Assembly (NCBI GenBank): GCA_951812955.1
Contig: OX638340.1
Coordinates: forward strand, 1,568,001 to 1,632,000
Source: an uncultured Gemmatimonadota bacterium
Lineage (GTDB): Bacteria > JAAXHH01
Reading direction: 5' to 3'
Length of the DNA stretch: 64,000 bases
Shown: positions 1-64,000 of the stretch, piece by piece
Layout: every line of letters begins with the position of its first letter
Position numbering within the stretch: position 1 is the first letter of the stretch
The notes under the pieces: generated by a model
What the model saw: the letters and a program-made list of their open reading frames with translations, nothing else
What the model was told of the DNA's origin: nothing
The model's database searches: none
Made by a program: the position numbers and the translations under genes

Positions 1-506
1 CCATCCACGCGCTGGATCTGCGGCTGGATCACCTTGGTGACGATGTTGTAGAACTCCGCGGGGTCCCCGCTCCACGCCACGCTGAAATTGTAGATGGGCA
101 TATCGTTCGGGTTCCAGCGCCGGATCCGGATGCGTTCGACGTCGGCGGGCAGTTCGCCCCGGACCTGATCGATCCGGTCCCGGACCTCCATGGCCGCCAT
201 GTTCATGTCCGTCCCGGTCTCGAACTCGATGCGCACCCGCGCGTTGTCGTCGCGGGAGTTGGACTCCATGCTCTTCATGTTGCTCAGCGTGCCGAAGGCG
301 TCCTCCAGCGGCCGCGTAATCAGCCGTTCCACTTCCTCGGGCGACGAGGAGGGGTAGGGCACGCTGACGTTCAGGGACGGGAAGGACATGTCCGGCAGGA
401 ACATCAACGGTAGCTTGGTGTAGGATATCATACCCAGCGTGACGACACTGACGATGATCATGATCGTCGTCACCGGGCGGTTTACGGAAAACTCGGCTAT
501 GCTCAT
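1..506 (-). CDS. RND efflux permease (AcrB/MdtC-like), N-terminal part only; the gene runs off the left edge of the window
   Basis: Minus-strand translation from the ATG at 504-506 gives MSIAEFSVNRPVTTIMIIVSVVTLGMISYTKLPLMFLPD, a typical RND N-terminal TM1 and periplasmic porter start. Its ATG overlaps the TGA of the upstream RND gene in an ATGA junction. Confidence 0.8.
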   Translation of the reverse strand, partial: MSIAEFSVNRPVTTIMIIVSVVTLGMISYTKLPLMFLPDMSFPSLNVSVPYPSSSPEEVERLITRPLEDAFGTLSNMKSMESNSRDDNARVRIEFETGTDMNMAAMEVRDRIDQVRGELPADVERIRIRRWNPNDMPIYNFSVAWSGDPAEFYNIVTKVIQPQIQRVD

Positions 507-3500
507 AGCTCTGCCACCTCCTGGGACACCGGTTGCCCGGTTGTTCTTGTGAATAGCTCGTATACCTTTGCCACGGCCGTCTCGATCGTCATGTAGATGA
601 GCGGCACGAGGACCAGCGTCACCACCGTACCGGCGATCAGGCCGCCGATCACGGTGATGGCCATGGGCGCACGCAACTCGGCGCCTTCACCCACGCCGAT
701 GGCCATGGGCAGCAAGCCGAGCACGGTGGTTGCCGTCGTCATCATGATGGGCCACAACCGAGTCTGCGCCGCCTCGACAATGGCGTCCTGCAGTTCCGTT
801 CCCTTCCGGCGCAACTGGTTGATGTAGTCCACCAGCACGATAGCGTTGTTTACCACGATCCCGGTCAGCATGATCACTCCGATCAGCACAACCACGCTGA
901 TCGTCTGGCCCGTGAGCACCAGCGTCGCTACTACGCCAATGATCGAGAACGGAAAAGTGAACATAATCACGAAGGGATGGAGCAGCGATTCGAACTGCGA
1001 CGCCATGACCAGATAGACGAGAAAGATCGAGAGCAGAATGGCGAACTGCAGGCTCGTGAAAGCCACCTGCATTTCCTCGTTCTGCCCCTTTATCCCCACG
1101 ACGAAATCGATAGGAAGCATGAAGCCGTCTATGATCCCCTGAATGTCTTCGGCCGCGTCTCCGAGCGAACGGCCCGACAAACCCGCGGACACGATGGCGA
1201 CCCGTTGCTGGTTGACCCTCCTGATCTCGCTCGGGCCCTGGGCGACACGGACTTCCGCCACGGCCGAGAGCGGAACGGACACCGCGCCTTCCGGGTTTAC
1301 CACCAGCCGCCGTATGGCGTCCAGGCTCAGCCGGGTCTCGTCCTCGGCCCACACACGGATGTCGATCTTCCGGTCCCGCCTCGTTAGCTCCGTGGCCACG
1401 TTGCCCTGGACCTTGTTCTGAACGATCTGGGTGACTGTGCCCAGGTTGAGGCCCAGGTTGGCAAGCTTCCTTCTATCGAAGAGGATCTGCACCTCGGGGT
1501 TTCCGCCTTCCATGCTGGCCTTCACGTCGGTCAGGCCGGGCACCAGGGACATCTCCGACGCGAGGTCTTCGGAAACTTCCGTCAGCCGGGTAAGGTTGTA
1601 TCCGCTGACTTCCACCTCCACCGGATTCTTGAAGCTGAAGAGCGCGGGACGGGCGAACTCGGGCGCTTCGATGCCGGGTATGGGTTCGAAACTGGTCCGC
1701 AAGCGGTTCATGACTTCCTCTTCCACCGCACCGCGGAGTCCGGGTTCAAGCCGGATGTGCAACTGCCCGATGTTCTCCCGTTCCTCGCCGGCGTTGCCGC
1801 CGGACTGGCCCATGGTTCCCGCCAGCACGTACACCGTGCTCACTTCCGGGTAGTCTGAGGCGATGTCCGACATGCGAATCAACACGTCCTCGGTTACCGG
1901 CAGCGGCGTACCCACGGGCAGCTTGACATTGACGAAGAACTCGCCCTGGCTCATCTGCGGGATCAGTTCGATACCGATCGTGGGAACGACATAGAGGGAA
2001 CCTGCCAGCACGGCGGTCCCTGCGAAAAGCGTGAGCGCGCGGTTGACCAGGGCCCATCGGAGGAAGGGCGGGTAGGCCCGGCGGATGACGGGGAAGATCC
2101 GGTCGAAAACCCAGCCCGCGGGCCAGAGTACGGTGCGCACGATCGCCCATGCCGACCAGAGCGTCCATCGCACGAGATAAAACACGCCGGTTACGACATA
2201 TCCCAGTACCTGGGAGAACCCGTTCCAGATCGCGCCGAAAATGGTACGGATCTTACCCAGCGCCGTAGTCGGTTCCTGCGCGGATTGATCGTCCGCGTCG
2301 TTTATGGACGCTTCCCGGTCTCGGTGCAGGATCGACGATATCACCGGTATCAGGGTGACGGCCACCAGGGTGGCCACGATGAGCGAGAAAGTGACGGCCA
2401 GCGCAAGGTCCCGAAACAACTGACCCGCGATGCCTTCCACAAAGACGATGGGCACGAAGACGCACACCGTGGTTAGCGTTGCGGCCACGACGGCCTGTCC
2501 GACCTCCGATGCGCCGAGGCGAACCCGTTCCGCAACGGGCTGATCTCCCCCTCGTCTTCGGTGCCGGTCGATGCCCTCCAGCACCACGATGGAGTTGTCC
2601 ACCAGCATTCCGACCCCCAGGGCCAGGCCGCCGAGGGACATGATGTTCAGCGAGACGTCGAAAACATAGAGAAAGAAAAACGTGGTGACCACCGAAATGG
2701 GGATGGACACGCCGATGATGAGACTGCTCGAACTACGTAGGAAGAGATACAGGACCAGGATGGCGAGTATACCGCCGTACAAGGCCGTCTTGAGCACTTC
2801 GTCCACCGACTGCTGGATGAAAATCGACTGGTCGAAGACGACTTCCAGATTCACCCCGGCGGTGAGTCCCTCCATGTCCGCCCGCACCGAGTCCAGCCGG
2901 TCCTTGACCACGCGCCCGACCTGGATCGTATTGGTTCCGGCTTCCTTGTAGATGGCGATCTCGATACTTTCCCGGCCGTCGATCCGCGCGGAGAGCTTGC
3001 GTTCCTTGTGGCTTTTTGAGACCGAGGCTACGTCGGAAAGCAGGATGGGCACGGTGTTGACCTGGCCGACGATGATATCGCCGATCTCGTCCACGGCCTG
3101 GAACTCGTTCAGGATTCGCACCAGGTATTCCGTCTCGCCGTCCTTGATGGTACCGCCCGCGATATTGACGTTTTCCTGCTCGAGCCGGGTGGCCACCTGG
3201 GTGATGGGAATCCCGAGGCTGGCCAGCCTGGATTCGTCCAGCTCTACGTGGATTTCTTCTTCCAGTCCACCGCTGATCTTGACGGCGGCGACGCCCTCGA
3301 GGGCTTCAAGCTCGCGCTTGATCTCCTCTTCCGCCATGATCCGAAGCGCGGTAAGGCTCTCGTTACCTGACAGGGCAATGCGCAGGATCGGGTCGAGGCT
3401 CGGGTCGAAGCGAAGCAGAATGGGCTTCTCGGCCGCCTGGGGCAAATTGAGCAGGTCGATCTTCTCCCGCACGTTCAGGCTGGCGAAGTCCATGTTGGTG

Positions 3501-3793
3501 CCCCACTCGAACTCCAGGATGACGTCGGACCGTTCCGGGCGCGATATGGAGCTGACGCGCACCACGCCGGTCACCACGCCCACCGCTTCCTCGATGGGTT
3601 CGGAAACGAGGTTCTCGATCTCGTTCGGTGCGGCGCCGATGTATTCGGTCCGCACCGTCAGGGTCGGGTACGTGATGTCCGGGAGCAGGTTGATGGGCAG
3701 CCGTGAGAATGCGATGGAGCCGAAGAGCAGCATCGCCGTCATCAACATGATGATCGTTACGGGCCTGCCGATGGAAAAACCGATGATTTTCAT
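503..3793 (-). CDS. RND family efflux transporter permease (HAE1/AcrB-like), 1096 aa
   Basis: 1096-aa ORF with a 12-TM RND architecture. N-terminus reads MKIIGFSIGRPVTIIMLMTAMLLFG, with large periplasmic loops and conserved TM4/TM10 regions. Lies in an operon with a membrane-fusion protein. Confidence 0.9.
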   Translation of the reverse strand: MKIIGFSIGRPVTIIMLMTAMLLFGSIAFSRLPINLLPDITYPTLTVRTEYIGAAPNEIENLVSEPIEEAVGVVTGVVRVSSISRPERSDVILEFEWGTNMDFASLNVREKIDLLNLPQAAEKPILLRFDPSLDPILRIALSGNESLTALRIMAEEEIKRELEALEGVAAVKISGGLEEEIHVELDESRLASLGIPITQVATRLEQENVNIAGGTIKDGETEYLVRILNEFQAVDEIGDIIVGQVNTVPILLSDVASVSKSHKERKLSARIDGRESIEIAIYKEAGTNTIQVGRVVKDRLDSVRADMEGLTAGVNLEVVFDQSIFIQQSVDEVLKTALYGGILAILVLYLFLRSSSSLIIGVSIPISVVTTFFFLYVFDVSLNIMSLGGLALGVGMLVDNSIVVLEGIDRHRRRGGDQPVAERVRLGASEVGQAVVAATLTTVCVFVPIVFVEGIAGQLFRDLALAVTFSLIVATLVAVTLIPVISSILHRDREASINDADDQSAQEPTTALGKIRTIFGAIWNGFSQVLGYVVTGVFYLVRWTLWSAWAIVRTVLWPAGWVFDRIFPVIRRAYPPFLRWALVNRALTLFAGTAVLAGSLYVVPTIGIELIPQMSQGEFFVNVKLPVGTPLPVTEDVLIRMSDIASDYPEVSTVYVLAGTMGQSGGNAGEERENIGQLHIRLEPGLRGAVEEEVMNRLRTSFEPIPGIEAPEFARPALFSFKNPVEVEVSGYNLTRLTEVSEDLASEMSLVPGLTDVKASMEGGNPEVQILFDRRKLANLGLNLGTVTQIVQNKVQGNVATELTRRDRKIDIRVWAEDETRLSLDAIRRLVVNPEGAVSVPLSAVAEVRVAQGPSEIRRVNQQRVAIVSAGLSGRSLGDAAEDIQGIIDGFMLPIDFVVGIKGQNEEMQVAFTSLQFAILLSIFLVYLVMASQFESLLHPFVIMFTFPFSIIGVVATLVLTGQTISVVVLIGVIMLTGIVVNNAIVLVDYINQLRRKGTELQDAIVEAAQTRLWPIMMTTATTVLGLLPMAIGVGEGAELRAPMAITVIGGLIAGTVVTLVLVPLIYMTIETAVAKVYELFTRTTGQPVSQEVAEL

Positions 3794-3839
3794 GTATAGA
3801 TTACCGTGTCACCTTGGAATTTGAGTTATTGTCGCAAAT

Positions 3840-4304
3840 TTAATGCTCGTCACCGATCAGTTCGTGAATCATCTGGACCAGTGCCTTGCTCGCCTCATCC
3901 ATGTTCGCCGACTCGCGGCGGGCCCCGAGGTAAAGATCCGCATACTGCTTGCAGATCGTAAGCGATGGCGCGAAGGCGCCGGCCGAATCCAGCTCGCGGC
4001 GCACACAGTCCACCGTACGATGAAACGTCTCGACCGTATCGAGGAACCCGTCCTTCAGTTCGGCCTCGCGCACTTTGCCCCAGATATCGGCCAGCACATC
4101 GCCTATTTCGGCCGGTTCGCAAACGCACAGGGTGTGCAGTTTCGGCCAGACCGCCCGGAACCGCTTCTCGACCTCTTCAAGCTTGTCCTCGCCGGGACTT
4201 TCAAGGGTCAGGGACCGCTGGATCAGTTTCTCGTATTCCGGTCCTTCCTGTGCCGCGGCGGGGATCGATATAGACGCAATAAGGAGCAATACTAACCAAC
4301 GCAT
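3840..4304 (-). CDS. Small secreted hypothetical protein (signal peptide, 4 Cys) encoded between the MFP and RND genes
   Basis: Opens with a signal peptide, MRWLVLLLIASISIPAAAQE. Same strand and spacing as the efflux operon. No recognisable family. Confidence 0.5.
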   Translation of the reverse strand: MRWLVLLLIASISIPAAAQEGPEYEKLIQRSLTLESPGEDKLEEVEKRFRAVWPKLHTLCVCEPAEIGDVLADIWGKVREAELKDGFLDTVETFHRTVDCVRRELDSAGAFAPSLTICKQYADLYLGARRESANMDEASKALVQMIHELIGDEH

Positions 4305-4380
4305 AATCTACCTCCCGTGACTGGGCATGTTGATTTCGCGTTCGTGTCTGACTCTTTGTGCTCGGTGATCGGTCAATTCG

Positions 4381-5979
4381 CTACTGCGGACGTCCGCCTC
4401 CATCCATCTTTCGCATATTGCGGAACTGCTCGATCATGAAAGCACGCTGCCTCTCTTCGTCCTCCGCGAAGCTCGGATCCTCTTCCACCTGCTTGTCGTA
4501 GGCCGCCTTGATCTCGGGATTCCGGAACATCCGCTCCTTCATCTGGGCGAGATCCATGTTCATCATACGGTTGCCGCCGCGCATGCCCCCGGTTCCGCCA
4601 CCGTCACCCTGTCCCGCGCCGCCCGCACCGGTCCTGCCGGATCCGCCGATTCCTTCCTGTGCCACCGGACGCCGTTCCGCGTTGCCCTGGCCGCCATCCG
4701 GGTTCGCCGTCGATGCTGCAGGCGCATCGGTCGATTCCGCACCCGAGCCGCCCCTACCTGCCGGCCGGGCGCCTGTTCCGCCATTCGTTCCTCCGGACCG
4801 TCCGCCCATTGCACCAGGCCTGCCGGCCATTCCCGATGGATCGCCGCCCATGCCACCGTCCATGCCTGCCGCGGCGGGCGGGGTCTGTCCAGCGATGCGT
4901 ACAGGCGCGCCGTTCCGGAGTCCTTCCTGGCCCACTGTAATGATGGAATCACCGTCGGACAGACCGGACAGCACCTCGACGTATTCCCCTTCGGCGATGC
5001 CGATTTCAAGGAGCCGCTTTTCGGCCGTGCCGTCCTGGAAAAGAAAGGCGTAGGATCCCTCCGCCTCGGCCACCAGGGCCTTCTTCTCGACCTGCAGCAC
5101 TTCTTCGTGGTTTGCGATCACCAGGTTGACGGTGGTAAACATGCCGGGTCTCAGCGTGCCTTGCCGATCCCTGATTTCCACCGTGACCTTTACCGTTCCG
5201 CTCTGGGGATCCACGACGGGACTGATCCGGGCGACCCGGCCCGCGTGGGTCTGGTCCGATCCCTCGACATTAATGCGCACGGACTGACCGGGCCGAACCT
5301 GTCCGATATCCTTTTCGGGCACGTATATGCGGGCAAGTAGCGGATCGAGATCCGCCGTCCGGAATACCACGTCATTCGCGTTCACCAGGTTTCCCACCTC
5401 GATCAACCGCTCCGTGATTATGCCGGAGAAAGGACTTCGAATCGTAGCGTATTCCAGTTGAAGCTTCGCCGACTCGTACTGGGTCTGTGCGGCCTCGTAC
5501 TGGAACTTCGTCTGTTCGAATTCCTGGCTGCTGAGCAGTTCCCGATCCAGCAGTTCCTGGGACCGATTGTAGTTCGATTCCAGGCTGTTCATGTTCACTT
5601 CCCGTTCCTTGAGCGTCAATTCCAGCGTGTCGGTGTCGAGCTGGGCAAGTGGCTGCCCTTCCTCCACGCGGTCGCCCTCCTCGACCAGGATGGTTTCCAC
5701 GAGCCCTTGCGTGCGGGAGACCACGTCCACGTGCCGCTCCGCCTCCAGCGAAGTGTAGGTCAGCAGCGTCGCGGCGATATTTCCCCGGCCCACGGTTTTC
5801 ACTTCGACCGGTATGGAAGCGCCGGTGCGCGCCATCGCGCCCATGCCGGGCCTGCCGCCGCGCTGAGCCTGATCTCCGTTTTCCTCCGCCTCCTCGTCGC
5901 CGCCGCAGGCGAGCGTGCCCGCCAACGCCAGTACCATCGACCAGGAAGCCAGTTTCCCTATCCCGAACCGCTTGAACAT
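4381..5979 (-). CDS. RND efflux membrane-fusion protein (HlyD/AcrA family periplasmic adaptor lipoprotein) with a ~170-aa Gly-rich C-terminal extension
   Basis: Biotinyl-lipoyl-like and beta-barrel MFP motifs (YESAKLQLEYATIRSPFSGII, VVDPQSGTVKVTVEI). Lipobox LAGTLAC. A GAAGGAG RBS sits 7 nt before the ATG at 5979; the ORF extends to 5994. The C-terminal tail is rich in GGMGG/GGTGG repeats. Confidence 0.85.
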   Translation of the reverse strand: MFKRFGIGKLASWSMVLALAGTLACGGDEEAEENGDQAQRGGRPGMGAMARTGASIPVEVKTVGRGNIAATLLTYTSLEAERHVDVVSRTQGLVETILVEEGDRVEEGQPLAQLDTDTLELTLKEREVNMNSLESNYNRSQELLDRELLSSQEFEQTKFQYEAAQTQYESAKLQLEYATIRSPFSGIITERLIEVGNLVNANDVVFRTADLDPLLARIYVPEKDIGQVRPGQSVRINVEGSDQTHAGRVARISPVVDPQSGTVKVTVEIRDRQGTLRPGMFTTVNLVIANHEEVLQVEKKALVAEAEGSYAFLFQDGTAEKRLLEIGIAEGEYVEVLSGLSDGDSIITVGQEGLRNGAPVRIAGQTPPAAAGMDGGMGGDPSGMAGRPGAMGGRSGGTNGGTGARPAGRGGSGAESTDAPAASTANPDGGQGNAERRPVAQEGIGGSGRTGAGGAGQGDGGGTGGMRGGNRMMNMDLAQMKERMFRNPEIKAAYDKQVEEDPSFAEDEERQRAFMIEQFRNMRKMDGGGRPQ

Positions 5980-6136
5980 GAACTGCTCCTTCAAATGTTA
6001 GACCCGGTGCACACCGGTCTCTTGATTTCTCCGGCCAACCTGCCCGCCCAAAGGGCTTTCCCTGCTACTTCAAAAGGACCCGGCCATCCGGACACGCCAT
6101 TGAATGGCACGGTGCCGGCCACTTCGGCCAGCCCCG

Positions 6137-6595
6137 CTATCTTCGACGGTATCCGCTTCTGAATCGCTCCTTGATCATGGTGAAGAACTTCGTCTGCTGT
6201 TCCGGGGTCAGCACCTCTTTGTGCGCCACGATGAAATCGAATACGATGGCCTCCCGTTCCGCCTGGAGCGAATCCATCTGCGCCTTGATCCGGTCGATCT
6301 CTCCGCGGTCTGTATCCGGCGCCATGAGCAGATCGTACAACTGGTCGCGTTTTTCTCGGTAACCTTCCCGGTAAGGCGTCAGTTGATCTCCGAGTCCGGA
6401 ACGCATTTGCCTGACCTGTTCCGCCTGTGTTTCAGTGAGACCGAGCCGTTCGGTTATGGACATCCTTCCCTCGCGCCGATCCTGCCGGTCGCGCCGTTCG
6501 TCGTCACCCCAGCGGTGATAGGCGCGGGTGGCCAGAGAGGCCAGGTTGATGACGGTCAGCAGGACCACGCCCCATATGATCAGTTTCTTCTTCAT
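6137..6595 (-). CDS. Spy/CpxP/ZraP-family periplasmic LTXXQ-motif protein (envelope stress chaperone / metal-resistance associated)
   Basis: N-terminal signal/TM segment and two LTXXQ motifs (LTETQAEQV, LTPEQQTKF). Charged helical protein immediately downstream of a sigma/anti-sigma pair. Confidence 0.7.
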   Translation of the reverse strand: MKKKLIIWGVVLLTVINLASLATRAYHRWGDDERRDRQDRREGRMSITERLGLTETQAEQVRQMRSGLGDQLTPYREGYREKRDQLYDLLMAPDTDRGEIDRIKAQMDSLQAEREAIVFDFIVAHKEVLTPEQQTKFFTMIKERFRSGYRRR

Positions 6596-6668
6596 CTGCC
6601 CGGTTCTTTCCTCGATTTGCCGTCAGACTGAACGGCTTTTGTACCGGTGTGTTCGCTCATCTGCCGGA

Positions 6669-7172
6669 TTAATCCCCGATTTCGTCCAGGTCCGGCAGCA
6701 GATAGTCCAGCTCGACCGTCTCGGCCGAGATTTGCTGAAGATCATCGGCAAAAGAGTACGCCAGTATACCCGTTTCCGAAGGCATCGGTTCGACTTGCGC
6801 AGCTTCTCCTTCGGTGCCGCTGCCGAGATAGGCGCCGATCACGATTCCGGCGGCCATCGTGACGGCCATCAACGCCGGCCGGACGAGCAAGGCGATCCGC
6901 GTCCCGACCGTCGGACCAGGTTCGATGGAGTCCTCGCCTCGAAGAGCCGCCTCGAAACGCGTACGCAGCCGAAGGGTAGGTCCGGTCACGTGCAGAAGGC
7001 TATCGGAATGCCAGGTTTCCCGCAGCGCGTCTACCCGTTCACGGCATCGGGGGCAGGTACGCAGGTGCGCCTCGCACTGTACCCGTTCTTCCGACGGAAG
7101 TTCTCCGTCGATGTAGAGGATGATTCGATCTTCGAGGTGACGATGATTCACGATGGAAGCCCGCCTGGTCAT
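6669..7172 (-). CDS. Anti-sigma factor, zinc-finger (zf-HC2) type, single TM
   Basis: Carries HLRTCPRCRERVDAL, the H-x3-C-x2-C motif of zinc-finger anti-sigma factors, plus a central TM helix. Directly follows the ECF sigma gene. Confidence 0.7.
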   Translation of the reverse strand: MTRRASIVNHRHLEDRIILYIDGELPSEERVQCEAHLRTCPRCRERVDALRETWHSDSLLHVTGPTLRLRTRFEAALRGEDSIEPGPTVGTRIALLVRPALMAVTMAAGIVIGAYLGSGTEGEAAQVEPMPSETGILAYSFADDLQQISAETVELDYLLPDLDEIGD

Positions 7173-7317
7173 GGTCGTGTGGGTTAATGGGACGGTGCCA
7201 CTACCCGTCCTGTTCGGTCACTACCCGTCCTGTCCCTTCCTAATGTGCTTAGACAATCCATCCGCTTCAACCATTCGTTTTTTGTGCATTGCCCAGCGGC
7301 AGAATCGGGGCGAACGT

Positions 7318-7908
7318 CTAAAGATCGCCCAGCAGCGGCCGCAGACGCTTGCCGAGGTTCGTCTTGGCCCGGTGCAGCAGGGACTCCACCGCGGAAGGCG
7401 AACATTCCATTACCTGGGCGATGGACTTGTATGACATTCGTTCGAAATGGGAGAGGATCAGGGCGGTACGCTGTCTTTCAGGAAGCGCGTCGATCGCCTT
7501 CCCGACGATGCGTTCCCTGTCCGCCTGCTGAAGTTCCTCCTCTGCGCCGACGCTCCGGTTACCGTGCGACGTCGCTTCATCGGCGCCTTCGTTCCAGAAG
7601 TCGAGGGCAAGCCACTGTAACCGGCGTTTCCGGCGCCGGACGTTCAGGCACTGGTTTACCGCGATACGGTAGAGCCAGGTGCCCGGGTCGGCATCCCCTC
7701 TGAACCGGTCGTATGCTTCCATGGCCCGGACGAAAACCTCCTGGGTAATGTCCTCCGCCTCCTGCGGATGTTCCATGAGCCGGTAGCAGGTCTGGTAGAT
7801 GCGCGCATGCCAGGCATCGAAGAGCCTTCGAAAGACCTCCTGCCGGTCTTCGGGAGCGTCTTCCCGGCGATCTCCGGATTGCTGTTTTTCGGCCACTGGC
7901 AACGGCAC
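7318..7908 (-). CDS. ECF (sigma-70 family, RpoE-like) RNA polymerase sigma factor
   Basis: Region 2 (DITQEVFVRAMEAYDRF, WLYRIAVNQCLN) and region 4 helix-turn-helix (MSYKSIAQVMECSPSAVESLLHRAK) are recognisable. Confidence 0.85.
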   Translation of the reverse strand: MPLPVAEKQQSGDRREDAPEDRQEVFRRLFDAWHARIYQTCYRLMEHPQEAEDITQEVFVRAMEAYDRFRGDADPGTWLYRIAVNQCLNVRRRKRRLQWLALDFWNEGADEATSHGNRSVGAEEELQQADRERIVGKAIDALPERQRTALILSHFERMSYKSIAQVMECSPSAVESLLHRAKTNLGKRLRPLLGDL

Positions 7909-8231
7909 CTTTCAGTCTGTCCTGGCGGATCTGGGAAAACACGTGCGCCGTCAACAATACTGCGGGACGGACCATGAATTCCGCGGGCTATCTTACCCTT
8001 GCGCCTCGAACGAACGGTCGCTATAATGAAGACGTTCGAAAAACTACTGATTCCCATGCTGACGAACGCAATGGAACGCGATGCGACGGACCGTTCGACG
8101 GAGATCCCACGTCTTCCAGGGCTTTCGCCGGACCCGGTTTCCATCCAGAATATACCATTTGAACGCAGATTTCTTGTCTATATGTTGACCCGCCCGAAAG
8201 CGGAGAAGCCACGAAGCCTGCGCGACAGGGC

Positions 8232-9218
8232 ATGACGGAGGTGGACATGTCACCCATTACCGATGAGCAGATGGCATTCTTCAAAGACCAGGGATACCTG
8301 ATGGTGAGGGGGTTGCTGGATCAGGAGGAAGTACTCGATCCCGTGATCGAGGAATACGGTACCGTGCTCGATCAGTTGGCGGAAGAGCTTTTCCTGGCGG
8401 GTAAAATCGAATCGAAATACGAAGATCTGCCATTTGGCGAACGCATCACGAAAGTCTGGGGTGAAAGCGGCAAGGTCCATGCCCAGTGTTTCGATTTCAC
8501 CCTGCCCCAGGGCAACATCAAGGAAGACACGCCGTTCTGGTGCGGTCCGGCGGTGTTCAACGTCCTGACAGATCCGCGGCTGCTCGACGCCGTGGAGGCC
8601 TTCATCGGCCCCGAAATCTACTCCAACCCGGTCCAGCATGTACGCATCAAGCTTCCTGAACACTTGACGCCCATCAATCCGGCGACTGGGCGCATTCAGC
8701 TCGGCATATCCCCGTGGCACCAGGACAACGGCGTCGTCACGAAGGAGGCCGATGACACCCACATGCTCACGGTCTGGTTCTCGCTGAGGGAAGCGACGAT
8801 CGAACAGGGATGCCTCACCGTCATTCCCGAAAGCCACCGCGACGGCCTGCTGCACCACTGCCCTGACATCTGGGGCCTCGAAATTCCCGAGAAGGTGAAG
8901 GACCGGTCCGCCGCCGTTCCCATGCCGACCAAGCCCGGTGACGTCCTGTTCCTGCACAAGCACACCTGCCACTCGTCGCTGCCCAACAAGAGCAACGAGA
9001 TCCGGTGGAGCTACGACCTGAGGTACAACCCGATCGGCCAGGCCTCCGGACGGGGCGCCTTCCCGGGATTCGTGGCCCGCAGCCGGACCAATCCAGAGTG
9101 GGTCCTGACCGATCCCGTCGCGTGGAACCAGATGTGGCTGGATGCCAGGGACGCCCTCGCCGGCATGCCCAATCCGTCCTTCAACCGCTGGAGCAAGGAT
9201 CACGAAATCTGCGCGTGA
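8232..9218 (+). CDS. Phytanoyl-CoA dioxygenase (PhyH) family Fe(II)/2-oxoglutarate-dependent oxygenase
   Basis: PhyH-type HxD..H facial triad (WHQDNG ... HKHTCHSS) and the typical N-terminal FFKDQGYLMV motif. Confidence 0.8.
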   Translation: MTEVDMSPITDEQMAFFKDQGYLMVRGLLDQEEVLDPVIEEYGTVLDQLAEELFLAGKIESKYEDLPFGERITKVWGESGKVHAQCFDFTLPQGNIKEDTPFWCGPAVFNVLTDPRLLDAVEAFIGPEIYSNPVQHVRIKLPEHLTPINPATGRIQLGISPWHQDNGVVTKEADDTHMLTVWFSLREATIEQGCLTVIPESHRDGLLHHCPDIWGLEIPEKVKDRSAAVPMPTKPGDVLFLHKHTCHSSLPNKSNEIRWSYDLRYNPIGQASGRGAFPGFVARSRTNPEWVLTDPVAWNQMWLDARDALAGMPNPSFNRWSKDHEICA

Positions 9219-9386
9219 CAGGTCATCCCGTCCGGTAAATCTGCGCGTGACGCGCCATCTGTGCCAGAATCCACCCGGGCAAAGCGCGGCAGGATATGAA
9301 TGAATCCGGCGCCCGCCATTGGTGCGAGGGTGGCCGCGTCCGCAAGCTGGGGAACCACAAGCCCGGCCGGAACGATTCAACGCGAT

Positions 9387-10253
9387 TCACTGAAAACGCA
9401 CACCCGCCTTCGCTGCGGATTCCACCAGAAACCGCCTGACCTCCTCCACCTGTCCATAGTCGGTCAGGTGTTCCACGACCACACACGTCCATTCCGGCAA
9501 GGCCGAAGCGCGGCACAACAGGCGCCCGTAGTCCAGCACGCCCTGTCCGGCGGGCCGTTCCTCGAGGTGTACGATCGACTGTACCTCCCGGGCCGCCGAG
9601 TCCTTGGCGTGGACGTTCACGATTCGGCTTCCAAGGCGGTCGAAGGCATCGTCCATAAAAGCGCCCGAATCATACAGCGAAAGGGGATCGAGGATGTTGG
9701 CCGGATCGAAGTTGATGCCGACTCCGGGTTGGTCGATCTCCTCTAAAAGCGCTACGGCGCGGTCCACGGTGGACAGGATCGTCATGAGCGACATCTCCGG
9801 CGCGACGGATATGCCGAAATCGGCCGCGAACGGCGCGATTTCCTTCAACGCGACGGCCAGACGATCCAGCGCTTCCTCGCCGTGATTCTCCAGATGGGGA
9901 TACCATGCGTTCGCGGGGTGCATGCCCCCGGCCTCCGTGAGTAACACCCGGCAACCGAGGGCCGCGGCCAGGGGCACGCGATCCCGCAGGATCTGCAAGT
10001 GGGCCGCCGATTCACCAGGATCCGGACGCACGAACGGAGTGCCCACGCTCCAGACCTGGCCGATGGCGATCCCTTCCCCGTCCAGGATCTTTCGGACCTT
10101 GCCGGCAGCGTCCTTATCGACGGCGACGGACCGTTCCAGGTCCACGCCCACCGCGGAGAAACCAAGGTCCCTGATCCAGCTCGCGGTCCCCTTCGTGATC
10201 CGGTCGAGCGGCGGAACGAAACTATCCAGGCAGAGTCTCATGGGAGATTCCAA
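9387..10253 (-). CDS. Sugar phosphate isomerase/epimerase (xylose-isomerase-like TIM barrel)
   Basis: AP-endonuclease-2/xylose-isomerase-like TIM-barrel signatures (NVHAKD, VVVEH, divalent-metal ligand pattern). Confidence 0.75.
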   Translation of the reverse strand: MESPMRLCLDSFVPPLDRITKGTASWIRDLGFSAVGVDLERSVAVDKDAAGKVRKILDGEGIAIGQVWSVGTPFVRPDPGESAAHLQILRDRVPLAAALGCRVLLTEAGGMHPANAWYPHLENHGEEALDRLAVALKEIAPFAADFGISVAPEMSLMTILSTVDRAVALLEEIDQPGVGINFDPANILDPLSLYDSGAFMDDAFDRLGSRIVNVHAKDSAAREVQSIVHLEERPAGQGVLDYGRLLCRASALPEWTCVVVEHLTDYGQVEEVRRFLVESAAKAGVRFQ

Positions 10254-10288
10254 ATAACTGATTAACGCTTGTTTAATGAGTTAGTTAC

Positions 10289-10398
10289 GCGGATGATCGA
10301 GTGCTGCCGCACGGATGACAGAGCGCCGCCTTACGGATGATCGAGCGCTGCCGCACGGATGATTGAGTGCTGCAACACGGATGATCGGGCGCTACCGC
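10289..10398. repeat. Five tandem copies of a 22-bp direct repeat (consensus ACGGATGATCGAGYGCTGCCGC) in a divergent intergenic region
   Basis: Read directly from the sequence. Units start at 10289, 10311, 10333, 10355 and 10377. Confidence 0.9.
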
Positions 10399-10407
10399 GT
10401 GAAGAAA

Positions 10408-10437
10408 TTGACACTTTTGTATGTAATTTCATAATAT
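10408..10437 (+). promoter_or_regulatory. Sigma70-like promoter: TTGACA, 17-bp spacer, ATAATA, in an AT-rich tract just downstream of the iteron array
   Basis: TTGACA at 10408-10413 and ATAATA at 10431-10436. About 75 bp upstream of the methyltransferase start. Local AT-richness contrasts with the GC-rich genome. Confidence 0.5.
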
Positions 10438-10511
10438 ATGTATATTGAACGTGCGCAATAACGTATGCAATTATATTACGATTCCGCGCGAAGGCATATG
10501 CGAAGGAGGGC

Positions 10512-11153
10512 ATGCCGGTGAGCAGCAAGGAATTCTTTGATCGCGTCGCCCCGGACTGGGACGAAATGCGCGAGGGGTATTATTCCGAGGACGTCAGGGT
10601 GGGCGCCCTGGCGGCCGCAGCGGTCGAGAAGGGCAAAATCGCCGCGGACATCGGCGCCGGTACGGGCTTTATTTCGCAGGGTCTGATCGAGGAAGGGCTT
10701 CAGATCATCGCGGTCGACCAGTCAGAGGTCATCCTGAATGAAATGAAGGAAAAGTTCGCCCGATGGTCATCGATCGAATATCGCGTAGGGAACGCCCAGG
10801 ATATACCGATTCCTGATGAAACGGTCGACTACGCCTTTGCCAATATGTGTCTCCACCACGTTGAATCACCGCCTGTCGCCATCCGGGAAATGACAAGAAT
10901 CCTGAAACCGGCAGGAAAACTGGTGATCACGGACGCGGACGAGCATGAATTCGAGTTTCTGCGCGAAGAGCACCATGACCGCTGGCTGGGTTTCAAACGA
11001 TCCGATATCAGATCATGGTATCTGGAAGCGGGACTGGGAGAGGTAAGTGTCGAAAGCATAGGCTCCCTATGCGAAGTGCAGTCTTTATGTTGTGAAGAAT
11101 TCGCCCGTATCGGGATATTCGTGGCCTCGGGAGAGAAACGCGCAGGGCGTTGA
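10512..11153 (+). CDS. Class I SAM-dependent methyltransferase (Methyltransf_11/UbiE-like)
   Basis: Motif I IADIGAGTGFIS, post-I acidic residue and motif II. GGAGG RBS 6 nt upstream of the ATG. Confidence 0.8.
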   Translation: MPVSSKEFFDRVAPDWDEMREGYYSEDVRVGALAAAAVEKGKIAADIGAGTGFISQGLIEEGLQIIAVDQSEVILNEMKEKFARWSSIEYRVGNAQDIPIPDETVDYAFANMCLHHVESPPVAIREMTRILKPAGKLVITDADEHEFEFLREEHHDRWLGFKRSDIRSWYLEAGLGEVSVESIGSLCEVQSLCCEEFARIGIFVASGEKRAGR

Positions 11154-11256
11154 AGGCCACGCTGCGCGCCAGGTAGTGCTTGCTTTTGTACGGGCTACCG
11201 GCAAACTGCAAGGAATATCCGTCCTGCCCATCGAACCATTGAACCGGAACGCCAGC

Positions 11257-13107
11257 ATGCATCCTGCCACCGAACATATACACCTCGCCATCTGTCCTGA
11301 TCACAAGGCGCTTTCGCGGACCGTTGCCAGGGAGATCGTCGGGTACGCCCAGGCGCGCGCCGAGGCGGGGAAGATGGCCGTACTGGGCCTTTGTACGGGA
11401 TCCACGCCCATCGACGTGTACGGGGAACTGATCGCGCTGCACCGCGGCGGCGTCAGTTTCGAGAACATCGTCACCTTCAACCTCGACGAATACTACCCCA
11501 TGTCGCGGCAGTCGACCCAGAGTTACCACCGCTACATGCAGGAGTATCTCTTCGACCATGTGAACATACCCGAAGACCAGGTCTACATCCCGTTGGGCGA
11601 CCTCGCGCCGGAGGAGATCGAGGACCACTGCGCATGGTACGAGGAACGTATCCGATCCGTGGGCGGCATCGGCATCCAGCTCCTGGGCATCGGGCGCACC
11701 GGCCATATCGGGTTCAACGAGCCCGGTTCCCTGCCGAACACGCGCACCCGGTTGATCCGCCTGGACGAGAGTACCCGCAAGGACGCCGCTTCCGATTTCT
11801 TCGGCGAGGACAACGTGCCCATCGAGGCGGTGACCATGGGCGTCGGCACCATCCTCGACGCGGAACGCATCATCCTCATGGCCACGGGCGAGCACAAGGC
11901 GCCCATCATCCGCAAGGCGGTGGAGGGCGAGGTCAGTCCGCTCGTGGCGGCCAGTTACCTTCAGAACCATCCGAACACGACGTTCTTCATCGATCCGCCC
12001 GCGTCCAGCGAACTGACCCGGGTAAAGCGGCCCTGGCTGAACAACCACGCGGTGGAATGGTCCGACCAGCTTTCGCAACGGGCCGTGCTCTGGCTTTGCG
12101 AGCAGGCGGAGAAGCCCGTATTGCACCTGCAGCGCCGGGACTACAACGCATACGACCTCTACTCCCTGGTGGATACCGTCCAGACAGTCGACGAACTCAA
12201 CCGGAAGACCTTCGACGCGGTCCGCGCCAAGATCTACGGCCGCGAGGACTTTTTCACCAACAAGCGCTGCGTCTGCTTCTCGCCTCATCCGGACGACGAC
12301 GTCATCTCCATGGGCGGCACGCTGTACCGGTTGTCCGGCGCCGGGAACGACATTACCATCGCTTACATGACCAGCGGGAACATCGCCGTATTCGACGAAG
12401 ACGTGAAGCGGCTTATCGATTTCATCGGCCTGACCTTCCGGGACCTGGGATGCGCCCACGCGAAGTTCGACGGAATCGTGGATACGGTGAGTTCCTTCAT
12501 CGAGACGAAACTGCCCGGACAGGTGGATATCCCCGAAGTCCAGATCATCAAGACCAACATCCGCCGGTCCGAAGCCATCGCGGCGGCGTCGACGCTGAAC
12601 ATCCCGCCGGAAAAGACCCGGTTCCTGGACCTGCCCTTCTACAAGACCGGGCAGGTGAAGAAGCATCCCATCGGCGATGAAGACGTGCGGATCGTCCTCG
12701 ATATCCTGAACGACGTCCGTCCGGAAGTTGTTTTCGTCGCCGGCGACCTCTCCGACCCGCACGGAACCCACCGCATATGCAAGGAAGTCATCGACCGGGC
12801 CCTCACTGTCTACGACAGGACGGACCCCGACGTGTGGCTTTACCGGGGCGCGTGGCAGGAGTGGGAAGTGGACGAGGCGGACGTGTTCATTCCCCTCTCG
12901 TACGAAGATCTCCAACGCAAGATCCAGGCCATATTCCGGCACGAATCCCAGAAGGATACCGCCATGTTCCCCGGTGCGTACGACGACAGGGAGTTCTGGG
13001 AGCGGGTGCAGGACCGGAATACCCACACGGCTCGGCGTCTAGACAAACTGGGTTTCCCCCAGTACTACGCCATGGAAGCCTTCGTCCTCGAGCGCGGCGG
13101 GGCGTGA
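11257..13107 (+). CDS. nagB: Bifunctional-type glucosamine-6-phosphate deaminase (NagB) domain fused to a C-terminal LmbE/PIG-L-family N-acetylglucosaminyl deacetylase-like domain
   Basis: N-terminal half carries NagB motifs (LGLCTGSTP, LGIGRTGHIGFNEPGS, VTMGVGTI). C-terminal half carries the PIG-L signature (CFSPHPDDDVISMGG ... DLSDPHGTHR). Start chosen at 11257 (MHPATEH) to avoid overlap with the upstream gene; the ORF is open from 11092. Confidence 0.8.
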   Translation: MHPATEHIHLAICPDHKALSRTVAREIVGYAQARAEAGKMAVLGLCTGSTPIDVYGELIALHRGGVSFENIVTFNLDEYYPMSRQSTQSYHRYMQEYLFDHVNIPEDQVYIPLGDLAPEEIEDHCAWYEERIRSVGGIGIQLLGIGRTGHIGFNEPGSLPNTRTRLIRLDESTRKDAASDFFGEDNVPIEAVTMGVGTILDAERIILMATGEHKAPIIRKAVEGEVSPLVAASYLQNHPNTTFFIDPPASSELTRVKRPWLNNHAVEWSDQLSQRAVLWLCEQAEKPVLHLQRRDYNAYDLYSLVDTVQTVDELNRKTFDAVRAKIYGREDFFTNKRCVCFSPHPDDDVISMGGTLYRLSGAGNDITIAYMTSGNIAVFDEDVKRLIDFIGLTFRDLGCAHAKFDGIVDTVSSFIETKLPGQVDIPEVQIIKTNIRRSEAIAAASTLNIPPEKTRFLDLPFYKTGQVKKHPIGDEDVRIVLDILNDVRPEVVFVAGDLSDPHGTHRICKEVIDRALTVYDRTDPDVWLYRGAWQEWEVDEADVFIPLSYEDLQRKIQAIFRHESQKDTAMFPGAYDDREFWERVQDRNTHTARRLDKLGFPQYYAMEAFVLERGGA

Positions 13108-13377
13108 CGTCCCCTCGGTGCGTTCGAGGCGTTTTTAACATGCGACGCGCCGGCCTCGGCCTCCCGACGAACCCCTCGAAAAGCAGTTGCTCTCCCGATC
13201 TTCAATCCATTATATTGGCCTGCTTGCTTGACGGCACCTGACCGGGGTCGCGACGGCGCTGAGATCCCGCACGGTGACATCCGCACGTCGAACGATCAGG
13301 ATGTCGAATCAAACTGGGTGTTGAACGATCCGGAAGTAGAACCATCGCCCGGGAACCGGGGACCATCGGAGGCACAA

Positions 13378-14325
13378 GTGCGCATAGCGGTATTCGGTAC
13401 AGGAGGCGTAGGCGGCTACTATGGAGGACGGCTTGCCGAGGCAGGAGAGGAAGTCGTATTCATCGCACGCGGCGAGCATCTGGAAGCCCTGCGGCAGAAC
13501 GGCATCCGCGTGGAAAGCACGAAGGGTGATTTCACGCTGCCCTCCATCGAAGCCATCGGGGATCCAAGGGAAGCCGGCGACGTGGACGTCGTCATGCTTT
13601 GCGTCAAGTGCTGGCAGGTGCCCGAAGCCCTCGACGGTCTCCGGCCCTTGCTCGGACCCGATACCTGTATCCTGCCCATGGAGAACGGGGTGGAGACGCC
13701 GGAGCAACTCGCCGCGGAGTTCGGCTGGCGGCACGTACTCGGCGGCGTCTGCGGGATCGTCTCGTTCATCGCCGAACCGGGTCTCATCCGGCATGTCGCC
13801 TACGAACCATTTGTCAATTTCGGGGAATGGGACAACCGCAGCAGCGAACGGGTCGACCGGTTGCGCCTGGCATTCGATCGCGCCAGGGGACTCATCGTCG
13901 ATACGCCGCCGGATATTCAGGCCGCCATGTGGCGCAAGTACATCCTCATCGCTTCGTGGAGCGGGATCGGCGGCGTGACCCGCGCGCCGATTGGCATCGT
14001 CCGCAGCCAGCCCGGCACCCGGCGGCTCCTCGAGACGGCCATGGAGGAGATCCACCGCGTGGCCACCGCCGTGGGCATCAGCCTGCCGGACGACATCGTA
14101 GCCCGGACCCTGGCCATTCTGGACAGCGTCGAATACGGCGGCACCGCCTCCATGCAGCGGGATATCATGGAAGGTAGATTCTCCGAGTTGGAAGCCCAGA
14201 CTGGCGCGCTGGTCCGCATGGGCAGGGAAGCGGGCGTGCCCACGCCGGTCAACGATTTCGTGTACCATTCGCTGCGGCCGATGGAACTTCGAACCCGAAA
14301 GCAGGTATCCTTCGAGACGCCCTGA
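13378..14325 (+). CDS. panE: 2-dehydropantoate 2-reductase (PanE/ApbA family ketopantoate reductase)
   Basis: N-terminal Rossmann VRIAVFGTGGVGGYYGGRLAEAG and the ApbA C-terminal domain. GTG start at 13378 is preceded by a GGAGG RBS at a 5-nt spacer; the ORF is open upstream to 13228. Confidence 0.75.
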   Translation: MRIAVFGTGGVGGYYGGRLAEAGEEVVFIARGEHLEALRQNGIRVESTKGDFTLPSIEAIGDPREAGDVDVVMLCVKCWQVPEALDGLRPLLGPDTCILPMENGVETPEQLAAEFGWRHVLGGVCGIVSFIAEPGLIRHVAYEPFVNFGEWDNRSSERVDRLRLAFDRARGLIVDTPPDIQAAMWRKYILIASWSGIGGVTRAPIGIVRSQPGTRRLLETAMEEIHRVATAVGISLPDDIVARTLAILDSVEYGGTASMQRDIMEGRFSELEAQTGALVRMGREAGVPTPVNDFVYHSLRPMELRTRKQVSFETP

Positions 14326-14386
14326 GTCGCGGGCAGTATACATTCAGGGTCCGGAGTCGCGGGCAGTATCGTTTCAGGCGCACTGT

Positions 14387-14612
14387 GGCGCCCGGGGCGC
14401 GACCCGAGACGATCCGAGACGACCCGAGACTCATCTGACGACCGAGGCGCGATGTGGCGCCCGGGGTACGACCCGAGACTCATCTGACGACCGAGGCGCA
14501 CTGTGGCGCCCGGGGTACGACCCGAGACTCATCTGACGACCGAGGCGCGATGTGGCGCCCGGGGCGCGACCCGAGACGACCCGAGATGATCCGAGACACA
14601 TCTGACGACCGA
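14387..14612. repeat. Four tandem copies of a 49-bp repeat (GGCGCRMTGTGGCGCCCGGGGYRCGACCCGAGACTCATCTGACGACCGA); the two outer copies carry an extra 10-20 bp of nested GACCCGAGAC sub-repeat
   Basis: Read directly. Units at 14387-14445, 14446-14494, 14495-14543 and 14544-14612. Preceded by two AGTCGCGGGCAGTAT copies at 14326-14369. Ends 24 bp before the corrinoid-locus start codon. Confidence 0.9.
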
Positions 14613-14635
14613 ACCGGCCTGCCGGAGCAACCCGC

Positions 14636-15634
14636 ATGAAGTCATTTCTTGAACGCATTGCCGACGATCGTCCCCTCCTTTACGACGGCGGTTTCGGCAC
14701 CGAGCTCTTCGTCCGGGGCATCGAACTGGCCAACAGCGCACTGGCCAACGAACTTTACCCCGACATTGTCAGAGACATCCATTTCGATTATATTGAAGCA
14801 GGCGCGGAAGTGGTGGGAACGAATACGTTCGTGGCGTCTTATCCCCATCTCGAAATGGCCGGGAAGGACGCCTCGGAATCCGAGCAGCTGATCCGGCTTT
14901 CCTTGGAACACGCCCGAGCCGCCATCGAGCGAAGCGGCAGGGAGGTGTACCTGGCCGGTTCCATCGGACCATTGCCGGGCGCCATCGAGGCCGACAGCGG
15001 CGACACGGAGTTCGGCATTGCCAACAGCATCGCCCGGGACGCCCACGAGCGCGTGGGAACGGTCCTGGCGGCAGGCGGGGTGGATTTCTTCTGTGTCGAG
15101 ACCATGTTCTCCGCCAACGAGGCGGCCCTGGCCATCGACGTATTGAGGCAGTTCGGCCTGCCCATCGCCGTGAACCAGACGTACAAATATACGAAGGACC
15201 GCGCCACGGGCGAGGTCGTTTACAAGACCGACTGGGGTCATTCGGCAGCCGATCTCCTGGAGATCCTGGCAGGCGGCGCGCAGTCTGGCGGTGGCGACCT
15301 GCTCGAGCATGTGCAGATCGTCGGCCTGAACTGCGGGGCGGAATCCCGGCGCGACGAGCACACGGGCATGCCTTACGCCATCAGCGGCATCGGCCAGTTG
15401 AAACGCGCCATGGAAGCCAGGGCAGAGGAACCGAAACGCATGATGGCCTACCCGAACGCCGGGAAGGCGCGTCTCGATGAGCAGCACCGGACCTATTACG
15501 ACAATACCCCGGAAGAGATGGCGGCCTCCGTACCGAATCTCCTCGAGGCCGGCGCTTTCTTCATCGGCGGCTGCTGCGGCACGGGCGTCGCCCACATCCG
15601 GGCCTTCCGCGAAGCGATGGACAGGATGGCATGA
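14636..15634 (+). CDS. Homocysteine S-methyltransferase-domain protein (MetH N-terminal / BHMT / MmuM type, Pfam S-methyl_trans), zinc-dependent thiol methyltransferase
   Basis: Signature motifs LYDGGFGTEL, VGTNTF, GLNCG and GGCCGTG (the Cys triad for Zn), in the order expected for the Hcy-binding barrel. Confidence 0.85.
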   Translation: MKSFLERIADDRPLLYDGGFGTELFVRGIELANSALANELYPDIVRDIHFDYIEAGAEVVGTNTFVASYPHLEMAGKDASESEQLIRLSLEHARAAIERSGREVYLAGSIGPLPGAIEADSGDTEFGIANSIARDAHERVGTVLAAGGVDFFCVETMFSANEAALAIDVLRQFGLPIAVNQTYKYTKDRATGEVVYKTDWGHSAADLLEILAGGAQSGGGDLLEHVQIVGLNCGAESRRDEHTGMPYAISGIGQLKRAMEARAEEPKRMMAYPNAGKARLDEQHRTYYDNTPEEMAASVPNLLEAGAFFIGGCCGTGVAHIRAFREAMDRMA

Positions 15635-15900
15635 CGAAGTACCAGGTTCTTTACTGGCGTGACATTCCGGCGCAGGTGCGCGTCTACGGAGGACGGCGTC
15701 CACTTTCACGCCAGATGCCCGACTGGTTCCAGCAGGAAATCGACCGGGTGGCCATGCGGGACGGACTCACTGGTACCGACGCCTACCTGGACGAGTGGCA
15801 CTGGTCTGAAAAACAGGAATGGACCGGCGAAGAGAAAGAACCCGATACGGTGGCGGAAGCCATTTTGAAGCGGCTCGAAGACGGGTTCGACAAGGGATAA
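15631..15900 (+). CDS. Small hypothetical protein (89 aa), translationally coupled to the upstream methyltransferase
   Basis: Its ATG overlaps the upstream stop in an ATGA junction at 15631-15634. Coding-like GC3. No family assigned with certainty. Confidence 0.55.
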   Translation: MTKYQVLYWRDIPAQVRVYGGRRPLSRQMPDWFQQEIDRVAMRDGLTGTDAYLDEWHWSEKQEWTGEEKEPDTVAEAILKRLEDGFDKG

Positions 15901-16034
15901 AACCGGACGCGACGGGCAAGGAGCAAATGCGGCGGGCAGTTATCAAGTCCGTCCGCAACCAGCCACAGCAATGGTCGGACGCGACGGGCAAGGAGCAGGA
16001 CCGGGCAGCATCGAAAACGTAAGAGGCGGCAGAT

Positions 16035-16673
16035 ATGGGTCAAACAGTCGACATAGGCAGGCGCATCGAACTGGTTCCGCTGGATCCCCATTTCGGGGAC
16101 ATATCCATCGGTCTTTACCGCCAGCACGACGATACCGGGCCGGTCTACCAGGTATACACCTACAGCCGGCGGGAAGGCGTCGAGGACCGTATCGCCTTTG
16201 TGGTAAAGGCCATGGGAGTACTGGGCGGGATGGAACAGGCCAGCGGCGGACGCCTTCGGTTCCCCTGCGGCCATGAACATCACATGGGGGTAAAGCGGGT
16301 GTTTCTCGAAGCCTGCAAGCTGGACCCTGCCGGCCCCGCGGAACCGCGGCCCCTGGAGATCCTCGACAAGAAATCGGGCCTTCAAATCCAGGTCCTGAGC
16401 GAGGGAGACGGCGTGTATCGCGTCACGGCCCATGGGGAAGGCAAGGACCGCGAGCGTCGCATTTCCTTCATCGCCGGTGGTCTGATGAAGCTGGCCGAGA
16501 TAGACGAGGTAAGCGGCACGCTGGACCAGGTGGTTTTTCCCTGCGCCCGTGTCCACGACGCGATGATCGGGCAATTGCTGGTCCGCGCGCCGAACGTCCG
16601 GGCCGTCCTGCGCGAGCAAGAGGCCGTGCTGAGTAGGGGCGTCCTGGCGGCGCCCAGCCAGCAGGATGGTTAG
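16035..16673 (+). CDS. Hypothetical protein (212 aa) inside the corrinoid methyltransferase locus; possibly DUF1638-like (unverified)
   Basis: AAGAGG RBS 9 nt upstream of the ATG and strong GC3 codon bias. Same strand as the locus. The opposing 667-aa ORF is judged a shadow. Confidence 0.5.
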   Translation: MGQTVDIGRRIELVPLDPHFGDISIGLYRQHDDTGPVYQVYTYSRREGVEDRIAFVVKAMGVLGGMEQASGGRLRFPCGHEHHMGVKRVFLEACKLDPAGPAEPRPLEILDKKSGLQIQVLSEGDGVYRVTAHGEGKDRERRISFIAGGLMKLAEIDEVSGTLDQVVFPCARVHDAMIGQLLVRAPNVRAVLREQEAVLSRGVLAAPSQQDG

Positions 16674-16751
16674 TAGTAACCATAGAGCCCGAATGATGAC
16701 TACGCGATCACGCGATCGTCGAAAGCTCGATCGATCGATAAGGAGGCAGTC

Positions 16752-17795
16752 ATGAGCGACGACCTCATCAGGGAGATGAAGGGCCGGGATCGGGTGCTGG
16801 CCGCCCTCAGGCGGGAGCCCGTGGATCGCACGCCCGTATGCAATCCGACGTCTGTCGCCACGGTGGAGCTGATGGACCTGGTCGACGCCCCCTTTCCGGA
16901 TGCCAACCGGGACCCGGAACTGATGGCCCGGCTGGCGGCCACCGGGTACACCGAGCTGGGTTTCGACAGCATCATGCCGGTCTTCACCATTATCCAGGAA
17001 TCCTCCGCGCTGGGCTGCAAGATCCAGTGGGAGCAAAAGGACAACTGGCCCACGGTTAAGATGCGCGAGCCTATCTGGGAAGACGTGGACGACATCAACG
17101 TCCCGTCCGATTTCCTTACGCACCAGGACACGAAATGCGTCCTCGACGCCATCAGCCTGCTCAAAAAGGAATACGGCGACGAGGTGGCCATCATCGGCAA
17201 GACCATGGGGCCGTGGTCGCTGGGTTACCACTGCTTCGGCGTGGAGCCCTTCCTGCTCATGTCCCTGGATGACCCCGGGAAGACCCACCTCGCCCTCGAC
17301 CGTATGAAGGAGGCCACAGTGGAGTTCGGCATCGCGCAGATCGAGGCCGGGGCGGACGCCCTGACCCTGCCGGACCACGCCACGGGCGACCTGGTGAGCG
17401 GCGAGTATTACCGGCGGTTCCTGAGGGACCTGCACATCGAACTCGTCGAACGGATCCCCATCCCGCTGATCATGCACATCTGCGGAAGGACCGTGGACCG
17501 CATGGGCTACATCGCGGAGACCGGCTTCGCAGCCTTTCACTACGATTCGAAAAACAAGCCCCAGGAATCCATGGAGGCCGTGGACGGCCAGATATCCCTC
17601 GTGGGCAACATCAACAACCCCGAGACGCTCTTCGCACGGGGTCCCGAAGAGGTGACCGGGGAAGTTTGCAGAAACCTGGAGCACGGGATTCACATGGTGG
17701 GACCGGAATGCGCGGTACCCCTCCAGGCGTCCATCGAGAACCTGAAGGCGATCCCCCAGGCCGTGAAAGACTGGCACCGCACACACGCGGCTTGA
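16752..17795 (+). CDS. MtaA/CmuA-type methyltransferase of the uroporphyrinogen decarboxylase (URO-D) family (methylcobamide-dependent methyltransferase)
   Basis: URO-D fold motifs (RTPVC, MPVFTII, IHICG). AAGGAGG RBS. Adjacent to the corrinoid protein, which is the usual context for MtaA-like rather than HemE enzymes. Confidence 0.85.
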   Translation: MSDDLIREMKGRDRVLAALRREPVDRTPVCNPTSVATVELMDLVDAPFPDANRDPELMARLAATGYTELGFDSIMPVFTIIQESSALGCKIQWEQKDNWPTVKMREPIWEDVDDINVPSDFLTHQDTKCVLDAISLLKKEYGDEVAIIGKTMGPWSLGYHCFGVEPFLLMSLDDPGKTHLALDRMKEATVEFGIAQIEAGADALTLPDHATGDLVSGEYYRRFLRDLHIELVERIPIPLIMHICGRTVDRMGYIAETGFAAFHYDSKNKPQESMEAVDGQISLVGNINNPETLFARGPEEVTGEVCRNLEHGIHMVGPECAVPLQASIENLKAIPQAVKDWHRTHAA

Positions 17796-17936
17796 GGCGC
17801 AAAGGAGTCAGCTGTACGCGAGGCGCAAAGGCCACGCATTGAAAACGGGATCAGCCGCAGCGGCCGGTGCGGTCCGACTCACCGCGCGGCAGGCGGCAAA
17901 ATCGGCATGAACCAGGGAGGACCGGGAAGAAGCGCA

Positions 17937-18700
17937 TGGCAGAACTCAACGATATAGCCAACGACTTTCTTAAAGACGAAATAGAAGAGTTCATCGAAAG
18001 ACCCAACGAGCGGACGCGGATCATCGATGCCTTCGCCCGGGCGACGCCGGCCATGCAGGAGATCTCCGCGGCGCTCATCGACGGGGACAACGGCACGGTC
18101 GACACGCTTACCCGGGCGGCGCTGGACGATGGTATCGAGGCCCTGGAGGTGATGGACGACGGCCTGATCAACGGCATGAGCATCGTGGGCATCAAGTTCC
18201 GGGAGAACTTCATCTTCGTCCCGGAGGTCCTGGCCTGTGCCCGCGCCATGAAGGCCGGCATGGCCCACATCGAACCCATTCTCTCCGCCTCGGGCATCCA
18301 GCCGGTCGGCAAGGTCATCATGGGCACGGTCAAGGGCGACCTTCACGACATCGGTAAAAACCTGTGCATCATGATGCTGCGCGGCGCCGGGTTCGTGGTC
18401 CATGACCTCGGTGTAGACACCTCCGAGGACGAGTTCATGGACGCCGTGGAGGAACACGAAGCCCCCCTGGTGGGCATGTCGGCCCTGCTCACCACGACCA
18501 TGCCCAACATGGGCAAGACCATCGACGCTTTCATCGATAACGACATGCGTGAAGACGTAAAGATCATGGTGGGCGGCGCGTCGGTCACCCAGGAGTTCGC
18601 CGATGACATGGGCGCCGACGGCACCGCCGAAGACGCGGTTGGATGCGTGGAACTGGCCAACCGCCTCCTCGTGGAACTCAAGCAGGAACAGGAAGCCTGA
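17937..18700 (+). CDS. Corrinoid (cobalamin-binding) protein, MtaC/MtbC/MetH-B12-domain type
   Basis: N-terminal B12-binding_2 cap helix bundle followed by a Rossmann B12-binding domain with the DxHxxG motif (GDLHDIGKN) and MVGG. An alternative GTG at 17867 is less likely. Confidence 0.85.
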
Positions 18701-18845
18701 GTAAGTTAATCGCACCTCACGGCCTGGCGGACCGGCGGTCCGATCCCGTTTCGGCGCGGGTGGTTAAGTGGCACGGCCGGGAAAGCAGCCGGGCTGGCAG
18801 ATTGGCGCGGCTGGCCGCAGCAGGATCCCTTCCCTACATTAATCC

Positions 18846-20873
18846 ATGAAAAAGATCGACAAGGCGGCGTACCAGAAGCGCCTGGACCGCATCACGGCCA
18901 TCTTCAAGGACATGATGGCTCACGCGACAGAACAGGCCACCTACCGCTGCCCATACAAAAACCGTTTTGACGAATGTACCGCCCGGTTCGGGTGCCGTAA
19001 CCAGCGCAAACCGAGGGAAGCCGGCGGCCTGCTCATGTGCGGAGGGGACGACAAACTCGACTACCGCGGCGCATGGGAGACGGAGGAAGCCCCGCACGAA
19101 AGACCGGAGCAGGTACATACGACGGATCAAAAACCGGACGCACGCCCGTCTGCGGTGCGAGAAGATGTTGTGGCTACGAGCATGGATGAAGCAGATCGTA
19201 CAGGACGGGCCGCGCCGAATGTGACCATGGATACGTCCTCAGATCCACCCGGCGGCACGGTAACCGACGGCACGACGACCCGGCCCGCGGTCATCGGCAA
19301 ATCCATCTTCGATTACGCCGACGACCTCGCCGTCCAGGTGCCCACCTCCTGTTTCCGCAACGGCATATGTCACGAGTGCATCGTGGAAATCAAACAAGGG
19401 ATGGAAGGGCTCGTGCCCAGGTCCAAGCCGGAATCCTTCCTGCGCGAGAACTACCGGCTCGCCTGCCAGGCGCGCGTGATCGACCCCAATGTGGACATCG
19501 CCTTCGCTCCGCTCCGCCGAACGCCCAAGATCCTGACCGTTACCGAAGAAAAGGAAACGCCGCTCGATCCCCTGGTCACCCGGCGGGGCGATGACATCTT
19601 CTACGACGGCGAGCAGGTCGACCTGTTCCGCGGACACGTGTACGGGCTCGCGATCGACCTGGGCACGACCACGGTGGTCATGGATTTCGTGGACCTGGAG
19701 ACCGGCCGGAGCGTCCACGTCTGTTCCTTCGAGAACCCCCAGCGCTTCGGCGGCAGCGACGTGATGCACCGCATCTCATACGACGGCGGGTTCGAGGACG
19801 AACTCTGGAACGCCATCATCAACGCCGTCAACCACGAGATCATGGACTGGTGCGAGCGGACGGAAACCGCGCGGCAGGAGATCTACGAGATCGTCGTGGC
19901 GGGCAACTCCACCATGCGCGACCTCTTCTTCCGCCTCGACGTACAGAGCATCGGCCAGAAACCCTACAAGTCGCAGATCGAAAACGAATACCTCGCGGGC
20001 GAACGAGATACCACGGCGCTGACCATCGGCACCCGGCGGCTCGGCCTGCGGGCCAATCCAAAGGCCCGTGTCTACGGCCTGCCCATTATCGCCAGCCACG
20101 TGGGCGGCGACGTGACGGCCGACCTGGCCACCGTCGACCTGGCTGCGCGGCCGGGCGTATCCATGCTGGTGGACGTGGGCACCAATACCGAGGTGGTCGT
20201 GGCAGGCAACGGACGCATGGTCACGGCTTCGTGCCCCGCCGGTCCCGCCTTCGAGGGCGGCGGAATCAAGTACGGCATGCCAGGCTACGAAGGCGCCATT
20301 GAAACATTGAAGTGGGAAGACGGGCGGTTCGACTGGCGCACCATCGGAGACTCCGCGCCCCAGGGCATCTGCGGCTCCGGGCTGATCGATCTCCTCGCCG
20401 AACTGCGCCGCCACGGCATGATGAGCCCGAAGGGGGTGTTCCCCGACCGGAAACAATTCGAGGTGCCCGTCGTAGCCGAATCCGGCATCACCCTGTCCCG
20501 GCAGGACGCCAGCAACCTGGCCCAGGCCAAGGCAGCCAACTACTGCGGCCAATACATCGTCCTCCGCGCCTTCGGCGTCGCGCCGGGCGACGTGGACCGG
20601 CTCTTCCTTGCGGGCGGTTTCGCCAACTACGTGGACGTGCGAAACGCCATCGACATCGGGTTCCTGGCCCCCGTGCCCGAAGACCGCATCTTCAAGGTCG
20701 GCAACGCCGCCGTCCAGGGTGCCCGGGAGATCCTCCTCTCCCGTTCGCGCCGCAAGGAAATGGAAACGCAGGTCAAGGACATCGAGCACATCGAGCTCGA
20801 GACTACCCCCGACTTTTTCGAGATCTTCGTCGAAGCCTGCCAGTTCAAGCCTATGCCGGGCGTGCTGGTGTAG
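18846..20873 (+). CDS. RACo-type reductive activator of corrinoid proteins ([2Fe-2S] ferredoxin domain plus ASKHA ATPase) with an unusual ~135-aa N-terminal extension
   Basis: Plant-type ferredoxin Cys pattern (CFRNGICHECIV ... LACQARV), then an ASKHA/DUF4445-like region (GLAIDLGTTTVV, VDVGTNTE, ICGSGLIDL). Start is uncertain; in-frame ATGs at about 19182 and 19227 are alternatives. Confidence 0.8.
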   Translation: MKKIDKAAYQKRLDRITAIFKDMMAHATEQATYRCPYKNRFDECTARFGCRNQRKPREAGGLLMCGGDDKLDYRGAWETEEAPHERPEQVHTTDQKPDARPSAVREDVVATSMDEADRTGRAAPNVTMDTSSDPPGGTVTDGTTTRPAVIGKSIFDYADDLAVQVPTSCFRNGICHECIVEIKQGMEGLVPRSKPESFLRENYRLACQARVIDPNVDIAFAPLRRTPKILTVTEEKETPLDPLVTRRGDDIFYDGEQVDLFRGHVYGLAIDLGTTTVVMDFVDLETGRSVHVCSFENPQRFGGSDVMHRISYDGGFEDELWNAIINAVNHEIMDWCERTETARQEIYEIVVAGNSTMRDLFFRLDVQSIGQKPYKSQIENEYLAGERDTTALTIGTRRLGLRANPKARVYGLPIIASHVGGDVTADLATVDLAARPGVSMLVDVGTNTEVVVAGNGRMVTASCPAGPAFEGGGIKYGMPGYEGAIETLKWEDGRFDWRTIGDSAPQGICGSGLIDLLAELRRHGMMSPKGVFPDRKQFEVPVVAESGITLSRQDASNLAQAKAANYCGQYIVLRAFGVAPGDVDRLFLAGGFANYVDVRNAIDIGFLAPVPEDRIFKVGNAAVQGAREILLSRSRRKEMETQVKDIEHIELETTPDFFEIFVEACQFKPMPGVLV

Positions 20874-21122
20874 GGTGGATTGTCGACCTCGGGTATTCTA
20901 TACTAGATCTGGGATGGGAATTCAACTATTGCTATAGATCGGGTTAAAGTACTCACTGATGCATGTTCAGCCTGAGGCCTCCACAAAGAAATCATCGGTT
21001 CGAAAGGTCTGCATTTTGAGTTCCTGAATGTATTGTGATGTCTTTTATGTTGCGTGTTTTCAATATGTACAGTATTCGTTAGAAATATAGATAGTGGTGC
21101 CAACATTTTCATCGAGATTGCT

Positions 21123-21347
21123 ATGCGTCGATTCAAGATCATTGTTGAAGAACATCAGGATGGTTACGTAGCGTATCCATTAGGGCTCTCCGGAATAGTT
21201 GTTGGCCAGGGTGATACGTACGACAACGCGGTAGCGGATGTCAAATCTGCTATAGAATTCCATATCGAGAGCTTTGGAACAACGGTATTTGAGGAAGAAT
21301 CTGACGTTCTTCGCGCTTTCGTCACTGATGCGGAGTTCGTAGACTGA
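21123..21347 (+). CDS. hicB: HicB-like antitoxin (UPF0150 family)
   Basis: MRRFKIIVEEHQDGYVAYPLGLSGIVVGQGDTYDNAVADVKSAIEFHIE matches the HicB/UPF0150 pattern. Lies in a low-GC region. Confidence 0.6.
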   Translation: MRRFKIIVEEHQDGYVAYPLGLSGIVVGQGDTYDNAVADVKSAIEFHIESFGTTVFEEESDVLRAFVTDAEFVD

Positions 21348-21541
21348 TGGCAGGTTTTCCTGTCGACGCACCTCGTCAACGAGTTAAACGTACTCTGAGC
21401 AAACTGGGATTCAAGGTCGTCCGTGAAGGCAATCATATAAACAGTTCTTGTTTCCGCTCTATGCGGAATTACTGTAGTCCATGGCTTTGTTGCCAGCAAC
21501 TCGCTGAGATTCCCCCCTATCGGATATTCCAAAAACACTGA
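21347..21541 (+). CDS. hicA: HicA-like toxin candidate (YcfA family N-terminus), possibly degenerate in its C-terminal half
   Basis: RVKRTLSKLGFKVVREGNHI resembles the HicA dsRBD-like start, but downstream the sequence loses the conserved HP...VP...G motifs. Overlaps the hicB stop in a TGATG junction. Confidence 0.35.
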   Translation: MAGFPVDAPRQRVKRTLSKLGFKVVREGNHINSSCFRSMRNYCSPWLCCQQLAEIPPYRIFQKH

Positions 21542-21550
21542 ACCCGCAAA

Positions 21551-22495
21551 ATGTTCCACCTCCGTCCCGCCCGTCCCTCGTCCGATGAATCGGGCATCGC
21601 TTCCGTCGTCAACGCCTTCGAACAGAATCCGGTTTCAGTAGATACCGTACGCGAGTGGCTGACCCATGGTGCGCCGGGCAGAATCAGCTATCGCCAGGTG
21701 GCTGTGACCCGTGACGACGTCGTTGCAGGTTACGCGGTGTCGGTGCATGAAACCTGGAATCCGGAAGGGCAGTTCTATGCCTGGGTGGGCGTGGCGCCTG
21801 CGTGGCGGGGACGAGGTATCGGCTCAGCGCTGTACATAGACTTGATGCAATTTCTGGAGCAACACGACGCCGGTACGATTACGAGCGAGGTCCGGGACGA
21901 CTGCGCCATCTCGCTGGCATTCGCCGAGCGACACGGATTCGAAAAAGACCGGCATCTGTTTCAGTCGAGCCTGGACCTCGAAGCCTTCGACGAATCACCC
22001 TATCTGGGCACGCTTGGCGGAGTCGCCGAGGCGGGTATACGTGTGCGCTCAATTGCGGATTTCGGCGACACGCCGGACGCTCGCAGGAAACTCTACGAAG
22101 TCAACGCGATAACCGACCAGGACGTGCCTGGCTGGATCGGACCCGGGCTTTCCTTTGAGGAATTCAACGAGTGGGTGTACGTTTCGGAATGGTACCGGCC
22201 GGATGGCCAGTTGCTTGCGGCCGATGGGGATCGCTGGGTCGGGATCTGTGCGGTGCGGCTATACCCCGATGCGTGCCTGGCCTTCAACGTGCACACCGGG
22301 GTGATCCGGGCGTATCGAAAGCGTCATGTCGCGGTGGCGCTGAAACTGGCCGCGATTCGCTATGCCAGGAATCAAGGCGCGCGATCACTCAGTACGCACA
22401 ACGATTCGATGAACGGCCCCATGCTGGCGCTCAACCGGAAATTAGGTTATGTCCCGGAGCCGGGACGGTATACGCTGCGTGGGACGATGACCTGA
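21551..22495 (+). CDS. GNAT family N-acetyltransferase (tandem GNAT-like domains)
   Basis: Acetyl-CoA binding motif AWRGRGIGSALY and a second GNAT-like half. Confidence 0.75.
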   Translation: MFHLRPARPSSDESGIASVVNAFEQNPVSVDTVREWLTHGAPGRISYRQVAVTRDDVVAGYAVSVHETWNPEGQFYAWVGVAPAWRGRGIGSALYIDLMQFLEQHDAGTITSEVRDDCAISLAFAERHGFEKDRHLFQSSLDLEAFDESPYLGTLGGVAEAGIRVRSIADFGDTPDARRKLYEVNAITDQDVPGWIGPGLSFEEFNEWVYVSEWYRPDGQLLAADGDRWVGICAVRLYPDACLAFNVHTGVIRAYRKRHVAVALKLAAIRYARNQGARSLSTHNDSMNGPMLALNRKLGYVPEPGRYTLRGTMT

Positions 22496-22575
22496 AGCCC
22501 TCCGGTACATCTCAGTCATTCAATTCGAGAATGAAGTCCTTTCCAGGCTCACGACACGCAGAACGCGGACGCCCC

Positions 22576-22977
22576 TTACCCTCCCATCATCGCAATACGC
22601 CGTGCCATCCACTCTACGTAGGCCGTACGTGTCATTCCCCGCCTGTCTGCCTCGCTATCTATAAACACCGCCACGCCTTCGTCAATCGCCATATGTATGC
22701 GCACGCTACGCCCGGACTGACGGATTAACGGCACTGTCGTCAGGGCCTCTCCCGGCTCTGTACTAACCTGCTCCAGTTTACTTGGTTGGATTACCCTGTC
22801 CCCATCAGTTTCCGTTTCAATTACGTAATCTCGTAGTGCTTCTTCAGCGTTCAGCAATGCCTCGTCGATGGTGTCGCCCATAGCGGCGATTCCTGGAAGA
22901 TCCGGGAAGGATACGCCATAGGCACCCATTTCACCATCTATCAATGCCGGATATCGGATAGCATTAAATACCTGCAT
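22576..22977 (-). CDS. hicB: HicB family antitoxin with C-terminal ribbon-helix-helix-like DNA-binding region
   Basis: YPALIDGEMGAYGVSFPDLPGIAAMGDTIDEALLNAEEALRDY is a classic HicB N-domain. Immediately downstream of the hicA gene on the minus strand. Confidence 0.75.
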   Translation of the reverse strand: MQVFNAIRYPALIDGEMGAYGVSFPDLPGIAAMGDTIDEALLNAEEALRDYVIETETDGDRVIQPSKLEQVSTEPGEALTTVPLIRQSGRSVRIHMAIDEGVAVFIDSEADRRGMTRTAYVEWMARRIAMMGG

Positions 22978-23001
22978 GTCTGAACCCTCCTACATCAAGG
23001 A

Positions 23002-23244
23002 CTAGATCTGCCAGTTTGCTTTCTTCGCAATGGTTCGTACGACACCTGGCGATATTCTCCTGTGTCTCGGCAGCGTAATTACACCTCGATTACATGGATG
23101 GCGGTAAACGTCATGCTTGGCCCCATGCCGGAACAGGTACCAACCTTCCTTTTTAATCGTCGCTCGATTTTGGTCGTGTTGGATTCCATTAAGCCACGCA
23201 ATTTTGTGCAAATATATGCACATAATGAGTTTCTTGTCAATCAT
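23002..23244 (-). CDS. hicA: HicA family mRNA interferase toxin
   Basis: KKEGWYLFRHGAKHDVYRHPCNRGVITLPRHRRISPGVVRTIAKKANW matches the HicA/YcfA pattern (G-W, HP, TVP, G-T-L). Confidence 0.65.
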   Translation of the reverse strand: MIDKKLIMCIYLHKIAWLNGIQHDQNRATIKKEGWYLFRHGAKHDVYRHPCNRGVITLPRHRRISPGVVRTIAKKANWQI

Positions 23245-23339
23245 TTCTTATTCAGTCGAGTTTCTTGTTAAAACCTCGACTAATGGAGTAATGACACCGT
23301 GGTGGACACAGCCAGTGCGAGATGTACATACGCGGAGTA

Positions 23340-23352
23340 TCTACATTGTAGA
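23340..23352. promoter_or_regulatory. Perfect inverted repeat TCTACA-T-TGTAGA just upstream of the mazE RBS; candidate MazE/MazEF autoregulatory operator
   Basis: Palindrome read directly from the sequence. AGGAGG RBS at 23356-23361; mazE ATG at 23367. Confidence 0.45.
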
Positions 23353-23366
23353 CACAGGAGGCTCGA

Positions 23367-23606
23367 ATGAAATCCCGTGTGAAGAAATGGGGCAACAGCC
23401 TGGCACTTCGCATCCCGAAACCTGTCACGGTCCAGATGGGCGTCAAGGACGATTCACCCGTTGTACTCGTGCTCCGGGGCAAGGAATTGACCCTTGTACC
23501 GTTGGAACGAACTCATCTGAAACTCCCCGAGTTGCTTTCGGGCATCTCGAGACATAACCTGCACGGAAGAACTAGCATCGGAAGCCCCGGTGCCGGTGAA
23601 GCATAA
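23367..23606 (+). CDS. mazE: MazE/PemI-type antitoxin (SpoVT/AbrB swapped-hairpin domain)
   Basis: KKWGNSLALRIPK motif. Sits immediately upstream of the mazF-like gene. Confidence 0.75.
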   Translation: MKSRVKKWGNSLALRIPKPVTVQMGVKDDSPVVLVLRGKELTLVPLERTHLKLPELLSGISRHNLHGRTSIGSPGAGEA

Positions 23607-23962
23607 TGGGTACAACGACCTACGTACCCGTTCGGGGCGAGGTGGTGTGGGTCTACTCCCGAGCGCGGGAGGGATCATACCTGCCTTCGAGGCGTCCCGC
23701 CGTTACCATATCTCCCGAACCCTACAATCGTCGGACCGGCCTGGCTCTTTTCTGCCCGGTCACTGGCGAAGAGAAGGGATATCCCTTCGAAGTCAAGATT
23801 CCACCCGGACTGCCGGTGCCCGGGGTTATCCTGTCCGATCAGTTGGAAAGCGTGGACTGGCGATCCGGTGCGATGGAACGGATCTGTGCGCTGCCCTCGG
23901 AGACGATGGATGAAGTCCTCCGAAAATCCGCGGCGCTGCTCGATGGGGAAGACCGGCCTTGA
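23606..23962 (+). CDS. mazF: MazF/PemK family endoribonuclease toxin
   Basis: YVPVRGEVVWV ... RRPAVTISPEPYNRRTGLALFCPVTGEEKGYPFEV matches PemK/MazF. Overlaps the mazE stop in a TAATG junction. Confidence 0.8.
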   Translation: MGTTTYVPVRGEVVWVYSRAREGSYLPSRRPAVTISPEPYNRRTGLALFCPVTGEEKGYPFEVKIPPGLPVPGVILSDQLESVDWRSGAMERICALPSETMDEVLRKSAALLDGEDRP

Positions 23963-24032
23963 CGGGAAACAGCAATAGTGTCATTACTTCAGATGAGAGC
24001 ATTCGAGAACTGCATGGCACCGGGGAACAACC

Positions 24033-25025
24033 TTGTCTCAGCCAACCATGAAACGCGTCATCAAACCCGAAGGCCTCCACCGGATCGAGATCGAAGAGGT
24101 GCCAATACCCGAGCCGGGTGCCGGAGAAATCCGTGTGAAGGCTGCCTGCAGCCTGATCAGCCGGGGTTCGGAACTGGGTGGCCGTTATACGCGGGAACAC
24201 GCGGTTAGCCCGGACATCATGGGCTATTCCATGGCGGGGACGGTGGACGCCCTGGGGGAAGGCATCGAACACCTGGAAATCGGGGACCGCGTCGTCGCGC
24301 TGGCGCCCCACGCCCAGTACGTCGTCCGGCCTGCCCGGCTCGTTTTTCCGTGGGACCAGACTGTCGTCATGCCCATGCCGGCGGACCTTTCCTTCGACAG
24401 CGCGCCTTACTACCCGCTCACGGCCGGTGCGGTTACCTGGGTGGAAGTGGAGGATATTCAGCCCCAGGACACGGTTGTCGTGCTCGGCCAGGGTCTCGTT
24501 GGCAACCTGATCCTTCAGGTCATCAAGGCGAATGGAGCCGGCAGGGTGGTGGCCGTGGACGCACTGGCCAATCGGTGTGCCTTGGCAGCGGAGTTTGGTG
24601 CCGATACGGTAGTCAACGCCCGCGAGGAAGATCCCGTCAAGGCCGTGAAGCGCCTTACCAACGGATTAGGGGCCGACATCGTGATCTACGCCGTGGGCGG
24701 TCCGGCTGGACCTACAGCGTTTGAGCAGGGACTCGACATGCTCGCCATTGGCGGGCTGATCCACCTGATCGGACTGTACGAGGACCAGCCTCTTTCTCTG
24801 CCTTCAGGTAAGATTCAGGGACGCAAACTGCTGGGAGGTTACTTCCGGACTCAAGCGGGTGCCCGCCAGTCCCGACGCGCCATGGAACTCCTCGCCTCGG
24901 GCGCGATCCGGACCGATCGAATGACCACGCACCGCTTTACCTGGCGCCAGGCAGCCGACGCTTTTGCGCTACTTTACGAGAAACCGAGCGACGCGTTAGG
25001 CGTCCTGCTCGATTGGCAGGATTGA
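24033..25025 (+). CDS. Zinc-type medium-chain dehydrogenase/reductase (MDR) family oxidoreductase
   Basis: GroES-like N-domain and Rossmann VLGQGLVGNL. Polyol/threonine dehydrogenase-like topology. Confidence 0.75.
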   Translation: MSQPTMKRVIKPEGLHRIEIEEVPIPEPGAGEIRVKAACSLISRGSELGGRYTREHAVSPDIMGYSMAGTVDALGEGIEHLEIGDRVVALAPHAQYVVRPARLVFPWDQTVVMPMPADLSFDSAPYYPLTAGAVTWVEVEDIQPQDTVVVLGQGLVGNLILQVIKANGAGRVVAVDALANRCALAAEFGADTVVNAREEDPVKAVKRLTNGLGADIVIYAVGGPAGPTAFEQGLDMLAIGGLIHLIGLYEDQPLSLPSGKIQGRKLLGGYFRTQAGARQSRRAMELLASGAIRTDRMTTHRFTWRQAADAFALLYEKPSDALGVLLDWQD

Positions 25026-25028
25026 GCG

Positions 25029-25922
25029 CTAAACCAATCCCAGCCTCGTCAACAGGTCGTTCAGGTCCGCCAGGGTCCCGTCGTCCAGCGGAACGAAGGG
25101 CTGGCGAGCCCGGGCGGTCTTGATGGCGCCCCGTCTCTGGTAGACGTTCTTGCGGATGGAAAGCCCGATACCGGGCTGGCCCTCGAAGCGGATCAACGGG
25201 CAATACCTGTAAAAGGTCTCGGTAGCGCCGTCGATGTCGCCGGACATGTACTTCGTGTGGATGTCCTTCAGGATGTCCGGGTAGGCGAAGCCGGTCATGG
25301 TGCCCATGCATCCATGGCGCAGTTCCTCGAGGAGCATGACGCCGCCCAGGCCGCCGAAGATCTCCATGTTCGGATTGGCCGCGAGCACCTGGCTGGCCTT
25401 CCTCGGAGATGGTTCCTCCTCCAGCTTGAGAAACCGGCACTGCGGGGAGCGGTCGGCGATGGCCGCGATGAAGTCGATGCTCATCAGGACCCCGCTGCTG
25501 GTGGGGTGATCCTGTACCACGATCGGCAACGACACGGCGTCGGCCACCTTGAGGTAGTGGGCGAGCAATGCCTCGTCCGTGCCCTTGGCCAGCTTGGACG
25601 GCGCCACCATGAGCGAGGAGGCGCCCAGTTCTTCCGCCCGTCTGCTGAGCGCAACGCAACCGTCCGTTCCCGTGTGGCTGGTTCCCACGCAGATGGGGAT
25701 GCGGCCATTCGCCGCCTCGACCACGCCGGCGATCACCTGGTCCCGTTCGGATTCCACCAGCTTGCTGGTCTCACCCATGACGCCAAGTATGGTTATACCG
25801 TCGATACCCAGATCGATCAGGAAATGGGTCAGCGTCGACAGGCTGCCCGTGTCCAGGCTGCCGTCCTCTTCGAACGGGGTTGGGGCGATGGTATACACGC
25901 CCTTAGGGTCTTGGTCTGCCAT
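25029..25922 (-). CDS. Dihydrodipicolinate synthase/N-acetylneuraminate lyase (DapA) family class I aldolase
   Basis: DHDPS-family TIM barrel (GVMGETSKL, Schiff-base Lys region). Start chosen at MADQDP; the ORF extends to 25943. Confidence 0.8.
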   Translation of the reverse strand: MADQDPKGVYTIAPTPFEEDGSLDTGSLSTLTHFLIDLGIDGITILGVMGETSKLVESERDQVIAGVVEAANGRIPICVGTSHTGTDGCVALSRRAEELGASSLMVAPSKLAKGTDEALLAHYLKVADAVSLPIVVQDHPTSSGVLMSIDFIAAIADRSPQCRFLKLEEEPSPRKASQVLAANPNMEIFGGLGGVMLLEELRHGCMGTMTGFAYPDILKDIHTKYMSGDIDGATETFYRYCPLIRFEGQPGIGLSIRKNVYQRRGAIKTARARQPFVPLDDGTLADLNDLLTRLGLV

Positions 25923-26000
25923 GCGAATTCCTTTCAAAATCAAAATTTGAAACTGAGGTTAGGAAGCTGGTTCCGTGATGCCGTGAGCCAGTTCTTTCGA

Positions 26001-27377
26001 TCAGCCGGGTTTCAGCCAGCGGCCGTGGCCTGGCCGACCCGTGATTTTGCCGTCCTCGTATACCGTCTCGCCGCGGACCATGGTACGCTGGACGCGGCCC
26101 TTCATGGGCATGCCATGCACGATGCGCATGACATCCCTTGCCTTGGTGAAGCAGGTGTTCCGGTCAAAGGTCCACCGCGCGTCCATGTCCACGAAGGTGA
26201 GATCGGCGTCGTTTCCGATCGAGATGCGCCCTTTCCCGGGGAGCCTGAAGATCTCGGCCTGGCGGGTTGACATCAGCCTGACGAGGTCGGTAATGGGCAG
26301 GCGGCCGTCATTGACCGCGGTCAGCATCAGGGGCGCCATGGATTCGAGTCCGGGCAGTCCGGGCGGAATGGCGAAGATGTCGTCCCCTTCCTTTTCCTCG
26401 GGCCGGAAGGGAGAATGGTCGCTGCCGACGAATTCCAGGGTTCCGTCATGCAGGTAGGACCAGAGCGCTTCGACCTCTTCGGCGGGACGCAGGGCGGGAT
26501 TGCACTTGGCGAAACCGCGGTGCACGGACAAGACCTGGTCGGTCAGGAAGAGATACTGGGGACAGGTCTCCGCGATGACGTCTAGCCCCCTGGCCTTGGC
26601 CTCCTTTACCATCTGTGCGGCACGCGGACTTGACAGGTGTACGACCTCCACCGGACCGCCGGCCTCGGCGGCCAGGCTCATCATGATCGCGACCGATGTG
26701 TCTTCCACGATGGACGGCCGGCTTTCGGCGTGGGCCAGGCCATCGTTGCGGCCCTCCGCGGACAATCGGGCGATGAGCGTCTCGATCATGGGCCAGTTCT
26801 CGCAGTGGAAGCTGTGGCGCAGGCCCGTGGCGGCCGTGGCCGCCATCACGTCCCGCAGCAGCGAGTAGTCCAGGCACCAGAGGCCGAAGAACTCGCCCTC
26901 GCGGTGGGTCGGCGGCGCGGTCAGGAAGGTCTTGAAGGCCACGGCACCCGCGTCGGCCACCTCGGCGATCAGGTCCACGTTCTGATGTCCGGCGGCGCCG
27001 TAGAGACCGAAATCGATCAACGTAGTTTCGCCGATGGCCTCGCCCCGTTTGCGTACGCCCTCGGCGGAACTGGCGGCAACCGGCGAGATGGGCATTTCCA
27101 GCAGGGTCGTTATGCCGCCCGCGGCTGCGGCACTCGTACCGGAGACGGGGTCCTCCCGCTCTTCGTGGCCGGGCGACCGGAGATGGACGTGGGGATCGAT
27201 CAGGCCGGGCAGGACGTGCAATCCCTTCGCTGAGATCTGCCGGGAGGAGTCGGGCCGGGCATCGGGCTCGAGTACACCGGCGATGCGGCCGTCCCGCACG
27301 GCGATCGTGGCGGCTGTTACGCCTTCCTGGTTGACCACCAGGCCATCGGTTACGATGAGGTCAAATGTGGTAGCCAT
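26001..27377 (-). CDS. Cyclic amidohydrolase (allantoinase/dihydropyrimidinase/dihydroorotase superfamily)
   Basis: Metal-binding DPHVHLR motif and a 458-aa amidohydrolase fold, with later His/Asp ligands present. Confidence 0.8.
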   Translation of the reverse strand: MATTFDLIVTDGLVVNQEGVTAATIAVRDGRIAGVLEPDARPDSSRQISAKGLHVLPGLIDPHVHLRSPGHEEREDPVSGTSAAAAGGITTLLEMPISPVAASSAEGVRKRGEAIGETTLIDFGLYGAAGHQNVDLIAEVADAGAVAFKTFLTAPPTHREGEFFGLWCLDYSLLRDVMAATAATGLRHSFHCENWPMIETLIARLSAEGRNDGLAHAESRPSIVEDTSVAIMMSLAAEAGGPVEVVHLSSPRAAQMVKEAKARGLDVIAETCPQYLFLTDQVLSVHRGFAKCNPALRPAEEVEALWSYLHDGTLEFVGSDHSPFRPEEKEGDDIFAIPPGLPGLESMAPLMLTAVNDGRLPITDLVRLMSTRQAEIFRLPGKGRISIGNDADLTFVDMDARWTFDRNTCFTKARDVMRIVHGMPMKGRVQRTMVRGETVYEDGKITGRPGHGRWLKPG

Positions 27378-27553
27378 GGCTTACTCCCGTTGGCGCAGGC
27401 GTCGACAACCGCCTGCATGTTTGAACCGCGATGGGACGCGAGAAACCCGAGTCGAAACATCAGCGTGGCGGCGGGACCAGGCGGGCTGCCCAAAGCACCC
27501 GATGCGCCGGACCGGTCGGGCAAGGCAGTCCAGGCGGGCCGCCAGCAACGGCC

Positions 27554-28570
27554 TCATCCGTCCATGTCCACAATCATCACCCAGGCCGGCGACGGTCCCA
27601 CGTCATACACGCCGATCGGCGAGAGCGCGCCCGTATCCTGATCAATACTGTAAGCGGCGAGTCGGCCCGATTCCTGGCCCGCGGCGTAGAGGAACCGGCC
27701 CCGCGGATCCAGGTTGAAGGCCCGCGGCATTTTTTCGGTCGGCGCCTGGCCAATGGCGGTCAGGAGTCCGGAGACCGGATCGATCGCGAACCCGGCGATG
27801 CTGTCGTGACCCCGGTTGCTCGCGTAAACGAACCGGCCCGAAGGATGGATGTGGATCTGCGAACAGGTGTTTTCACCAGTAAAATCCAATGGCAACGTCG
27901 ATACTGTCTGCAGCGCCTCCAGCGTTCCCCGGTCCGGGTCGAACCGATAGGCCGTCATGCTGCTTCCCTGTTCATTGTCGGCGTAGAGCACGTTCAGCGT
28001 GGGATGATGACAGTAATGACGCGGACCCGTATCCGGGGGCTGGGCGACCCTGGGCGGATCGTTTGGCGTCAGCCTGCCCGTGTTTTCGTCGAACCGGAAC
28101 TGGTAGATCATGTTCGACTCGGCCACATGGGGCACGAAGGCGAAACGGTTCGAAGCGTCGGTCTGAATGTAATGGGCGCATCGGGCCGTCTCCTGCCGGT
28201 CAACGGGCGGCGCCTGGACCATGCCGTCGTCCCCGATGGCGTGAACGCCCGCCACGGCCAGTCCATAGGAAGCGGACAGGAGAAAACGCCCGGTGTTGTC
28301 CAGGGCCATGTACGTCGTGTCCCAGTCGAAGGGCGTGGTGCCCTGCAGCGATATGCTACCTGTATTTCGATCCAGGCTATACGTCTGCACAGACGGCTCG
28401 CCACGTAGTCCGGCATACAGGTGTTCAAGGTCGGTATCCACGACCTGGGGCATCACGCCGGCCCCCGCGGCGACATCTTCTTTGTGGGCCAAACCGCCGC
28501 TTTCGGGATCCATTTCGTAGATGGCGATTTTGCCCTCGCCGGTGATGGACAGGTACAAGTAAAACGCCAT
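27554..28570 (-). CDS. Lactonase, 7-bladed beta-propeller (6-phosphogluconolactonase / 3-carboxymuconate cycloisomerase-like) family
   Basis: Repeated propeller blade motifs (e.g. HPSGRFVYASNRG, DPRGRFLYAAGQESG) typical of the YbhE/Pgl lactonase family. Confidence 0.75.
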   Translation of the reverse strand: MAFYLYLSITGEGKIAIYEMDPESGGLAHKEDVAAGAGVMPQVVDTDLEHLYAGLRGEPSVQTYSLDRNTGSISLQGTTPFDWDTTYMALDNTGRFLLSASYGLAVAGVHAIGDDGMVQAPPVDRQETARCAHYIQTDASNRFAFVPHVAESNMIYQFRFDENTGRLTPNDPPRVAQPPDTGPRHYCHHPTLNVLYADNEQGSSMTAYRFDPDRGTLEALQTVSTLPLDFTGENTCSQIHIHPSGRFVYASNRGHDSIAGFAIDPVSGLLTAIGQAPTEKMPRAFNLDPRGRFLYAAGQESGRLAAYSIDQDTGALSPIGVYDVGPSPAWVMIVDMDG

Positions 28571-28779
28571 CGAATTCCCCTTCCCGCACGGCTGCGAGCC
28601 ATGGCACCGCAGTATCGGTATACCTCGTATTAAAAACGGCAGGTCTGATCGAAAAACAGGAAATCAATTTGCAGGCCGCCCGTCTGACCGTCAAGCCTCA
28701 TTTCCCGGTACAACCGTTGCCTTCCAGGTCATTCAAAACACCGCGGCGCGTTTAAATCCAGATCGCATAACACTACCCA

Positions 28780-29628
28780 TCAGCGCTTCCTGGCGATGAT
28801 GTCCTGCCGCGTCGTACTGGCGGTAGTCACCACGACGTTTTCCGCGGAGAAGGCCTCGGTGTCCTCAGTGGGTGGACCGTACAGGGCGTAGGATCCGGCG
28901 GGCATGAAGTAGGCCGAGTACTGTCCGCCTTCGTCAGAATAGACCGTCACCGAATCCGTCCTGCCGGGTTGAAACAAGGTTATGGGGTACCCACTCAGCG
29001 TCACGTCGTCCCGGAGGACCGCCGGCGTGGTGTTGTCGTGCTTGACGCTGCCTGAAACCTGGCCGGAGCTCGCCAGGTCGACCAGGCGGCCTGCCGGCGA
29101 GAACCTCATCCCGGTAATGTCGTGGACCCGTTGGATATCGCCCTCAAATGTGATCGAACGTATCAGGTCGAAATCGATTACGACGTCCGCCTTCCTGCCG
29201 CGCTCGACGACCACCGAGGTGTTTGCTTCGGCGATCATCTCCCTGCCCTGCGGATCCGTATACACTTCGTTGAACTGCACGCCATTCAACAGGGTCACCG
29301 TGACTTCGTGGATGTTGAGGCGTGCGGCGTCGTATCTACCCTCGACCAGGGAGAACACTTCCAGGACCCGCGTATCGCTTCCCCCCAGTTCGAACAGGTC
29401 GACGGTATGGGTCAAGGTGCCGGGGGTTCCGAACTCGCTGTTTGCCGTGGAACGAACGGACACGCCCGACATGACCACCACGACCGATCTGACGTGGTGC
29501 GGGATCGGAGTCTGAGCAGCCAGGCGCAACTGCAGGTCACTGATGACGCTTGATGTCGGGTCGCCGCAACCTGGGATAGCGGTCACCAGGAGCAGGATCA
29601 GAAGGCAATGACAGATTCGTTTTTTCAT
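28780..29628 (-). CDS. Hypothetical lipoprotein (signal peptide plus lipobox AIPGCG), beta-rich
   Basis: MKKRICHCLLILLLVTAIPGCG lipoprotein signal. No confident family. Confidence 0.6.
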   Translation of the reverse strand: MKKRICHCLLILLLVTAIPGCGDPTSSVISDLQLRLAAQTPIPHHVRSVVVVMSGVSVRSTANSEFGTPGTLTHTVDLFELGGSDTRVLEVFSLVEGRYDAARLNIHEVTVTLLNGVQFNEVYTDPQGREMIAEANTSVVVERGRKADVVIDFDLIRSITFEGDIQRVHDITGMRFSPAGRLVDLASSGQVSGSVKHDNTTPAVLRDDVTLSGYPITLFQPGRTDSVTVYSDEGGQYSAYFMPAGSYALYGPPTEDTEAFSAENVVVTTASTTRQDIIARKR

Positions 29629-29933
29629 GATCCGGATAGTCCATGAAGTCCGGCACGCACTGATTTATCCAACCTGTTCCGCAATCGGTTCAGCCTGAAA
29701 AGTACAGTTTCTTGACGTCTGTGTAAACTTGTTCCTTTTAAGCAGTTAACGCGATTTCCCGGAGCTTCGGCCACCGTATCTCCTGTCGTAAGCAGGTTAG
29801 GCGCAGGGTAAGCGACGGAAGCCTTAAAGGGTCTATTGAATCAAATGACTGCGGGGTAATCACTTTCTATTGCCAAAGAGACCGCATTTACCTATATCTA
29901 TAGAATTGTGAACTTCACAGCCGGAGTTTTTCG

Positions 29934-30437
29934 ATGATCGACGCCAGCCGGAAATTTCTCTTCGCCATCGCCGCCACGCTGCTCGTGGTTACACTTAGCG
30001 TTTCGGGCGAACTCTCGGAGGCCGTCCCGGAGCCCCCGGTCGACGCACCAACGGGCGCATCAGCCAACAAACCCATCCAGGTAGACTGGAACCTCCTGTC
30101 CAGCCTCAACTACCGTACCGGCAAACCAAGCGCGGAGTTGGCGGCGCTCGATGGCAAATTCGTAAAGGTCCCCGGATTTACGGTAACGCTTGAAGACTGG
30201 GCGTCCTCTGCGAAGGAATTCCTCCTCGTTCCCTATGTCGGCGCCTGCATCCACACGCCCCCGCCCCCGCCCAACCAGCTCGTCTACATAGAGATGGTGA
30301 AGGGCAAATGGGCGTTTCTGGACGGGTGGAACCCGGTGTGGGTCGAGGGCGTACTCAAGATCGAGATGACCAAGAGCGTGTACGGCCCCGTCGGCTTCAC
30401 CATCACCGGCCAGCGGGTCTATCCGTACGAGTACTGA
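29934..30437 (+). CDS. Secreted DUF3299-like protein, encoded upstream of a MacB/FtsX-type ABC transporter
   Basis: Signal peptide, then VPYVGACIHTPPPPPNQLVYIEM, which is characteristic of DUF3299. Gene neighbourhood with an ABC ATPase and FtsX permease. Confidence 0.6.
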   Translation: MIDASRKFLFAIAATLLVVTLSVSGELSEAVPEPPVDAPTGASANKPIQVDWNLLSSLNYRTGKPSAELAALDGKFVKVPGFTVTLEDWASSAKEFLLVPYVGACIHTPPPPPNQLVYIEMVKGKWAFLDGWNPVWVEGVLKIEMTKSVYGPVGFTITGQRVYPYEY

Positions 30438-30584
30438 TCCGCGATGCGGACACCGACGTGATCTGCAGAGCAGACACCTGTTTGACCAGCGATGCGGACA
30501 GTTGTGTGAATTTTGCGCGCGCACTCGCTGAGCCGGGTACCCGCCGTTTTTCGTGGATCTACGCTTCGAGGGGATAAGCTATAG

Positions 30585-31268
30585 ATGAGTTTCACAGTCG
30601 ACGTCCGACGCCTGCGCTTCCGCTACGGAGGCGGCCCCTGGGTGTTGGACATCCCCGAGTTGACCCTCGAGCGGGGGACACGCGCGTTCCTGTTCGGTCC
30701 CAGCGGCAGCGGCAAGACGACGCTACTCGGTGTGCTGGCGGGGGTCCTGGAAGCGACTGAGGGCGAGATCAGGGTGCTGGGCGAAGACCTTGCCTCACTG
30801 TCGGGAGCACGGCGGGACGCCTTCCGGGCGGAGCACATCGGCTATGTCTTCCAGATGTTCAACCTCATCCCCTACCTGTCGGTGCTCGACAATATCGCCC
30901 TTCCTGTTCGCATGCACGCGGGGCGCCGGGCCCGGCTGGACGGCAAGGGTGTGAAGGAGACCGCCGCGCTGCTTGCCGAACACCTCCAGATCGGAAACCT
31001 GCTGGATAACCAGGTGACCGAACTTTCGGTGGGACAGCAGCAAAGGGTTGCGGCCTGCCGTGCGCTCATCGGGGCCCCGGAGCTCATCGTCGCCGATGAA
31101 CCGACCTCCTCCCTGGACTTCGACCGCCGCGAGGCCTTCCTCGATCTGCTCTTCCAGGAATGCGAGCGTGCCGGCGCAACGTTGGTGTTCGTGAGCCACG
31201 ACCGCACGCTGGAGGGCAAGTTCTCCCGCACCATCTCGCTTCCCGACATCAACAAGGCGTTGCGCTGA
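30585..31268 (+). CDS. ABC transporter ATP-binding protein (MacB/LolD-like)
   Basis: Walker A GPSGSGKTT, signature LSVGQQQR, Walker B LIVADEPT. Confidence 0.85.
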   Translation: MSFTVDVRRLRFRYGGGPWVLDIPELTLERGTRAFLFGPSGSGKTTLLGVLAGVLEATEGEIRVLGEDLASLSGARRDAFRAEHIGYVFQMFNLIPYLSVLDNIALPVRMHAGRRARLDGKGVKETAALLAEHLQIGNLLDNQVTELSVGQQQRVAACRALIGAPELIVADEPTSSLDFDRREAFLDLLFQECERAGATLVFVSHDRTLEGKFSRTISLPDINKALR

Positions 31269-32731
31269 TGGTGATTCTGGACCTCGCGCTCAAGTCGCTC
31301 CGCAACCGCGCCTTCAGCACCTCGCTCACGGTAGGCTCCATCGCCCTCAGCGTCGCCCTCATGATCGGCGTCGAGAACGTGCGCATGGGCATGCGCGAGA
31401 GTTTCTCAAACACCATCAGCCAGACCGATCTGATCGTCGGTACCAAGGGCGGCACGATTCAGTTGCTATTGTATTCGGTCTTCGGCTTGGGATCACCCAC
31501 GGAGAATGTTTCGTGGGAGGCCTACAGGCAGTGGGCGGAGCATCCCGCGGTCGCTTGGACCATCCCATACAGTCTTGGGGACAGTCACAGAGGATTCCGG
31601 GTCATCGGCACGAACCAGGACTTCCATCGTCACTACCGCTACCGCGGAGGTCAGGAAATCGCGCTGGCGGAGGGAAGGGCGAACGTGGATCTATTCGATG
31701 TAACCCTGGGCGCGGACGTGGCAGCCGAGTTGAATTACGCGTTGGGCGACGAGATTGCGGTGACGCACGGGCTCGGTGAGGTGGGTTTCCTGAACCACGA
31801 CCACATGCCCTTCACGGTCGTGGGCGTCCTCGCCAAGACATTCACCCCCGTTGACCGAGCGATCTACGTGTCCCTCGAGGGCATGGAGGCCATCCACTGG
31901 GAGGGCGGTGCCCCTCCGGCGTCGGACGACGAACACGTCCACGATGAGACGGATGCGGCCACCGCGGACGATGGACACGTCCACGATGAGGCGGATGCGG
32001 CCACCGCGGACGATGGACACGACGAAGAGGCGGATGCGGCCACCGCGGACGATGGGCACGACGAAGAGACGGATACGGCCACTGCGGACGACGAACACGT
32101 CCACGATGAGGCGGATGAGGCCACCGCGGACGATGGGCACGACGAGGCGGTGGATTTTTCGATCGAGGATGTCGAAGTCAGGCAGGTGACGTCGTTCTTC
32201 GTGGGGATGACCAGCCGCCGGGACGTGCTACAACTGCAGCGCCAGATCAACGATTTCGAGAACGAGCCCATGATGGCCGTGATCCCCGGAGTCGCCCTGA
32301 ACGAGATGTGGCAGGGCCTGGGTTACGCCGAGACCGGCCTCCGGCTGGTGACCATCTTCGTCGTGTTGGTAGGGTTACTGGGCATGCTGGTCTCACTCTA
32401 CACGTCGCTTAACGAGCGCCGACGGGAAATGGCGATCCTGCGCGCCGTCGGGGCGGGACCCAACCGAATCGTCTCACTGCTGGTGCTCGAGTCGGTGTGC
32501 CTGTCCGCGGCGGGAGCCATCGGCGGACTCGCCCTGGTTTACATGTTGCTCTCAGCCGGACAGTCGTTTGTCGAGGCGCAAGTCGGGCTCTACATTCCGA
32601 TCCGGCCCCCCGGCTCAATCGAATTCCTCTACCTGGCCGCCGTGGTGACGGCCGGATTCGTGATGGGCTTCGTGCCCGCACTCAAGGCCTACCGCACGGC
32701 ACTCCATGACGGACTGTCGGTACGGGTGTAA
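31268..32731 (+). CDS. FtsX-like ABC transporter permease (MacB-type periplasmic domain) with a His/Asp-rich tandem-repeat insertion
   Basis: N-terminal TM plus MacB_PCD-like region, then C-terminal FtsX 3-TM bundle (MAILRAVGAGP ...). ATG overlaps the upstream stop. The repeat insertion lies at 31925-32155. Confidence 0.8.
   Translation: MVILDLALKSLRNRAFSTSLTVGSIALSVALMIGVENVRMGMRESFSNTISQTDLIVGTKGGTIQLLLYSVFGLGSPTENVSWEAYRQWAEHPAVAWTIPYSLGDSHRGFRVIGTNQDFHRHYRYRGGQEIALAEGRANVDLFDVTLGADVAAELNYALGDEIAVTHGLGEVGFLNHDHMPFTVVGVLAKTFTPVDRAIYVSLEGMEAIHWEGGAPPASDDEHVHDETDAATADDGHVHDEADAATADDGHDEEADAATADDGHDEETDTATADDEHVHDEADEATADDGHDEAVDFSIEDVEVRQVTSFFVGMTSRRDVLQLQRQINDFENEPMMAVIPGVALNEMWQGLGYAETGLRLVTIFVVLVGLLGMLVSLYTSLNERRREMAILRAVGAGPNRIVSLLVLESVCLSAAGAIGGLALVYMLLSAGQSFVEAQVGLYIPIRPPGSIEFLYLAAVVTAGFVMGFVPALKAYRTALHDGLSVRV
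31925..32155 (+). repeat. In-frame tandem repeat (about 5.5 units of 39-42 bp) encoding His/Asp-rich repeats HVHDEADAATADDG in the periplasmic domain of the FtsX permease
   Basis: Read directly. Encoded peptide is DDEHVHDETDAATADDGHVHDEADAATADDGHDEEADAATADDGHDEETDTATADDEHVHDEADEATADDGHDEAVD. Confidence 0.85.
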
Positions 32732-33216
32732 TGGGTTCTTCGCTCGACTTCCACCGAGCGACGGGATCTTGGGGCTCCTGGCAGGCTCCGGCCGAACCAC
32801 GGATTCCTGGCGTCCGTGTAAGATTATTCTTTTTAAGCAGTTACCTCAGATTTGCCCTGCGCGTCAATTCTTCCTCGATTACCGGAACCAGTCTGTCTGA
32901 ATTCGTAACCACACCGGAGATCATGCGAGTTTGCAAGTTTTTTCACTTTACGCTCGGCTCCGGCGACAGTCACCTGGCTACTTATAAAAAACAACGTCCT
33001 GAATAACTTGTTATTGTATACTTCCATCCATTCCCCGTCCTAATCCAGAAAACGCGAGCTCCAGGGGGAGGACTGCAGACGTTGAATCTTGGCCGGGACA
33101 GCTTATAACTTGATACCCGGCAGCAGGTCGTGTCCTGGAGGCAAGGTAAGGCATTACGGACAGCCATTTTACGTTGACACCCGCCGATCCGTGAGCCTAT
33201 ATTGCCTGCCTGCCAG

Positions 33217-33301
33217 GGTGGGGTGTCTGAGTGGCCGAAAGAGACGGTCTTGAAAACCGTTGTACCTTTGCGGGTACCGTGGGTTCGAATCCCACCCCCA
33301 C
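33217..33301 (+). tRNA. tRNA-Ser (anticodon TGA), type II with long variable arm
   Basis: Manually folded. Acceptor GGTGGGG/CCCCACC, D-stem GTCT/AGAC, anticodon stem ACGGT/ACCGT with loop CTTGAAA, T-arm GTGGG-TTCGAAT-CCCAC, discriminator G. CCA is not encoded. Confidence 0.85.
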
Positions 33302-33325
33302 CGTCCAACGGCTCTGGAGATCATT

Positions 33326-33417
33326 CCGGAGAGGTGCGAGAGTGGCTGAATCGGATCGACTGCTAATCGATTGTGGGTCAAAAAACCTACCGAGGGTTCG
33401 AATCCCTCCCTCTCCGT
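33326..33417 (+). tRNA. tRNA-Ser (anticodon GCT), type II
   Basis: Manually folded. Acceptor GGAGAGG/CCTCTCC, anticodon stem ATCGA/TCGAT with loop CTGCTAA, T-arm GAGGG-TTCGAAT-CCCTC, discriminator G. Confidence 0.85.
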
Positions 33418-33489
33418 CAGAAGTATCAAAGCCGGTCCTGGTCGGCCGAATATCAGAAGTATCAAAGCCGCTCCTGGTCGGCCGAATAG
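33418..33489. repeat. Two tandem 36-bp direct repeats (TCAGAAGTATCAAAGCCGNTCCTGGTCGGCCGAATA) beginning at the nucleotide after the tRNA-Ser(GCT) 3' end
   Basis: Read directly. Copies at 33418-33453 and 33454-33489. Confidence 0.85.
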
Positions 33490-33536
33490 CGGCATTCACC
33501 GGGCTCCGGCCCGCATCGGAAGCCCCATCCAGGAAT

Positions 33537-33608
33537 ACCATCGGGAGCCCTGTACTTTGAATTACCATCGGGAGCCCTATTCTTGAGATTCCATCAGGAG
33601 CGCCATTC
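33537..33608. repeat. About 2.5 tandem copies of a 28-bp repeat (TACCATCGGGAGCCCT core) upstream of a small membrane-protein gene
   Basis: Read directly. Cores at 33537-33552 and 33565-33580, with a degenerate third copy at 33591-33606. Confidence 0.7.
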
Positions 33609-34037
33609 ATGCAGTACCAGTTGAAGCGAATCGACCCGTGGTCCGCGTGCAAGATTACTTTTCTCATCGCCGGCGTTGTGGGGTTCGTTGTTGGGGCGCT
33701 TTACGCCGTGCTGATCACGATGATGGCGAGTTTCATGGGCATGGTGGGGATGTCCGAAGGCATGCCCGATGAGATGGGCTATATCGTAGGGGCCACAGGC
33801 TTCATCGCGGTCGTAGCCTGGATCGTAATCACCATCCTGTACGCCGTGGTCGGTGCCCTGGTGGTCTCGCTGGCTACCTGGCTGTACAACCTGTTGGCGG
33901 GCGCGATCGGCGGCGTGCAACTGACCTTCGAAGCCTTACCGTCAGTTGTGCCCGCTCCGACTGAAGCGACGACACCCGGTTCCGACACTTCGACCGCGAC
34001 GGGAGACGCCGGCGGTTCAGAACCCCAGGCAACGTAA
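33609..34037 (+). CDS. Small integral membrane protein (DUF3566-like), hypothetical
   Basis: Two to three hydrophobic TM helices and a Thr/Ser/Gly-rich tail. Coding-like codon usage. Confidence 0.5.
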   Translation: MQYQLKRIDPWSACKITFLIAGVVGFVVGALYAVLITMMASFMGMVGMSEGMPDEMGYIVGATGFIAVVAWIVITILYAVVGALVVSLATWLYNLLAGAIGGVQLTFEALPSVVPAPTEATTPGSDTSTATGDAGGSEPQAT

Positions 34038-34043
34038 CGATCT

Positions 34044-35618
34044 ATGTCCCGGTCCGTACGCGTCCGCTTTGCCCCCAGCCCCACCGGACTGCTGCACATC
34101 GGCAGCGCCCACACGGGCCTGTTCAACTGGCTCTTTGCCCGCAAGGAAAAGGGCCGTTTTCTCCTGCGCATCGAAGATACCGACACCGCCCGATCCCGTC
34201 AGGAATGGGTCGATGCCATTTACGAGGTGCTGGAGTGGATGGGCATGGACTGGGACGAGGATGTGGTCTACCAATCCCGCCGTATTGAACGGCACGTTGA
34301 CCGCGCCCGGCATCTGGTCGAAACCGGCAGGGCCTACCGGTGCTACTACCTCCCTGAAGAGCTGGAAGCGAAGAAAAAGGAAGCCCTGGCGGAGGGCCGG
34401 TCCTGGCGAAACGACCGCCGCTACGCGGACATCACCGCCGCGGAGGCGGAAGCGCTGGAGGCCGAAGGCCGCAAGCCGGTCATCCGGCTCAAGATTCCCG
34501 AAGGCAAAACCATATTCCGGGACCGGATACTTGGCGAGATCGAGGTGGGGAACGAGACCATCGACGATTTCGTTATCGTACGGTCCAACGGCACGCCCCT
34601 GTACCACCTGGCCGTAGTGGTCGACGACGTGGACATGGAGGTGTCCCACGTCATCCGGGGCATCGACCACGTCACCAATACGACCAAGCACATCCACCTG
34701 TTCCAGGCCCTGGGCGCCGAGTTGCCCGAATTCGCCCATTTACCCAGTATTTTGGGAGAAGACAAGAAGAAGCTGTCGAAGCGCCACGGCGCCGCGTCCG
34801 TCTCCGAATACCGCGACGCCGGCTACCTGTCCGACGCCGTGGTCAACTTCCTCTCGCTGCTCGGGTGGCAGACAGGCGACGACCAGGAGTTCTTCACCCG
34901 CGCCGAACTCATGGAGCGATTCTCCCTGGACCAGGTCCACAAGCGGGACACCGTCTTTGACCTGCGCAAATTCGAGTGGCTGAACGGCCAGCACATCATG
35001 GCACTGTCCAACGAGGAACTGTGGACCCTGGCGAAGCCATTCCTGAAGCGCGAAGGGCTCGTTGGCGATCGGCCCAGCGGCAGCGAGAAGACCGACTGTC
35101 ATTCCGAAAGACAGACCGTCGACGGCAATACCAGCGGACAGCCCGAAGGACAGACTGATGGGCGGCCCAAAGGAAAGACCGCAGGCCACGCTTACGCGAT
35201 GGAAGTCGTCGCTCTGCTCAGGGAGCGATGCCGCACGTTGGCCGACTTCGCGGTCCAGGGAAGGTTCTTCTTCACGGACGACTTCGACTACAATTCAAAG
35301 GCCGTACGAAAGCACTGGGCGAAAGAGCCGGATGCCGTGTCCGAACGGATCGTCTGGCTCCGAGACGAGTTCGCGGTCCTCGAAGTGTTCGACGTCGAAG
35401 CAGTGGAGGGCGTCATCAGGGATCTGTCGGAACGTCACGGGCTGAAGGCGGCCCAGTTCATCCATCCCTGCCGCGTGGCGCTGACCGGTGAAATGGCCGG
35501 CCCGTCCCTGTTCCACCTGGTTGCCGTGCTGGGAAAAGCGGTATGTGTCGAACGCCTGAACCGCGCACTAGATCGTCTGCCGGACGCCATCGAGCAGGCG
35601 GCGGTGAACCAGGGCTAA
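34044..35618 (+). CDS. gltX: Glutamate--tRNA ligase (GluRS) with a low-complexity insertion in the C-terminal region
   Basis: Class I HIGH motif (PTGLLHIGSAHT) and KMSKS (KLSKR). Contains an unusual Gly/Gln/Thr-rich insert, GDRPSGSEKTDCHSERQTVDGNTSGQPEGQTDGRPKGKTAG. Confidence 0.9.
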   Translation: MSRSVRVRFAPSPTGLLHIGSAHTGLFNWLFARKEKGRFLLRIEDTDTARSRQEWVDAIYEVLEWMGMDWDEDVVYQSRRIERHVDRARHLVETGRAYRCYYLPEELEAKKKEALAEGRSWRNDRRYADITAAEAEALEAEGRKPVIRLKIPEGKTIFRDRILGEIEVGNETIDDFVIVRSNGTPLYHLAVVVDDVDMEVSHVIRGIDHVTNTTKHIHLFQALGAELPEFAHLPSILGEDKKKLSKRHGAASVSEYRDAGYLSDAVVNFLSLLGWQTGDDQEFFTRAELMERFSLDQVHKRDTVFDLRKFEWLNGQHIMALSNEELWTLAKPFLKREGLVGDRPSGSEKTDCHSERQTVDGNTSGQPEGQTDGRPKGKTAGHAYAMEVVALLRERCRTLADFAVQGRFFFTDDFDYNSKAVRKHWAKEPDAVSERIVWLRDEFAVLEVFDVEAVEGVIRDLSERHGLKAAQFIHPCRVALTGEMAGPSLFHLVAVLGKAVCVERLNRALDRLPDAIEQAAVNQG

Positions 35619-35705
35619 GATCGGTATTTTCCGAGTGTGACGATGCGTGATGAATCACGAAGAGGCACGACGAAGCACGACGAAACGTGATGAAAGGATA
35701 GCGCG

Positions 35706-36164
35706 ATGACCGATTCGAATGCCACAGAGAAACTCACCTTTTCGATTACCATCGACGCTTCTAGGGAACAGGTGTGGCACGCCCTGTTCGACGACGAACC
35801 GTTCCGGAAGTGGTCGCGCGAATTTGCCGAAGGATCCCACTTCGTTGGGGACTGGAGCGTGGGCAGCGAAATACGGTTCCTGGTCGAGGGCGATGACGGG
35901 ATGGTCAGCATGATCGACGAGAACCGCACGCACGAGTACATGTCCATCCGGCACATCGGGTACATCAGGAAGGGCGTGGAGGACAGGGAAAGCGACGAGG
36001 TGAAGTCGTGGTCACCGGCCTTCGAGAATTACACGCTGCGGGACGCCGACGGGAGCACCCATCTGACCGTGGTAACGGACACGTTCAATGACTTCGTGGA
36101 GTACTTCAACGAAACCTGGCCCAAGGCGCTGGAGGTTGTCAAACAGACCGCCGAGGCCGAATAA
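35706..36164 (+). CDS. SRPBCC superfamily protein (AHSA1/activator-of-Hsp90-ATPase-like, polyketide-cyclase-like fold)
   Basis: Size and motifs (ITIDASREQVWHALFDDEPFRKW) fit the AHSA1/SRPBCC family. Confidence 0.7.
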   Translation: MTDSNATEKLTFSITIDASREQVWHALFDDEPFRKWSREFAEGSHFVGDWSVGSEIRFLVEGDDGMVSMIDENRTHEYMSIRHIGYIRKGVEDRESDEVKSWSPAFENYTLRDADGSTHLTVVTDTFNDFVEYFNETWPKALEVVKQTAEAE

Positions 36165-36282
36165 GCCGGGTGGGTGGACGGCCTTCTACGCGGTACGGAC
36201 CGATGGGCGGAGTGACGATGGGCGGCATGCACGCGTGCTTTCGGTACCATCGGTACTCGACCAGCAACGCCGCGACCTTCAC

Positions 36283-37419
36283 TTACCCCCGCTTCCGGTA
36301 CCACCGGTACTCGACCAGCATGGCGATGACCAGCACACTGCAGCAGAGCACGTAAGGCATGCGCAGGCCGATGATCTGGGCCAGATATCCGCCGATCAGA
36401 GGCCCCGAAACCATGCCCAGCCCGATGAACATTTCGTTTCGGGCGCCCTTCTCTCCCTTTCTTTCTTCCTGGAAAAAAGAATAGAACTGGCTCGCCGAAA
36501 AGGCGGCGCCGACCAGCAACCCAACGGATCCGAAGGCAACGGCCAGTACCACGGGTGAATCCTGCGTCGCCACGACGATCATGCCGACCGCGGCGGTGAT
36601 CTGGGGGATGACAAGGGGCCTGAGCCGGAACTGCCACCAGGTGGTGTACTTCGCGACCAGGAAGATCAACATCTGTATGAACCTGGGAATGGCCAGGAGG
36701 ATGCCGAGCGTGTCGGGCCGGATGAGCAGCGAGGCGGCAAGTTTGGGAAACTGGTTGTTGAGCATGCCGATCATGAAGAAGGCCGTGAAACTGGCCGTCC
36801 AGGCGATCCAGCGGAAGCGCGCGATGTCCACGGGCGCGTGGGGTTCTTCCTCTGGCCCCTCTTCACGGACCGCGGTCGATCTGAACCACGGCAGGATGAT
36901 CGCCAGCGCGAGGAAGGCCATGCCGATGGTACCGGTCGCAAAGGGCACCCGGGGACCCACCAGGTAGAGGTAGCCTCCCGCCGCGGGTCCCAGCATGAAC
37001 CCCAGGGTCCAGAACATGTTGAACGTGCCAAGGGTCTTCACCATTTGCCCCCGACTGCGGTTCTCGGCCAGGATGGCCTGCAATGAAGGCCAGAAGAGGG
37101 CCAGCAATCCCCATCCCAGGGCGGCGCCGACTAGCAGCATCCAGTAGTTTACCGCGAAATAGAGCATGCAGAAAACCGCCGCGGTCAGGCCGGCGGCGAT
37201 GGCCAGGAGCCGGCGACGGTCGAACCGGTCCGCCAGTTTGCCTGTGAAGGTGCAGCCCACGGTGAAACTGAGCGAGCCAGCGGTGCCTATGAACCCCAGT
37301 TCCACCACCGACGCGCCCATGTCGAGGGCTCGCAGGGGCACGGCGAAGGAAACCAGGCCCGTGCAGAAGTCCATGGCGAAAGCTGTGATAAAGAGGAAGT
37401 AGTCGGAACGCTTGAGCAC
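36283..37419 (-). CDS. MFS (major facilitator superfamily) transporter
   Basis: Twelve predicted TM helices. MFS motif A-like GKLADRFDRRRLL between TM2 and TM3. Confidence 0.8.
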   Translation of the reverse strand: MLKRSDYFLFITAFAMDFCTGLVSFAVPLRALDMGASVVELGFIGTAGSLSFTVGCTFTGKLADRFDRRRLLAIAAGLTAAVFCMLYFAVNYWMLLVGAALGWGLLALFWPSLQAILAENRSRGQMVKTLGTFNMFWTLGFMLGPAAGGYLYLVGPRVPFATGTIGMAFLALAIILPWFRSTAVREEGPEEEPHAPVDIARFRWIAWTASFTAFFMIGMLNNQFPKLAASLLIRPDTLGILLAIPRFIQMLIFLVAKYTTWWQFRLRPLVIPQITAAVGMIVVATQDSPVVLAVAFGSVGLLVGAAFSASQFYSFFQEERKGEKGARNEMFIGLGMVSGPLIGGYLAQIIGLRMPYVLCCSVLVIAMLVEYRWYRKRG

Positions 37420-37474
37420 GGGTCAGGTAAGACTCCGGATGTCATGGGTCATGGGACGTGTCTGCACGGCGGGC

Positions 37475-39199
37475 CTATGAGAGGCTTCGCTGGGCCGTGC
37501 CACGGGAGAAGTAGTTGGAACCCAGTAGCACGACGGACACGAGCAGCAGGAGCAGGACGGCGTAGGCCGCGGCGCTGCCGATGTTGAACTGGCGCAGGTG
37601 GGACAGAATCTCCATGGCGATTGGACGGTTGTCGTAGACGTACAGGAGGATGGACGCCACGAATTCGCCCAGGGCGGTGACAAAGGCAAGCAGTGTGCCG
37701 GCGAGCACGCCGGGTCCGATGAGCGGCAGGGTGACGCGGCGGAAGGCGTAGAACCACCCCGCGCCGAGGTTGCGCGCCGCTTCTTCCAGGGAGTCGTCCA
37801 GCTGTCTGAAGGCCGCCGCTGAAGCCCGGAACACGATGGGCAGGTGGCGGACGAAATAGGCGATGGGCAACAGCCAGAATGAGCCCACGAGCACCTGGCC
37901 GAAGCTGAAGGGCGTGCCCTGGCTGAAGGCGACGATCAGGTTGATGGCCACCACGGTGCCGGGCAGCGCCCAGGGCACCATCACGAGGGCGTCGAGCAGT
38001 TTGCGGCCCCGGAATGCGCCCTTCACCACCAGGTAGGCCGCGCTGACCCCTATGGCCACGTCGGCCGCCGTGGAAATCACCGCCATGTTCACACTGTTCC
38101 GGATCGGTTCCCAGAAGGTGGGATCCTGGAAAAGCCTGCCGTAGTTGTCCGATGTATATACCTGGGGCAGAATCTGGTGCGTCCACGTACCATCCTGTAC
38201 GAAGGAAAGCAGGAGGATGGTCAGATGGGGCAGCAGGAGCACGATCACCATGGCGATACCGGCACCACCCGCGAGCAGGCGCGCCCAGCGCCCGCGTATC
38301 TCGCGCCGAAGAACAGCCGTGCCCTTGGTGCTCATGGTGTATTGCCGGCGCCCCTCGTAGTGGCGCATCCAGAAGAGAAAGGCGATGGAGAAAGCGGAGA
38401 GGACCACGGTCTGCGTGACAGCCATGGCCATGTCGCCGTTCAGTTTGGACGTGTAGATGTTGAGGCTGAGAAAACGGAATCCCCCGGCGAAGATGAACGG
38501 CGCGCTGAAGGAGTTCATGGACGTCATGAAGACCAGGAGCGTGGCGCCCACCAGCGCCGGCGTCAGCAGGGGCAGGGTGACGGATCGGAAACTGAACCAG
38601 GACGACGCGCCCAGGTTGCGGGCCGCCTCCATGACCGCCGGATCGATGCCTCTCAGCGCGGCCGAAGTGAACAGGTAGAAGAAGACGTACATCGTATAAC
38701 CGTGCACGAGCAGCACGGCCCACACCCCGTTCAGCGAGAAGGGCGGCCGTTCCAGGCCAAGGGCCGCCTGGATGAGTCGCGGGACCATACCGCTTTCGCT
38801 GTAGAGAAAGAGGAATGCGAGCACACCCACCAGGGGCGGCAGGACGATAGGCAGCGTGGCCAGCGCCGAGAAGACGGACCGGCCCGGAAAGTCGTAGTGG
38901 GTGAAGATGAGGGCCAGGGGCACGCCGATCAGCGCCGAGAGCAGCACGCTCCCCACGGAGACCATGACACTGTTGAAGAGACCCTCCATGTAGGAGGGGT
39001 ATTCGGGATCGAAAAACTCGCCGTAATTGCCGAAGCCGAACTGTCCCTCGCGGAACAGGCTCTCCCAGAGCACAAGTGCGGCGGGATAGACGACGTAGCC
39101 GAGGAGGATGAATCCCAGCAGGATGAATACGAAGGTCCGGGGCTGGCGAAGGGCGGTGAGTAGGGCACCGGGCTGGCGGAGGGTGGCGGGCTGGGTCAT
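37475..39199 (-). CDS. ABC transporter permease, iron(III)/thiamine-type (FbpB/ThiP-like, two fused BPD_transp_1 domains)
   Basis: 574 aa with duplicated permease domains and EAA-like loops. Chosen over the overlapping Arg/Pro-rich 595-aa frame, which lacks TM character. Confidence 0.85.
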   Translation of the reverse strand: MTQPATLRQPGALLTALRQPRTFVFILLGFILLGYVVYPAALVLWESLFREGQFGFGNYGEFFDPEYPSYMEGLFNSVMVSVGSVLLSALIGVPLALIFTHYDFPGRSVFSALATLPIVLPPLVGVLAFLFLYSESGMVPRLIQAALGLERPPFSLNGVWAVLLVHGYTMYVFFYLFTSAALRGIDPAVMEAARNLGASSWFSFRSVTLPLLTPALVGATLLVFMTSMNSFSAPFIFAGGFRFLSLNIYTSKLNGDMAMAVTQTVVLSAFSIAFLFWMRHYEGRRQYTMSTKGTAVLRREIRGRWARLLAGGAGIAMVIVLLLPHLTILLLSFVQDGTWTHQILPQVYTSDNYGRLFQDPTFWEPIRNSVNMAVISTAADVAIGVSAAYLVVKGAFRGRKLLDALVMVPWALPGTVVAINLIVAFSQGTPFSFGQVLVGSFWLLPIAYFVRHLPIVFRASAAAFRQLDDSLEEAARNLGAGWFYAFRRVTLPLIGPGVLAGTLLAFVTALGEFVASILLYVYDNRPIAMEILSHLRQFNIGSAAAYAVLLLLLVSVVLLGSNYFSRGTAQRSLS

Positions 39200-39207
39200 G
39201 ATCCGGT

Positions 39208-40329
39208 TCAGTCCCCCAGGATGACCGCCTGGTCACCAGGGATGTGGACGCGCACCGTATCGCCCGGCTGACTTGATGCCATTGGAACTACCGCATTCTC
39301 GACGACCTGGATGGGCACGCCCCCGGCATCGATGGTGAACTCGACAGTCGCGCCTTTGAAACGCCGAGTGGAAACGATACCAGCAATGGTGCTTTCCGCG
39401 TCATCGCCGGTCAACCGTGCGGCCTGGGGATGCAGAGCCAGGTGAACGGCGCCTTCGGCGTGTTTGGCGCTTTCTGCCGATTCGGCCTCTGCGGACGGCG
39501 AGGACGGCGCACCTTCATCGGCCGGCGTGGCCGGCGCGGGCAGCGGGACGGTCAGTCCGCTTTCATGTCGGAATACGGTACCGCCCCTTTCGGACGAGAC
39601 CACGCCCTCCCACAGGTTCATGTTGCCCATGAAGGCGGCCACGAAGCGGTTGGCCGGCCTGCGATAAATCACCTCCGGCCGGTCCAGCTGCCGGCACTCG
39701 CCCTCCTCCATCACCGCGATCCGATCGGAAACGGCCAGCGCTTCCTCCTGGTCGTGGGTGACGTAAACGGCCGTGATGCCCAGTTTCGTCTGCAGCTCCC
39801 GGATCTGGTCCCGCGTCTCCTCACGCAACTTGGTATCCAGGTTGGACAGGGGTTCGTCGAGCAGCAACAGGTCGGGTTCGATGACCACGGCCCGGGCAAG
39901 GGCCACCCGCTGCTGCTGTCCGCCCGACAACTGGGGTACGGGACGCCTTTCCAGCCCGGTCAGCCCCACCAGGTCGAGCGCCCGCGCCACACGGTCGGCT
40001 ATCTCGGGTCCGGCCACCTTCCGGGTGCGCAGACCAAAGGCCACGTTCTCGAAAACGGTCATATGGGGGAAGAGGGCGTAGTTCTGGAAGACCATCCCGG
40101 TGTTGCGCCGGTGGGCGGGTAGACTGGTGACGTCCTGGCCGTCGAAGTGTACCGCGCCGGACGTGGGGAAGATGAACCCGGCGATCATGCGGAGTATGGT
40201 GGTCTTCCCGCAGCCACTCGGTCCCAGCAGGCTGAAGAACTCACCGTCGGCGACGGTCAGGCTGATGCCCTTGACGACCGGGGTGTCGTCGAAATGCTTG
40301 GTGAGGCGATCGAGGGTGACCTGGGCCAT
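39208..40329 (-). CDS. ABC transporter ATP-binding protein (FbpC/PotA-like with C-terminal TOBE domain)
   Basis: Walker [10 protein letters not shown], signature LSGGQQQR, Walker B LLLLDEPLS, plus a C-terminal TOBE-like region. Confidence 0.9.
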   Translation of the reverse strand: MAQVTLDRLTKHFDDTPVVKGISLTVADGEFFSLLGPSGCGKTTILRMIAGFIFPTSGAVHFDGQDVTSLPAHRRNTGMVFQNYALFPHMTVFENVAFGLRTRKVAGPEIADRVARALDLVGLTGLERRPVPQLSGGQQQRVALARAVVIEPDLLLLDEPLSNLDTKLREETRDQIRELQTKLGITAVYVTHDQEEALAVSDRIAVMEEGECRQLDRPEVIYRRPANRFVAAFMGNMNLWEGVVSSERGGTVFRHESGLTVPLPAPATPADEGAPSSPSAEAESAESAKHAEGAVHLALHPQAARLTGDDAESTIAGIVSTRRFKGATVEFTIDAGGVPIQVVENAVVPMASSQPGDTVRVHIPGDQAVILGD

Positions 40330-40371
40330 GGGCGTATATCGTTAGGGAACCGTTGCGGAAGGCGAAAGGAC

Positions 40372-41403
40372 TTAACCCCGGTCCTTGATGTTGTCGTCCC
40401 AGTACTTCATCCAGGTCCTTGACTGTTCGGAGAATACCTTCCAGTCGATGTCGAAGGGAGCGACGGAAAGATCGGCCATCCACGAGGGGAGAAGTTCCCT
40501 GGGTATGTCGCCGCGGGTCGGGATCCGGTAATACTCGGTGGCCTGCACGACCGTGTGGTCGACATTGGTCACGAATTCGTAGAACAGCCGGGCGTCGTTC
40601 GGATTCTTGCTGTTGGCGATGAGCGCGATGCCGTCGGTCAGCACCGGCGCGCCGCTGGCCGGCACCACGAAATCGAAGGGATAGTCGTACCGGTCCACCT
40701 GCAGCATGATGTCGCTCATGAGCCAGATGGAAACCAGCCCTTCCTTCCGGGCGAGCTTCTGGAACATCATGTTCGGGTCGGCGGCGTAATCCTTCGTGTT
40801 GGCGTCGAGCCGCGTGAGCCATTCATACCCCGCGTCGGGCAGGCCGGAATCCCGGTACGTGCGCCAGATCATCCCCGAGTATACCGTCCGCATCGTGCCC
40901 GAAGCCAGGGGGTAACGGATCACGATCAGGTCCCGCCACTTCGGATCGAGGAGTTCGTCCCAGTCCCGGGGCGCCGTTTCACTGGTCAGCTCGAGATTGT
41001 TGAAGGCGATTACGGGAATCAGCTGCGCCGTGCCGTACCAGTGGTCTTCCTCGTCCCGGAACTCAGGGAGCACGGCTTCCGCCCAGGTAGGCCGGTAGGG
41101 ACTGAGCAGGCCCTCGTCGGCTGCCTGGATGAAGTTGGTCGCCGGCGCGCCCCACCAGACGTCTCCCTGGGGATTGGCCCGTTCGGAGCGTACCCGGTCG
41201 AGCACGTCCTGCGAACCCATGTCGAGCCAGCGGATGTCGACATCCGGATGCGCGGCCTCGAAGCGTTTTTCGAACTCGGGCAGGATCGGTTTTCCGTGGG
41301 GAGAATAGACCGTCACGATCCGTTTGTCGGGATCGCCGCCGGTGCAGCCCATCGCCAGGACGGCCACGCACAGTGCGATCGTTGACCATTTCAAGTGTGT
41401 CAT
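40372..41403 (-). CDS. ABC transporter periplasmic substrate-binding lipoprotein (iron(III)/FbpA-like family)
   Basis: Lipobox LAMGCTGG. SBP_bac_1/8-like sequence. Operonic with the FbpBC-like genes. Start chosen at MTHLKW; the ORF extends to 41505. Confidence 0.8.
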   Translation of the reverse strand: MTHLKWSTIALCVAVLAMGCTGGDPDKRIVTVYSPHGKPILPEFEKRFEAAHPDVDIRWLDMGSQDVLDRVRSERANPQGDVWWGAPATNFIQAADEGLLSPYRPTWAEAVLPEFRDEEDHWYGTAQLIPVIAFNNLELTSETAPRDWDELLDPKWRDLIVIRYPLASGTMRTVYSGMIWRTYRDSGLPDAGYEWLTRLDANTKDYAADPNMMFQKLARKEGLVSIWLMSDIMLQVDRYDYPFDFVVPASGAPVLTDGIALIANSKNPNDARLFYEFVTNVDHTVVQATEYYRIPTRGDIPRELLPSWMADLSVAPFDIDWKVFSEQSRTWMKYWDDNIKDRG

Positions 41404-41595
41404 GAACCCATCCCGCGAACGTGCCAATACCGATTCAGGAGCCCAGCCACGGCGCCGCGTATTGACGTGCAAGCGCCAGCGCAAGGCGTGGCTAGATATT
41501 ACCACGAAGCGGAAAGGGTGTCAACGCGGATTTGACGACAGGTCCGGTGGAATCGTGCCACGAAACCACGGGGCGCCGGGATCCCGCCGTATGGA

Positions 41596-42378
41596 TCAGG
41601 CAAGCCGGACTACCTCGGCCTTCGACCGGAATAGTTCCCCGCAGTAGATCCCTTCAAATGCCGAACCGCGTACGGTCTCGACGATACGGCGGGCCAGCGC
41701 GCGGCCGTCCTCGTCACCGGCACAGGAAAGATACAGGGATAGGGGAACGGATTCCGGGAAGGCGCGCTGGTACGCGTCGGGGTGACTGACCACCCCTGCG
41801 ATCACTTCCGGCGTTACGGGTTCGCCCTGTGCCAACCCGGTCAACCTGGCTACGCGCTCCGGGCGGTGCACCTGCCGGTCGTTCAGGAGGATGCCAACGG
41901 ACTTCAGGCTGGCGACGACTACGCCGCGGGTCGTCCCCGCCGGCACCACGGGCTCGTGGTCTCCCGGCGCCTTAAACAACCTCGCTCGGGCGCCGTCGGC
42001 CTTCATCAGCAGCAGGTCGGGCGCGCAGATCTTCCGCAAAGTGTCCAGTTCCTCCGTTTCCAGGCCCTTGAGCTTATCGGGCCTGGGCCGGGATCGGAGG
42101 ACCGTCAAGTGCCGGCGCGTTTTCAGTTCGCGGGGAAGGATCTCGGGCCAGTCCGGCGTCTCGCCGGTCACGTAGAACCCGCGGGTCTGCTTCGACGTGG
42201 GGGGATGGAGATGGGTCGTGGACGTGGTGATCACGGCGTAACCCCGGTCGACGGCTTCGCCCGCCAGCCGGTACATCAGCGTGGCCTTGCCGCCGCTGCC
42301 CACGATGGCTACGGCCTCTCCCCGGCTGATACAGAACATGTCCAGATAAGGCGTTTCCGGCGAACGACCGCTCACCAT
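41596..42378 (-). CDS. YqeC-like protein (putative selenium-dependent hydroxylase accessory protein family) - tentative
   Basis: N-terminal P-loop-like AIVGSGGKATLMYRLA and overall size resemble the YqeC family. No partner genes are nearby, so the call is low-confidence. Confidence 0.4.
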   Translation of the reverse strand: MVSGRSPETPYLDMFCISRGEAVAIVGSGGKATLMYRLAGEAVDRGYAVITTSTTHLHPPTSKQTRGFYVTGETPDWPEILPRELKTRRHLTVLRSRPRPDKLKGLETEELDTLRKICAPDLLLMKADGARARLFKAPGDHEPVVPAGTTRGVVVASLKSVGILLNDRQVHRPERVARLTGLAQGEPVTPEVIAGVVSHPDAYQRAFPESVPLSLYLSCAGDEDGRALARRIVETVRGSAFEGIYCGELFRSKAEVVRLA

Positions 42379-43094
42379 TCACCCCGCGGATTGATGTGGA
42401 TCGTTCGGGGCAGGTTCTTCAGGAAGCGCCGCACGAGGGCCATGCCCACGAGGAATCCGCCGATGTGCGCGTACCAGGCCACGCCGTCGCTGCCGATGCC
42501 CAGAATCTGCCGCAGGAACCAGATCCCAAGGATGATGACTGCGGGCACGTGGATAATCTGGATGAAGATGAACAGCAGGATGAAGGTCTTGATGTAGGCC
42601 CGAGGGTACAGGATGAAATAGGCGCCCAGGACGCCCGCGATGGCGCCGCTGGCGCCGATCATGGGAATGGCGGAATCGGGCTCGGAGATCACGTGCACCA
42701 GGGTGGCGCAGAGGCCAGTCAGTATATAGAAGAGCAGGAAGCGGCCCGAACCCATGGCGCTTTCCACGCTGTTGCCGAAGATCCACAGGTATAGCATGTT
42801 GCCGGCGAGATGCATGAAACCCCCGTGAACGAACATGGCCGTGAACAGCGTCAGGGGGAAGGGCACCAGGGCGTCGGGGTAATGCAGGGAGGTACCCGGA
42901 ATGGGAATGACGTCCCGGTCGACGAAACGGGTCAGTTCAAAGGGTATGGCCGCCGTCTTGAAAATGAATATCTGCTCACCCACCGGTCCCAGGACAAACT
43001 GGAATAGAAAGACCGCCGCGTTGGCGGCGAGCAGCGCGTAGGTGATAACGGGCCGGGAGAATGACGGGCTTTCAGCCTGGAGCGGTAGGAGCAT
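42372..43094 (-). CDS. Rhomboid family intramembrane serine protease
   Basis: Six TM helices. Catalytic GASGAIAGVLGAY (GxSG) and HIGGFLVGMAL (His) motifs. Confidence 0.8.
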   Translation of the reverse strand: MLLPLQAESPSFSRPVITYALLAANAAVFLFQFVLGPVGEQIFIFKTAAIPFELTRFVDRDVIPIPGTSLHYPDALVPFPLTLFTAMFVHGGFMHLAGNMLYLWIFGNSVESAMGSGRFLLFYILTGLCATLVHVISEPDSAIPMIGASGAIAGVLGAYFILYPRAYIKTFILLFIFIQIIHVPAVIILGIWFLRQILGIGSDGVAWYAHIGGFLVGMALVRRFLKNLPRTIHINPRGEW

Positions 43095-43156
43095 GGGAAG
43101 GAGGTCGGTTCGTTACCGGCGGGACGGGGATCCATCCGGCCGGAAAAGGTTCCGTC

Positions 43157-45139
<1,983 letters not shown>

Positions 45140-45241
45140 AGGAAAACCCGTCGAGAAGTTTGGCGTAATTTCGACTGGCTAAAGAGGTGCCGCGACCCGT
45201 ATAATATATGCCGAAACAGCCTTAAACGCAAAGGAGAGAAA

Positions 45242-46066
45242 ATGTCTCATCCATTGTTTGACCTGAGCGGACGCGTCGCCCTGGTCTCCGGCGCGGCCAG
45301 CGGCATGGGCCGGGCGGCGTCCATCGGATTCGCCGAAGCGGGGGCGGATCTCATGCTGGCCGATATAAACGAGGAAGGCCTGCAGGATACGGTAAAAGAG
45401 ATCACGCGCCTGGGCCGCCGTGCCGAACCGGTCGTGTGCGACGTCTCCAACGGCGCGCAGATCCGCGCGATGTTCGCAAAGCTGGACGAAACCTACGGAC
45501 GCATCGACGTACTCGCCAACATCGCCGGCGAGGGCGGCGCCCACCGGTCGCCCCTGGAGATCACCGAAGCGGGACTCATCCAGACCCTGAACAACCTGGT
45601 CGTCGGGCGGTATGTCTGCTGCCAGGAAGGCGCTAAGCGCATGATCGACGCCGGCCGGGGCAGCATCATCAACATCGTGTCCATCGCCGGGCTATCGGCC
45701 CTCGGCCGCGGCCACATGGCCTACAGCATCGCCATGGGCGGCGTGGCCCAGATGGTTCGGGAGATGAGCACCGAATGGAGCAGCAAGGGGGTGCGCGTCA
45801 ACGCCATCGTGTGCGCCCAGATCATGAACAGGGACCTGGAGCGCCGCATCGGCGCCGATGCCAAGCTGGGCGACACTTATCTGCGGGGTATCCCCATCGG
45901 CCGTCTGGGCAAATCGGAAGACATCCAGGGTCTCGCCATCTTCCTCGCCTCCGACGCTTCAAGCTGGGTCACCGGGGCGCTGATGCCGCTGGATGGCGGC
46001 AACACGGCCAAGAACGCGGGCGGGTCGCATCCAAGACAGCCGAATGCGCCGGACGAGCAGAAGTAG
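45242..46066 (+). CDS. SDR family short-chain dehydrogenase/reductase
   Basis: TGxxxGxG-type ALVSGAASGMGRA, NAG-like region NIAG, and a catalytic YxxxK region. Confidence 0.85.
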   Translation: MSHPLFDLSGRVALVSGAASGMGRAASIGFAEAGADLMLADINEEGLQDTVKEITRLGRRAEPVVCDVSNGAQIRAMFAKLDETYGRIDVLANIAGEGGAHRSPLEITEAGLIQTLNNLVVGRYVCCQEGAKRMIDAGRGSIINIVSIAGLSALGRGHMAYSIAMGGVAQMVREMSTEWSSKGVRVNAIVCAQIMNRDLERRIGADAKLGDTYLRGIPIGRLGKSEDIQGLAIFLASDASSWVTGALMPLDGGNTAKNAGGSHPRQPNAPDEQK

Positions 46067-46139
46067 GGCCGATCACGATAAGGTCGCAATTCCAGTACAA
46101 TACTCAGGATCGGTTGAATAGGGCTCAGCACGCGGCGGA

Positions 46140-46643
46140 CTACAACCCAGCCCGCTCTTTAACGAAGTCTACGAAGTCATCCGGACTTTCCGGGGAGACT
46201 ATAGCCGTCTGATCCCGGAACTTCAGGACGACGGACCGCTTCGGGTCTGTCGCATAGGCGCGATAAGCACCCAGTTTCGTATTCCGGAATCGCCCGCAGA
46301 AACAGAAAAGCCCGCCGACTCCCAACGTCCGAAGAGAACGTGCCATCGCCTCTGGATCCGCCTCCACGGACACCAGTTCCTTGAGGTCCATTTTCGACTG
46401 CCAGCCCAGGCGTTGTACCAGTAGCATATCGTCCGTTACCACATAGCCCCGGATCATCCAGCATGCCGATACGACAAGCAGCAAGGCAGGCATTACGACA
46501 GCGGCCAGGAAAAACAGGATGCTGGACCCGGACCCCACATCCTCCAGCCGGGATATCCCGAAAATCACCAGGATAACCAGGAACGAGACCGTCAATCCAG
46601 TGATCCATTTCACGGAGGTACTCCAGGGCGCTCCGAATCTCAT
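46140..46643 (-). CDS. Membrane-anchored bacterial PH-domain (bPH/YdbS-like) protein, hypothetical
   Basis: Two TM helices followed by a PH-like beta region. Start at MRFGAPW gives an ATGA overlap with the upstream gene; the ORF extends to 46721. Confidence 0.5.
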   Translation of the reverse strand: MRFGAPWSTSVKWITGLTVSFLVILVIFGISRLEDVGSGSSILFFLAAVVMPALLLVVSACWMIRGYVVTDDMLLVQRLGWQSKMDLKELVSVEADPEAMARSLRTLGVGGLFCFCGRFRNTKLGAYRAYATDPKRSVVLKFRDQTAIVSPESPDDFVDFVKERAGL

Positions 46644-47059
46644 TTTGAAATCCTCCCCGCCAGATCGGCCAGCAGTGCGATCAGGCCCGACGCGATGGCG
46701 AATGTCCCGATCCATATCCATCGGATCGGTGTATGACTCAGATTAAACTCCAGCACCTCCCAGAACACACCAATCATTCCCCCGTAGAAGAAGAAAAACA
46801 CGAAATTCATAGCAGCGGGGATGATGTCCCCTACCTGGTGAACCATGCGATGGAAAACAACGGCATCAGCGGCTATCAGCAGGACGGTGAACAAAACAAA
46901 CATGTCCCGCCCCAGCCACAGGTTTGGTTCATCATCCAAACTGAATTGAATGGCCATGTCAGCGGGCAGCTGGCTTCTGACTGCCAGACTATAGAGTAGC
47001 CAGCAGGCTGCGCAGGTCCAGGCCAGTACCACCAATATGCGTTGGGATGAGGTGGTCAT
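46640..47059 (-). CDS. Small multi-pass membrane protein, hypothetical
   Basis: Four hydrophobic helices. Translationally coupled to the downstream bPH-domain gene. Confidence 0.5.
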   Translation of the reverse strand: MTTSSQRILVVLAWTCAACWLLYSLAVRSQLPADMAIQFSLDDEPNLWLGRDMFVLFTVLLIAADAVVFHRMVHQVGDIIPAAMNFVFFFFYGGMIGVFWEVLEFNLSHTPIRWIWIGTFAIASGLIALLADLAGRISK

Positions 47060-47129
47060 TTTCTACCTTGCAATCATGTACGGGAACAAAGTAAATGTGG
47101 TAGCGGACGCTCAGTAAAATGCCCGGGAA

Positions 47130-48251
47130 TTACCGATCGAGCATCAGGGATACCCCGGTCTGCCCATCAAACAGGTGGATCTTCTCAGAATCGAAAAAAA
47201 CATCCAGACCGTCCCCCCTGTCCATCCGACTGTCCGGCCGGGTGCGGACCTTGACGTTGCTGCCGCCTACATCCACGGTCAGGTAGAGGTCGCTGCCCAT
47301 GGGCTCGCGGACCACGACGGACGCCCGGGCCACCGGTGTGTTTCCGGGCTCCGGATTGGTCTCGCTTTCTATCCCGATATCCTCCGCGCGGGCGCCAAGG
47401 AAAACCTCCCGTCCTAGTGGATCTTCTATTCGCTCGACCATGGACTGCGAGACGTTGCACGCAAATCCATCGCCCACCACCCGCCAGGCGCCGGCGGCCG
47501 ATTCCTGCTGCTGCAGCACCCCTTTGAGCAGGTTAATGGGCGGACTCCCCACAAATCCGGCCACAAAGGTATTGGCGGGGTTGTCGTAGATGGACTCGGG
47601 CGTTCCGATCTGCTGGATTTCGCCATCCTTCATCACCACGATCCGGTCGGAGAGGATGAGCGACTCGGCCTGATCGTGGGTGACGTAGACGAAGGTCATT
47701 TCCAGGTCGCCGTGAAGCCGCTTCAACTCCGTGCGCATCACCACCCGCAGTTGCGCGTCCAGGTTGGACAGGGGTTCGTCGAGAAGGAACACGCCCGGAT
47801 CGCGGACGATGGCGCGCGCCAGGGCGACCCGCTGCCGCTGGCCTCCGCTCAGTGCACGGGGCTTGCGGTCCAGTAGAAGCTCGATCTCCATGGTCTTCGC
47901 CGCCTCCAGCACGAGCCGCTTCCGGTCCTCTGTCGGCACGCCGCGCATCTTCAGTCCAAAAGCAACATTGTCGAAGACGCTCATGTGGGGATACAGAGCG
48001 TAGGTCTGGAACACCATGGCGATGTCCCGCCGTTCGGGCGGCACGGCCGTTACGTTCCAGTCGTCGAACCACACCTCGCCCGCCGTAGGGGATTCCAAAC
48101 CGGCGATCATGTTGAGCAGGGTGGTCTTGCCACAGCCGGAAGGACCCAGGAGCGTCAGGAACTCGCGGTCGGCGATGTCGAGAGTAACGTTGTCGACCGC
48201 AACCACGTCTCCGAAGTGCTTCGTAAGGTTTTTCAAACGGACTCGTGCCAA
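47130..48251 (-). CDS. ABC transporter ATP-binding protein, carbohydrate-import type (MalK/UgpC-like with TOBE domain)
   Basis: Walker [10 protein letters not shown], signature LSGGQRQR, Walker [10 protein letters not shown], and a C-terminal regulatory/TOBE domain. Confidence 0.9.
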
Positions 48252-48355
48252 TGAAATACCTCCAATGTTGCGCGATCAACCGACTTCCTGACCACCAGGT
48301 CTATCGGTTACCATTTCGTCCCGTTGCCAGTTCACCCGGCCAACGTGTAACCCGC

Positions 48356-49201
48356 CTAACCGGTCACCGAACCGCCGATGCCCTGGATGATGAGCCGCTG
48401 GAATAAGAAGGACAGGACCAGGGGCAGGAGGATGACCAGCACGCCGCCCGCGGCGATGACGGTGAAGGGCACCTGCAGTTCCTGGGCGAAATCCGACGCC
48501 AGCACCGTCACCGGCCTGGAGGCGATGGTGGTGGTGAAGAGCAGGGCGAAAAGGAACTCACCCCAGGACGCGATAAAAGCGAAGATGCCCACGGCCACCA
48601 ACCCCGGCGTGGTGACGGGCAGAAAGACCCTTACCAGAGCGCCCAGCGGCGTACAGCCGTCGACCCGCGCGGCCCGTTCCAGGTCCAGGGGCACGGTTTG
48701 GAAATATCCCTTCAGTATCCAGATGGTAAACGGCAGGGTAAATGTCGTGTGGGACAGGATCACCGACAGGTGCGTGTCCAGTAGTCCGTAACTCCGCATC
48801 AGCAGGTACATGGGAATCATGATTGCCACGCCGGGCACGCTCCTGGATCCGAGGTAGAAGAGCAGGAGCAGCAGGTTGCCCCGGAAGGGCAGGCGCGCCA
48901 GGGCATAGGCTGCCAGGGATCCGCAGGTCAGGTTGAGGAGCATCACCGCGGTGCCGATGATCAGGCTGTTGACGATGGCCCGGGGAAACTGGCGAGCGAT
49001 GGCGGCACCCACGTCCGCCGACCGGCCGTCCACCTGGAAATAGAGGTTGTAGTTCCCCATCGTGGGCTCCTCCGGCCACCAGCGCTGCTGCGTCACTTCC
49101 CGTTCGGGCATGAAACTGACTGCGGTCACCCAGGCGAAGGGCAGGGTCAGGTAGACCACGGCCACCAGGGCGTAGATGTAAAGCGAGGCGCGACGCCACA
49201 T
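48356..49201 (-). CDS. Carbohydrate ABC transporter permease (MalG/UgpE-like)
   Basis: Six TM helices and an EAA loop (LERAARVDGC). Confidence 0.85.
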   Translation of the reverse strand: MWRRASLYIYALVAVVYLTLPFAWVTAVSFMPEREVTQQRWWPEEPTMGNYNLYFQVDGRSADVGAAIARQFPRAIVNSLIIGTAVMLLNLTCGSLAAYALARLPFRGNLLLLLFYLGSRSVPGVAIMIPMYLLMRSYGLLDTHLSVILSHTTFTLPFTIWILKGYFQTVPLDLERAARVDGCTPLGALVRVFLPVTTPGLVAVGIFAFIASWGEFLFALLFTTTIASRPVTVLASDFAQELQVPFTVIAAGGVLVILLPLVLSFLFQRLIIQGIGGSVTG

Positions 49202-49210
49202 GGTTTTCTC

Positions 49211-50140
49211 CTATCCCTGTACGAGTCCGCGGCGGTAGAGCAGCCGGATGTAGATGACGGCCAGGGTCATGGTGATCACGGTTATCAAGTACGAATAGGC
49301 GTTGGCACCGCCGAAATCGAGGCGGGCGAAGGCTTCCTTGTAGGTCTGCCAGGCGATCACGTGGGTGGCGTCGCCGGGTCCGCCTCCGGTGAGCGCGTAG
49401 ATCAGGTCGAAGGCCCGGAAGCCGTTCATGGTCTCGAAGATGGCGACGACGAGTACGGCGTGGTAGAGCCAGGGCAGGGTGATGAAACGGAAGCGGTTCC
49501 ACGACGTGGCGCCGTCCACCCGGGCAGCCCGGTACTGCTCCGTCGGTATGGCCTGGATGGCCGCCAGGAAGATGATGCAGGCGAAGGGTACGCTGCGCCA
49601 CACGTGGGCACCGATGGCTGCGTTGAGCGCCACGAAAGGCGAGGCCATGCCAGTATATACAATGTCTAAACCGAACAGGTAGTTGACAACGGCAACGGAG
49701 TCCGCGAGCATGGCATTGAAAGCGCCGTAGTCACCGAGCAGGCCCACCCACATGAGCCCGTTGACCACGCCTGGTATGGCCCAGGGGATGAGCAGTAAGG
49801 CCCGGACCACGCCGCGGCCACGGAATGACTCGTGCAGCAGCAAGGCGATGGCCATAGCGATCACGATGACCAGCAGTACGGCCATGAAGGTGAAGTAAAG
49901 CGAGATCCAGAGGGCGTTCCAGAACTCGGAACTTGCGAGGATGGTCGCGTAGTTATCCAGGCCGTGGAAGTACACCTGGTCCGGCCGGCGCAGGTTGTAC
50001 CGGTGCAGGCTCATCCAGAAGGAGATGCCGATGGGATAGGCAATGAAGGCGAGAAGCAGGATAACCGCGGGCAGGTTCAGCAGCAGGGGCAGGGCGTCAC
50101 GCGTCCTCGACATGAGATGGGAGGGATTCAGTACGGTCAT
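49211..50140 (-). CDS. Carbohydrate ABC transporter permease (MalF/UgpA-like)
   Basis: Six TM helices and an EAA loop (YRAARVDGAT). Confidence 0.85.
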   Translation of the reverse strand: MTVLNPSHLMSRTRDALPLLLNLPAVILLLAFIAYPIGISFWMSLHRYNLRRPDQVYFHGLDNYATILASSEFWNALWISLYFTFMAVLLVIVIAMAIALLLHESFRGRGVVRALLLIPWAIPGVVNGLMWVGLLGDYGAFNAMLADSVAVVNYLFGLDIVYTGMASPFVALNAAIGAHVWRSVPFACIIFLAAIQAIPTEQYRAARVDGATSWNRFRFITLPWLYHAVLVVAIFETMNGFRAFDLIYALTGGGPGDATHVIAWQTYKEAFARLDFGGANAYSYLITVITMTLAVIYIRLLYRRGLVQG

Positions 50141-50150
50141 ATTCGCGACT

Positions 50151-51530
50151 TCAACTCCAATCCGCGATCAACTGGCGGCAGCGCTGCGCGATTTTGCCAA
50201 GTCCGTCGCGGGCGGACTGCTGCCCCAGGAGAACCTTCTGAATCTCCGGCTGGTAGTAGATCTTGAAGTCAGGGAACCACGGCGCCTTGATGTTCTCCCG
50301 CGGCCTGACGTACCGAGCCTGTTCCCGGACCTTTTCGATTTCGCCCCACTGTTCGGTCTGGTCGATCACCACAGGATCGTCCAGCAGCGACCGGTAGGCG
50401 AATCCGAGACCCCGCAGTCGGAACCAGCGGCGGGCCGTGTAGTATTCTCCTGCCGCGTCCTTCGCGCCCAGGAACTTCATCAATTCCCATGCGTCCTGCA
50501 TCCGGTCTTCCCGACACCGCGACGTGAGGCAGTACATCCGCGTCCAGCCCAGGGTACCGTTCTGTTCCGCCGAGATCGACGGAACCGGCGCCATCCGGTA
50601 CACCTTCGCGTGCTGAGCGTCGGACCCTCGCCGCTTGAGCTCATCGTCCGCGGCCGCCGAATTCCGCCGATTGTTCACGTATTCCAGGTCGTACTTGTTG
50701 AGGATGCCGTAGACCTGCCTGCCGCTGGCGACGTGATCGCGCATCTGCCCCGCGGTGAGCGACGAAGGAGAGATGATGCGGTGGCGTTGAATCCCGTCCG
50801 TGAGCCACTGCAGGATGGTTTCGGCCCGGCGATCCTCGTCGTCGGGAAACGTGGGATTGAGGTCATCGTCGAACAGCGTCGCTTCGCTGGCATAGTTCAG
50901 TGTCCACCAGTCGAGGAATCCGAGCACGCTTTGCCGGAAGTTCAGCATGATCGGATACTCGATTACGTCCCCTGCCGGCGTGCGGACCCGCGCCTCCCGG
51001 ACCTTGATGGCCTGCTCGGTCAGCTCGTCCAGTGTGCGGGCAGGGGCGTCGAAACCCGCCGCCTCGAGCATGGGCTCGTTGTAGATCCAGATGTTGAAGT
51101 CGGTGTAGTAGGGAAGCCCGTACCGCTCGCCGCCGTAGGTCATGGAAGAGAGGTTGTAGGAGAAGAGATCCGAGGTCGTCGCCGAAGTTTCCGGATCCGC
51201 GGCCAGGAGGTCGTCGCAGGGACGGAGCCAGCCCGCCTCGACCCACTCGGCGAAGTCGTCGTCGCGGACGTAGCAGCATTCCATGGGCGCCCCGCCCACG
51301 TGCAACGCCACCATCTTGTCGTGGTAGTTGCCCGACACCGCGTTGTAGTCCACGGTGATGCCAGTCTGCTGCTCGAAGTAGTCGAGGTTTTCCCGGACCA
51401 GGTCGGGTTCGTACACCCATCCCTTGAAGATGACGCCGGGCGAAGGCGCCGGACTGCATCTGGCCATCAGGCCCAGGCCCGCTGCGGTCGAAGACTGCAG
51501 GAACGTACGACGCGTCATCCGGGTTTTCAC
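50151..51530 (-). CDS. Extracellular solute-binding protein (family 1, sugar ABC importer) with Tat-type signal
   Basis: Twin-arginine-like N-terminus MKTRMTRRTFLQSSTAAGLGLMA. SBP_bac_1 size. Lies upstream of the two permeases and the ATPase. Confidence 0.85.
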   Translation of the reverse strand: MKTRMTRRTFLQSSTAAGLGLMARCSPAPSPGVIFKGWVYEPDLVRENLDYFEQQTGITVDYNAVSGNYHDKMVALHVGGAPMECCYVRDDDFAEWVEAGWLRPCDDLLAADPETSATTSDLFSYNLSSMTYGGERYGLPYYTDFNIWIYNEPMLEAAGFDAPARTLDELTEQAIKVREARVRTPAGDVIEYPIMLNFRQSVLGFLDWWTLNYASEATLFDDDLNPTFPDDEDRRAETILQWLTDGIQRHRIISPSSLTAGQMRDHVASGRQVYGILNKYDLEYVNNRRNSAAADDELKRRGSDAQHAKVYRMAPVPSISAEQNGTLGWTRMYCLTSRCREDRMQDAWELMKFLGAKDAAGEYYTARRWFRLRGLGFAYRSLLDDPVVIDQTEQWGEIEKVREQARYVRPRENIKAPWFPDFKIYYQPEIQKVLLGQQSARDGLGKIAQRCRQLIADWS

Positions 51531-51624
51531 GGGAAAGCGGTCCCTTCAGTAGGAAATCGTCCTGATGTGGCGGAACAGAAAGGTGCCATTGACCGGTGGC
51601 GATCGGGCACCAGCGAACCCGGGC

Positions 51625-52074
51625 TCAGCGCGCGCACGCCGGACACCGGTCCGTGTCCGGATCGTGGATGGGCTGTCCACACTCTGAGCACGGGCCAAGT
51701 GGATATTCGTCGGGTTGCGTGCGCGAACCGTGTTTATAGTTGATGGTCCGCCATACGGTCTCGCCGTCTTTCTCCGAGTAGCACAGCCAGCGGCCCTCTT
51801 TCTTACCGTCGTAGGATTTGCCCACGTGGGGACCGTAGTCACCTTCCCACTTCCTGGTTCCGTTCTCGTGGTAACAGACGTACCATCCTTCGTTCAGTCC
51901 GTTTTTGAAGAGACCTTCGCTCTGCTTGTTGCCGTTGCTGAAATACTGGATCCAATTACCGTCCTTTACACCCATCCGGTAATTGCCCTCGCTGCGTTTG
52001 TTGCCGTTGGCGAAATAAGAGACCCAGTAGCCGTCTTTCTTGCCGTTTACGGTATTGCCTTCGGAAAGGGCCAT
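51625..52074 (-). CDS. MORN-repeat (YwqK-like) protein with C-terminal CxxC..CxxC zinc-ribbon
   Basis: Tandem MORN-variant repeats (GKKDGYWVSYFANGNK / GVKDGNWIQYFSNGNK / GLNEGWYVCYHENG). C-terminus reads CSECGQPIHDPDTDRCPAC. Confidence 0.6.
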   Translation of the reverse strand: MALSEGNTVNGKKDGYWVSYFANGNKRSEGNYRMGVKDGNWIQYFSNGNKQSEGLFKNGLNEGWYVCYHENGTRKWEGDYGPHVGKSYDGKKEGRWLCYSEKDGETVWRTINYKHGSRTQPDEYPLGPCSECGQPIHDPDTDRCPACAR

Positions 52075-52253
52075 GGCCGATTCATCCTGTAATTAGATAT
52101 CTGAAGTACAGTCTATCGATTTCAGGATTAGCCTTGCGGTGCACAATGTACCCATGTTATTAAGGATACGACGTTTATTCAAGACCTTCTTGCGACATCG
52201 CGCCTGCGACATCGCACGACCGCTTTGAACCGCCACACGACAGGGATCCCGCC

Positions 52254-53042
52254 ATGCTGACGGAAGACCAGATTCATCATTTTCGGGTGTTTGGGTTTCT
52301 CGCGCTTAGACAGGTCTTCGACACCGAAGAGATCGAGCGGCTTGGCCGCCTCGCGGACGAGATATGGTCCGGCGAACTGGGCCACACGCCCTCAGAGGAG
52401 GAGCATGTTTCGATGGCGCCGTTCCTCGAACTGCATGACTCGACGGCCGAGTTGATCGAAGATGCCCGCCTCTATACGCCCATGACGCAGCTACTGGGAA
52501 AAGATATGATTTGGATGGGTTCGGAAGGTGTGCAGGGCACCATGACCCGGCGGCCCTATCACCACTGGCACGCAGACCGGCCCGGACCGCTGGAACTCGG
52601 CTACCTGCGCATAAAGATCATGATGTACCTGGACCCGATGCGTAAAGACGCGGGAGCCTTTCGCGTCATACCCGGGTCGCACCGGTCGCCTCTGCACGAG
52701 GAACTGACGCCGTTCCAGCAGCGGCACGGGCTTGAGGACCCTGCGTTTTTCGGCAACCGGGGAAGCGAAGTGCCGTGTCACGCCGTGGAGACGGACCCGG
52801 GCGACGCGGTGATCTTCAACCAGAGCCTCTATCACGCCGTGTACGGTAAAGCCGGACGCAGGCGTTACATCGCCCTCAAATACGCGACCCGTCCCACCAC
52901 CGACGCCCACCTTGCGTCCATCATGCAGTACAGTCCCGACGCGCTGAAACCCCACGAGCGGGCCGTTCAGTCGGAGAGTCCGCGCCTGCGGGCCATGATC
53001 AATGGGATCGACGAACTTAAGAGGCGGGCGGAAACCCTTTAG
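52254..53042 (+). CDS. Phytanoyl-CoA dioxygenase (PhyH) family oxygenase
   Basis: Triad WHADRP ... H in the PhyH arrangement. N-terminal FRVFGFLAL. Confidence 0.8.
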   Translation: MLTEDQIHHFRVFGFLALRQVFDTEEIERLGRLADEIWSGELGHTPSEEEHVSMAPFLELHDSTAELIEDARLYTPMTQLLGKDMIWMGSEGVQGTMTRRPYHHWHADRPGPLELGYLRIKIMMYLDPMRKDAGAFRVIPGSHRSPLHEELTPFQQRHGLEDPAFFGNRGSEVPCHAVETDPGDAVIFNQSLYHAVYGKAGRRRYIALKYATRPTTDAHLASIMQYSPDALKPHERAVQSESPRLRAMINGIDELKRRAETL

Positions 53043-53246
53043 GTCACTTTGCGTGATGGTAGTGAATGGGTTTTCCAAGACATAACCGACCGCTCCGCAA
53101 CAGACAGTTCAACAGTGAACAATTACTGATTTAAGTTCGAGCTTCCTGAGACTTTTTCTCGAGAAAAACAACATATAGTACCCGTATCTCAGATACCCGC
53201 CCGGTGTATCATGTAACATTCCTAAACAATTAAAAGTCTGAATATT

Positions 53247-54170
53247 ATGATGACAACCAATAACCTTGTCATAGAAACCGAGCTACTCACCAAGCGATTC
53301 GGCGATATTGTGGCCGTGGACGGCCTGTCGCTGGAAATCCCGCGCGGTCATGTATTCGGGCTTCTGGGTCCGAACGGTTCAGGCAAGACGACGACCATGG
53401 GTATGCTTCTCGGACTCGTGAGGCCGTCCGCAGGACGTTTCAGCCTGTTCGGAGGACGCATAACGCATAGGGAATCACTCACCCGGACCGGTGCCGTCGT
53501 GGAGTTCCCCTCCTTCTATCCGCACCTTTCGGGTCGTGACAATCTCGCCTACTTCCAGGAAGTATCTGGCAAGAGCGATGCGGTCGAACTGGATATGTTG
53601 CTGGATAAAGTAGGACTCGCCGAACGTGGAAAAGATCGTTTTCGTACTTACTCTCTCGGTATGAAGCAGCGGCTGGGACTGGCCTATGTCCTCCTGGGCA
53701 ATCCCGAACTCCTAATCCTGGACGAACCGACCAACGGAATGGACCCGGACGGCATGGCCGAAGTACGTGAACTTATTCGCAGCCTTGGCGACGGGGAACG
53801 CACCGTGCTGCTCTCCAGCCATCTGCTGCACGAGGTCGAACAGGTGTGCGACAGCGTGGCCATTCTTTCGCATGGCAGGCTCGTAGTCCAGGGTAGAGTC
53901 GACGACCTGGTTCACTCTCTGGCCGGGGAGAAGATCCTGCTTCGTACCACCGACAACGCGAAGGCGATCGAAGTGATCTCGAAGCTGGACTGGGTGACTG
54001 ACGTGACGTCGAAAGAGAAATCGATCCTGGTGTCGGCACCGCCGAAGAGGTCGACGGAGATTTCCGAGGTCCTCAGCAAGTCGGCCGTGTACATCGCGGA
54101 GATGACTTCCAGTCAGATGTCGCTGGAGGAATACTACTTCAATATTACGAGCGGTGCAAACGGGGACTGA
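53247..54170 (+). CDS. ABC transporter ATP-binding protein (ABC-2 exporter type)
   Basis: Walker A GPNGSGKTT, signature YSLGMKQR, Walker B LLILDEPTNG. Confidence 0.85.
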   Translation: MMTTNNLVIETELLTKRFGDIVAVDGLSLEIPRGHVFGLLGPNGSGKTTTMGMLLGLVRPSAGRFSLFGGRITHRESLTRTGAVVEFPSFYPHLSGRDNLAYFQEVSGKSDAVELDMLLDKVGLAERGKDRFRTYSLGMKQRLGLAYVLLGNPELLILDEPTNGMDPDGMAEVRELIRSLGDGERTVLLSSHLLHEVEQVCDSVAILSHGRLVVQGRVDDLVHSLAGEKILLRTTDNAKAIEVISKLDWVTDVTSKEKSILVSAPPKRSTEISEVLSKSAVYIAEMTSSQMSLEEYYFNITSGANGD

Positions 54171-54172
54171 AC

Positions 54173-55219
54173 ATGATCCGGCAAATCCTGAACCTGGCGC
54201 GTTGGGATGTGATCAAGCTCCGGCGACGATGGATGCCATGGGTGTTTCTGGTGTTCATCGTATTGTCCTCGCAGCTAAGGCTATTGACTGAATACCAAAA
54301 GTTTAGCAACGCAGACCCTGGACGGATAGAAGTTCAGGCGGGACCTGGTGACGAGGAGGGCGAATATACCACCATCGGCATTTCCTGCCTGGACATCCAG
54401 GACGGCGCGGTTGAATCCAGGCTGACGGGGATGCAGAATGAATACCGGAATAAGGCACTACAAGAGATAGAATCGCTCAGGGAGCGATGCCCGGGTACTC
54501 TTGCCATGTACGATACGGCTCGTAAGATCTTCCTCAATAATGCGGCGCTGCCAGGCAGCCTGTCTTTCGGCTTTGGTATGTTCGGGACTATGGGGTATGT
54601 GTTCGTCATGATCCTGGCAGCCATGGCAATGGGGGTCGAATACACCTGGGGGACGGCACGGCAGGTCTTGGCAAAGGGGTGTAGCCGCGGACGGTTTCTG
54701 GCGGCGAAAATCCTTGCTCTAATGGCCGTGGTCGGCATTGGACACCTGGTTGTAATGCTGTTTATGGGTATCAGCGGCCTGGTTATTTCGTACACTTTGG
54801 CGGATAATGGTATCACGACCGATGTAGTTCAGTGGTTAAGAGCGGGAGCGGACGCGATTAAATCAATGTACATGATGCTGCCTTACATCATCCTGGGGAT
54901 GTTCTTCGCGATACTGACCTCCTCGGCGTCATCGGGTATTGTAATCTCAGTGGTTTTTTTCATAGGCGAGTCGATTCTCAGGTGGATTATTGGCTCATAT
55001 CTGGGACCGGACGCGGCCCGGATTCTGATCTCCGTCAATACCCCGCTGTGGATGACGAGCCTGGAATTTCCGGCATTGGATGATCCCCCGGCGATTTACA
55101 ATTACATGAGAGACTTCCTGTCTACTTTCCTGCCCATCCTGGCTTACATCATTGTGTTTGGCAGCACCTCGTTTTGGCTATTCCATCGCAGGGACCTGCG
55201 TCCGTCCGCGGGAGGTTAA
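54173..55219 (+). CDS. ABC-2 family transporter permease
   Basis: Six TM helices with a large first extracytoplasmic loop. Directly follows the ATPase gene with a 2-nt gap. Confidence 0.7.
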   Translation: MIRQILNLARWDVIKLRRRWMPWVFLVFIVLSSQLRLLTEYQKFSNADPGRIEVQAGPGDEEGEYTTIGISCLDIQDGAVESRLTGMQNEYRNKALQEIESLRERCPGTLAMYDTARKIFLNNAALPGSLSFGFGMFGTMGYVFVMILAAMAMGVEYTWGTARQVLAKGCSRGRFLAAKILALMAVVGIGHLVVMLFMGISGLVISYTLADNGITTDVVQWLRAGADAIKSMYMMLPYIILGMFFAILTSSASSGIVISVVFFIGESILRWIIGSYLGPDAARILISVNTPLWMTSLEFPALDDPPAIYNYMRDFLSTFLPILAYIIVFGSTSFWLFHRRDLRPSAGG

Positions 55220-55325
55220 TCAGTCTTCGAAAGCGATTCAATATACCGGGCGCTGCAGATCGCATACTGTGCTAACCTTGACCTTTTGCTAAACAACTAC
55301 ATGCAATCATACGGAGGTAGTATCC

Positions 55326-55889
55326 ATGCCTGGATTCCTGAAAAAAAGAAGAATGATCGACGTGCTTTGCGTCCTCGCGATTATAGCCATCGGGGCATAC
55401 TGGTTCACATCCCCCTATTTCGCAGTCCGGAGTTTAAAAGCGGCGGTCGTTGATGCCGATGAGCAGGCTCTGGGTGAGATGATAGACTTCCCTGTCTTGC
55501 GAGAGAATCTGAAGGATCAGCTCAAGTCGGCGACAGATAGATGGGCCTTTGAACAAGGTGAACCGGAAGCTATCGCAGGTATGGCTTTGACGTGGCCCAT
55601 TGTAGATAGACTGATTGATGTCTACGTTACACCGGCCGGTTTTGCCCAACTAGGTACCAAAGTGGATGTTCCCGACGATGCCAATATCCCGTTCGCCGCT
55701 TTGTCTGGTTCATTCGGGGCAGGTATATTGAATCAAGAAGACTTCGTGATTGACAGGGGGCTTAGATCCTTCTCGCTTCATATACAGACCAAGAACGAGA
55801 AAGGTGATGAGATTGAAGTGGTATTCGAAGGCAATGGACTGAATTGGACCCTGGTAAATGTCATCTTACCATTAAACAGCCAGGGATAA
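55326..55889 (+). CDS. Membrane-anchored DUF2939-like hypothetical protein
   Basis: N-terminal TM anchor, then SPYFAVRSLKAAVVDADEQALGEMIDFPVLRENLK, which resembles DUF2939. Confidence 0.5.
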   Translation: MPGFLKKRRMIDVLCVLAIIAIGAYWFTSPYFAVRSLKAAVVDADEQALGEMIDFPVLRENLKDQLKSATDRWAFEQGEPEAIAGMALTWPIVDRLIDVYVTPAGFAQLGTKVDVPDDANIPFAALSGSFGAGILNQEDFVIDRGLRSFSLHIQTKNEKGDEIEVVFEGNGLNWTLVNVILPLNSQG

Positions 55890-56020
55890 TTACCGGCAAA
55901 ACGACCGGAAGACTGCCAGCCACTATTAGGAAACCGCCGGCCCGATGAAGCCACCGGACCGGCGGTCTTGATACATACTTCCCTACACCTCTCCACTACA
56001 CGTGCCCAGCATCACGCGCC

Positions 56021-56365
56021 TTACACAGCGTCCTCGTCTCTTTCCCCGCTGCTGATGCGAACAGTCTCTTCGACGGGGACAACGAAAATCTTACCGTCTC
56101 CCGTTCTGTCGCCTTCCGACTGGGCAGCCTTCCAAATCACGTCGACGATCTCGTCTTTCTGATCGTTGGTTACCGCAATTTCCATGCGGATCTTGGCCGC
56201 CAGGGGAATATCGACCTCCTGTCCCCGGTACAGGCCTGTGCGATGGGCGGTACGGCCATGCCCGGACACCCTGGACAGGGTCATGCCGGGGATGCCTTTC
56301 TCGACGAGCGCATTGCGGACGTCGTCGAGCTTTTCAGGTCTTATGATGGCTACGATTAGTTTCAT
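56021..56365 (-). CDS. glnK: Nitrogen regulatory protein P-II (GlnK-type, amtB-linked)
   Basis: MKLIVAIIRPEKLDDV start, T-loop RTGLYRGQE, and C-terminal DGKIFVVPVEETVRI. Immediately downstream of amt. Confidence 0.9.
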   Translation of the reverse strand: MKLIVAIIRPEKLDDVRNALVEKGIPGMTLSRVSGHGRTAHRTGLYRGQEVDIPLAAKIRMEIAVTNDQKDEIVDVIWKAAQSEGDRTGDGKIFVVPVEETVRISSGERDEDAV

Positions 56366-56453
56366 GCGTCTGACGTCTCCTGAAGTAATGGTCCTTGGGG
56401 TAGAATCGGGCAGCTATCTTTCTGCCCGTGAACCGCGCTGATTCCTTGGTCGA

Positions 56454-57755
56454 CTACAGGTGCGTCAGACCATAACCGTCCTCTCCGTGCTGGGAGTGGT
56501 CCAGGCCGACCTGCTGCTCATCTTCCGTAGCGCGGAGCCCGATCGTACGATCGATAAGCCACACAAGCACGCCTGTTCCAACGGCCGATAGCGCGACGGC
56601 GATGACCACGCCCTTGATCTGGATCAGGAACTGGGACCAACCACCGACGTCTGTGGCGACCAGCCCGACCAGCAGGGCGCCGAACATACCGCCGACGCCG
56701 TGAATGGCGAAGACGTCGAGCGTATCGTCATATCCCAGCTTGCCCTTGAGCTGAACCATCAGAAAACACACCACTGCCGCGCCGAACCCGAATACCAGGG
56801 CCCAGGCCGGGGTTACGCTGCCCGCGGCCGGCGTGATGGCGACCAGGCCGGCCAGAATACCGGAAACAATACCCAAGCTCGAGGCCTTGCCGTGATGAAT
56901 AAGCTCCGTAACGATCCAGCCCACGGCGCCGGCCGACGCGGAGATTTGGGTCACCGTCAATGCTTGCACGGCTGTTTCACCGGCGGACACGGCGGAACCG
57001 GCGTTGAAGCCGAACCAGCCGATCCAGAGCAGGCCAGCGCCGATGAGCGTCATCGTCAGGTTGTTTGGCTTCATGGCCCGGGAGGGATAACCGATCCGGG
57101 GACCAAGCACCATCGCGGCCACCAGGCCGGCCACGCCCGATGAAATATGTACCACCGTACCGCCCGCAAAGTCAATGGCGCCATCCTTGAAGAGCATGCC
57201 ATCCGCGTTCCAGACCATGTAGCACAGGGGTTCGTACACGACGAAACCCCAGAGCAGGATCAGCAGGCAGTAGGCGCCGAACTTCACGCGTTCGGCGATG
57301 GCTCCCGCGATCAGTGCAGGGGTGATGATGGCGAACATGCCCTGGAACATGGCGAACAGGTACGTGGGGACATTCGTCCCGTCCCAGATGGTCCCGGGAT
57401 CGACGCCTCCCAGCAGAAAGTAGTCGGAGCTCCAGCCGAGTACGCCCGGTATGATCGAGCTCGCGCCGAAGGCCAGGGCAAATCCGATTACCGTCCACTG
57501 CACGCCCATGATGCCCATGGCCGCGAAGCTGTGCATCATGGTGCCCAGCACGTTCCGGGTGCGCGTGAGCCCTCCGTAGAACATGGCCAGGCCGGGCAGC
57601 ATGAGCAGGACCAGGGCGCAACTGACGAGCATCCAGGCGGTATCCCCGGTGTTCAGCACGGCCGCCGGAGCCGCCGCCTCTTCCTGCGCGAGGACCACGC
57701 CGGGAACGCAAAGCGCCAGCGACGCGGAAATACGTAATATGCCACTAAGGGACAT
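56454..57755 (-). CDS. amtB: Ammonium transporter (Amt family)
   Basis: Signal peptide plus 11 TM helices. Conserved Amt twin-His and Phe-gate regions (e.g. DFAGGTVVHISSG). Confidence 0.9.
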   Translation of the reverse strand: MSLSGILRISASLALCVPGVVLAQEEAAAPAAVLNTGDTAWMLVSCALVLLMLPGLAMFYGGLTRTRNVLGTMMHSFAAMGIMGVQWTVIGFALAFGASSIIPGVLGWSSDYFLLGGVDPGTIWDGTNVPTYLFAMFQGMFAIITPALIAGAIAERVKFGAYCLLILLWGFVVYEPLCYMVWNADGMLFKDGAIDFAGGTVVHISSGVAGLVAAMVLGPRIGYPSRAMKPNNLTMTLIGAGLLWIGWFGFNAGSAVSAGETAVQALTVTQISASAGAVGWIVTELIHHGKASSLGIVSGILAGLVAITPAAGSVTPAWALVFGFGAAVVCFLMVQLKGKLGYDDTLDVFAIHGVGGMFGALLVGLVATDVGGWSQFLIQIKGVVIAVALSAVGTGVLVWLIDRTIGLRATEDEQQVGLDHSQHGEDGYGLTHL

Positions 57756-57954
57756 ACGGAAAACCTCCCTGTTGTGATGGAATAGACACGACCATTCGAA
57801 AATGAGATAGTAATATAGCGCCCGACTGTTACAGGGATATTTCCCGGAGGTTAAATCCGTGTAAACTGAGGGAAATTACTAAAAACGTGTGGGTTTTTTG
57901 TGGATATGGGCGGTGCTGGAAGGGACAATCACCCGTCGGGGCCCGGGTCGCGGA

Positions 57955-59706
57955 CTAGTACGGCAAATCGCCCGTCGGGTCATTGGCGTAGCGCGAGGTG
58001 CCCAGCGTGAGACTTGCGCCGGCCCCGGGCGCTAGATCCACCGTCAGGGTCCGGCCGTGCACAGGGTGTTCCTCACCGCCGCCGACCCGGGCGGTCGTCC
58101 ACTGGTGTTCTCCGTACGTTCCACCCTGGACCACGACAGTCCGAGGTTCGAGCTGGTTGAGGTTGACGAGGATGACGCTCGTCTCCTCCGCGGTCAATCC
58201 CTCCACCAGGGCTCCTACGTCGGCAGGCAGTCCCGGCCTGCCCCTGAGCGGGTCGTAGTAGCGCAGGCGGGTGTGTAACGGCTTTCCCACCCGCGGGACC
58301 GTTCCGCCCATGGTCAGTTCGACCAGTGCGTCGACCGTGGCAGGACGAAAGGCGTTCGGGTTGTCCGACAGCCGCGTATCGGGCGTGGTGGGATCGTCGT
58401 ACATGTCCTGCACTTTCCGGCGTACCACGCCGATGTCCCGTTGCAGCGCTTCGACGGGGTAGCCGGGGTTGTTTCCTTCGAGGAAATCAATCCAGGGACA
58501 GGTCACGCGGCCGCGGTCCGCCTCGTCCATGGACCAGTAGTAGATGTCGAGGGCCCCGTCGTCGTAGGGTTCGTTCTCCCACTCGTACCATCCGTCATCG
58601 TTGTGCATGCGGGGATACATCTTCACGCCATCGACCATCCGGCTGTTCGCGTTCACCCCGTCAAGGGTCGTCCGCCAGGGTTCCAGGTAACGCCGGTCGC
58701 CCGTGAGAATGAGCGCGTTGCCGAATCCGTCCAGGCACCGGGCGATCCCGAGGCGGCTCTTGGGTTCACCGGAGTGGGGCGTGATCGTTGTGTGGGCCCA
58801 GCCGTACACGCCGCCCCACCAGCGTCCGCCTGCGGTGCCTCCGATCGTGCCGTCCAGGCCGATGTTCGACGGGATGATCCCGCCGTTCGCCCGGGTCCGC
58901 TCCACCCAGGCGTCGGTGTACTCGAGCAGCCAGTCCTTGTACTTCTTATCCTTTGTATGCACGTAAGCGTTGAAAGCCATGCAGGTGGCGGCCAGGTTAA
59001 GCGGGTGATCCCCGGCCACGTCTTCGTAGCCTATGTAGTGGTCCAGCATGTCCTGGTAGTGCCGCTCCCCGTGAGCCAGAATGAAGCGGCCGTCCTCGAT
59101 GCGGTCGCCGGCCCAGTCGAGGGGCGTGGTCTTGCGCAGGAGCGATCCCCGGCTGCCGTTGAACATGCTGCGGATGAGCCTGTGCTCCGGATCCCAGTTG
59201 GGTACTTCGATCTGACCGGGCAGTTCGTCGCCTTCCATGAAGAATCCCGCGAACCGGCGGAGCCGCTGGATATGGCGGTCGTCACCGGGGTCGCACAACC
59301 CGATGGTCCCCGTCACCGCGTTGCCTTCCTGGTGGTGGGCCCAGTCGAACATCACGGGAAACTCCCGGTAGTACATGCCCTCGCGGGCGAATTCCACCTC
59401 CTCCGTCTTGGCCTCGGTATACTGGCGCAGATGACCTTCCTGGGCCTTCTGGCACATGGCGACCAAGTCGTCCGATCCCCCGATCAGGTAGAGAGCGGGC
59501 ACGTTGGTGAGGTTCTCGATGGCGTCGTCGGGGCCGTCCAGCGCGCCCCAGCGCTCGACGCACAGCAGGTAGCCCCGTTCGTCGAAATACCGGTCGTAGA
59601 ACGCCCGCGTGTGTTCATTGTTGGCCCGGATCAACTCGCGTTCGAGCAGGGCCCATGGCGGCGGCGGCATGGGCGTGGTGATCGATAGGACGGCATGCTG
59701 AGGCAT
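57955..59706 (-). CDS. Large hypothetical protein (583 aa), Trp/Tyr/Asp-rich, no confident family
   Basis: Long ORF with coding-like GC3. The antisense 415-aa ORF is judged a shadow. Confidence 0.6.
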   Translation of the reverse strand: MPQHAVLSITTPMPPPPWALLERELIRANNEHTRAFYDRYFDERGYLLCVERWGALDGPDDAIENLTNVPALYLIGGSDDLVAMCQKAQEGHLRQYTEAKTEEVEFAREGMYYREFPVMFDWAHHQEGNAVTGTIGLCDPGDDRHIQRLRRFAGFFMEGDELPGQIEVPNWDPEHRLIRSMFNGSRGSLLRKTTPLDWAGDRIEDGRFILAHGERHYQDMLDHYIGYEDVAGDHPLNLAATCMAFNAYVHTKDKKYKDWLLEYTDAWVERTRANGGIIPSNIGLDGTIGGTAGGRWWGGVYGWAHTTITPHSGEPKSRLGIARCLDGFGNALILTGDRRYLEPWRTTLDGVNANSRMVDGVKMYPRMHNDDGWYEWENEPYDDGALDIYYWSMDEADRGRVTCPWIDFLEGNNPGYPVEALQRDIGVVRRKVQDMYDDPTTPDTRLSDNPNAFRPATVDALVELTMGGTVPRVGKPLHTRLRYYDPLRGRPGLPADVGALVEGLTAEETSVILVNLNQLEPRTVVVQGGTYGEHQWTTARVGGGEEHPVHGRTLTVDLAPGAGASLTLGTSRYANDPTGDLPY

Positions 59707-59921
59707 GGGGACTCCTGGTTCTTCGGGCGTATTCGCAGGAAGGACGTTTCATCCGGAGGTTTGGAAAACAGGCAACAACATATAACTGGAAGCCGCGGGT
59801 GTCAACCACGCCGGTCCGCGTGTTACCGCCGTCATTGACGGGCCCGTTCGGTATATCTATATTCGCGGTACGTTTCGACACGCGATTTACCTTTACGAAC
59901 CCTGATTCAGCCAGGCAGAAA

Positions 59922-60749
59922 ATGGACTTCACACCCCTTGCTCCGGCGCAGCGGGAACACTTCCGGGAGAACGGATTCCTGATCGTCAAGGACGCCCTCG
60001 ACGACGATCTCCGCAACCGGGTGACGGCGGTCGGCGACCGGTTCATGGAGACCGCAGGACCGATCCACAACTATTACGCCAACCGGTACATCGACCTCAC
60101 CCTGGACGACGCCCTGGTCGAACTCACCACCAACAGCCGCACGGTATCCCTGGTGGTGCAGCTCCTTTCCTACAACATCCACCTCATGCGGGGACACCTC
60201 ATCTACAAGTATCCCCAGCCGGCTTCTGACGAGCCGCTCTATCCTGACGGCGACGGCCGGTCCTTCCGCAATTGGCACCGCGACTTGAACAACTTTACGC
60301 CCGACCACCCGATCCGGGGGACGGTGGCTATTCGCGTCGGGTACTGTTTGACGGACTTCCCATCTCCCGACGCCGGGGTGACCATGCTCGTGCCCGGAAG
60401 CCACAAGCTGAACGAAGCCTTGCGGTTCAAGGAGGGCGCCCTCGACCCGCCGGGGTTCATCGAACCCGCGCTCGAGGCGGGCGATGCTTACATCTTCAGC
60501 ACCAGCACCTATCACACGCCAGCTGTCAACTTCACCAGCGACACCACCAAGGTCCTGCTTATCAGCTACACCTACCGCTGGTGGGCCCAGCAGCATCCGA
60601 CACCGCCGGACGAAGTGCTCGATAGCATGGATCCCATCACGGCGCAACTGTTCTGCAAACCCTGGGAAGGCGACGACGTGCCCCTTCGGGCATGGGCGGC
60701 GGAACAAGGGCTGCCGGTGGAAGATCCCCCCATGCGGGTATTCGAGTAG
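59922..60749 (+). CDS. Phytanoyl-CoA dioxygenase (PhyH) family oxygenase
   Basis: NGFLIVKDAL N-terminal motif, WHRD(L) HxD triad, distal His (SHK). Start at MDFTPL; the ORF is open from 59799. Confidence 0.8.
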   Translation: MDFTPLAPAQREHFRENGFLIVKDALDDDLRNRVTAVGDRFMETAGPIHNYYANRYIDLTLDDALVELTTNSRTVSLVVQLLSYNIHLMRGHLIYKYPQPASDEPLYPDGDGRSFRNWHRDLNNFTPDHPIRGTVAIRVGYCLTDFPSPDAGVTMLVPGSHKLNEALRFKEGALDPPGFIEPALEAGDAYIFSTSTYHTPAVNFTSDTTKVLLISYTYRWWAQQHPTPPDEVLDSMDPITAQLFCKPWEGDDVPLRAWAAEQGLPVEDPPMRVFE

Positions 60750-60846
60750 CGGGACTTTTTCCACTGACCAGATTGTTAGTCGTGTTCAATAAGATGATGG
60801 TCCCTGCATGCACCAGGCTTGTCGGGGATTGTACAAAGGAGCAGTC

Positions 60847-61683
60847 ATGCCCAAATCAGACTGGCCGGAACTTGCCGGCGCGGCCCAGCAGCGATGGAAC
60901 CAGAATGCGGCCTTCTGGGACGATTACATGGGCGAGCAAAGCAACACGTTCCACAATTTGCTGGTGCGTCCGGCCATGGAACGACTGCTGGCCGTGCAGC
61001 CCGGTGACAGCGTGCTGGATATCGGGTGTGGGAACGGAAACTTCTCGCGGCATCTCGCGGGGTTGGGCACCCGGGTCACGGCGATCGACGGCAGCGCGGA
61101 GATGATCGATCGTGCTCGAAAGCGCACGGAGGGACGTGCGAAAGGAGGTCCGGAAAACGGTAACGCGGGCAGTTTAGATTACCGGGTGATCGATGTGACG
61201 GATTCCGAGCGGCTGGTTGAACTGGGTAGGAATACCTTCGACGCGGCCGTGTCGAACATGGCCATCATGGACATGGCCGTAATCGGTCCGATGTTCGAGG
61301 CTGTCCACGGTCTCCTCAAGCCTGGCGGCGTCTTCGTCTGCAGTCTGACGCACCCGTGCTTCCAGGCGCCATACGCGGTACGCTATGCAGAACAGGAAGA
61401 CCGTGACGGGGAAATGATCAAAAGGTTCGGGATCAAGATCGAGCGTTATCTTACGCCGCGGCCCTTCGAGGGCCTGGGTATCGTGAGACAACCCGTGCCG
61501 CAATACTATTTCCACCGCCCCTTGTCCGTGCTGCTGACCACGTGCTTTGAGGCGGGATTCGTCCTGGACGGAATCGAGGAAAGGGCATTCGACGATAGCG
61601 TTAAGGCCGATCGCGAACTGTCCTGGGCGAACTTCCGGGAAACCCCGCCCATGATGGCCGTGCGTCTCAGGAGACTGGATTAG
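60847..61683 (+). CDS. Class I SAM-dependent methyltransferase
   Basis: Motif I VLDIGCGNGNFS. AGGAG RBS before the ATG at 60847. Confidence 0.75.
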   Translation: MPKSDWPELAGAAQQRWNQNAAFWDDYMGEQSNTFHNLLVRPAMERLLAVQPGDSVLDIGCGNGNFSRHLAGLGTRVTAIDGSAEMIDRARKRTEGRAKGGPENGNAGSLDYRVIDVTDSERLVELGRNTFDAAVSNMAIMDMAVIGPMFEAVHGLLKPGGVFVCSLTHPCFQAPYAVRYAEQEDRDGEMIKRFGIKIERYLTPRPFEGLGIVRQPVPQYYFHRPLSVLLTTCFEAGFVLDGIEERAFDDSVKADRELSWANFRETPPMMAVRLRRLD

Positions 61684-61801
61684 TTTCCAATCTGGCGGCC
61701 AGGGGGTATACGTCCGCCAGGCGCTGACTGTACGACAACTTACCTGAATTTCGCGCTCAGGTTCCGATCGCGCGGCAACCTGCAAGAACCACGCGCGCGG
61801 A

Positions 61802-62488
61802 CTACAAACTAACCGATTCCCCCGGCTTCAGCACGACGCAGCGTGCCAGGTCGCCCACCTTTTTGACGAACTCGGCGGGATCCTGCTCGATCACCGGAAA
61901 AGTGTTGTAGTGGACCGGGATCACGGTTCCCGCGCCGATCATCCGGACGGCCTCCACCGCGTCGTCGATTCCCATGGTGTAGTTGTCCCCGATGGGCAGG
62001 ATCACCACGTCCGGTTTCTCCATCCGTCCGATCAGGGCCATGTCGCCGAAGAGTCCCGTGTCCCCCGTATTGTAGATCGTCTTCCCGTCGAAATCGACGA
62101 TAATGCCGGCCGGATTGCCCAGGTAAACGATGGTCCCGTCGTCCGATGTCACCGACGAACTGTGCGTCGCCTGCGTCAACTTTACCCTTCCGAAGGGGAA
62201 GGTGTGCGATCCGCCGATCCCCAGATCGTGGGTATCGGCGCCCTGGGCCTCGCAGTAGTTGGCGAGTTCGAAGGAGGCGATGATCTTCGCTCCGCTTCGT
62301 AGGGCAACGGGCACGGCGTCGCCGATATGGTCGGAGTGACCATGAGTCAGCAGTATGTAATCGGGGTTCAGATCGTCCGCTGAAATCGTCGCCAACGGAT
62401 TGCCTGTGATGAAGGGATCGAACAGCAGATCATGGTTGCCGTCGGTCAGCGAATAACTGGCGTGTGCGTGATAGGTGAGTTCGGCCAT
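61802..62488 (-). CDS. Metal-dependent hydrolase, MBL-fold (UPF0173 family)
   Basis: LLTHGHSDHIGD metallo-beta-lactamase motif. About 228 aa. Confidence 0.8.
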   Translation of the reverse strand: MAELTYHAHASYSLTDGNHDLLFDPFITGNPLATISADDLNPDYILLTHGHSDHIGDAVPVALRSGAKIIASFELANYCEAQGADTHDLGIGGSHTFPFGRVKLTQATHSSSVTSDDGTIVYLGNPAGIIVDFDGKTIYNTGDTGLFGDMALIGRMEKPDVVILPIGDNYTMGIDDAVEAVRMIGAGTVIPVHYNTFPVIEQDPAEFVKKVGDLARCVVLKPGESVSL

Positions 62489-62524
62489 GATTTCGTTCCT
62501 CGATTGTAATTGTGGAACAAGAAA

Positions 62525-62556
62525 AGCGGCCGGGGTGGCGTGTCGCCCCGGCCGCT
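62525..62556 (-). terminator. Rho-independent terminator for tpx: 11-bp GC-rich stem (AGCGGCCGGGG/CCCCGGCCGCT) followed on the minus strand by TTTTCTTGTT
   Basis: Hairpin read directly. Located about 100 nt downstream of the tpx stop on the minus strand. Confidence 0.6.
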
Positions 62557-62660
62557 TCTCAGGAATGGATCGCAGATACCGATCGATCTGGTTGGCCTGA
62601 TCGACCTGGTCGGACCGGTAGGACTGGCTGTTTCGTCCGCGCTTACTGTTCCGTCCGCGC

Positions 62661-63179
62661 TCAGACGGCGGATCGGGCAGCCGCCAGGGCGGCGTCGTAA
62701 TCCGGTTCCTCGGTGATTTCCGTCACGTACTCCGCGTGCCGCACGGTGTTTGAGGCGTCGACCACGAAGACGGCCCGCGCCAACAAGCGCAGTTCCTTGA
62801 TCACGGCGCCGTAGGCCACGCCCAGTGAAGTGTCGCGGTGGTCGGATAGCGCCGTCACGTTTTCGGCACCCGCATCGCCGCACCAGCGCTTCTGGGCGAA
62901 GGGCAGGTCCGTGCTGACCGCCAACACCTCGATGTTGTCACCCAGACCCGCGGCCTCCTGGTTGAATCGCCGGATTTCGGTATCGCAGACCGGCGTGTCG
63001 AGGGAAGGCACGAGGCAGATGACCTTTACTTTTCCCTCGTAATTCGCCAGCGTAACGGCGGAAAGGTCATCGCCCAGCACGGAAAAGTCCGGCGCAGCGT
63101 CTCCCACCTTCACTTCGTCACCGACCAGCGTTAAGCCATTTCCTTGAAAGGTTGCCGCACCGGCTCTTTCAGTCGCCAT
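62661..63179 (-). CDS. tpx: Thiol peroxidase (Tpx, atypical 2-Cys peroxiredoxin)
   Basis: Peroxidatic Cys motif SLDTPVCDTE, resolving Cys (RWCG), and Tpx-family C-terminus FVVDASNTVRHAEY. Start at MATERAG; the ORF extends to 63332. Confidence 0.85.
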   Translation of the reverse strand: MATERAGAATFQGNGLTLVGDEVKVGDAAPDFSVLGDDLSAVTLANYEGKVKVICLVPSLDTPVCDTEIRRFNQEAAGLGDNIEVLAVSTDLPFAQKRWCGDAGAENVTALSDHRDTSLGVAYGAVIKELRLLARAVFVVDASNTVRHAEYVTEITEEPDYDAALAAARSAV

Positions 63180-63366
63180 GATGTATGCTCTCCTTGCTGT
63201 GAAACGATTGTTGGAATCGGATTCTGGAAACTGATAGCAGATTCGAATACAGGCCACGTGATCTACGCGCGCACCTCGCGCACAACACGAATGTGCACTA
63301 CAGGGGTTTGCCGTAGGAAATGTCGCCGTCAACTCCGGCGCAACCTACGCGCGGGCCCCGCCGCTG

Positions 63367-64000
63367 TCAAGCGATTATGCCGTCCCGCTTGAGCATCGAA
63401 ACCGCCCCGTCAAAAGCCTCCACCGTACGTTCCACGTCCCCGGTGGTATGGACCGCCGAGGTCAATCCGTCGACCCCCATGCAATCTACGCCGTTCAGGA
63501 GCAACGCCTGCCGTATGGCGTGCAGCATATCCGCGTCGCCCCGGCGGTCCGCGGAGGCCGTTCCCGCCGAAAGGATCTTGAATCCGGAGAAGGAACCGTA
63601 GACCCGCCAGTTGTCCATGCCATTGGCTGCCAGCACCTCCGACATCCGGGCGCGAAGCTCCGCTGCCCGTTCGTTGGCGACGGCGATGTCGCGGCCGTCG
63701 GCGATGTGCTTGAGCATGGCGATACCCGCGGCCGCAGAGAGCGGGTTCGCGTTGAAGGTCCCGTAGTGCAGCATCTTCTGGTCCGTCTGCCACTCAGGGT
63801 CGTCCCGAAGCTCCAGGAGTTCCATGATGTCCGCGCGTCCGACCAGGGCCCCGCCGTTTAATCCGGCCGCCACGATCTTGGCCAGCGTGCTCAGGTCCGG
63901 CCTGACCCCATAGTGTTCCTGTGCGCCACCCGGCGCGCACCGAAATCCCGTCACGACTTCGTCCATGATGAAAATGACGCCGTACCGTTCGGTGAGATCC
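63367..64000 (-). CDS. Class III (aspartate aminotransferase family) PLP-dependent aminotransferase/aminomutase (HemL/GSA-aminomutase-like), C-terminal part; the N-terminus lies beyond the right edge
   Basis: MDEVVTGFR...TLAKIVAAGLNGGA region (PLP-Lys area) and C-terminal domain. The ORF is still open at the window edge. Confidence 0.8.
   Translation of the reverse strand, partial: DLTERYGVIFIMDEVVTGFRCAPGGAQEHYGVRPDLSTLAKIVAAGLNGGALVGRADIMELLELRDDPEWQTDQKMLHYGTFNANPLSAAAGIAMLKHIADGRDIAVANERAAELRARMSEVLAANGMDNWRVYGSFSGFKILSAGTASADRRGDADMLHAIRQALLLNGVDCMGVDGLTSAVHTTGDVERTVEAFDGAVSMLKRDGIIA

What the first reader, a model, noticed from the sequence alone, without database searches (positions are those of the whole stretch)
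1..7908. ECF sigma / anti-sigma / Spy-CpxP-like / MFP / small secreted protein / tandem RND-RND operon
All seven genes are co-directional with short gaps. The two RND genes overlap in an ATGA junction, which points to an MdtBC-like heteromultimeric pump.

An LTXXQ periplasmic protein of the Spy/CpxP/ZraP type is encoded together with an ECF sigma/anti-sigma pair directly upstream of an efflux system. This suggests a self-contained envelope-stress or metal-stress sensing efflux module, rather than a TetR-regulated pump.
Basis: partly seen in the sequence, partly recalled or inferred. Interest (0 to 1): 0.55.

Follow-up and report, generated by a model that had tools for sequence, protein, structure and literature searches.

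The report
Sigma-factor-controlled double efflux pump operon
This is a real, conserved gene cluster in an uncultured bacterium: an alternative sigma factor, its membrane anti-sigma factor and a membrane-anchored Spy/CpxP-like protein sit in front of a two-transporter efflux pump that they very probably switch on. All parts are of known kinds, so it is a new variant and not a new system.

Summary
All seven minus-strand genes exist as described, including the ATGA overlap between the two RND genes. The window edge cuts the second RND gene.

Gene order is conserved in 14 or more related loci from MAGs labelled Gemmatimonadota or Latescibacterota. The small secreted gene is the exception: it is missing in some relatives and decayed in others, so it is not a core part.

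The trio of sigma, zinc-finger anti-sigma and PF13801/LTXXQ protein matches the published gene context of ECF group ECF281. Its closest studied analogue is CnrYXH-CnrCBA.

New here is a strictly conserved two-part promoter, CGAATG-N17-GTCTAA, at 7277-7249. It lies between the sigma and anti-sigma genes, not upstream of the sigma or LTXXQ genes. In 64 distant metagenomic loci the same motif precedes the anti-sigma genes and the pump genes: 44 sites on the operon strand, 6 on the other, about 2 expected by chance. In 20 of 30 informative distant loci the trio is followed by a pump, either RND or MacB-type ABC.

Neither RND protein is a heavy-metal (HME) type, a canonical HAE1 type, or an MdtB/MdtC orthologue. 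No metal-binding signature was found, and there is no outer-membrane factor gene in the operon.

Verdict: ordinary parts in a modestly new regulatory arrangement.

The parts
8149..8189 (-). Conserved housekeeping-type promoter candidate for the sigma gene: GTCAAC-ATA-T(A/T)GACA, about 20 nt, then TGGTATATT (extended -10-like). It would give a leader of about 230 nt.
   Evidence: Conserved in all 10 close loci and in sister-clade loci L028-L030. Its function is inferred only.
7318..7908 (-). ECF (group 4) sigma factor, 196 aa. The start is GTG 7908 or TTG 7902.
   Evidence: Sigma70_r2 at 1e-18, Sigma70_r4_2 at 1.6e-17 and TIGR02937 at 111 bits. It is 76-95% identical in L001-L010 and 27% identical to CnrH.
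7247..7284 (-). ECF-type two-part promoter: A-tract, -35 CGAATG (7277-7272), 17-nt spacer of variable sequence, -10 GTCTAA (7254-7249). The predicted transcription start is near 7242, which would drive the anti-sigma gene and everything downstream.
   Evidence: Both boxes are invariant and the spacing is fixed in 10 of 10 close loci. The site is unique in the 64-kb window: PWM score 45.9, with no other independent site above the cut-off of 12. The exact pattern is expected 0.01 times by chance. Variants sit at the same position in L019 and L028-L030. The family-wide motif is enriched 44:6 by strand against about 2 in shuffles.
6669..7172 (-). Anti-sigma factor: N-terminal zf-HC2 domain with HxxxCxxC, one transmembrane helix, and a periplasmic tail of about 45 aa. 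An alternative start is GTG 7151.
   Evidence: zf-HC2 at 2.3e-10. The alignment shows a conserved transmembrane helix and tail motif.
6137..6595 (-). Membrane-anchored Spy/CpxP/CnrX-fold protein (PF13801/PF07813) with two LTXXQ motifs.
   Evidence: Family matches. Spy is the best PDB sequence hit, E 5e-4. The AF2 model has pLDDT about 90 for aa 47-148 and matches CpxP, Spy, CnrXs and ZraP with TM 0.7-0.86. N-terminal helix residues K3, W8, L12, L13, N17 and L21 are invariant down to 30% identity.
5998..6026 (-). Weak candidate second ECF-type promoter, ATCAAG-N17-GTCTAA, directly before the MFP ribosome-binding site.
   Evidence: Read from the sequence. It is conserved only in the closest relatives and degenerate in others. 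It corresponds in position to the strong motif sites upstream of MFP/OMF genes in distant loci.
4381..5994 (-). RND membrane-fusion (adaptor) protein. The core is aa 63-367. The tail is a variable Gly/Met-rich linker followed by an invariant C-terminal module of about 55 aa (4384-4569).
   Evidence: TIGR01730 at 262 bits. Tail alignment. The tail has no Pfam, PDB or LTXXQ-profile match.
3840..4304 (-). Small secreted all-helical protein, 154 aa, belonging to a sparse orphan family. It is a lineage-specific insert and probably not a pump part.
   Evidence: No Pfam match. Only 24 and 20 relatives were found in the two searches. AF2 pLDDT 86, with no real fold match. It is absent in L019, L028 and L030 and deleted or frameshifted in L009 and L010. 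Remote relatives lie in non-efflux contexts.
503..3793 (-). RND permease 1, 1096 aa, with a hydrophobic insertion of about 50 aa in the TM6-TM7 linker.
   Evidence: ACR_tran at 818 bits. Best solved-structure match is MdtB at 379 bits, then ZneA at 329. Residue and tree analysis.
1..506 (-). RND permease 2, cut by the window edge. It is 1026 aa in relatives. Its start overlaps the RND1 stop as ATGA.
   Evidence: The full-length orthologue in L001 is 100% identical over the 168 aa that are visible.

Best explanation
This is an envelope-signal-responsive efflux operon.

Proposed mechanism:
- The ECF sigma factor is made from its own upstream housekeeping-type promoter. It is held at the membrane by the single-pass zinc-finger anti-sigma factor.
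- The membrane-anchored Spy/CpxP/CnrX-fold protein acts together with the anti-sigma factor's short periplasmic tail as the periplasmic sensing element.
- When the still-unknown envelope signal arrives, sigma is released. It then transcribes from the CGAATG-N17-GTCTAA promoter that lies between the sigma and anti-sigma genes.
- This yields one long transcript: anti-sigma, LTXXQ protein, MFP, small protein, RND1, RND2.
- The response therefore makes the pump and, at the same time, replenishes its own inhibitor. That is negative feedback without obvious sigma auto-amplification.
- RND1 and RND2 are ancient, translationally coupled paralogues of an uncharacterised RND subfamily. They share one adaptor and use an outer-membrane channel encoded elsewhere.

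Shown here: gene identities, conserved order, the conserved promoter-like element, and its family-wide association with anti-sigma and pump genes.

Inferred: which sigma reads the promoter, the sensing role of the LTXXQ protein, the single transcript, heteromer formation, and the substrate.
For: - Domain assignments are.
- Gene order is kept in L001-L010, L019, L026, L028 and L030, while protein identity falls to 48-78%.
- The promoter element has both boxes invariant, a fixed 17-nt spacing and a variable spacer sequence in 10 of 10 close loci. It is unique in the window. It is retained as CGCATG...GTCAAA in L019 and as CGCAAG...GTCCAA in L028-L030.
- In 64 metagenomic loci the motif G[AC]A[ATG]G-N17-GTC[TCA]AA occurs 44 times on the operon strand and 6 times on the other strand, against 2.2 in shuffles. 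Twenty-two sites lie just upstream of anti-sigma genes and 14 upstream of MFP/OMF genes.
- Twenty of 30 distant loci with enough downstream DNA carry efflux genes directly after the trio. Where the non-RND pumps were examined, they are MacB-type ABC pumps.
- The N-terminal helix of the LTXXQ protein has invariant residues, including a mid-helix Asn, down to 30% identity. This points to a retained membrane anchor, as in CnrX.
- No terminator-like sites lie between the genes.
- The RND1/RND2 overlap or near-abutment is conserved.
Against: - There are no expression data, so the promoter is a conserved motif and not a mapped start site.
- The gaps of 142 nt before the MFP gene and 76 nt before the small gene could hold further promoters. 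A weak GTCTAA site does exist before the MFP gene.
- ECF sigma factors usually auto-activate, yet no clear copy of the motif precedes the sigma gene here. Only a CGCAAG box at 8003-7998 is present, without a matching -10.
- The LTXXQ protein could be an output chaperone like Spy and not a sensor.
- Many of the 64 metagenomic loci are near-duplicates of each other, so the counts are not independent.
- Heteromer formation is untested.
Confidence: 0.6

Rival explanations
1. It is a heavy-metal resistance determinant of the CnrYXH-CnrCBA kind. The PF13801 protein binds a periplasmic metal ion, and the pump exports that metal.
For: - PF13801 ('heavy-metal resistance') matches both the window protein and CnrX itself (91 bits).
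- The model superposes on CnrXs with TM 0.76-0.78.
- ECF281 was suggested to be metal-related (PMC7826278).
- RND1's second-best solved relative is ZneA.
- The MFP linker is Met-rich, with 13 Met in 165 aa.
- One distant trio, L018, lies next to YHYH and SCO1 genes.
Against: - Reading the two sequences in register with LKPEH/LTPEQ, the CnrX ligand positions H42, H46, H119 and M123 are not conserved.
- The protein has only two His and no Cys.
- Both RND proteins lack the HME DFG...DGA...VEN motif that CnrA has, and lack the CusA methionine triad.
- TIGR00914 scores 480 bits, below its cut-off of 701.
- The Met-rich linker varies in length and sequence.
- By sequence, the best solved relative of the LTXXQ protein is the chaperone Spy, and CnrX is not hit.
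Confidence: 0.15
2. The LTXXQ protein is only an output chaperone, like Spy in the Bae and Cpx regulons. The anti-sigma factor senses on its own, either through its cytoplasmic zinc-finger (redox) or through regulated proteolysis of its periplasmic tail.
For: - Spy is the best sequence match.
- The gene lies downstream of the ECF-type promoter, so it is itself induced.
- The anti-sigma factor has an HxxxCxxC motif.
- It is well established that E. coli Spy and MdtABC are co-induced outputs of BaeSR.
Against: - The N-terminal transmembrane segment is conserved far beyond what a cleavable signal peptide needs.
- The protein sits immediately after the anti-sigma gene in nearly every lineage, whatever output follows.
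- The zinc ligands are lost in L002 and L003 while the system is otherwise intact, so redox sensing is not essential.
Confidence: 0.2
3. The regulatory trio and the pump are merely neighbours. The pump is a housekeeping system with its own promoter, and the sigma factor controls other genes.
For: - The 142-nt gap before the MFP gene contains a partly conserved element.
- In the window the motif occurs only once.
- Some distant trios have no pump next to them (L033, L047, L057, L058, L065).
Against: - Trio-plus-pump linkage is kept across clades, even when the pump type changes from RND to ABC.
- In distant loci the same motif that precedes anti-sigma genes also precedes MFP/OMF genes.
- No terminator separates the genes.
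- No other regulator gene lies nearby.
Confidence: 0.1

Closest known systems
CnrYXH-CnrCBA (cobalt-nickel resistance, Cupriavidus metallidurans pMOL28; ECF291)
   Same: - An ECF sigma, a single-pass anti-sigma and a membrane-anchored PF13801 periplasmic protein lie next to an RND pump (L087).
- In both systems the regulatory genes and the pump lie in a single cluster on one strand.
- The periplasmic protein has the same fold.
   Different: - Gene order is Y-X-H there, against sigma, anti-sigma, LTXXQ here.
- The anti-sigma factor is CnrY type (PF17524) there and zf-HC2 here.
- The CnrX metal ligands are not conserved here.
- CnrA carries the HME motif, while RND1 and RND2 do not.
- Cnr has one RND protein plus an OMF. 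Here there are two RND proteins and no OMF.
- The sigma factors are only 27% identical.
ECF group ECF281 (Casas-Pastor et al. 2021, PMC7826278)
   Same: The group's defining context is a zinc-finger anti-sigma gene at +1 and a PF13801 'heavy-metal resistance' protein at +2. That is exactly what is seen here.
   Different: - Assignment by the group's own HMM could not be run.
- The held text of the paper does not mention efflux genes beyond +2, a promoter placed between the sigma and anti-sigma genes, or any studied member.
BaeSR regulon of E. coli (mdtABCD-baeSR, spy)
   Same: An envelope-stress circuit co-induces a Spy-type protein and a pump with one adaptor and two adjacent RND genes (L011; the regulon content is established knowledge).
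   Different: - That circuit is a two-component system, not an ECF / anti-sigma pair.
- Spy is soluble and encoded elsewhere.
- MdtB and MdtC are 50% identical HAE1 members with the D-D/K relay. RND1 and RND2 are 31% identical, lie outside that clade and have a D-N(A)/N relay.
CpxP-CpxA
   Same: A periplasmic LTXXQ protein modulates a membrane signalling protein and is itself induced by the pathway. CpxP is the top fold match.
   Different: - The partner there is a histidine kinase.
- CpxP is soluble.
- The NCBIfam CpxP models score far below their cut-offs.
SmeIJK of Stenotrophomonas maltophilia and its link to the sigma-E envelope stress response (PMC4229105)
   Same: It is a one-adaptor, two-RND pump tied to an ECF-mediated envelope stress response.
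   Different: The sigma factor there is the general RpoE and is encoded elsewhere. No LTXXQ partner is involved. The pump is of the MdtABC/HAE1 type.

Membership tests
ECF (group 4) sigma-70 factors | Only sigma-2 and sigma-4 domains are present; the protein scores above the TIGR02937 cut-off | tested here: met
   Sigma70_r2 at 67 bits, r4_2 at 63 bits, and TIGR02937 at 111 bits against a cut-off of 42.9.
ECF281 | Zinc-finger anti-sigma gene at position +1 | tested here: met
   zf-HC2 at 2.3e-10 in the next gene. The group definition is taken from PMC7826278.
ECF281 | PF13801 protein at position +2 | tested here: met
   PF13801 at 5.2e-15.
ECF281 | Sequence assignment by the ECF-classification HMM of that group | not testable with these tools
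   The group HMMs are not in any available library, and the paper's supplement is not held.
Zinc-binding (ZAS-type) class I anti-sigma factors | HxxxCxxC motif in the N-terminal anti-sigma domain | tested here: met
   The window protein has AHLRTCPRC. The motif is lost in L002 and L003, which read YLRTHPRY.
Spy/CpxP/ZraP/CnrX fold (PF07813/PF13801) | Two LTXXQ motifs and the hooked helical-hairpin fold | tested here: met
   LTETQ and LTPEQ are present. Both Pfam models score above their cut-offs. The model matches CpxP, Spy, CnrXs and ZraP with TM 0.7-0.86.
CnrX-type Ni/Co sensor | Metal ligands H42, H46, E63, H119, M123 (known from the CnrX structures) | tested here: not met
   Reading the two sequences in register with LKPEH/LTPEQ, there is no His at the H42/H46 region, H119 is replaced by F and M123 by H. 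The profile comparison gives only 2.8% probability.
Spy (soluble periplasmic chaperone) | Cleaved signal peptide and a soluble protein; scores above the NF007769 cut-off | tested here: not met
   NF007769 scores 27 bits against a cut-off of 174. The N-terminal hydrophobic helix has invariant residues across 30-97% identity, which suggests a retained anchor. Cleavage itself was not tested.
HME-RND (CzcA/CnrA type) | TM4 motif DFG...DGA...VEN; TIGR00914 cut-off | tested here: not met
   RND1 reads LALGVGMLVDNSIVVLEG and RND2 reads LMLAVGMLVDAAVVVLES, against DFGLIIDGAVIIVEN in CnrA. TIGR00914 scores 480 bits, below the cut-off of 701.
CusA-type Cu/Ag RND | Methionine triad M573/M623/M672 and the D405/E939/K984 relay | tested here: not met
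   The aligned residues are N/I/L in RND1 and A/R/Y in RND2. At the E939 and K984 positions both have N and I.
HAE1 RND (AcrB/MexB/MdtBC type) | TM4 D407-D408 with TM10 K940; TIGR00915 cut-off; placement in the clade | tested here: not met
   The relay residues are D-N / N in RND1 and D-A / N in RND2, while R971 and T978 are kept. TIGR00915 scores 434 bits, below the cut-off of 940. AcrB, MdtB and MdtC form a clade with 100% bootstrap that excludes both proteins.
MdtBC/MuxBC/SmeJK-type heteromultimeric RND pump | One adaptor gene followed by two adjacent RND genes | tested here: met
   The order is MFP, then RND1, then RND2 with the ATGA overlap. This is conserved in relatives.
MdtBC/MuxBC/SmeJK-type heteromultimeric RND pump | Orthology to MdtB and MdtC | tested here: not met
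   Both proteins are 25-27% identical to MdtB and to MdtC. The equivalog models score 417-427 bits against cut-offs of 1584-1774.
MdtBC/MuxBC/SmeJK-type heteromultimeric RND pump | Physical heterotrimer | not testable with these tools
   This needs co-purification or a structure.
Tripartite RND efflux operon | Outer-membrane factor encoded with the pump | tested here: not met
   Convergent, unrelated genes follow RND2 in L001-L003 and L019. No OMF was found in the window by tblastn or by Pfam scans of 10 large ORFs.

The most novel reading that the evidence does not exclude
The trio of ECF sigma, zinc-finger anti-sigma and membrane-anchored Spy/CpxP-fold protein may be a widespread, still unstudied, dedicated sensor-regulator for tripartite efflux pumps in non-model phyla. 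It would plug into either RND or MacB-type ABC pumps. It would use a signature promoter, CG(C/A)A(A/T/G)G-N17-GTC(T/C/A)AA, placed after the sigma gene. The response would then induce the pump and the inhibitor but not the sigma factor.
Probability: 0.45. Interest if true: 0.55.

Novelty: new variant of a known kind. Interest (0 to 1): 0.35.

Why it matters
If the inference holds, it gives a concrete, testable regulatory logic and a cognate promoter motif for an ECF group (ECF281-like) for which no experimentally studied member turned up in the library searched. It would also show that this sensor module has been coupled repeatedly to different efflux machines, RND here and MacB-type ABC elsewhere. 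That is useful for annotating efflux regulation in uncultured phyla and as a possible orthogonal sigma/promoter pair. It does not change how ECF signalling or RND pumps are understood.

Tried and rejected
1. MFP tail as a tethered LTXXQ-like module. The 'MDLAQ...EERQRAF' pattern looked similar, but profile-profile comparison gave 0.8% probability. There were no PDB or Pfam hits. The last homology search found only fragments from the same clade.
2. Small secreted protein as a CusF-like periplasmic metallochaperone, suggested by the conserved H57, CxC and His residues.
   - It has no family or fold match.
   - Only C60 and C118 are invariant in remote relatives, which probably marks a disulfide.
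   - Remote relatives lie in unrelated contexts.
   - The gene is absent or decayed in sister operons.
3. Structured RNA in the intergenic regions. Rfam found nothing at E up to 1. The fold of the anti-sigma leader is no better than shuffles, z = -0.27.
4. The 21-nt leader repeat as a dispersed element. It occurs only locally, and TRF found nothing notable.
5. A second strong copy of the promoter elsewhere in the window. The PWM scan found none.
6. Exact look-up of RND1 to recover the source contig. It is not on record, so close relatives were used instead.
7. An OMF gene in the window. None was found.
8. The generic sigma-70 and terminator scan was uninformative, with counts equal to shuffles.
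9. Bootstrap values for the deep RND nodes were low or unreliable. Only the exclusion from the AcrB/MdtBC clade is used.

Full report
**Observation**

Seven minus-strand ORFs fill 7908-1.

| Gene | Coordinates | Size | Main evidence |
|---|---|---|---|
| ECF sigma | 7908-7318 | 196 aa | Sigma70_r2 and r4_2; TIGR02937 at 111 bits |
| Anti-sigma | 7172-6669 | 167 aa | zf-HC2 at 2.3e-10 |
| LTXXQ protein | 6595-6137 | 152 aa | PF13801 at 5e-15; PF07813 at 1e-7 |
| MFP (adaptor) | 5994-4381 | 537 aa | TIGR01730 at 262 bits |
| Small secreted protein | 4304-3840 | 154 aa | signal peptide, no family |
| RND1 | 3793-503 | 1096 aa | ACR_tran at 818 bits |
| RND2 | 506 to window edge | first 168 aa | ACR_tran |

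The likely MFP start is ATG 5979, behind a GAAGGAG ribosome-binding site, which matches the 532-aa call in L001. The RND1 stop and RND2 start overlap as ATGA. The gaps are 145, 73, 142, 76, 46 and -4 nt. No terminator-like site lies between genes on this strand, and terminator counts equal those of shuffles.

**Organism and conservation**

The small protein has only 24 relatives, in MAGs labelled Gemmatimonadota or Candidatus Latescibacterota. Ten related loci, L001-L010, keep the same order. A divergent PhyH-family gene lies upstream, and unrelated convergent genes follow a 1026-aa RND2. None of these loci has an outer-membrane factor gene.

Conservation is uneven. RND1 is 90-98% identical, the anti-sigma factor 63-96%, and the small protein 51-94%. 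The small gene carries an internal deletion in L009 and a frameshift in L010. More distant operons, L019, L028 and L030, have sigma, anti-sigma, LTXXQ, MFP, RND1 and RND2 but no small gene at all.

An exhaustive profile search found a sparse family of secreted proteins of about 150 aa. They share only C60, C118, Y125 and R129, and they sit in unrelated, accessory-looking contexts. The model of the small protein is a confident helical bundle with no meaningful fold match. I conclude that the small gene is a lineage-specific insert and not a core pump part.

**The regulatory trio**

The anti-sigma factor has an N-terminal HxxxCxxC domain, one transmembrane helix and a conserved periplasmic tail of about 45 residues. 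L002 and L003 have lost the zinc ligands.

The LTXXQ protein's best solved sequence relative is Spy, at E 5e-4. Its modelled periplasmic domain superposes equally well on CpxP, Spy, CnrXs and ZraP. Its N-terminal hydrophobic helix keeps invariant residues (K3, W8, L12, L13, N17, L21) even at 30% overall identity. That is unlike a disposable signal peptide and suggests a retained membrane anchor, as in CnrX.

CnrX itself belongs to PF13801. However, read in register with the shared LKPEH/LTPEQ motif, its metal ligands are not conserved in the window protein. The profile comparison of the two is weak.

The published ECF classification describes exactly this context for group ECF281: a zinc-finger anti-sigma gene at +1 and a PF13801 protein at +2 (PMC7826278). 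No other paper in the library mentions that group. The trio is therefore of a known kind.

**Promoters**

Aligning the intergenic regions across loci revealed one outstanding element. It lies between the sigma stop and the anti-sigma start and consists of:
- an A-tract;
- CGAATG;
- a 17-nt spacer of fixed length but free sequence;
- GTCTAA.

Both boxes are invariant in all ten close loci. In the window it occupies 7284-7247. It is unique in the 64 kb: the PWM score is 45.9, with no other independent site above the cut-off of 12, and the exact pattern is expected 0.01 times by chance. The same element sits at the same place in L019 as CGCATG...GTCAAA and in L028-L030 as CGCAAG...GTCCAA.

A scan of metagenome contigs with an LTXXQ alignment returned 64 loci. 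In them the pattern G[AC]A[ATG]G-N17-GTC[TCA]AA occurs 44 times on the operon strand against 6 on the other strand and 2.2 in shuffles. Twenty-two sites lie just upstream of anti-sigma genes, 14 lie upstream of MFP or OMF genes, and only one lies upstream of a sigma gene. L018 carries the motif both before its sigma gene and before the next gene.

This distribution is what the cognate promoter of this ECF family would show. A -10 element of GTCTAA/GTCAAA is typical of ECF promoters such as those read by sigma-E (established knowledge).

Upstream of the window's sigma gene there is instead a conserved TTGACA-like box plus TGGTATATT, at 8189-8149. It is also kept in the sister clade and I read it as a housekeeping-type promoter. 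A weaker ATCAAG-N17-GTCTAA sits at 6026-5998, right before the MFP ribosome-binding site, and is conserved only among the nearest relatives. Rfam finds nothing in this region, and the anti-sigma leader has no significant fold.

**Link to efflux**

Thirty distant loci (LTXXQ identity below 60%) have at least 2.5 kb of downstream sequence. In 20 of them MFP or OMF genes follow the trio directly.
- Two of these are the RND sister clade.
- The others that were examined encode OMF, MFP, an ABC ATPase and two MacB-type permeases.
- One further trio follows a MacAB-like set.
- Another lies next to YHYH and SCO1 genes.
- Some trios are followed by T9SS-tailed proteins with LTXXQ-like repeats.

Several contigs are near-duplicates of each other, so these counts are not independent. 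It also shows that the module is portable between pump types.

**The pump**

Both RND proteins hit MdtB best among solved structures, but weakly: 379 and 316 bits. ZneA is second for RND1.

| Comparison | Identity |
|---|---|
| RND1 vs RND2 | 31% |
| Either vs MdtB or MdtC | 25-27% |
| Either vs AcrB | 23-24% |
| Either vs CusA | 21-25% |
| Either vs CnrA | 24-27% |
| MdtB vs MdtC | 50% |

In a neighbour-joining tree AcrB, MdtB and MdtC form a clade with 100% bootstrap support that excludes both proteins. The nearest relatives are uncharacterised RND proteins of Brevibacillus, Leptospira and Parabacteroides, at 28-36% identity.

Both proteins keep the TM4 Asp (AcrB D407), R971 and T978. Both replace D408 (by N in RND1, A in RND2) and K940 (by N). 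The Brevibacillus protein shares this signature. Both lack the HME DFG...DGA...VEN motif that CnrA shows, and both lack the CusA methionine triad. All curated subfamily cut-offs are missed.

So the pair is neither HME nor canonical HAE1 nor orthologous to MdtB/MdtC. A heteromultimer is plausible from the conserved translational coupling, but it is untested. The Leptospira plasmid also shows an MFP-RND-RND arrangement without an OMF gene.

**Mechanism proposed**

Sigma is made constitutively and is sequestered by the membrane anti-sigma factor. The anchored Spy/CpxP-fold protein acts with the anti-sigma tail as the periplasmic sensor. On signal, sigma fires the promoter at 7277-7249 and transcribes anti-sigma through RND2. 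This induces the pump and replenishes the inhibitor. The substrate and the signal are unknown, and nothing in the sequences points specifically to metals.

The rivals are a Cnr-like metal system, the LTXXQ protein as a mere output chaperone, and simple neighbourhood without regulation. They are weighed in their own section of this report.

**Comparison and novelty**

The closest known systems are these:
- CnrYXH-CnrCBA has the same logic and the same sensor fold family. It differs in anti-sigma type, gene order, RND class and metal site.
- ECF281 has the same gene context.
- BaeSR controlling MdtABC and Spy has the same set of outputs under a different regulator type.
- SmeIJK is a two-RND pump tied to an ECF envelope stress response (PMC4229105).

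Four things are modestly new: the defined promoter motif, its position after the sigma gene, the recurrent coupling of this trio to RND or MacB pumps, and the divergent RND pair. I rate this a new variant of a known kind, with interest 0.35.

Noticed in passing
window 2099-2251 (-), RND1 aa ~515-565: RND1 carries a hydrophobic, Trp-rich insertion of about 50 aa in the TM6-TM7 linker. It could form an extra helical hairpin. It is kept in L019, L028 and L030 but is absent from RND2 and from every reference RND protein compared.
   Followed up: partly
window 4384-4878 (-), MFP aa 373-537: The adaptor protein has a C-terminal tail. It is a Gly/Met-rich linker of variable length (13 Met in 165 aa) followed by an invariant module of about 55 aa (MDLxQMKERMFQNPxIKAAYDKQVEEDPxFAxDEExQRAF). 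No homologue was found outside this clade and its sister clade.
   Followed up: yes
window 7193-7233 (-); L001/L008 same region; L004 ~1890-2160 and 2660-2840; L028 ~9990-10030: The intergenic leaders of this operon are hot spots for local tandem duplication, with copy number differing between close relatives. The window has a 21-nt unit twice, and L001 and L008 have more copies. In L004 the 3' end of the sigma gene is repeated three times. L028 has GTCTGAAT five times after the MFP stop.
   Followed up: partly
window 7990-8004 (-): A conserved block, GCGCAAGGGTAAGAT, lies about 90 nt upstream of the sigma start. Its CGCAAG equals the -35 box of the family motif, but no matching GTCTAA follows at 17 nt. 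It could be a degenerate auto-regulatory promoter or a binding site.
   Followed up: partly
L002/L003 anti-sigma (7452-7952): These orthologues have lost the zinc ligands of the HxxxCxxC motif, reading YLRTHPRY, while the rest of the operon is intact.
   Followed up: no
L034 1729-3246 and 6936-8456: One metagenomic contig carries two sigma / anti-sigma / LTXXQ trios in tandem. Five sites with the family's CGCAAG/CGCAGG -35 box lie on the operon strand of this contig, among seven matches to the looser search pattern.
   Followed up: no
L033 7680-9050, L057 8773-10137, L065 8801-9940: In some lineages the trio is followed not by a pump but by a protein of 380-456 aa. It has weak, repeated LTXXQ/Metal_resist-like matches and a type IX secretion C-terminal sorting domain.
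   Followed up: no
L021 4478-12203 (Leptospira interrogans plasmid): This plasmid has an MFP (499 aa), RND, RND arrangement without an OMF gene. The second RND protein lacks the TM4 and TM10 relay residues altogether.
   Followed up: no
L087 33260-33300 and 34640-34670 (pMOL28 cnrY and cnrC upstream regions): Both regions share (C/T)C(A/G)AGG-N18-CGTATA. The -35-like box resembles the CGCAAGG/CGAATGG box found here. This is my own reading, and it was not checked against mapped cnr transcription start sites.
   Followed up: no
window 8232-9218 (+) and 9387-10253 (-): The neighbours are a divergent PhyH-family dioxygenase and a xylose-isomerase-like TIM-barrel gene. Their synteny with the operon is conserved in all close relatives. 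The rest of the window carries housekeeping genes such as UvrB, GltX, Amt and a MacB-type permease.
   Followed up: partly

Follow-up and report, generated by a model that had tools for sequence, protein, structure and literature searches.

A corrinoid methyltransferase cluster in an uncultured Gemmatimonadota bacterium: a possible methyl relay built on a split methionine synthase

The six-gene cluster

The 64-kb window analyzed here, from contig OX638340.1 of an uncultured Gemmatimonadota bacterium, contains a cluster of six genes (g13 to g18) at positions 14636-20873 and covers 14.6 kb upstream of it. All six open reading frames lie on the + strand, with intergenic spacings of -4, 134, 78, 140, and 145 nt when the g17 start is placed at ATG 17936. 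This bears out an initial annotation that described the genes as co-oriented and tightly spaced, and profile-HMM searches of each ORF against Pfam and NCBIfam agreed with the gene identities it had assigned.

The same annotation regarded the cluster as a self-contained accessory module behind a repeat array. The array is genuine (3.2 copies of a 49-bp unit at 14419-14577) and is a strain-specific VNTR: only part of it is matched in L007, the closest relative, and none was detected in the remaining relatives. The argument for an accessory module fails, because the repeat is of this variable kind, the cluster shares its G+C content with the surrounding sequence, and its neighbors are constant throughout the window clade.

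The first gene, g13 (14636-15634; 332 aa), encodes a stand-alone homocysteine (Hcy)-binding zinc methyltransferase of the MtgE/split-MetH Hcy module type (PF02574, E = 5.8e-50). Its best solved relatives are the Hcy domains of MetH (E ~ 1e-21), followed by MmuM (5DML, 8e-17) and BHMT (1e-11). The cysteines of its GLNCG (C233) and GGCCGTG (C313/C314) motifs align with the zinc cysteines of MetH, in keeping with its earlier assignment as an S-methyl_trans zinc thiol methyltransferase with these ligands. Next comes g14 (15631-15900; 89 aa), whose start shares 4 nt with the end of g13. Originally listed as one of two small unknown proteins, a description that holds for g15, g14 belongs to the accessory family PF13769 ("Virulence_fact"; E = 5.5e-16). 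Its homologues lie within clusters of corrinoid, MTHFR, pterin, and RACo genes in Azoarcus KH32C (44% identity) and S. meliloti (43%), and in relatives the PF13769 gene directly follows a pterin-binding or Hcy gene.

The product of g15 (16035-16673; 212 aa) is internally duplicated, carries two FPCxxxH motifs, and represents a family that has not been described. Searches of Pfam and NCBIfam gave no match, and neither did 40 family members at a threshold of E ≤ 10. Among its 1079 homologues, the best 120 lack a Pfam family and those with a name are called "hypothetical protein"; only 271 clusters match the family among 1.84 billion representatives. Residues C78, H82, C170, H174, and D175 are invariant, the C-terminal tail is conserved, and an AlphaFold2 model (pLDDT 88) shows a twofold beta-beta-beta-alpha repeat. 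Assignment to DUF1638 was rejected (hhalign probability 0.1).

Downstream of g15 lies g16 (16752-17795; 347 aa), a zinc methyltransferase of the MtaA/CmuA family within the UroD superfamily (PF01208, E = 6e-67). As initially annotated, it is MtaA/CmuA-like: it passes the TIGR01463 mtaA_cmuA model (242.8; cut-off 235.4) and PRK06252 (258; cut-off 244), falling under the NCBIfam equivalog cut-offs for MtaA and MtbA. It aligns with Methanosarcina mazei MtaA (4AY7, E = 1.8e-52) across the HxC and C motifs, and the resulting zinc ligands H242, C244, and C320 are invariant in 121/121 sequences. Among its homologue clusters, all 120 matches listed are at least 79% identical. In the UroD superfamily, a His-Cys-Cys site marks S/Se-methyltransferases, while carboxylates or non-coordinating residues replace the zinc-site cysteines in O-demethylases (PMC10418091). 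The S-type site of g16, overlooked in the initial annotation, thus narrows the range of donors. An S-type MtaA-like enzyme with identities of at least 80% across several phyla looks new.

The corrinoid protein g17 (17936-18700, in an ORF that opens at GTG 17867; 254 aa) has a B12 cap and a Rossmann B12-binding domain (PF02607 and PF02310), with the DxHxxG motif at D135-x-H137-x-x-G140 in the form DLHDIG. These features confirm its description as MtaC-like, and its relatives are also called at 254 aa. The best NCBIfam matches are MtgC-type corrinoid proteins, under their cut-offs, and it shares 44% identity with its counterparts in the Mtg-type clusters of Azoarcus and S. meliloti. The last gene, g18 (18846-20873; 675 aa), encodes an ATP-dependent reductive activator of the RACo/RamA type. 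As annotated, it combines a 2Fe-2S domain with an ASKHA domain, matching Fer2 (PF00111), Raco_middle (PF17651), and RACo_C_ter (PF14574). AcsV- and RamA-type NCBIfam models match under their cut-offs, and its ASKHA counterparts in the clusters of Azoarcus and S. meliloti are 32-33% identical. The ferredoxin cysteines are C169, C175, C178, and C207, with an additional N-terminal four-cysteine stretch (C35, C44, C50, C65).

Gene linkage and the pterin-binding module

We compared the cluster with 85 related loci that contain g15-g16. In 85/85 of them g15 lies immediately upstream of g16, making it a strictly linked partner that had been missed; this unannotated family, with its two FPCxxxH motifs and invariable position, looks new. 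Genes for a corrinoid protein and RACo follow the pair in 44/85 loci, with one more locus cut short after the corrinoid gene. In 33/85 loci these two genes have a g13 gene no more than 10 kb away.

The initial annotation held that no pterin-binding gene lies near the locus and that the Hcy-binding barrel is the only recognizable methyl-acceptor module in cis. Both statements stand for the 64-kb window: a Pfam scan covering all other called genes found no PF00809, MtrH, MttB, or MtaB, and when three pterin-binding proteins of related clusters served as six-frame tblastn queries, no pterin-binding domain came to light. The compact order of six genes, lacking both pterin and MTHFR genes, is present in 17 loci of the window clade, in another Gemmatimonadota lineage (L028), and in two Opitutales genomes, giving 21 loci with the window counted. 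The synteny search thus recovered the Hcy/URO-D/B12/RACo arrangement in other genomes, and its recurrence in three lineages indicates a stable unit. This pterin-less arrangement looks new. An independent cluster in the cultured Gemmatirosa kalamazoonensis combines a URO-D methyltransferase, a corrinoid protein, RACo, and an Hcy methyltransferase, with no pterin gene within 25 kb. There, a PF13769 domain is apparently fused to the C terminus of the corrinoid protein, on a weak Pfam match (E = 1.1e-4; 22.9 bits, short of the 25-bit cut-off).

Other relatives are organized differently. A fused MTHFR/MetV-like gene joins the cluster in 24 related loci from other marine MAG lineages; 21 of these 24 have a PF00809 gene in addition. 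The proposal that the Hcy module replaces the pterin module therefore fails for the wider family, where 21 loci have both. By the same token the system is not intrinsically folate-independent. The suggested folate-independent route agrees with the lack of a folate-linked module in cis, but this absence does not demonstrate it, because relatives carry the pterin gene or scatter the parts. One Poribacteria genome has split-system parts dispersed over its chromosome. Across 40 Poribacteria loci g15-g16 stand alone, and in at least one such genome corrinoid, RACo, MTHFR, pterin, and PF13769 genes neighbor those of the TCA cycle, 4 Mb from the pair.

Further linkage bears on the direction of methyl flow. 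A divergent GntR/FCD regulator and an MTHFR gene adjoin the cluster in at least 24 related loci, an association that resembles an inducible operon for methyl-group catabolism and favors g16 as the input side. The window holds no neighboring transporter or catabolic gene that would indicate the donor.

A possible methyl relay and its alternatives

We propose, with about even confidence, that the locus encodes a cobalamin-dependent methyl relay on a split methionine synthase (Mtg-type) chassis, passing a methyl group from a methyl-sulfur, methyl-selenium, or halide donor through a B12 protein to homocysteine. The proposal draws support from four of the six genes, which match published split-MetH/Mtg genes; in those systems, methionine formation and a corrinoid protein common to several methyltransferases have been shown genetically (PMC5764234, PMC12478193).

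In such a relay, g17 would carry the B12 cofactor, and g18, drawing on ATP and a 2Fe-2S cluster, would reduce the inactive Co(II) form back to Co(I). The pair g15-g16 would be an add-on linking the relay to a small methylated compound. The His-Cys-Cys zinc site of g16 suggests a sulfur or selenium ligand atom, or a halide donor as in CmuA; together with its partner g15, it may demethylate a methyl thioether, methyl selenide, or methyl halide and load Co(I)-g17. MtsA and MtpA, enzymes of the same fold, illustrate that methyl thioethers can be demethylated with Co(I) as the acceptor. On the acceptor side, g13 would activate homocysteine on its Cys3 zinc site and transfer to it the methyl of methyl-Co(III)-g17, forming methionine, with g14 probably an accessory protein working at the corrinoid protein. 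The predicted net reaction, CH3-X + homocysteine -> HX + methionine, would bypass folate in cis. Because the relay of relatives also includes a pterin-binding methyltransferase and MTHFR, methyl groups could enter or leave the folate pool as well. If the proposal is correct, methionine may come from a methylated sulfur compound instead of folate.

The canonical direction of MtaA, and the known reaction of the 4AY7 relative, is transfer from methyl-Co(III) to a thiol, coenzyme M, so g16 could be an output instead of an input. Split-MetH subunits are also scattered in Phaeobacter and Ruegeria; a pterin subunit, a full MetH, or MetE may thus exist elsewhere in the genome. These considerations favor an ordinary split methionine synthase, in which 5-methyl-tetrahydrofolate would supply g13 via a pterin-binding subunit encoded elsewhere, and g15-g16, working in the MtaA direction, would methylate a thiol (as a methyl sink or in biosynthetic S-methylation) or serve another corrinoid protein. 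We consider this a real possibility, though one we lean against. It fits the pterin-binding and MTHFR genes in relatives' clusters and the Poribacteria layout, which reads as a housekeeping folate-dependent methionine synthase with g15-g16 as an optional element and counts against the proposed relay. It accords less well with the compact order kept in three lineages, with the catabolic rather than biosynthetic look of the GntR/FCD and MTHFR linkage, or with a weak test in which no window-clade contig appeared among the best 120 relatives of a related pterin-binding protein.

PF02574 also covers BHMT, MmuM, and YitJ enzymes, and the best NCBIfam match of g13 is the Hcy-methyltransferase half of a YitJ-type bifunctional enzyme (148 bits). 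That g13 is such a corrinoid-independent enzyme, using betaine, S-methylmethionine, or SAM beside an unrelated MtaA-corrinoid-RACo system, nevertheless seems improbable. It scores far under the equivalog cut-offs, BHMT and MmuM types included (148, 122, and 117 against 453, 338, and 215), and its closest structures are MetH Hcy domains. It travels with PF13769, corrinoid, and RACo genes in 33/85 loci from several phyla and, in relatives, accompanies the split-MetH pterin module; moreover, the "Bhmt" homologue of S. meliloti has been reinterpreted as the Hcy module MtgE (PMC12478193). We give almost no credence to a chance juxtaposition with a genuine uroporphyrinogen decarboxylase (hemE). Although the Pfam family of g16 is URO-D, TIGR01464 gives it 67 bits against a cut-off of 303; this score, the MtaA alignment, and the invariant zinc ligands refute hemE, and the association of g16 with corrinoid and RACo genes is conserved as well.

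Comparison with known corrinoid systems

The initial annotation took described systems to unload methyl groups only to coenzyme M or tetrahydrofolate, a view since outdated by split MetH and MtgBCDE. In Phaeobacter inhibens, a stand-alone Hcy-binding protein takes methyl from a separate corrinoid protein served by a RamA-like activator (PMC5764234). In Ruegeria pomeroyi MtgBCDE, one corrinoid protein is common to a donor methyltransferase, a pterin module, and an Hcy module (PMC12478193). The present locus shares with these systems the stand-alone PF02574 module, the cap-plus-B12 corrinoid protein, the RamA/RACo activator, and the use of one corrinoid protein by several methyltransferases as we propose it. 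PF13769 is likewise a regular gene of the S. meliloti and Azoarcus KH32C Mtg-type clusters (identities of 44% for the corrinoid protein, 43-44% for PF13769, and 32-33% for RACo). However, the donor methyltransferase here is MtaA/UroD-type instead of the MttB-family MtgB, a DUF1638 gene is absent and the partner g15 present, and neither the pterin module nor MTHFR is encoded in the cluster or anywhere in the window.

The soluble CoM methyltransferases of methanogens (MtaA 4AY7, MtbA, and the methylthiol enzymes MtsA and MtpA/MtpC; bioRxiv 10.1101/548461) resemble g16 in the MtaA/CmuA model, the retained His-Cys-Cys site, and their position beside a corrinoid protein and activator. In contrast, the hosts here are bacterial MAGs, the window holds no pointer to coenzyme M, and the far end of the relay would be homocysteine (in relatives, folate too). 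CmuA/CmuB of Methylobacterium (PMC3621897) likewise uses an MtaA-like zinc methyltransferase and a corrinoid domain to take methyl from a small donor in an aerobic bacterium. CmuA, however, is a methyltransferase-corrinoid fusion that unloads to tetrahydrofolate via CmuB, and the system lacks an Hcy module and a g15-like gene.

Type 1 mlp clusters of anaerobes have a proposed role in methyl-sulfur or methyl-selenium metabolism, as suggested here (Kountz and Balskus, PMC10418091). They require at least two distinct Mlp paralogues (Mlp2, Mlp3) in obligate anaerobes, whereas this cluster has a single MtaA-like gene, and they lack Hcy-binding, PF13769, and g15-like genes. The three-component O-demethylases (MtvABC, Odm/Vdm, Desulfitobacterium; PMC3727330) also combine a UroD-superfamily MT-I with a corrinoid protein and an activating enzyme. 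They differ in unloading to tetrahydrofolate via a pterin-binding MT-II and in an MT-I zinc site with carboxylates or non-coordinating residues (PMC10418091) where g16 has His-Cys-Cys. Finally, the core methionine synthases MesA, MesB, and MesC provide a precedent for making methionine straight from a methyl-corrinoid protein without methyl-folate (PMC7857596). Those enzymes are MetE-type barrels (PF01717) of strict anaerobes that draw on MtrA or CoFeSP, whereas the acceptor barrel of the present cluster is MetH-type PF02574.

Six genes for a predicted corrinoid-dependent methyl transfer

In this organism, which is known only as a MAG, six open reading frames with high third-position G+C lie on the + strand between positions 14636 and 20873, with intergenic spacings, from g13 to g18, of -4, 134, 78, 140 and 145 nt. 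Profile searches of each frame with Pfam and NCBIfam bore out the domains named in the initial annotation. The first gene, g13 (14636-15634), encodes a stand-alone protein with the homocysteine S-methyltransferase fold (PF02574, E=5.8e-50). The GLNCG and GGCCGTG motifs previously pointed out in it are real: C233 and C313/C314 align with the cysteines that bind zinc in MetH proteins of solved structure. The NCBIfam equivalogs for direct homocysteine methyltransferases of the BHMT, MmuM or YitJ kind all give g13 a score below their cut-offs (NF005718, 121.9 versus 338; NF007020, 117 versus 215; NF006396, 148 versus 453). The stand-alone corrinoid protein g17 (17936-18700, in a frame that opens at 17867) joins a B12 cap to a B12-binding domain (PF02607 and PF02310) and carries the expected DxHxxG motif as DLHDIG at residues 135-140.

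Two small proteins had been described as unknown. This still holds for g15 (16035-16673), which has no match in Pfam or NCBIfam, but not for g14 (15631-15900), which belongs to PF13769, 'Virulence_fact' (E=5.5e-16). The last gene, g18 (18846-20873), encodes in one chain a 2Fe-2S ferredoxin domain (PF00111; cysteines 169, 175, 178 and 207), the RACo middle domain (PF17651) and the RACo ASKHA domain (PF14574). Its N-terminus (window 18846-19350) holds an additional stretch with four cysteines, C35, C44, C50 and C65, followed by a low-complexity linker and then the ferredoxin domain. Pfam assigns this stretch to no family, and it might bind another metal. The domain identities, the motifs and the linkage of the six genes are established.

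The remaining gene, g16 (16752-17795, PF01208), scores above the cut-offs of the MtaA/CmuA model TIGR01463 (242.8 versus 235.4) and of PRK06252 (258.2 versus 244). CmuA, which takes its methyl group from chloromethane, also falls within the MtaA/CmuA family model. By profile score, g16 falls below the narrower equivalog cut-offs for MtaA_Meth (234 versus 400) and MtbA (196 versus 600). Over its full length it aligns with Methanosarcina mazei MtaA (4AY7, E=1.8e-52), the HxC and C motifs of the two coinciding, and its His-Cys-Cys zinc ligands H242, C244 and C320 do not vary among the 121 compared sequences. As first proposed, this URO-D-family gene is not a genuine hemE, whose model gives a score of only 67.3 against a cut-off of 303. 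Identity is at least 79% across the best 120 homologue clusters and reaches 99% with a Gemmatimonadetes-labelled bin and the complete MAG OY762445.1.

Within the UroD superfamily, S- and Se-methyltransferases have His-Cys-Cys zinc sites, whereas O-demethylases carry carboxylates or non-coordinating residues instead of the cysteines (Kountz and Balskus, PMC10418091). By its predicted ligands, the zinc site of g16 is therefore S-type. Together with the presence of CmuA in the same family model, this makes methoxylated aromatics and methylamines improbable as donors and points to methyl thioethers, methyl selenides or methyl halides as the more likely ones.

The protein g15 lies directly upstream of g16 in 85 of the 85 loci that we compared. 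Homology searches returned 1079 matches; of the 120 homologues listed, none belongs to a Pfam family, and those with a name are called 'hypothetical protein'; among 1.84 billion representatives, only 271 clusters (50% identity) matched. In one database ORF (P0442), a g15-like part runs into an MtaA-like N-terminus. The AlphaFold2 model is confident (pLDDT 88) and shows a twofold beta-beta-beta-alpha repeat, for which we found no convincing structural relatives. Two FPCxxxH motifs contain the invariant residues C78, H82, C170, H174 and D175, and the C-terminal tail is also conserved. A putative Cys2His2 metal site in g15 is plausible. We considered whether g15 is a divergent DUF1638 protein, as the two share their size and kind of neighborhood, and rejected this at an hhalign probability of about 0.1. 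It appears to be an undescribed, obligatory partner of the MtaA-like gene, and its family seems new.

Related loci and the pterin-binding subunit

Scanning one genome per species yielded 521 relatives of the MtaA-like protein. Among the top 80, the MAGs carry the labels Poribacteria, Latescibacterota, Gemmatimonadota, Opitutales, Acidobacteriota and 'Moanabacter', and going by their names, many of the isolates look like sponge-metagenome bins. We mapped the six window proteins onto 85 loci. Forty of these, in Poribacteria, have g15-g16 alone; 24 have g15 to g18 plus more downstream genes; and one (L037) is truncated after g17. The synteny proposed for the locus recurs in the other 20, which share the full six-gene set with the window and represent three lineages: the window clade, a second Gemmatimonadota lineage (L028) and two Opitutales genomes. 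This compact, pterin-less order appears to be new.

The 24 longer loci continue after RACo with a 534-aa fusion of methylene-tetrahydrofolate reductase (MTHFR) and MetV-like PF12225 in 23 cases. Next, in 21 of the 24, come a 345-aa PF00809 pterin-binding protein, whose nearest models are methyl-tetrahydrofolate:corrinoid methyltransferases, then PF13769 and the homocysteine methyltransferase. At least 24 loci have a divergent GntR/FCD regulator ahead of g15. The Poribacteria genome OZ242354.1 keeps the parts separate. Its g15-g16 pair, at 1.58 Mb (1574310-1595350), adjoins the dcw cell-division cluster, and the corrinoid, RACo, MTHFR/MetV, pterin and PF13769 genes lie 4 Mb away at 5.86 Mb (5857942-5878976), beside citrate synthase, isocitrate dehydrogenase and malate dehydrogenase genes. 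The MTHFR and pterin genes of the longer loci and this Poribacteria arrangement indicate that the general system is a split, folate-linked methionine synthase. The g15-g16 pair is attached to it, physically in some bacteria and apart in others, and the window arrangement is a compact derivative without the pterin and MTHFR genes. Elsewhere, the Acidobacteriota contig CBDFLD010000014.1 holds two g15/MtaA-like/corrinoid/RACo copies about 60 kb apart (347745-362233 and 284474-305514), with equal identities to the window proteins.

The reported lack of a pterin-binding domain holds for the whole window. Gene calling over the 64 kb gave 63 genes, and a Pfam scan of all of them, with those outside the cluster searched as concatenated proteins, found no PF00809, MtrH, MttB or MtaB. 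Six-frame tblastn with three pterin-binding proteins from related clusters likewise had no match in the window, so that the negative result spans 14.6 kb before and 43 kb after the cluster.

A parallel cluster occurs on plasmid 1 of Gemmatirosa kalamazoonensis KBS708, a cultured soil member of the Gemmatimonadota (NZ_CP007129.1, 912576-937472; locus 6731-12918). Its order is URO-D methyltransferase, corrinoid-PF13769, RACo, a 403-aa protein without a family and homocysteine methyltransferase. The record carries no annotation; we assigned the URO-D, B12 and homocysteine-binding domains by Pfam and RACo solely by 46% tblastn identity to g18. The URO-D methyltransferase lacks the His-Cys-Cys site, and the 25 kb gave no match to the pterin-protein queries. 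The corrinoid protein is apparently fused to PF13769, by a weak, sub-threshold Pfam match, and such a fusion, if real, suggests that PF13769 acts at the corrinoid protein. The cluster appears to be a new, independent parallel in a cultured bacterium.

Surroundings of the cluster

The cluster is preceded by a NagB/LmbE fusion and a genuine panE (13228-14325). The latter is conserved in this position in two lineages, and we treat it as an unrelated neighbor because it passes the 2-dehydropantoate reductase equivalog. Directly downstream (21054-23962) are a HicA/HicB-like pair, a MazE/MazF pair and a GNAT acetyltransferase, with a lower G+C of 0.55-0.58. Close relatives keep the same neighbors on both sides, including the GNAT and toxin-antitoxin genes, indicating that it did not arrive recently as an island in this clade. 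Its own G+C (0.62-0.64) equals that of the rest of the window, and on the matching composition and conserved neighbors we reject a genomic island.

From panE to g13 there is a gap of 310 nt, as against about 44 nt in other relatives; it contains a repeat (14400-14597) of 3.2 copies of a 49-bp unit with 94% matches and flanking 10-bp CGACCCGAGA sub-repeats. This array had been taken as support for a self-contained accessory module. It matches only the closest relative (L007), and there only partially, and was not found in the others; it is a strain-level VNTR and uninformative on the cassette. Rfam searches found no riboswitch or other RNA in or before the cluster (gathering threshold across the window; E<=1 for 14200-21200), and the only matches in the window were a pair of neighboring tRNA genes at 33217-33416 (+ strand). 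Promoter and terminator sites were no more frequent than in shuffled sequence and are therefore uninformative on co-transcription.

Other features of the window deserve mention. An FtsX/MacB-like permease (31160-32731) has five His/Asp-rich repeats, DDGH(V)HDE(A/T)DAATA, in its periplasmic part, and with the nearby DUF3299 protein (29934-30437) it may make up a system that binds or exports metals. Three PhyH-type (Fe/2-oxoglutarate dioxygenase) genes occur at 8232-9218, 52254-53042 and 59799-60749, and a further one lies inside related Poribacteria clusters (L039, 13977-14774). Together, these suggest an oxygen-using lifestyle and an expansion of the gene family in these bacteria.

A proposed B12 relay and its place among known systems

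Given the domains and their linkage, we infer a B12 relay. The reductive activator g18 would keep g17 in the Co(I) state, g15-g16 would charge it with the methyl group of a small methyl-sulfur, methyl-selenium or methyl-halide compound, and g13 would hand this group on to homocysteine. The relatives' pterin module and MTHFR would further tie the relay to the folate pool. This is the best-supported reading of the locus, and we give it, as a whole, about an even chance of being right. Within it, we lean slightly towards g16 as input rather than output. The GntR/FCD regulator and MTHFR of the relatives look catabolic and favor input, whereas the classical direction of MtaA and the stand-alone g15-g16 pairs of Poribacteria favor output.

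The folate-independent route that the initial annotation drew from the homocysteine-binding barrel is partly supported: it agrees with the lack of a pterin gene in cis, whereas relatives carry pterin and MTHFR genes. Those genes raise the main alternative, namely that the pterin subunit is encoded elsewhere and that the cluster belongs to an ordinary split MetH, which we regard as a plausible, if somewhat doubtful, explanation. Weakly against it, when a pterin protein from a related cluster was compared with 5.8 billion proteins, no contig of a size that carries window-clade g15 and g16 appeared among the best 120 matches (down to 61% identity), where contig sizes are those of cluster representatives. 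We think it unlikely that the six genes are the lineage's only methionine synthase, moving methyl groups directly and folate-free through B12 from a methylated sulfur, selenium or halide compound that the host or the environment supplies. There, g15 would be a new Cys2His2 metal protein needed by the MtaA-like enzyme to capture or present its substrate, and the system a habitat-specific 'methyl currency' shared horizontally among symbionts of several phyla.

Should the B12 relay operate in this way, certain bacteria would need nothing but B12 to make methionine out of homocysteine and a methylated sulfur (or selenium or halide) compound. A MetH-type route would then join the known folate-independent methionine syntheses, and methyl-sulfur cycling would be tied to the need for B12 in marine communities that appear to be host-associated. 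The loci span MAGs labelled Poribacteria, Latescibacterota, Gemmatimonadota, Acidobacteriota and Opitutales, and the g15-g16 pair, which includes a methanogen-type enzyme in bacteria, offers a concrete and cheap target for biochemistry.

The initial annotation assumed that methyl groups leave such corrinoid proteins only to CoM or tetrahydrofolate. Published split-MetH/Mtg and MesA-C systems make this premise outdated. Phaeobacter inhibens makes methionine, according to fitness genetics, with separate homocysteine-binding, pterin-binding and cap plus B12-binding proteins, together with a RamA-like DUF4445 protein and a DUF1638 protein (Price et al., PMC5764234). In Ruegeria pomeroyi, this corrinoid protein (MtgC) and pterin-binding protein (MtgD) also serve glycine betaine demethylation by the MttB-family MtgB, and the homocysteine module MtgE is one among several methyltransferases docking on a single corrinoid protein (Mausz et al., PMC12478193). 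MesA, MesB and MesC, MetE-type core enzymes, achieve folate-free methionine synthesis from methyl-corrinoid proteins (PMC7857596). A homocysteine module on a three-component system is thus not new by itself. What appears to be new is that the donor side has an MtaA-type enzyme of the UroD superfamily where those systems use one of the MttB family.

Similar clusters occur on Azoarcus KH32C pAZKH (corrinoid, DUF1638, PF13769, MetV, MTHFR, pterin and ASKHA) and in S. meliloti CP090106.1, where a PF13769 'virulence factor' gene lies inside. Their corrinoid proteins are 44% identical to g17, their PF13769 proteins 43-44% to g14 and their ASKHA proteins 32-33% to g18. Both have 'virulence factor' and 'dihydropteroate synthase' genes within clusters of the split-MetH/Mtg type, and the names are probably misleading. 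For the PF13769 proteins and the pterin-binding subunits of such clusters, respectively, these are likely mis-annotations. The S. meliloti record is labelled pSymB, yet its 3.7 Mb suggests the chromosome.

Several known systems differ from the locus more clearly. Three-component O-demethylases have a carboxylate-substituted zinc site, unlike g16, which keeps both cysteines (criterion of PMC10418091), and a pterin-binding MT-II, which has no counterpart in the window, where PF00809 is absent. Nor is the locus a Type 1 mlp gene cluster, as both cluster and window contain a single UroD-family gene. Literature searches returned no paper on an MtaA-plus-homocysteine-module arrangement or on PF13769, and no description of an S-type donor enzyme combined with an undescribed partner and no pterin module in cis. 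Like the split methionine synthase/Mtg systems, the window has a stand-alone PF02574 protein with a Cys3 zinc site, a stand-alone B12 cap plus B12-binding protein with DxHxxG and a RamA/RACo-like reactivation protein, g18, which shares with RACo the ferredoxin, middle and ASKHA ATPase domains in a single chain. Unlike them, it lacks the DUF1638 (PF07796) protein and the stand-alone PF00809 subunit, the latter present in 21 related loci, and instead has an S-type MtaA-like donor methyltransferase and its partner g15. We conclude that the locus is a variant of the split methionine synthase/Mtg type, distinguished by its S-type donor enzyme, its undescribed partner and the absence of the pterin module in cis.

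What the first reader, a model, noticed from the sequence alone, without database searches (positions are those of the whole stretch)
15631..16673. Two uncharacterised ORFs (89 aa and 212 aa) embedded between the two methyltransferase genes
The 89-aa ORF overlaps the Hcy-methyltransferase stop in an ATGA junction, which implies translational coupling. The 212-aa ORF has a good RBS and strong codon bias.

Neither shows recognisable catalytic motifs. Their conserved placement inside a cobalamin methyltransferase cassette suggests accessory roles, for example substrate delivery, cobalamin handling, or a DUF1638-like function (unverified).
Basis: inference. Interest (0 to 1): 0.5.

Follow-up and report, generated by a model that had tools for sequence, protein, structure and literature searches.

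The report
Two conserved helpers of B12 methyltransferases
Both small genes are real: each is the constant partner of a different vitamin-B12-dependent methyltransferase gene, and the larger one belongs to a widespread protein family that nobody has described, with a likely metal-binding site and no known relative.

Summary
Both ORFs are real, conserved genes, but they are two separate modules, not one pair.

**89-aa ORF (15631-15900).**
- It is a clear member of Pfam PF13769, "Virulence_fact", a family with no tested function.
- In every testable related locus (54 of 54) it sits directly after a methyl-acceptor methyltransferase: PF02574 (42 loci) or pterin-binding PF00809 (12 loci). The two genes often overlap.

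**212-aa ORF (16035-16673).**
- It has no Pfam, NCBIfam or PDB sequence match, and no significant fold neighbour. It nevertheless has more than 1000 homologues.
- It is an internal tandem duplication. Each half carries an FPCGxxH motif, and the four Cys/His residues are kept or lost together.
- It has an invariant, predicted-disordered C-terminal tail (RGVLAAPSQQ).
- It lies immediately upstream of one highly conserved MtaA-like zinc methyltransferase clade in 147 of 147 testable loci, from five phyla and from marine, sponge, lake and soil samples. This holds even where the corrinoid protein and activase genes are not nearby.

**Most likely roles (inferred, not shown).**
- The 212-aa protein is an obligate metal-binding partner subunit of the MtaA-like enzyme.
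- The 89-aa protein is an adaptor for the acceptor-side methyltransferase.

Neither is related to DUF1638. The methyl donor or acceptor of the system remains unknown.

The parts
13228..14325 (+). Ketopantoate-reductase-like (ApbA/PanE family) 2-oxoacid reductase gene. It forms the upstream edge of the cassette in this lineage.
   Evidence: PF02558 9e-40 and PF08546 1.7e-28. It is syntenic upstream of the PF02574 gene in about 25 related loci at 73-97% identity.
14636..15634 (+). Homocysteine S-methyltransferase-domain protein (332 aa). It is the probable methyl-acceptor methyltransferase, of the type found as the Hcy module of split methionine synthases.
   Evidence: PF02574 5.8e-50. Sub-threshold matches to NCBIfam BHMT, MmuM and MetH models. 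The zinc-ligand cysteines LNCG and GGCCG are visible in the translation.
15631..15900 (+). 89-aa PF13769 ('Virulence_fact') protein. Its start overlaps the stop of the PF02574 gene (ATGA).
15904..15997 (.). Spacer between the two ORFs holding a perfect 22-nt direct repeat (15904-15925 and 15976-15997). The repeat is part of a variable-copy unit of about 72 nt.
   Evidence: 0 matches expected by chance. One search shows three copies in L002 and L091, a shortened form in L001, and none in L003. It is lineage-specific and not conserved with the genes.
16035..16673 (+). 212-aa protein of an undescribed family. It is a tandem duplication of a module of about 95 aa, with two FPCGxxH motifs (C78/H82 and C170/H174) and an invariant C-terminal helix and tail. 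It is the constant upstream partner of the MtaA-like gene.
16752..17795 (+). MtaA/CmuA-type (URO-D superfamily) zinc methyltransferase, 347 aa.
   Evidence: PF01208 6.1e-67. NCBIfam PRK06252 258 bits and TIGR01463 243 bits, both above their subfamily cut-offs. Match to M. mazei MtaA 4ay7 at 1.8e-52, with the HxC and C zinc ligands aligned. 76-99% identical across phyla.
17867..18700 (+). Corrinoid protein with a B12-binding cap and a Rossmann domain. The true start may be the ATG at about 17936.
   Evidence: PF02607 4.3e-20 and PF02310 5.7e-27. The DxHxxG motif (DLHDIG) is visible in the translation. Orthologues are about 254 aa.
18846..20873 (+). RACo-type ATP-dependent reductive activase of corrinoid proteins. 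It is fused at its N-terminus (about 18846-19090) to a conserved four-cysteine mini-domain.
   Evidence: Fer2, Raco_middle and RACo_C_ter. The N-terminal 80 aa are 65-78% identical to separate 74-110 aa ORFs that lie between the corrinoid-protein and RACo genes in L049, L067, L084 and L172.

Best explanation
The window holds a corrinoid-dependent methyl-transfer cassette built from two conserved gene couples plus shared machinery.

**The 212-aa protein.** It is the obligate partner of the MtaA-like zinc methyltransferase. It is a pseudo-dimeric alpha/beta protein made by internal duplication. The two CxxxH motifs most likely form a Cys2His2 metal site, probably binding zinc. The invariant C-terminal helix and disordered tail most likely dock onto the very highly conserved MtaA-like enzyme. 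Together the two proteins would form the substrate-specific methyltransferase that exchanges a methyl group between an unidentified small molecule, most likely a thiol or thioether, and the corrinoid protein.

**The 89-aa protein.** This PF13769 protein is a small adaptor of the other methyltransferase, which passes the methyl group between the corrinoid protein and homocysteine (here) or tetrahydrofolate (in other lineages). It is translationally coupled to that enzyme.

**Shown:** gene reality, family membership, the internal duplication, motif conservation, and the strict pairwise synteny.

**Inferred:** physical complex formation, metal binding, and the direction and substrate of methyl transfer.
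For: **212-aa gene and the MtaA-like gene**
- The 212-aa gene lies directly upstream of the MtaA-like gene in 79/79 genome loci seeded with the 212-aa protein.
- In the reciprocal test, it lies upstream in 68/68 metagenome loci seeded with the MtaA-like protein that had enough upstream sequence. None lacked it.
- The median gap is 30 nt over 148 pairs.
- The pair persists in about 20 loci where no corrinoid-protein or RACo gene follows.
- The pair holds down to 37% identity (P0284).
- The MtaA-like protein is complete against M. mazei MtaA and keeps its zinc ligands. The partner therefore adds something rather than replacing a missing domain.

**Features of the 212-aa protein**
- Internal duplication: hhalign probability 95%.
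- C78, H82, C170 and H174 are at least 90% conserved family-wide.
- The only two full-length exceptions (P0261, P0382) have lost all four residues at once.
- 16 of the 54 invariant columns lie in the last 32 residues. Residues 202-212 are predicted disordered.

**89-aa gene**
- PF13769 hit.
- The gene directly upstream is PF02574 in 42 loci and PF00809 in 12, out of 54 testable loci. Estimated gaps are -10 to 174 nt.
- Independent look-ups agree.

**Cassette logic**
- The combination of methyltransferase, corrinoid protein, ATP-dependent activase and second methyltransferase matches split methionine synthase and MtgBCDE-type systems (PMC5764234, PMC12478193).
Against: - No experiment or co-fold supports a physical complex. 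Synteny alone cannot tell a subunit from an enzyme of the same pathway.
Each repeat also has a conserved Asp (D17, D111), so two separate sites are possible.
- The most distant homologues (27-31% identity: P0357, P0322) are not next to a URO-D gene. The fold therefore has other uses.
- Characterised MtaA, MtsA, MtpA and CmuA enzymes are not known to need such a partner (my knowledge, plus PMC10418091 and bioRxiv 10.1101/548461).
- One PF13769 gene had no methyltransferase gene upstream.
- No natural fusion of PF13769 to a methyltransferase was seen among the top 120 profile hits.
Confidence: 0.45

Rival explanations
1. The 212-aa protein is a free-standing enzyme of the same pathway, for example a metal-dependent hydrolase or lyase. 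It would make or consume the small-molecule substrate or product of the MtaA-like methyltransferase, rather than being a subunit of it.
For: - Its conserved Asp/Cys/His sets (D17/C78/H82 and D111/C170/H174) resemble catalytic metal sites or triads.
- Distant homologues occur without a URO-D gene, next to a gamma-glutamyl transpeptidase gene.
- 2-oxoacid reductase genes of three different families recur at the cassette edge, and a GntR/FCD regulator gene is often adjacent. This suggests a carboxylic-acid substrate that may need further processing.
Against: - The fold matches are below significance, and no histidine-triad motif is present.
- The invariant disordered tail and the absolute adjacency to one enzyme clade are more typical of a binding partner.
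- The adjacency holds even where all other cassette genes differ.
Confidence: 0.2
2. The 212-aa protein is a maturation factor or metallochaperone. It would deliver zinc to the MtaA-like enzyme, or protect its zinc-thiolate site in oxygen-exposed cells.
For: - It has a Cys2His2-type motif set.
- Its partner is a zinc enzyme.
- The hosts are mostly aerobic marine, sponge and soil bacteria rather than methanogens.
Against: - Known zinc chaperones are COG0523 GTPases (my knowledge). No nucleotide-binding motif is present here.
- The PF02574 enzyme in the same cassette is also a zinc enzyme, but the 212-aa gene does not track it.
Confidence: 0.1
3. The 212-aa protein acts in corrinoid reduction or handling, a DUF1638-like role. 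It would serve as an electron carrier or as a helper of the RACo activase.
For: - Two Cys plus two His could in principle hold a Rieske-type [2Fe-2S] cluster.
- DUF1638 proteins are similar in size and are needed alongside RamA-like activases (PMC5764234).
Against: - No PF07796 match for 35 family members, even at E <= 5.
- The gene stays with the MtaA-like gene in about 20 loci that have no adjacent corrinoid-protein or RACo gene.
- It is never found next to RACo alone.
- RACo already carries its own [2Fe-2S] domain, plus a separate four-cysteine module.
Confidence: 0.08
4. The 212-aa protein is itself a methyl acceptor or sensor. A zinc-activated cysteine would be methylated by the MtaA-like enzyme, as happens in the Ada N-terminal domain, to signal or regulate.
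For: - Conserved metal-type cysteines.
- A regulator gene is often adjacent.
Against: - It has no DNA-binding domain.
- A stoichiometric acceptor fits poorly with a catabolic or assimilatory cassette that includes a recycling activase.
- This is pure analogy with no direct support.
Confidence: 0.04

Closest known systems
Split methionine synthase and MtgBCDE system of Phaeobacter inhibens and Ruegeria pomeroyi (PMC5764234, PMC12478193)
   Same: - Separate Hcy-binding (PF02574), corrinoid-protein and RamA/RACo-type activase proteins.
- A shared corrinoid protein that can be methylated by a substrate-specific methyltransferase and demethylated to homocysteine or tetrahydrofolate.
- Accessory proteins of unknown role are part of the system.
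   Different: - The substrate-specific enzyme here is an MtaA-like URO-D protein plus the 212-aa partner, not an MttB-family MtgB.
- The accessory proteins are PF13769 and the 212-aa family, not DUF1638.
- The hosts are Gemmatimonadota, Latescibacterota, Poribacteria and others, not roseobacters.
MtaA, MtsA and MtpA methylcobamide:thiol methyltransferases of Methanosarcina (PDB 4ay7; bioRxiv 10.1101/548461)
   Same: - The downstream gene matches M. mazei MtaA 4ay7 at E 1.8e-52 over its whole length, with the zinc ligands conserved.
- It is encoded next to a corrinoid protein and an activase.
   Different: - The hosts are bacteria not known to make coenzyme M.
- The physiological thiol or thioether is unknown.
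- Those archaeal enzymes have no reported 212-aa-type partner.
Type 1 mlp gene clusters (Kountz and Balskus, PMC10418091)
   Same: [quoted passage not shown]
   Different: - Those clusters hold two or three MtaA-like paralogues, lack a tetrahydrofolate or homocysteine methyltransferase, and occur only in obligate anaerobes.
- This cassette has a single MtaA-like gene, the 212-aa partner, and a PF02574 or PF00809 gene followed by PF13769.
DUF1638 (PF07796) accessory proteins of corrinoid methyltransferase systems
   Same: Small proteins of unknown mechanism, genetically tied to corrinoid methyl transfer. They are needed for split MetH function (PMC5764234) and are present as MecG in mec cassettes (bioRxiv 10.1101/2021.08.30.458270).
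   Different: - No sequence relationship was detected.
- DUF1638 co-occurs with the activase, whereas the 212-aa gene co-occurs with the MtaA-like methyltransferase.
HIT and GalT-like alpha+beta proteins (PDB 2oik, 4qvu)
   Same: These are the best, though weak, structural matches to one half of the 212-aa model. GalT-like proteins are also pseudo-dimers of two such halves, and some bind zinc through Cys and His.
   Different: - No HxHxH motif is present.
- Foldseek finds nothing significant.

Membership tests
Pfam PF13769 (Virulence_fact), tested for the 89-aa ORF | Score above the Pfam gathering threshold across the domain | tested here: met
   59.1 bits against a cut-off of 25, E 5.5e-16, profile positions 2-74 of 81. 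All listed homologues carry a precomputed PF13769 assignment.
Pfam PF13769 (Virulence_fact), tested for the 89-aa ORF | A role in virulence, as the family name implies | not testable with these tools
   No paper on the family was found. Every genomic context seen here is one-carbon or corrinoid metabolism in free-living or sponge-associated bacteria.
DUF1638 (PF07796), tested for the 212-aa ORF | Sequence match to the family model | tested here: not met
   No hit for the window protein at E <= 0.1. None for 35 diverse family members at E <= 5.
DUF1638 (PF07796), tested for the 212-aa ORF | Co-occurrence with a RamA/RACo-type activase | tested here: not met
   The 212-aa gene always pairs with the MtaA-like gene. 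It does so in about 20 loci with no adjacent RACo gene.
HIT / GalT-like superfamily, tested for the 212-aa ORF | Significant fold similarity and a histidine-triad (HxHxHxx) or GalT active-site motif | tested here: not met
   [not shown]
Multi-component corrinoid-dependent methyltransferase system (MT / corrinoid protein / activase / MT), tested for the cassette | Corrinoid protein with a B12-binding cap, a Rossmann domain and a DxHxxG motif | tested here: met
   PF02607 and PF02310. DLHDIG is present in the translation.
Multi-component corrinoid-dependent methyltransferase system (MT / corrinoid protein / activase / MT), tested for the cassette | ATP-dependent reductive activase (RACo/RamA type) | tested here: met
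   Fer2, Raco_middle and RACo_C_ter.
Multi-component corrinoid-dependent methyltransferase system (MT / corrinoid protein / activase / MT), tested for the cassette | Two methyltransferases, one on the donor side and one on the acceptor side | tested here: inconclusive
   Two methyltransferase genes are present (PF01208 and PF02574), but both are of the zinc/thiol type. Which one donates, and what the substrate is, cannot be read from sequence.
MtaA/CmuA methyltransferase subfamily (TIGR01463 / PRK06252), tested for the downstream partner gene | Score above the subfamily cut-off and conserved HxC...C zinc ligands | tested here: met
   258 bits against 244, and 243 against 235. The zinc ligands align with 4ay7. 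The equivalog models MtaA_Meth and MtbA are not reached (234 against 400; 196 against 600), so the enzyme is not an orthologue of the methanogen enzymes.

The most novel reading that the evidence does not exclude
The 212-aa protein and the MtaA-like enzyme together form a previously unrecognised two-subunit methyltransferase, widespread in aerobic marine, sponge-associated and soil bacteria. It would take the methyl group from an abundant methylated sulfur compound and pass it through a corrinoid protein directly to homocysteine or tetrahydrofolate. One candidate donor is methylmercaptopropionate from DMSP, for which (to my knowledge) no bacterial demethylase to mercaptopropionate has been identified. 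The 212-aa subunit would supply a new metal site needed to bind or activate that substrate.
Probability: 0.1. Interest if true: 0.85.

Novelty: new variant of a known kind. Interest (0 to 1): 0.55.

Why it matters
Corrinoid-dependent methyl-transfer systems are usually described as methyltransferase, corrinoid protein, activase and second methyltransferase.

This cassette adds two conserved small proteins, each tied to one of the two methyltransferases. It also carries a four-cysteine module on the activase.

- **The 212-aa family.** It has no curated model, no solved relative and no literature. Yet it accompanies one of the most conserved MtaA-like enzymes outside methanogens in every locus examined, across at least five phyla, including dominant sponge symbionts. 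Working out its role would probably reveal the substrate of this enzyme, and so a route of methyl-group (possibly organosulfur) turnover in oxic marine and soil habitats.
- **The 89-aa family.** The PF13769 result gives a misnamed "virulence factor" family a concrete, testable context: it is an accessory of the homocysteine- or folate-side modules of split methionine-synthase-type systems.

Tried and rejected
**Searches on the 212-aa protein that found nothing**
- Pfam and NCBIfam scans of the protein and of 34 diverse homologues.
- PDB sequence profile search, best E 0.15.
- AlphaFold-database fold libraries, which were not available.
- tblastn against plasmids.
- Cluster-member names, looking for a cultured host or an annotation. 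All were "hypothetical" and all from MAGs.

**Searches on the 89-aa protein that found nothing**
- A profile search for natural fusions of PF13769 to a methyltransferase. None were among the top 120 hits.

**Other negative results**
- Rfam scan of 13000-22000 for a cobalamin riboswitch or other RNA: nothing at E <= 1.
- Promoter and terminator scan: no more sites than in shuffled sequence.
- Literature searches for PF13769, for the cassette in sponge symbionts, and for MMPA demethylation found no paper on either protein.

**Ideas considered and rejected**
- Type 1 mlp clusters. Rejected because they have multiple MtaA-like paralogues, occur only in anaerobes, and lack an acceptor methyltransferase.
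- The cdm and mec haloalkane systems. Neither paper describes a partner resembling the 212-aa protein. MecG is described as sharing domain organisation with the activation proteins of Price et al. 2018, which I take to mean DUF1638.
- The spacer repeat as a regulatory element. Rejected because its copy number varies among relatives at 96-97% identity, and it is absent in a relative at 89% identity.
- The antisense 667-aa ORF as the expressed frame. Rejected on codon-position substitution counts.
- Genes downstream of the cassette in other loci are variable, so they give no substrate clue.
Full report
**1.

The ORFs 15631-15900 (89 aa) and 16035-16673 (212 aa) are on the + strand as described.
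- The ATG of the 89-aa ORF overlaps the TGA of the upstream PF02574 gene, as ATGA.
- The 212-aa ORF has an AAGAGG ribosome-binding site 8 nt upstream of its ATG.
- The flanking genes are a homocysteine S-methyltransferase-domain protein (PF02574) and an MtaA/CmuA-type URO-D methyltransferase (PF01208). These are followed by a corrinoid protein (PF02607 + PF02310) and a RACo-type activase.
- NCBIfam places the URO-D protein in the MtaA/CmuA subfamily, but not in the methanogen equivalogs.
- Substitutions against orthologues concentrate at third codon positions in the + frame. The counts are 201/239/966 for the 212-aa ORF and 82/111/296 for the 89-aa ORF. Both are therefore protein-coding under purifying selection.
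- The 667-aa antisense ORF is a high-GC artefact.

**2. The 89-aa protein.**

- It is a clear member of Pfam PF13769, "Virulence_fact" (59.1 bits against a cut-off of 25).
- A profile search finds at least 4105 homologues. The top 120 are all stand-alone proteins of 82-120 aa, named "virulence factor" or "hypothetical".
- I found no paper on the family.

Its genomic behaviour is simple. In all 54 loci where it could be tested, the gene directly upstream on the same strand is PF02574 (42 loci) or pterin-binding PF00809 (12 loci). Estimated gaps are -10 to 174 nt. These 54 loci were collected with the 212-aa, MtaA-like or PF13769 proteins as seeds, and some are near-duplicates, so they are not a fully independent sample.

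Look-ups with more distant members agree:
- Pterin_bind ... S-methyl_trans-PF13769-mnmG.
- URO-D-corrinoid protein-small ORF-RACo-(MTHFR)-Pterin_bind-PF13769.
- One member had no methyltransferase gene upstream.

PF13769 therefore tracks the homocysteine- or folate-side methyltransferase of split methionine-synthase-type systems. It does not track the MtaA-like enzyme.

**3. The 212-aa protein.**

*No known relative.*
- No Pfam or NCBIfam hit.
- None for 34 further diverse family members, even at E <= 5.
- No PDB sequence relative (best E 0.15).

*A large but unnamed family.*
- 1079 homologues in the word-indexed search.
- 229 clusters at 50% identity in the exhaustive search.
- All are about 210 aa. 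All are unnamed or "hypothetical", and those with a source name come from MAGs.

*Sequence features.*
- Alignments A1 and A2 show a tandem duplication of a module of about 95 aa. hhalign of the N-terminal half against the C-terminal half gives probability 95%, E 3e-8.
- Each half has the pattern strand-strand-strand-helix-short strand-helix.
- Each half carries an FPCGxxH motif at the start of its last helix. C78, H82, C170 and H174 are at least 90% conserved across the family.
- Among 210 sequences of 180-290 aa, about 190 keep all four residues. Most exceptions are fragments or frameshift chimeras. The only two full-length exceptions (P0261, P0382) have lost all four together.
- This all-or-none pattern fits a single shared site, most simply a Cys2His2 metal site at the pseudo-dyad. 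I could not measure distances because model coordinates are not returned.
- The equivalent Asp residues D17 and D111 are also conserved, so two Asp/Cys/His sites cannot be excluded.
- The last 32 residues hold 16 of the 54 invariant columns of A1. These include the tail RGVLAAPSQQ, which AF2 leaves disordered (pLDDT below 50 for 202-212). That is typical of a segment that folds onto a partner.

*Structure.*
- The AF2 model is confident (pLDDT 88, pTM 0.85).
- Foldseek finds nothing at E <= 1e-3.
- The AlphaFold-database libraries were unavailable.

**4. Synteny of the 212-aa gene.**

- Eighty genome loci seeded with the 212-aa alignment come from Gemmatimonadota, Latescibacterota, Poribacteria, Opitutales and Acidobacteriota MAGs. 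Many of these are from sponges.
- In 79 of them the MtaA-like gene follows directly. The eightieth is cut off by the contig end.
- In the reciprocal test, 80 metagenome loci were seeded with the MtaA-like protein. They include contigs from marine metagenomes and from a range of other samples.
- Among these, 68 of the 68 loci with at least 700 nt of upstream sequence carry the 212-aa gene within 400 nt. None lacks it.
- The median intergenic gap is 30 nt over 148 pairs.
- The MtaA-like protein is 76-99% identical across these phyla. The 212-aa protein is 43-97%, the corrinoid protein 69-98% and RACo 51-96%.
- About 20 loci carry only the 212-aa/MtaA-like pair, with no adjacent corrinoid-protein or RACo gene.
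- A homologue at 37% identity sits in the same cassette. Homologues at 27-31% identity do not.
- The common layout elsewhere is: GntR/FCD regulator (divergent), then 212-aa, MtaA-like, corrinoid protein, RACo, and then Pterin_bind or S-methyl_trans followed by PF13769.
- In the window's lineage, a KPR-like reductase, S-methyl_trans and PF13769 sit upstream instead.
- The two ORFs of the finding are therefore members of two different gene couples that happen to abut here.

**5. How it most likely works.**

The MtaA-like protein aligns end to end with M. mazei MtaA (4ay7, E 1.8e-52) and keeps the HxC...C zinc ligands. It is therefore a complete zinc-dependent methyltransferase of the methylcobamide:thiol type.

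The cassette as a whole matches split methionine synthase and MtgBCDE-type systems. In those, one corrinoid protein is served by a substrate-specific methyltransferase, by a folate-side or homocysteine-side methyltransferase, and by a RamA/RACo activase (PMC5764234, PMC12478193).

My best reading (confidence about 0.45):
- The 212-aa protein is an obligate, metal-binding partner subunit of the MtaA-like enzyme. It would contribute substrate binding or activation, or docking.
- PF13769 is an adaptor for the acceptor-side methyltransferase.

The rivals are:
- an independent pathway enzyme (0.2);
- a zinc chaperone or protector (0.1);
- a corrinoid-reduction helper of the DUF1638 kind (0.08), disfavoured by the lack of homology and by the pairing pattern;
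- a methyl-accepting sensor (0.04).

The substrate is unknown. Several points bear on it:
- Both methyltransferases are zinc/thiol types.
- Transfer from a simple thioether to tetrahydrofolate would be energetically unfavourable (my knowledge of the methionine synthase equilibrium). The folate-linked variants may therefore run from methyl-tetrahydrofolate to a thiol, or may use a better methyl donor such as a methyl halide, as CmuA does.
- A GntR/FCD regulator gene, and 2-oxoacid reductase genes of three unrelated families, recur at the cassette edge. These are ApbA/KPR here, Ldh_2 in L022 and 2-Hacid_dh in L084 and L088. They hint at a carboxylic-acid substrate or product.

**6. Comparison with known systems, and novelty.**

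- Type 1 mlp clusters are not the same thing. They have several MtaA-like paralogues, occur only in anaerobes, and have no acceptor methyltransferase (PMC10418091).
- The cdm and mec haloalkane systems have no such partner.
- The cassette is a known kind of system with two or three undescribed conserved additions. I rate it a new variant of a known kind.
- The 212-aa family itself is uncharacterised and uncurated.

**7. Limits.**

Everything about complex formation, metal binding, and the direction and substrate of transfer is inference from sequence, predicted structure and gene order. The loci sampled were chosen by similarity to the window genes. The counts therefore show constancy within this clade, not across all URO-D methyltransferases.

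Noticed in passing
window 18846-19090 (N-terminus of the RACo ORF 18846-20873): The first 80 aa or so of the RACo ORF form a conserved four-cysteine module (RCPYKNRFDECTARFGCRNQ...LMCGGDDKLDY). It has no Pfam match and is joined to the Fer2 domain by a low-complexity linker. In L049, L067, L084 and L172 the same module is a separate 74-110 aa ORF between the corrinoid-protein and RACo genes, at 65-78% identity. It is a third uncharacterised component of the cassette.
   Followed up: partly
window 15904-15997: There is a perfect 22-nt direct repeat in the spacer between the two ORFs. It belongs to a unit of about 72 nt whose copy number varies among close relatives. L002 and L091 have three copies, L001 has a shortened form, and L003 has none.
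   Followed up: yes
window 14321-14612; also 10290-10398, 31923-32145, 33417-33619: Several regions that fall between the predicted genes of this window hold short tandem arrays. Upstream of the PF02574 gene there are 3.2 copies of a 49-nt unit at 94% match. The other arrays have 22/44-nt, 39-42/81-nt and 26-36-nt units. No Rfam family matches the one upstream of the cassette.
   Followed up: partly
window 16752-17795 and loci L001-L170: The MtaA-like protein is 76-99% identical across Gemmatimonadota, Latescibacterota, Poribacteria, Opitutales and Acidobacteriota and across varied metagenomes. That is clearly more conserved than its cassette neighbours. It suggests unusually strong constraint, recent horizontal spread of the cassette, or both.
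   Followed up: partly
L081-L083, L154, L157, L171, and the contig of P0212 (no DNA held): PF13769 genes are repeatedly followed by mnmG/gidA, the methylene-tetrahydrofolate-dependent tRNA modification enzyme. In one case this holds even without a methyltransferase gene upstream. This may be lineage-specific synteny or a second folate-related link.
   Followed up: no
window 13228-14325; L022 13287-14354; L084 6308-7300; L088 6746-7426: 2-oxoacid/2-hydroxyacid reductase genes of three unrelated families sit at the edge of the cassette in different lineages: ApbA/KPR, Ldh_2 and 2-Hacid_dh. A divergent GntR/FCD regulator gene is also common. This is a possible clue to the substrate class.
   Followed up: partly
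L087 6001-6636; L086 712-1392: The most distant homologues of the 212-aa family (27-31% identity) are not next to a URO-D gene. One lies between a gamma-glutamyl transpeptidase gene and an NAD_binding_1 oxidoreductase gene. The other lies before a DUF433 gene.
   Followed up: no
window 11092-13107: A 671-aa ORF combines a glucosamine-6-phosphate isomerase/6-phosphogluconolactonase-like domain with a PIG-L (GlcNAc-PI de-N-acetylase family) domain.
   Followed up: no
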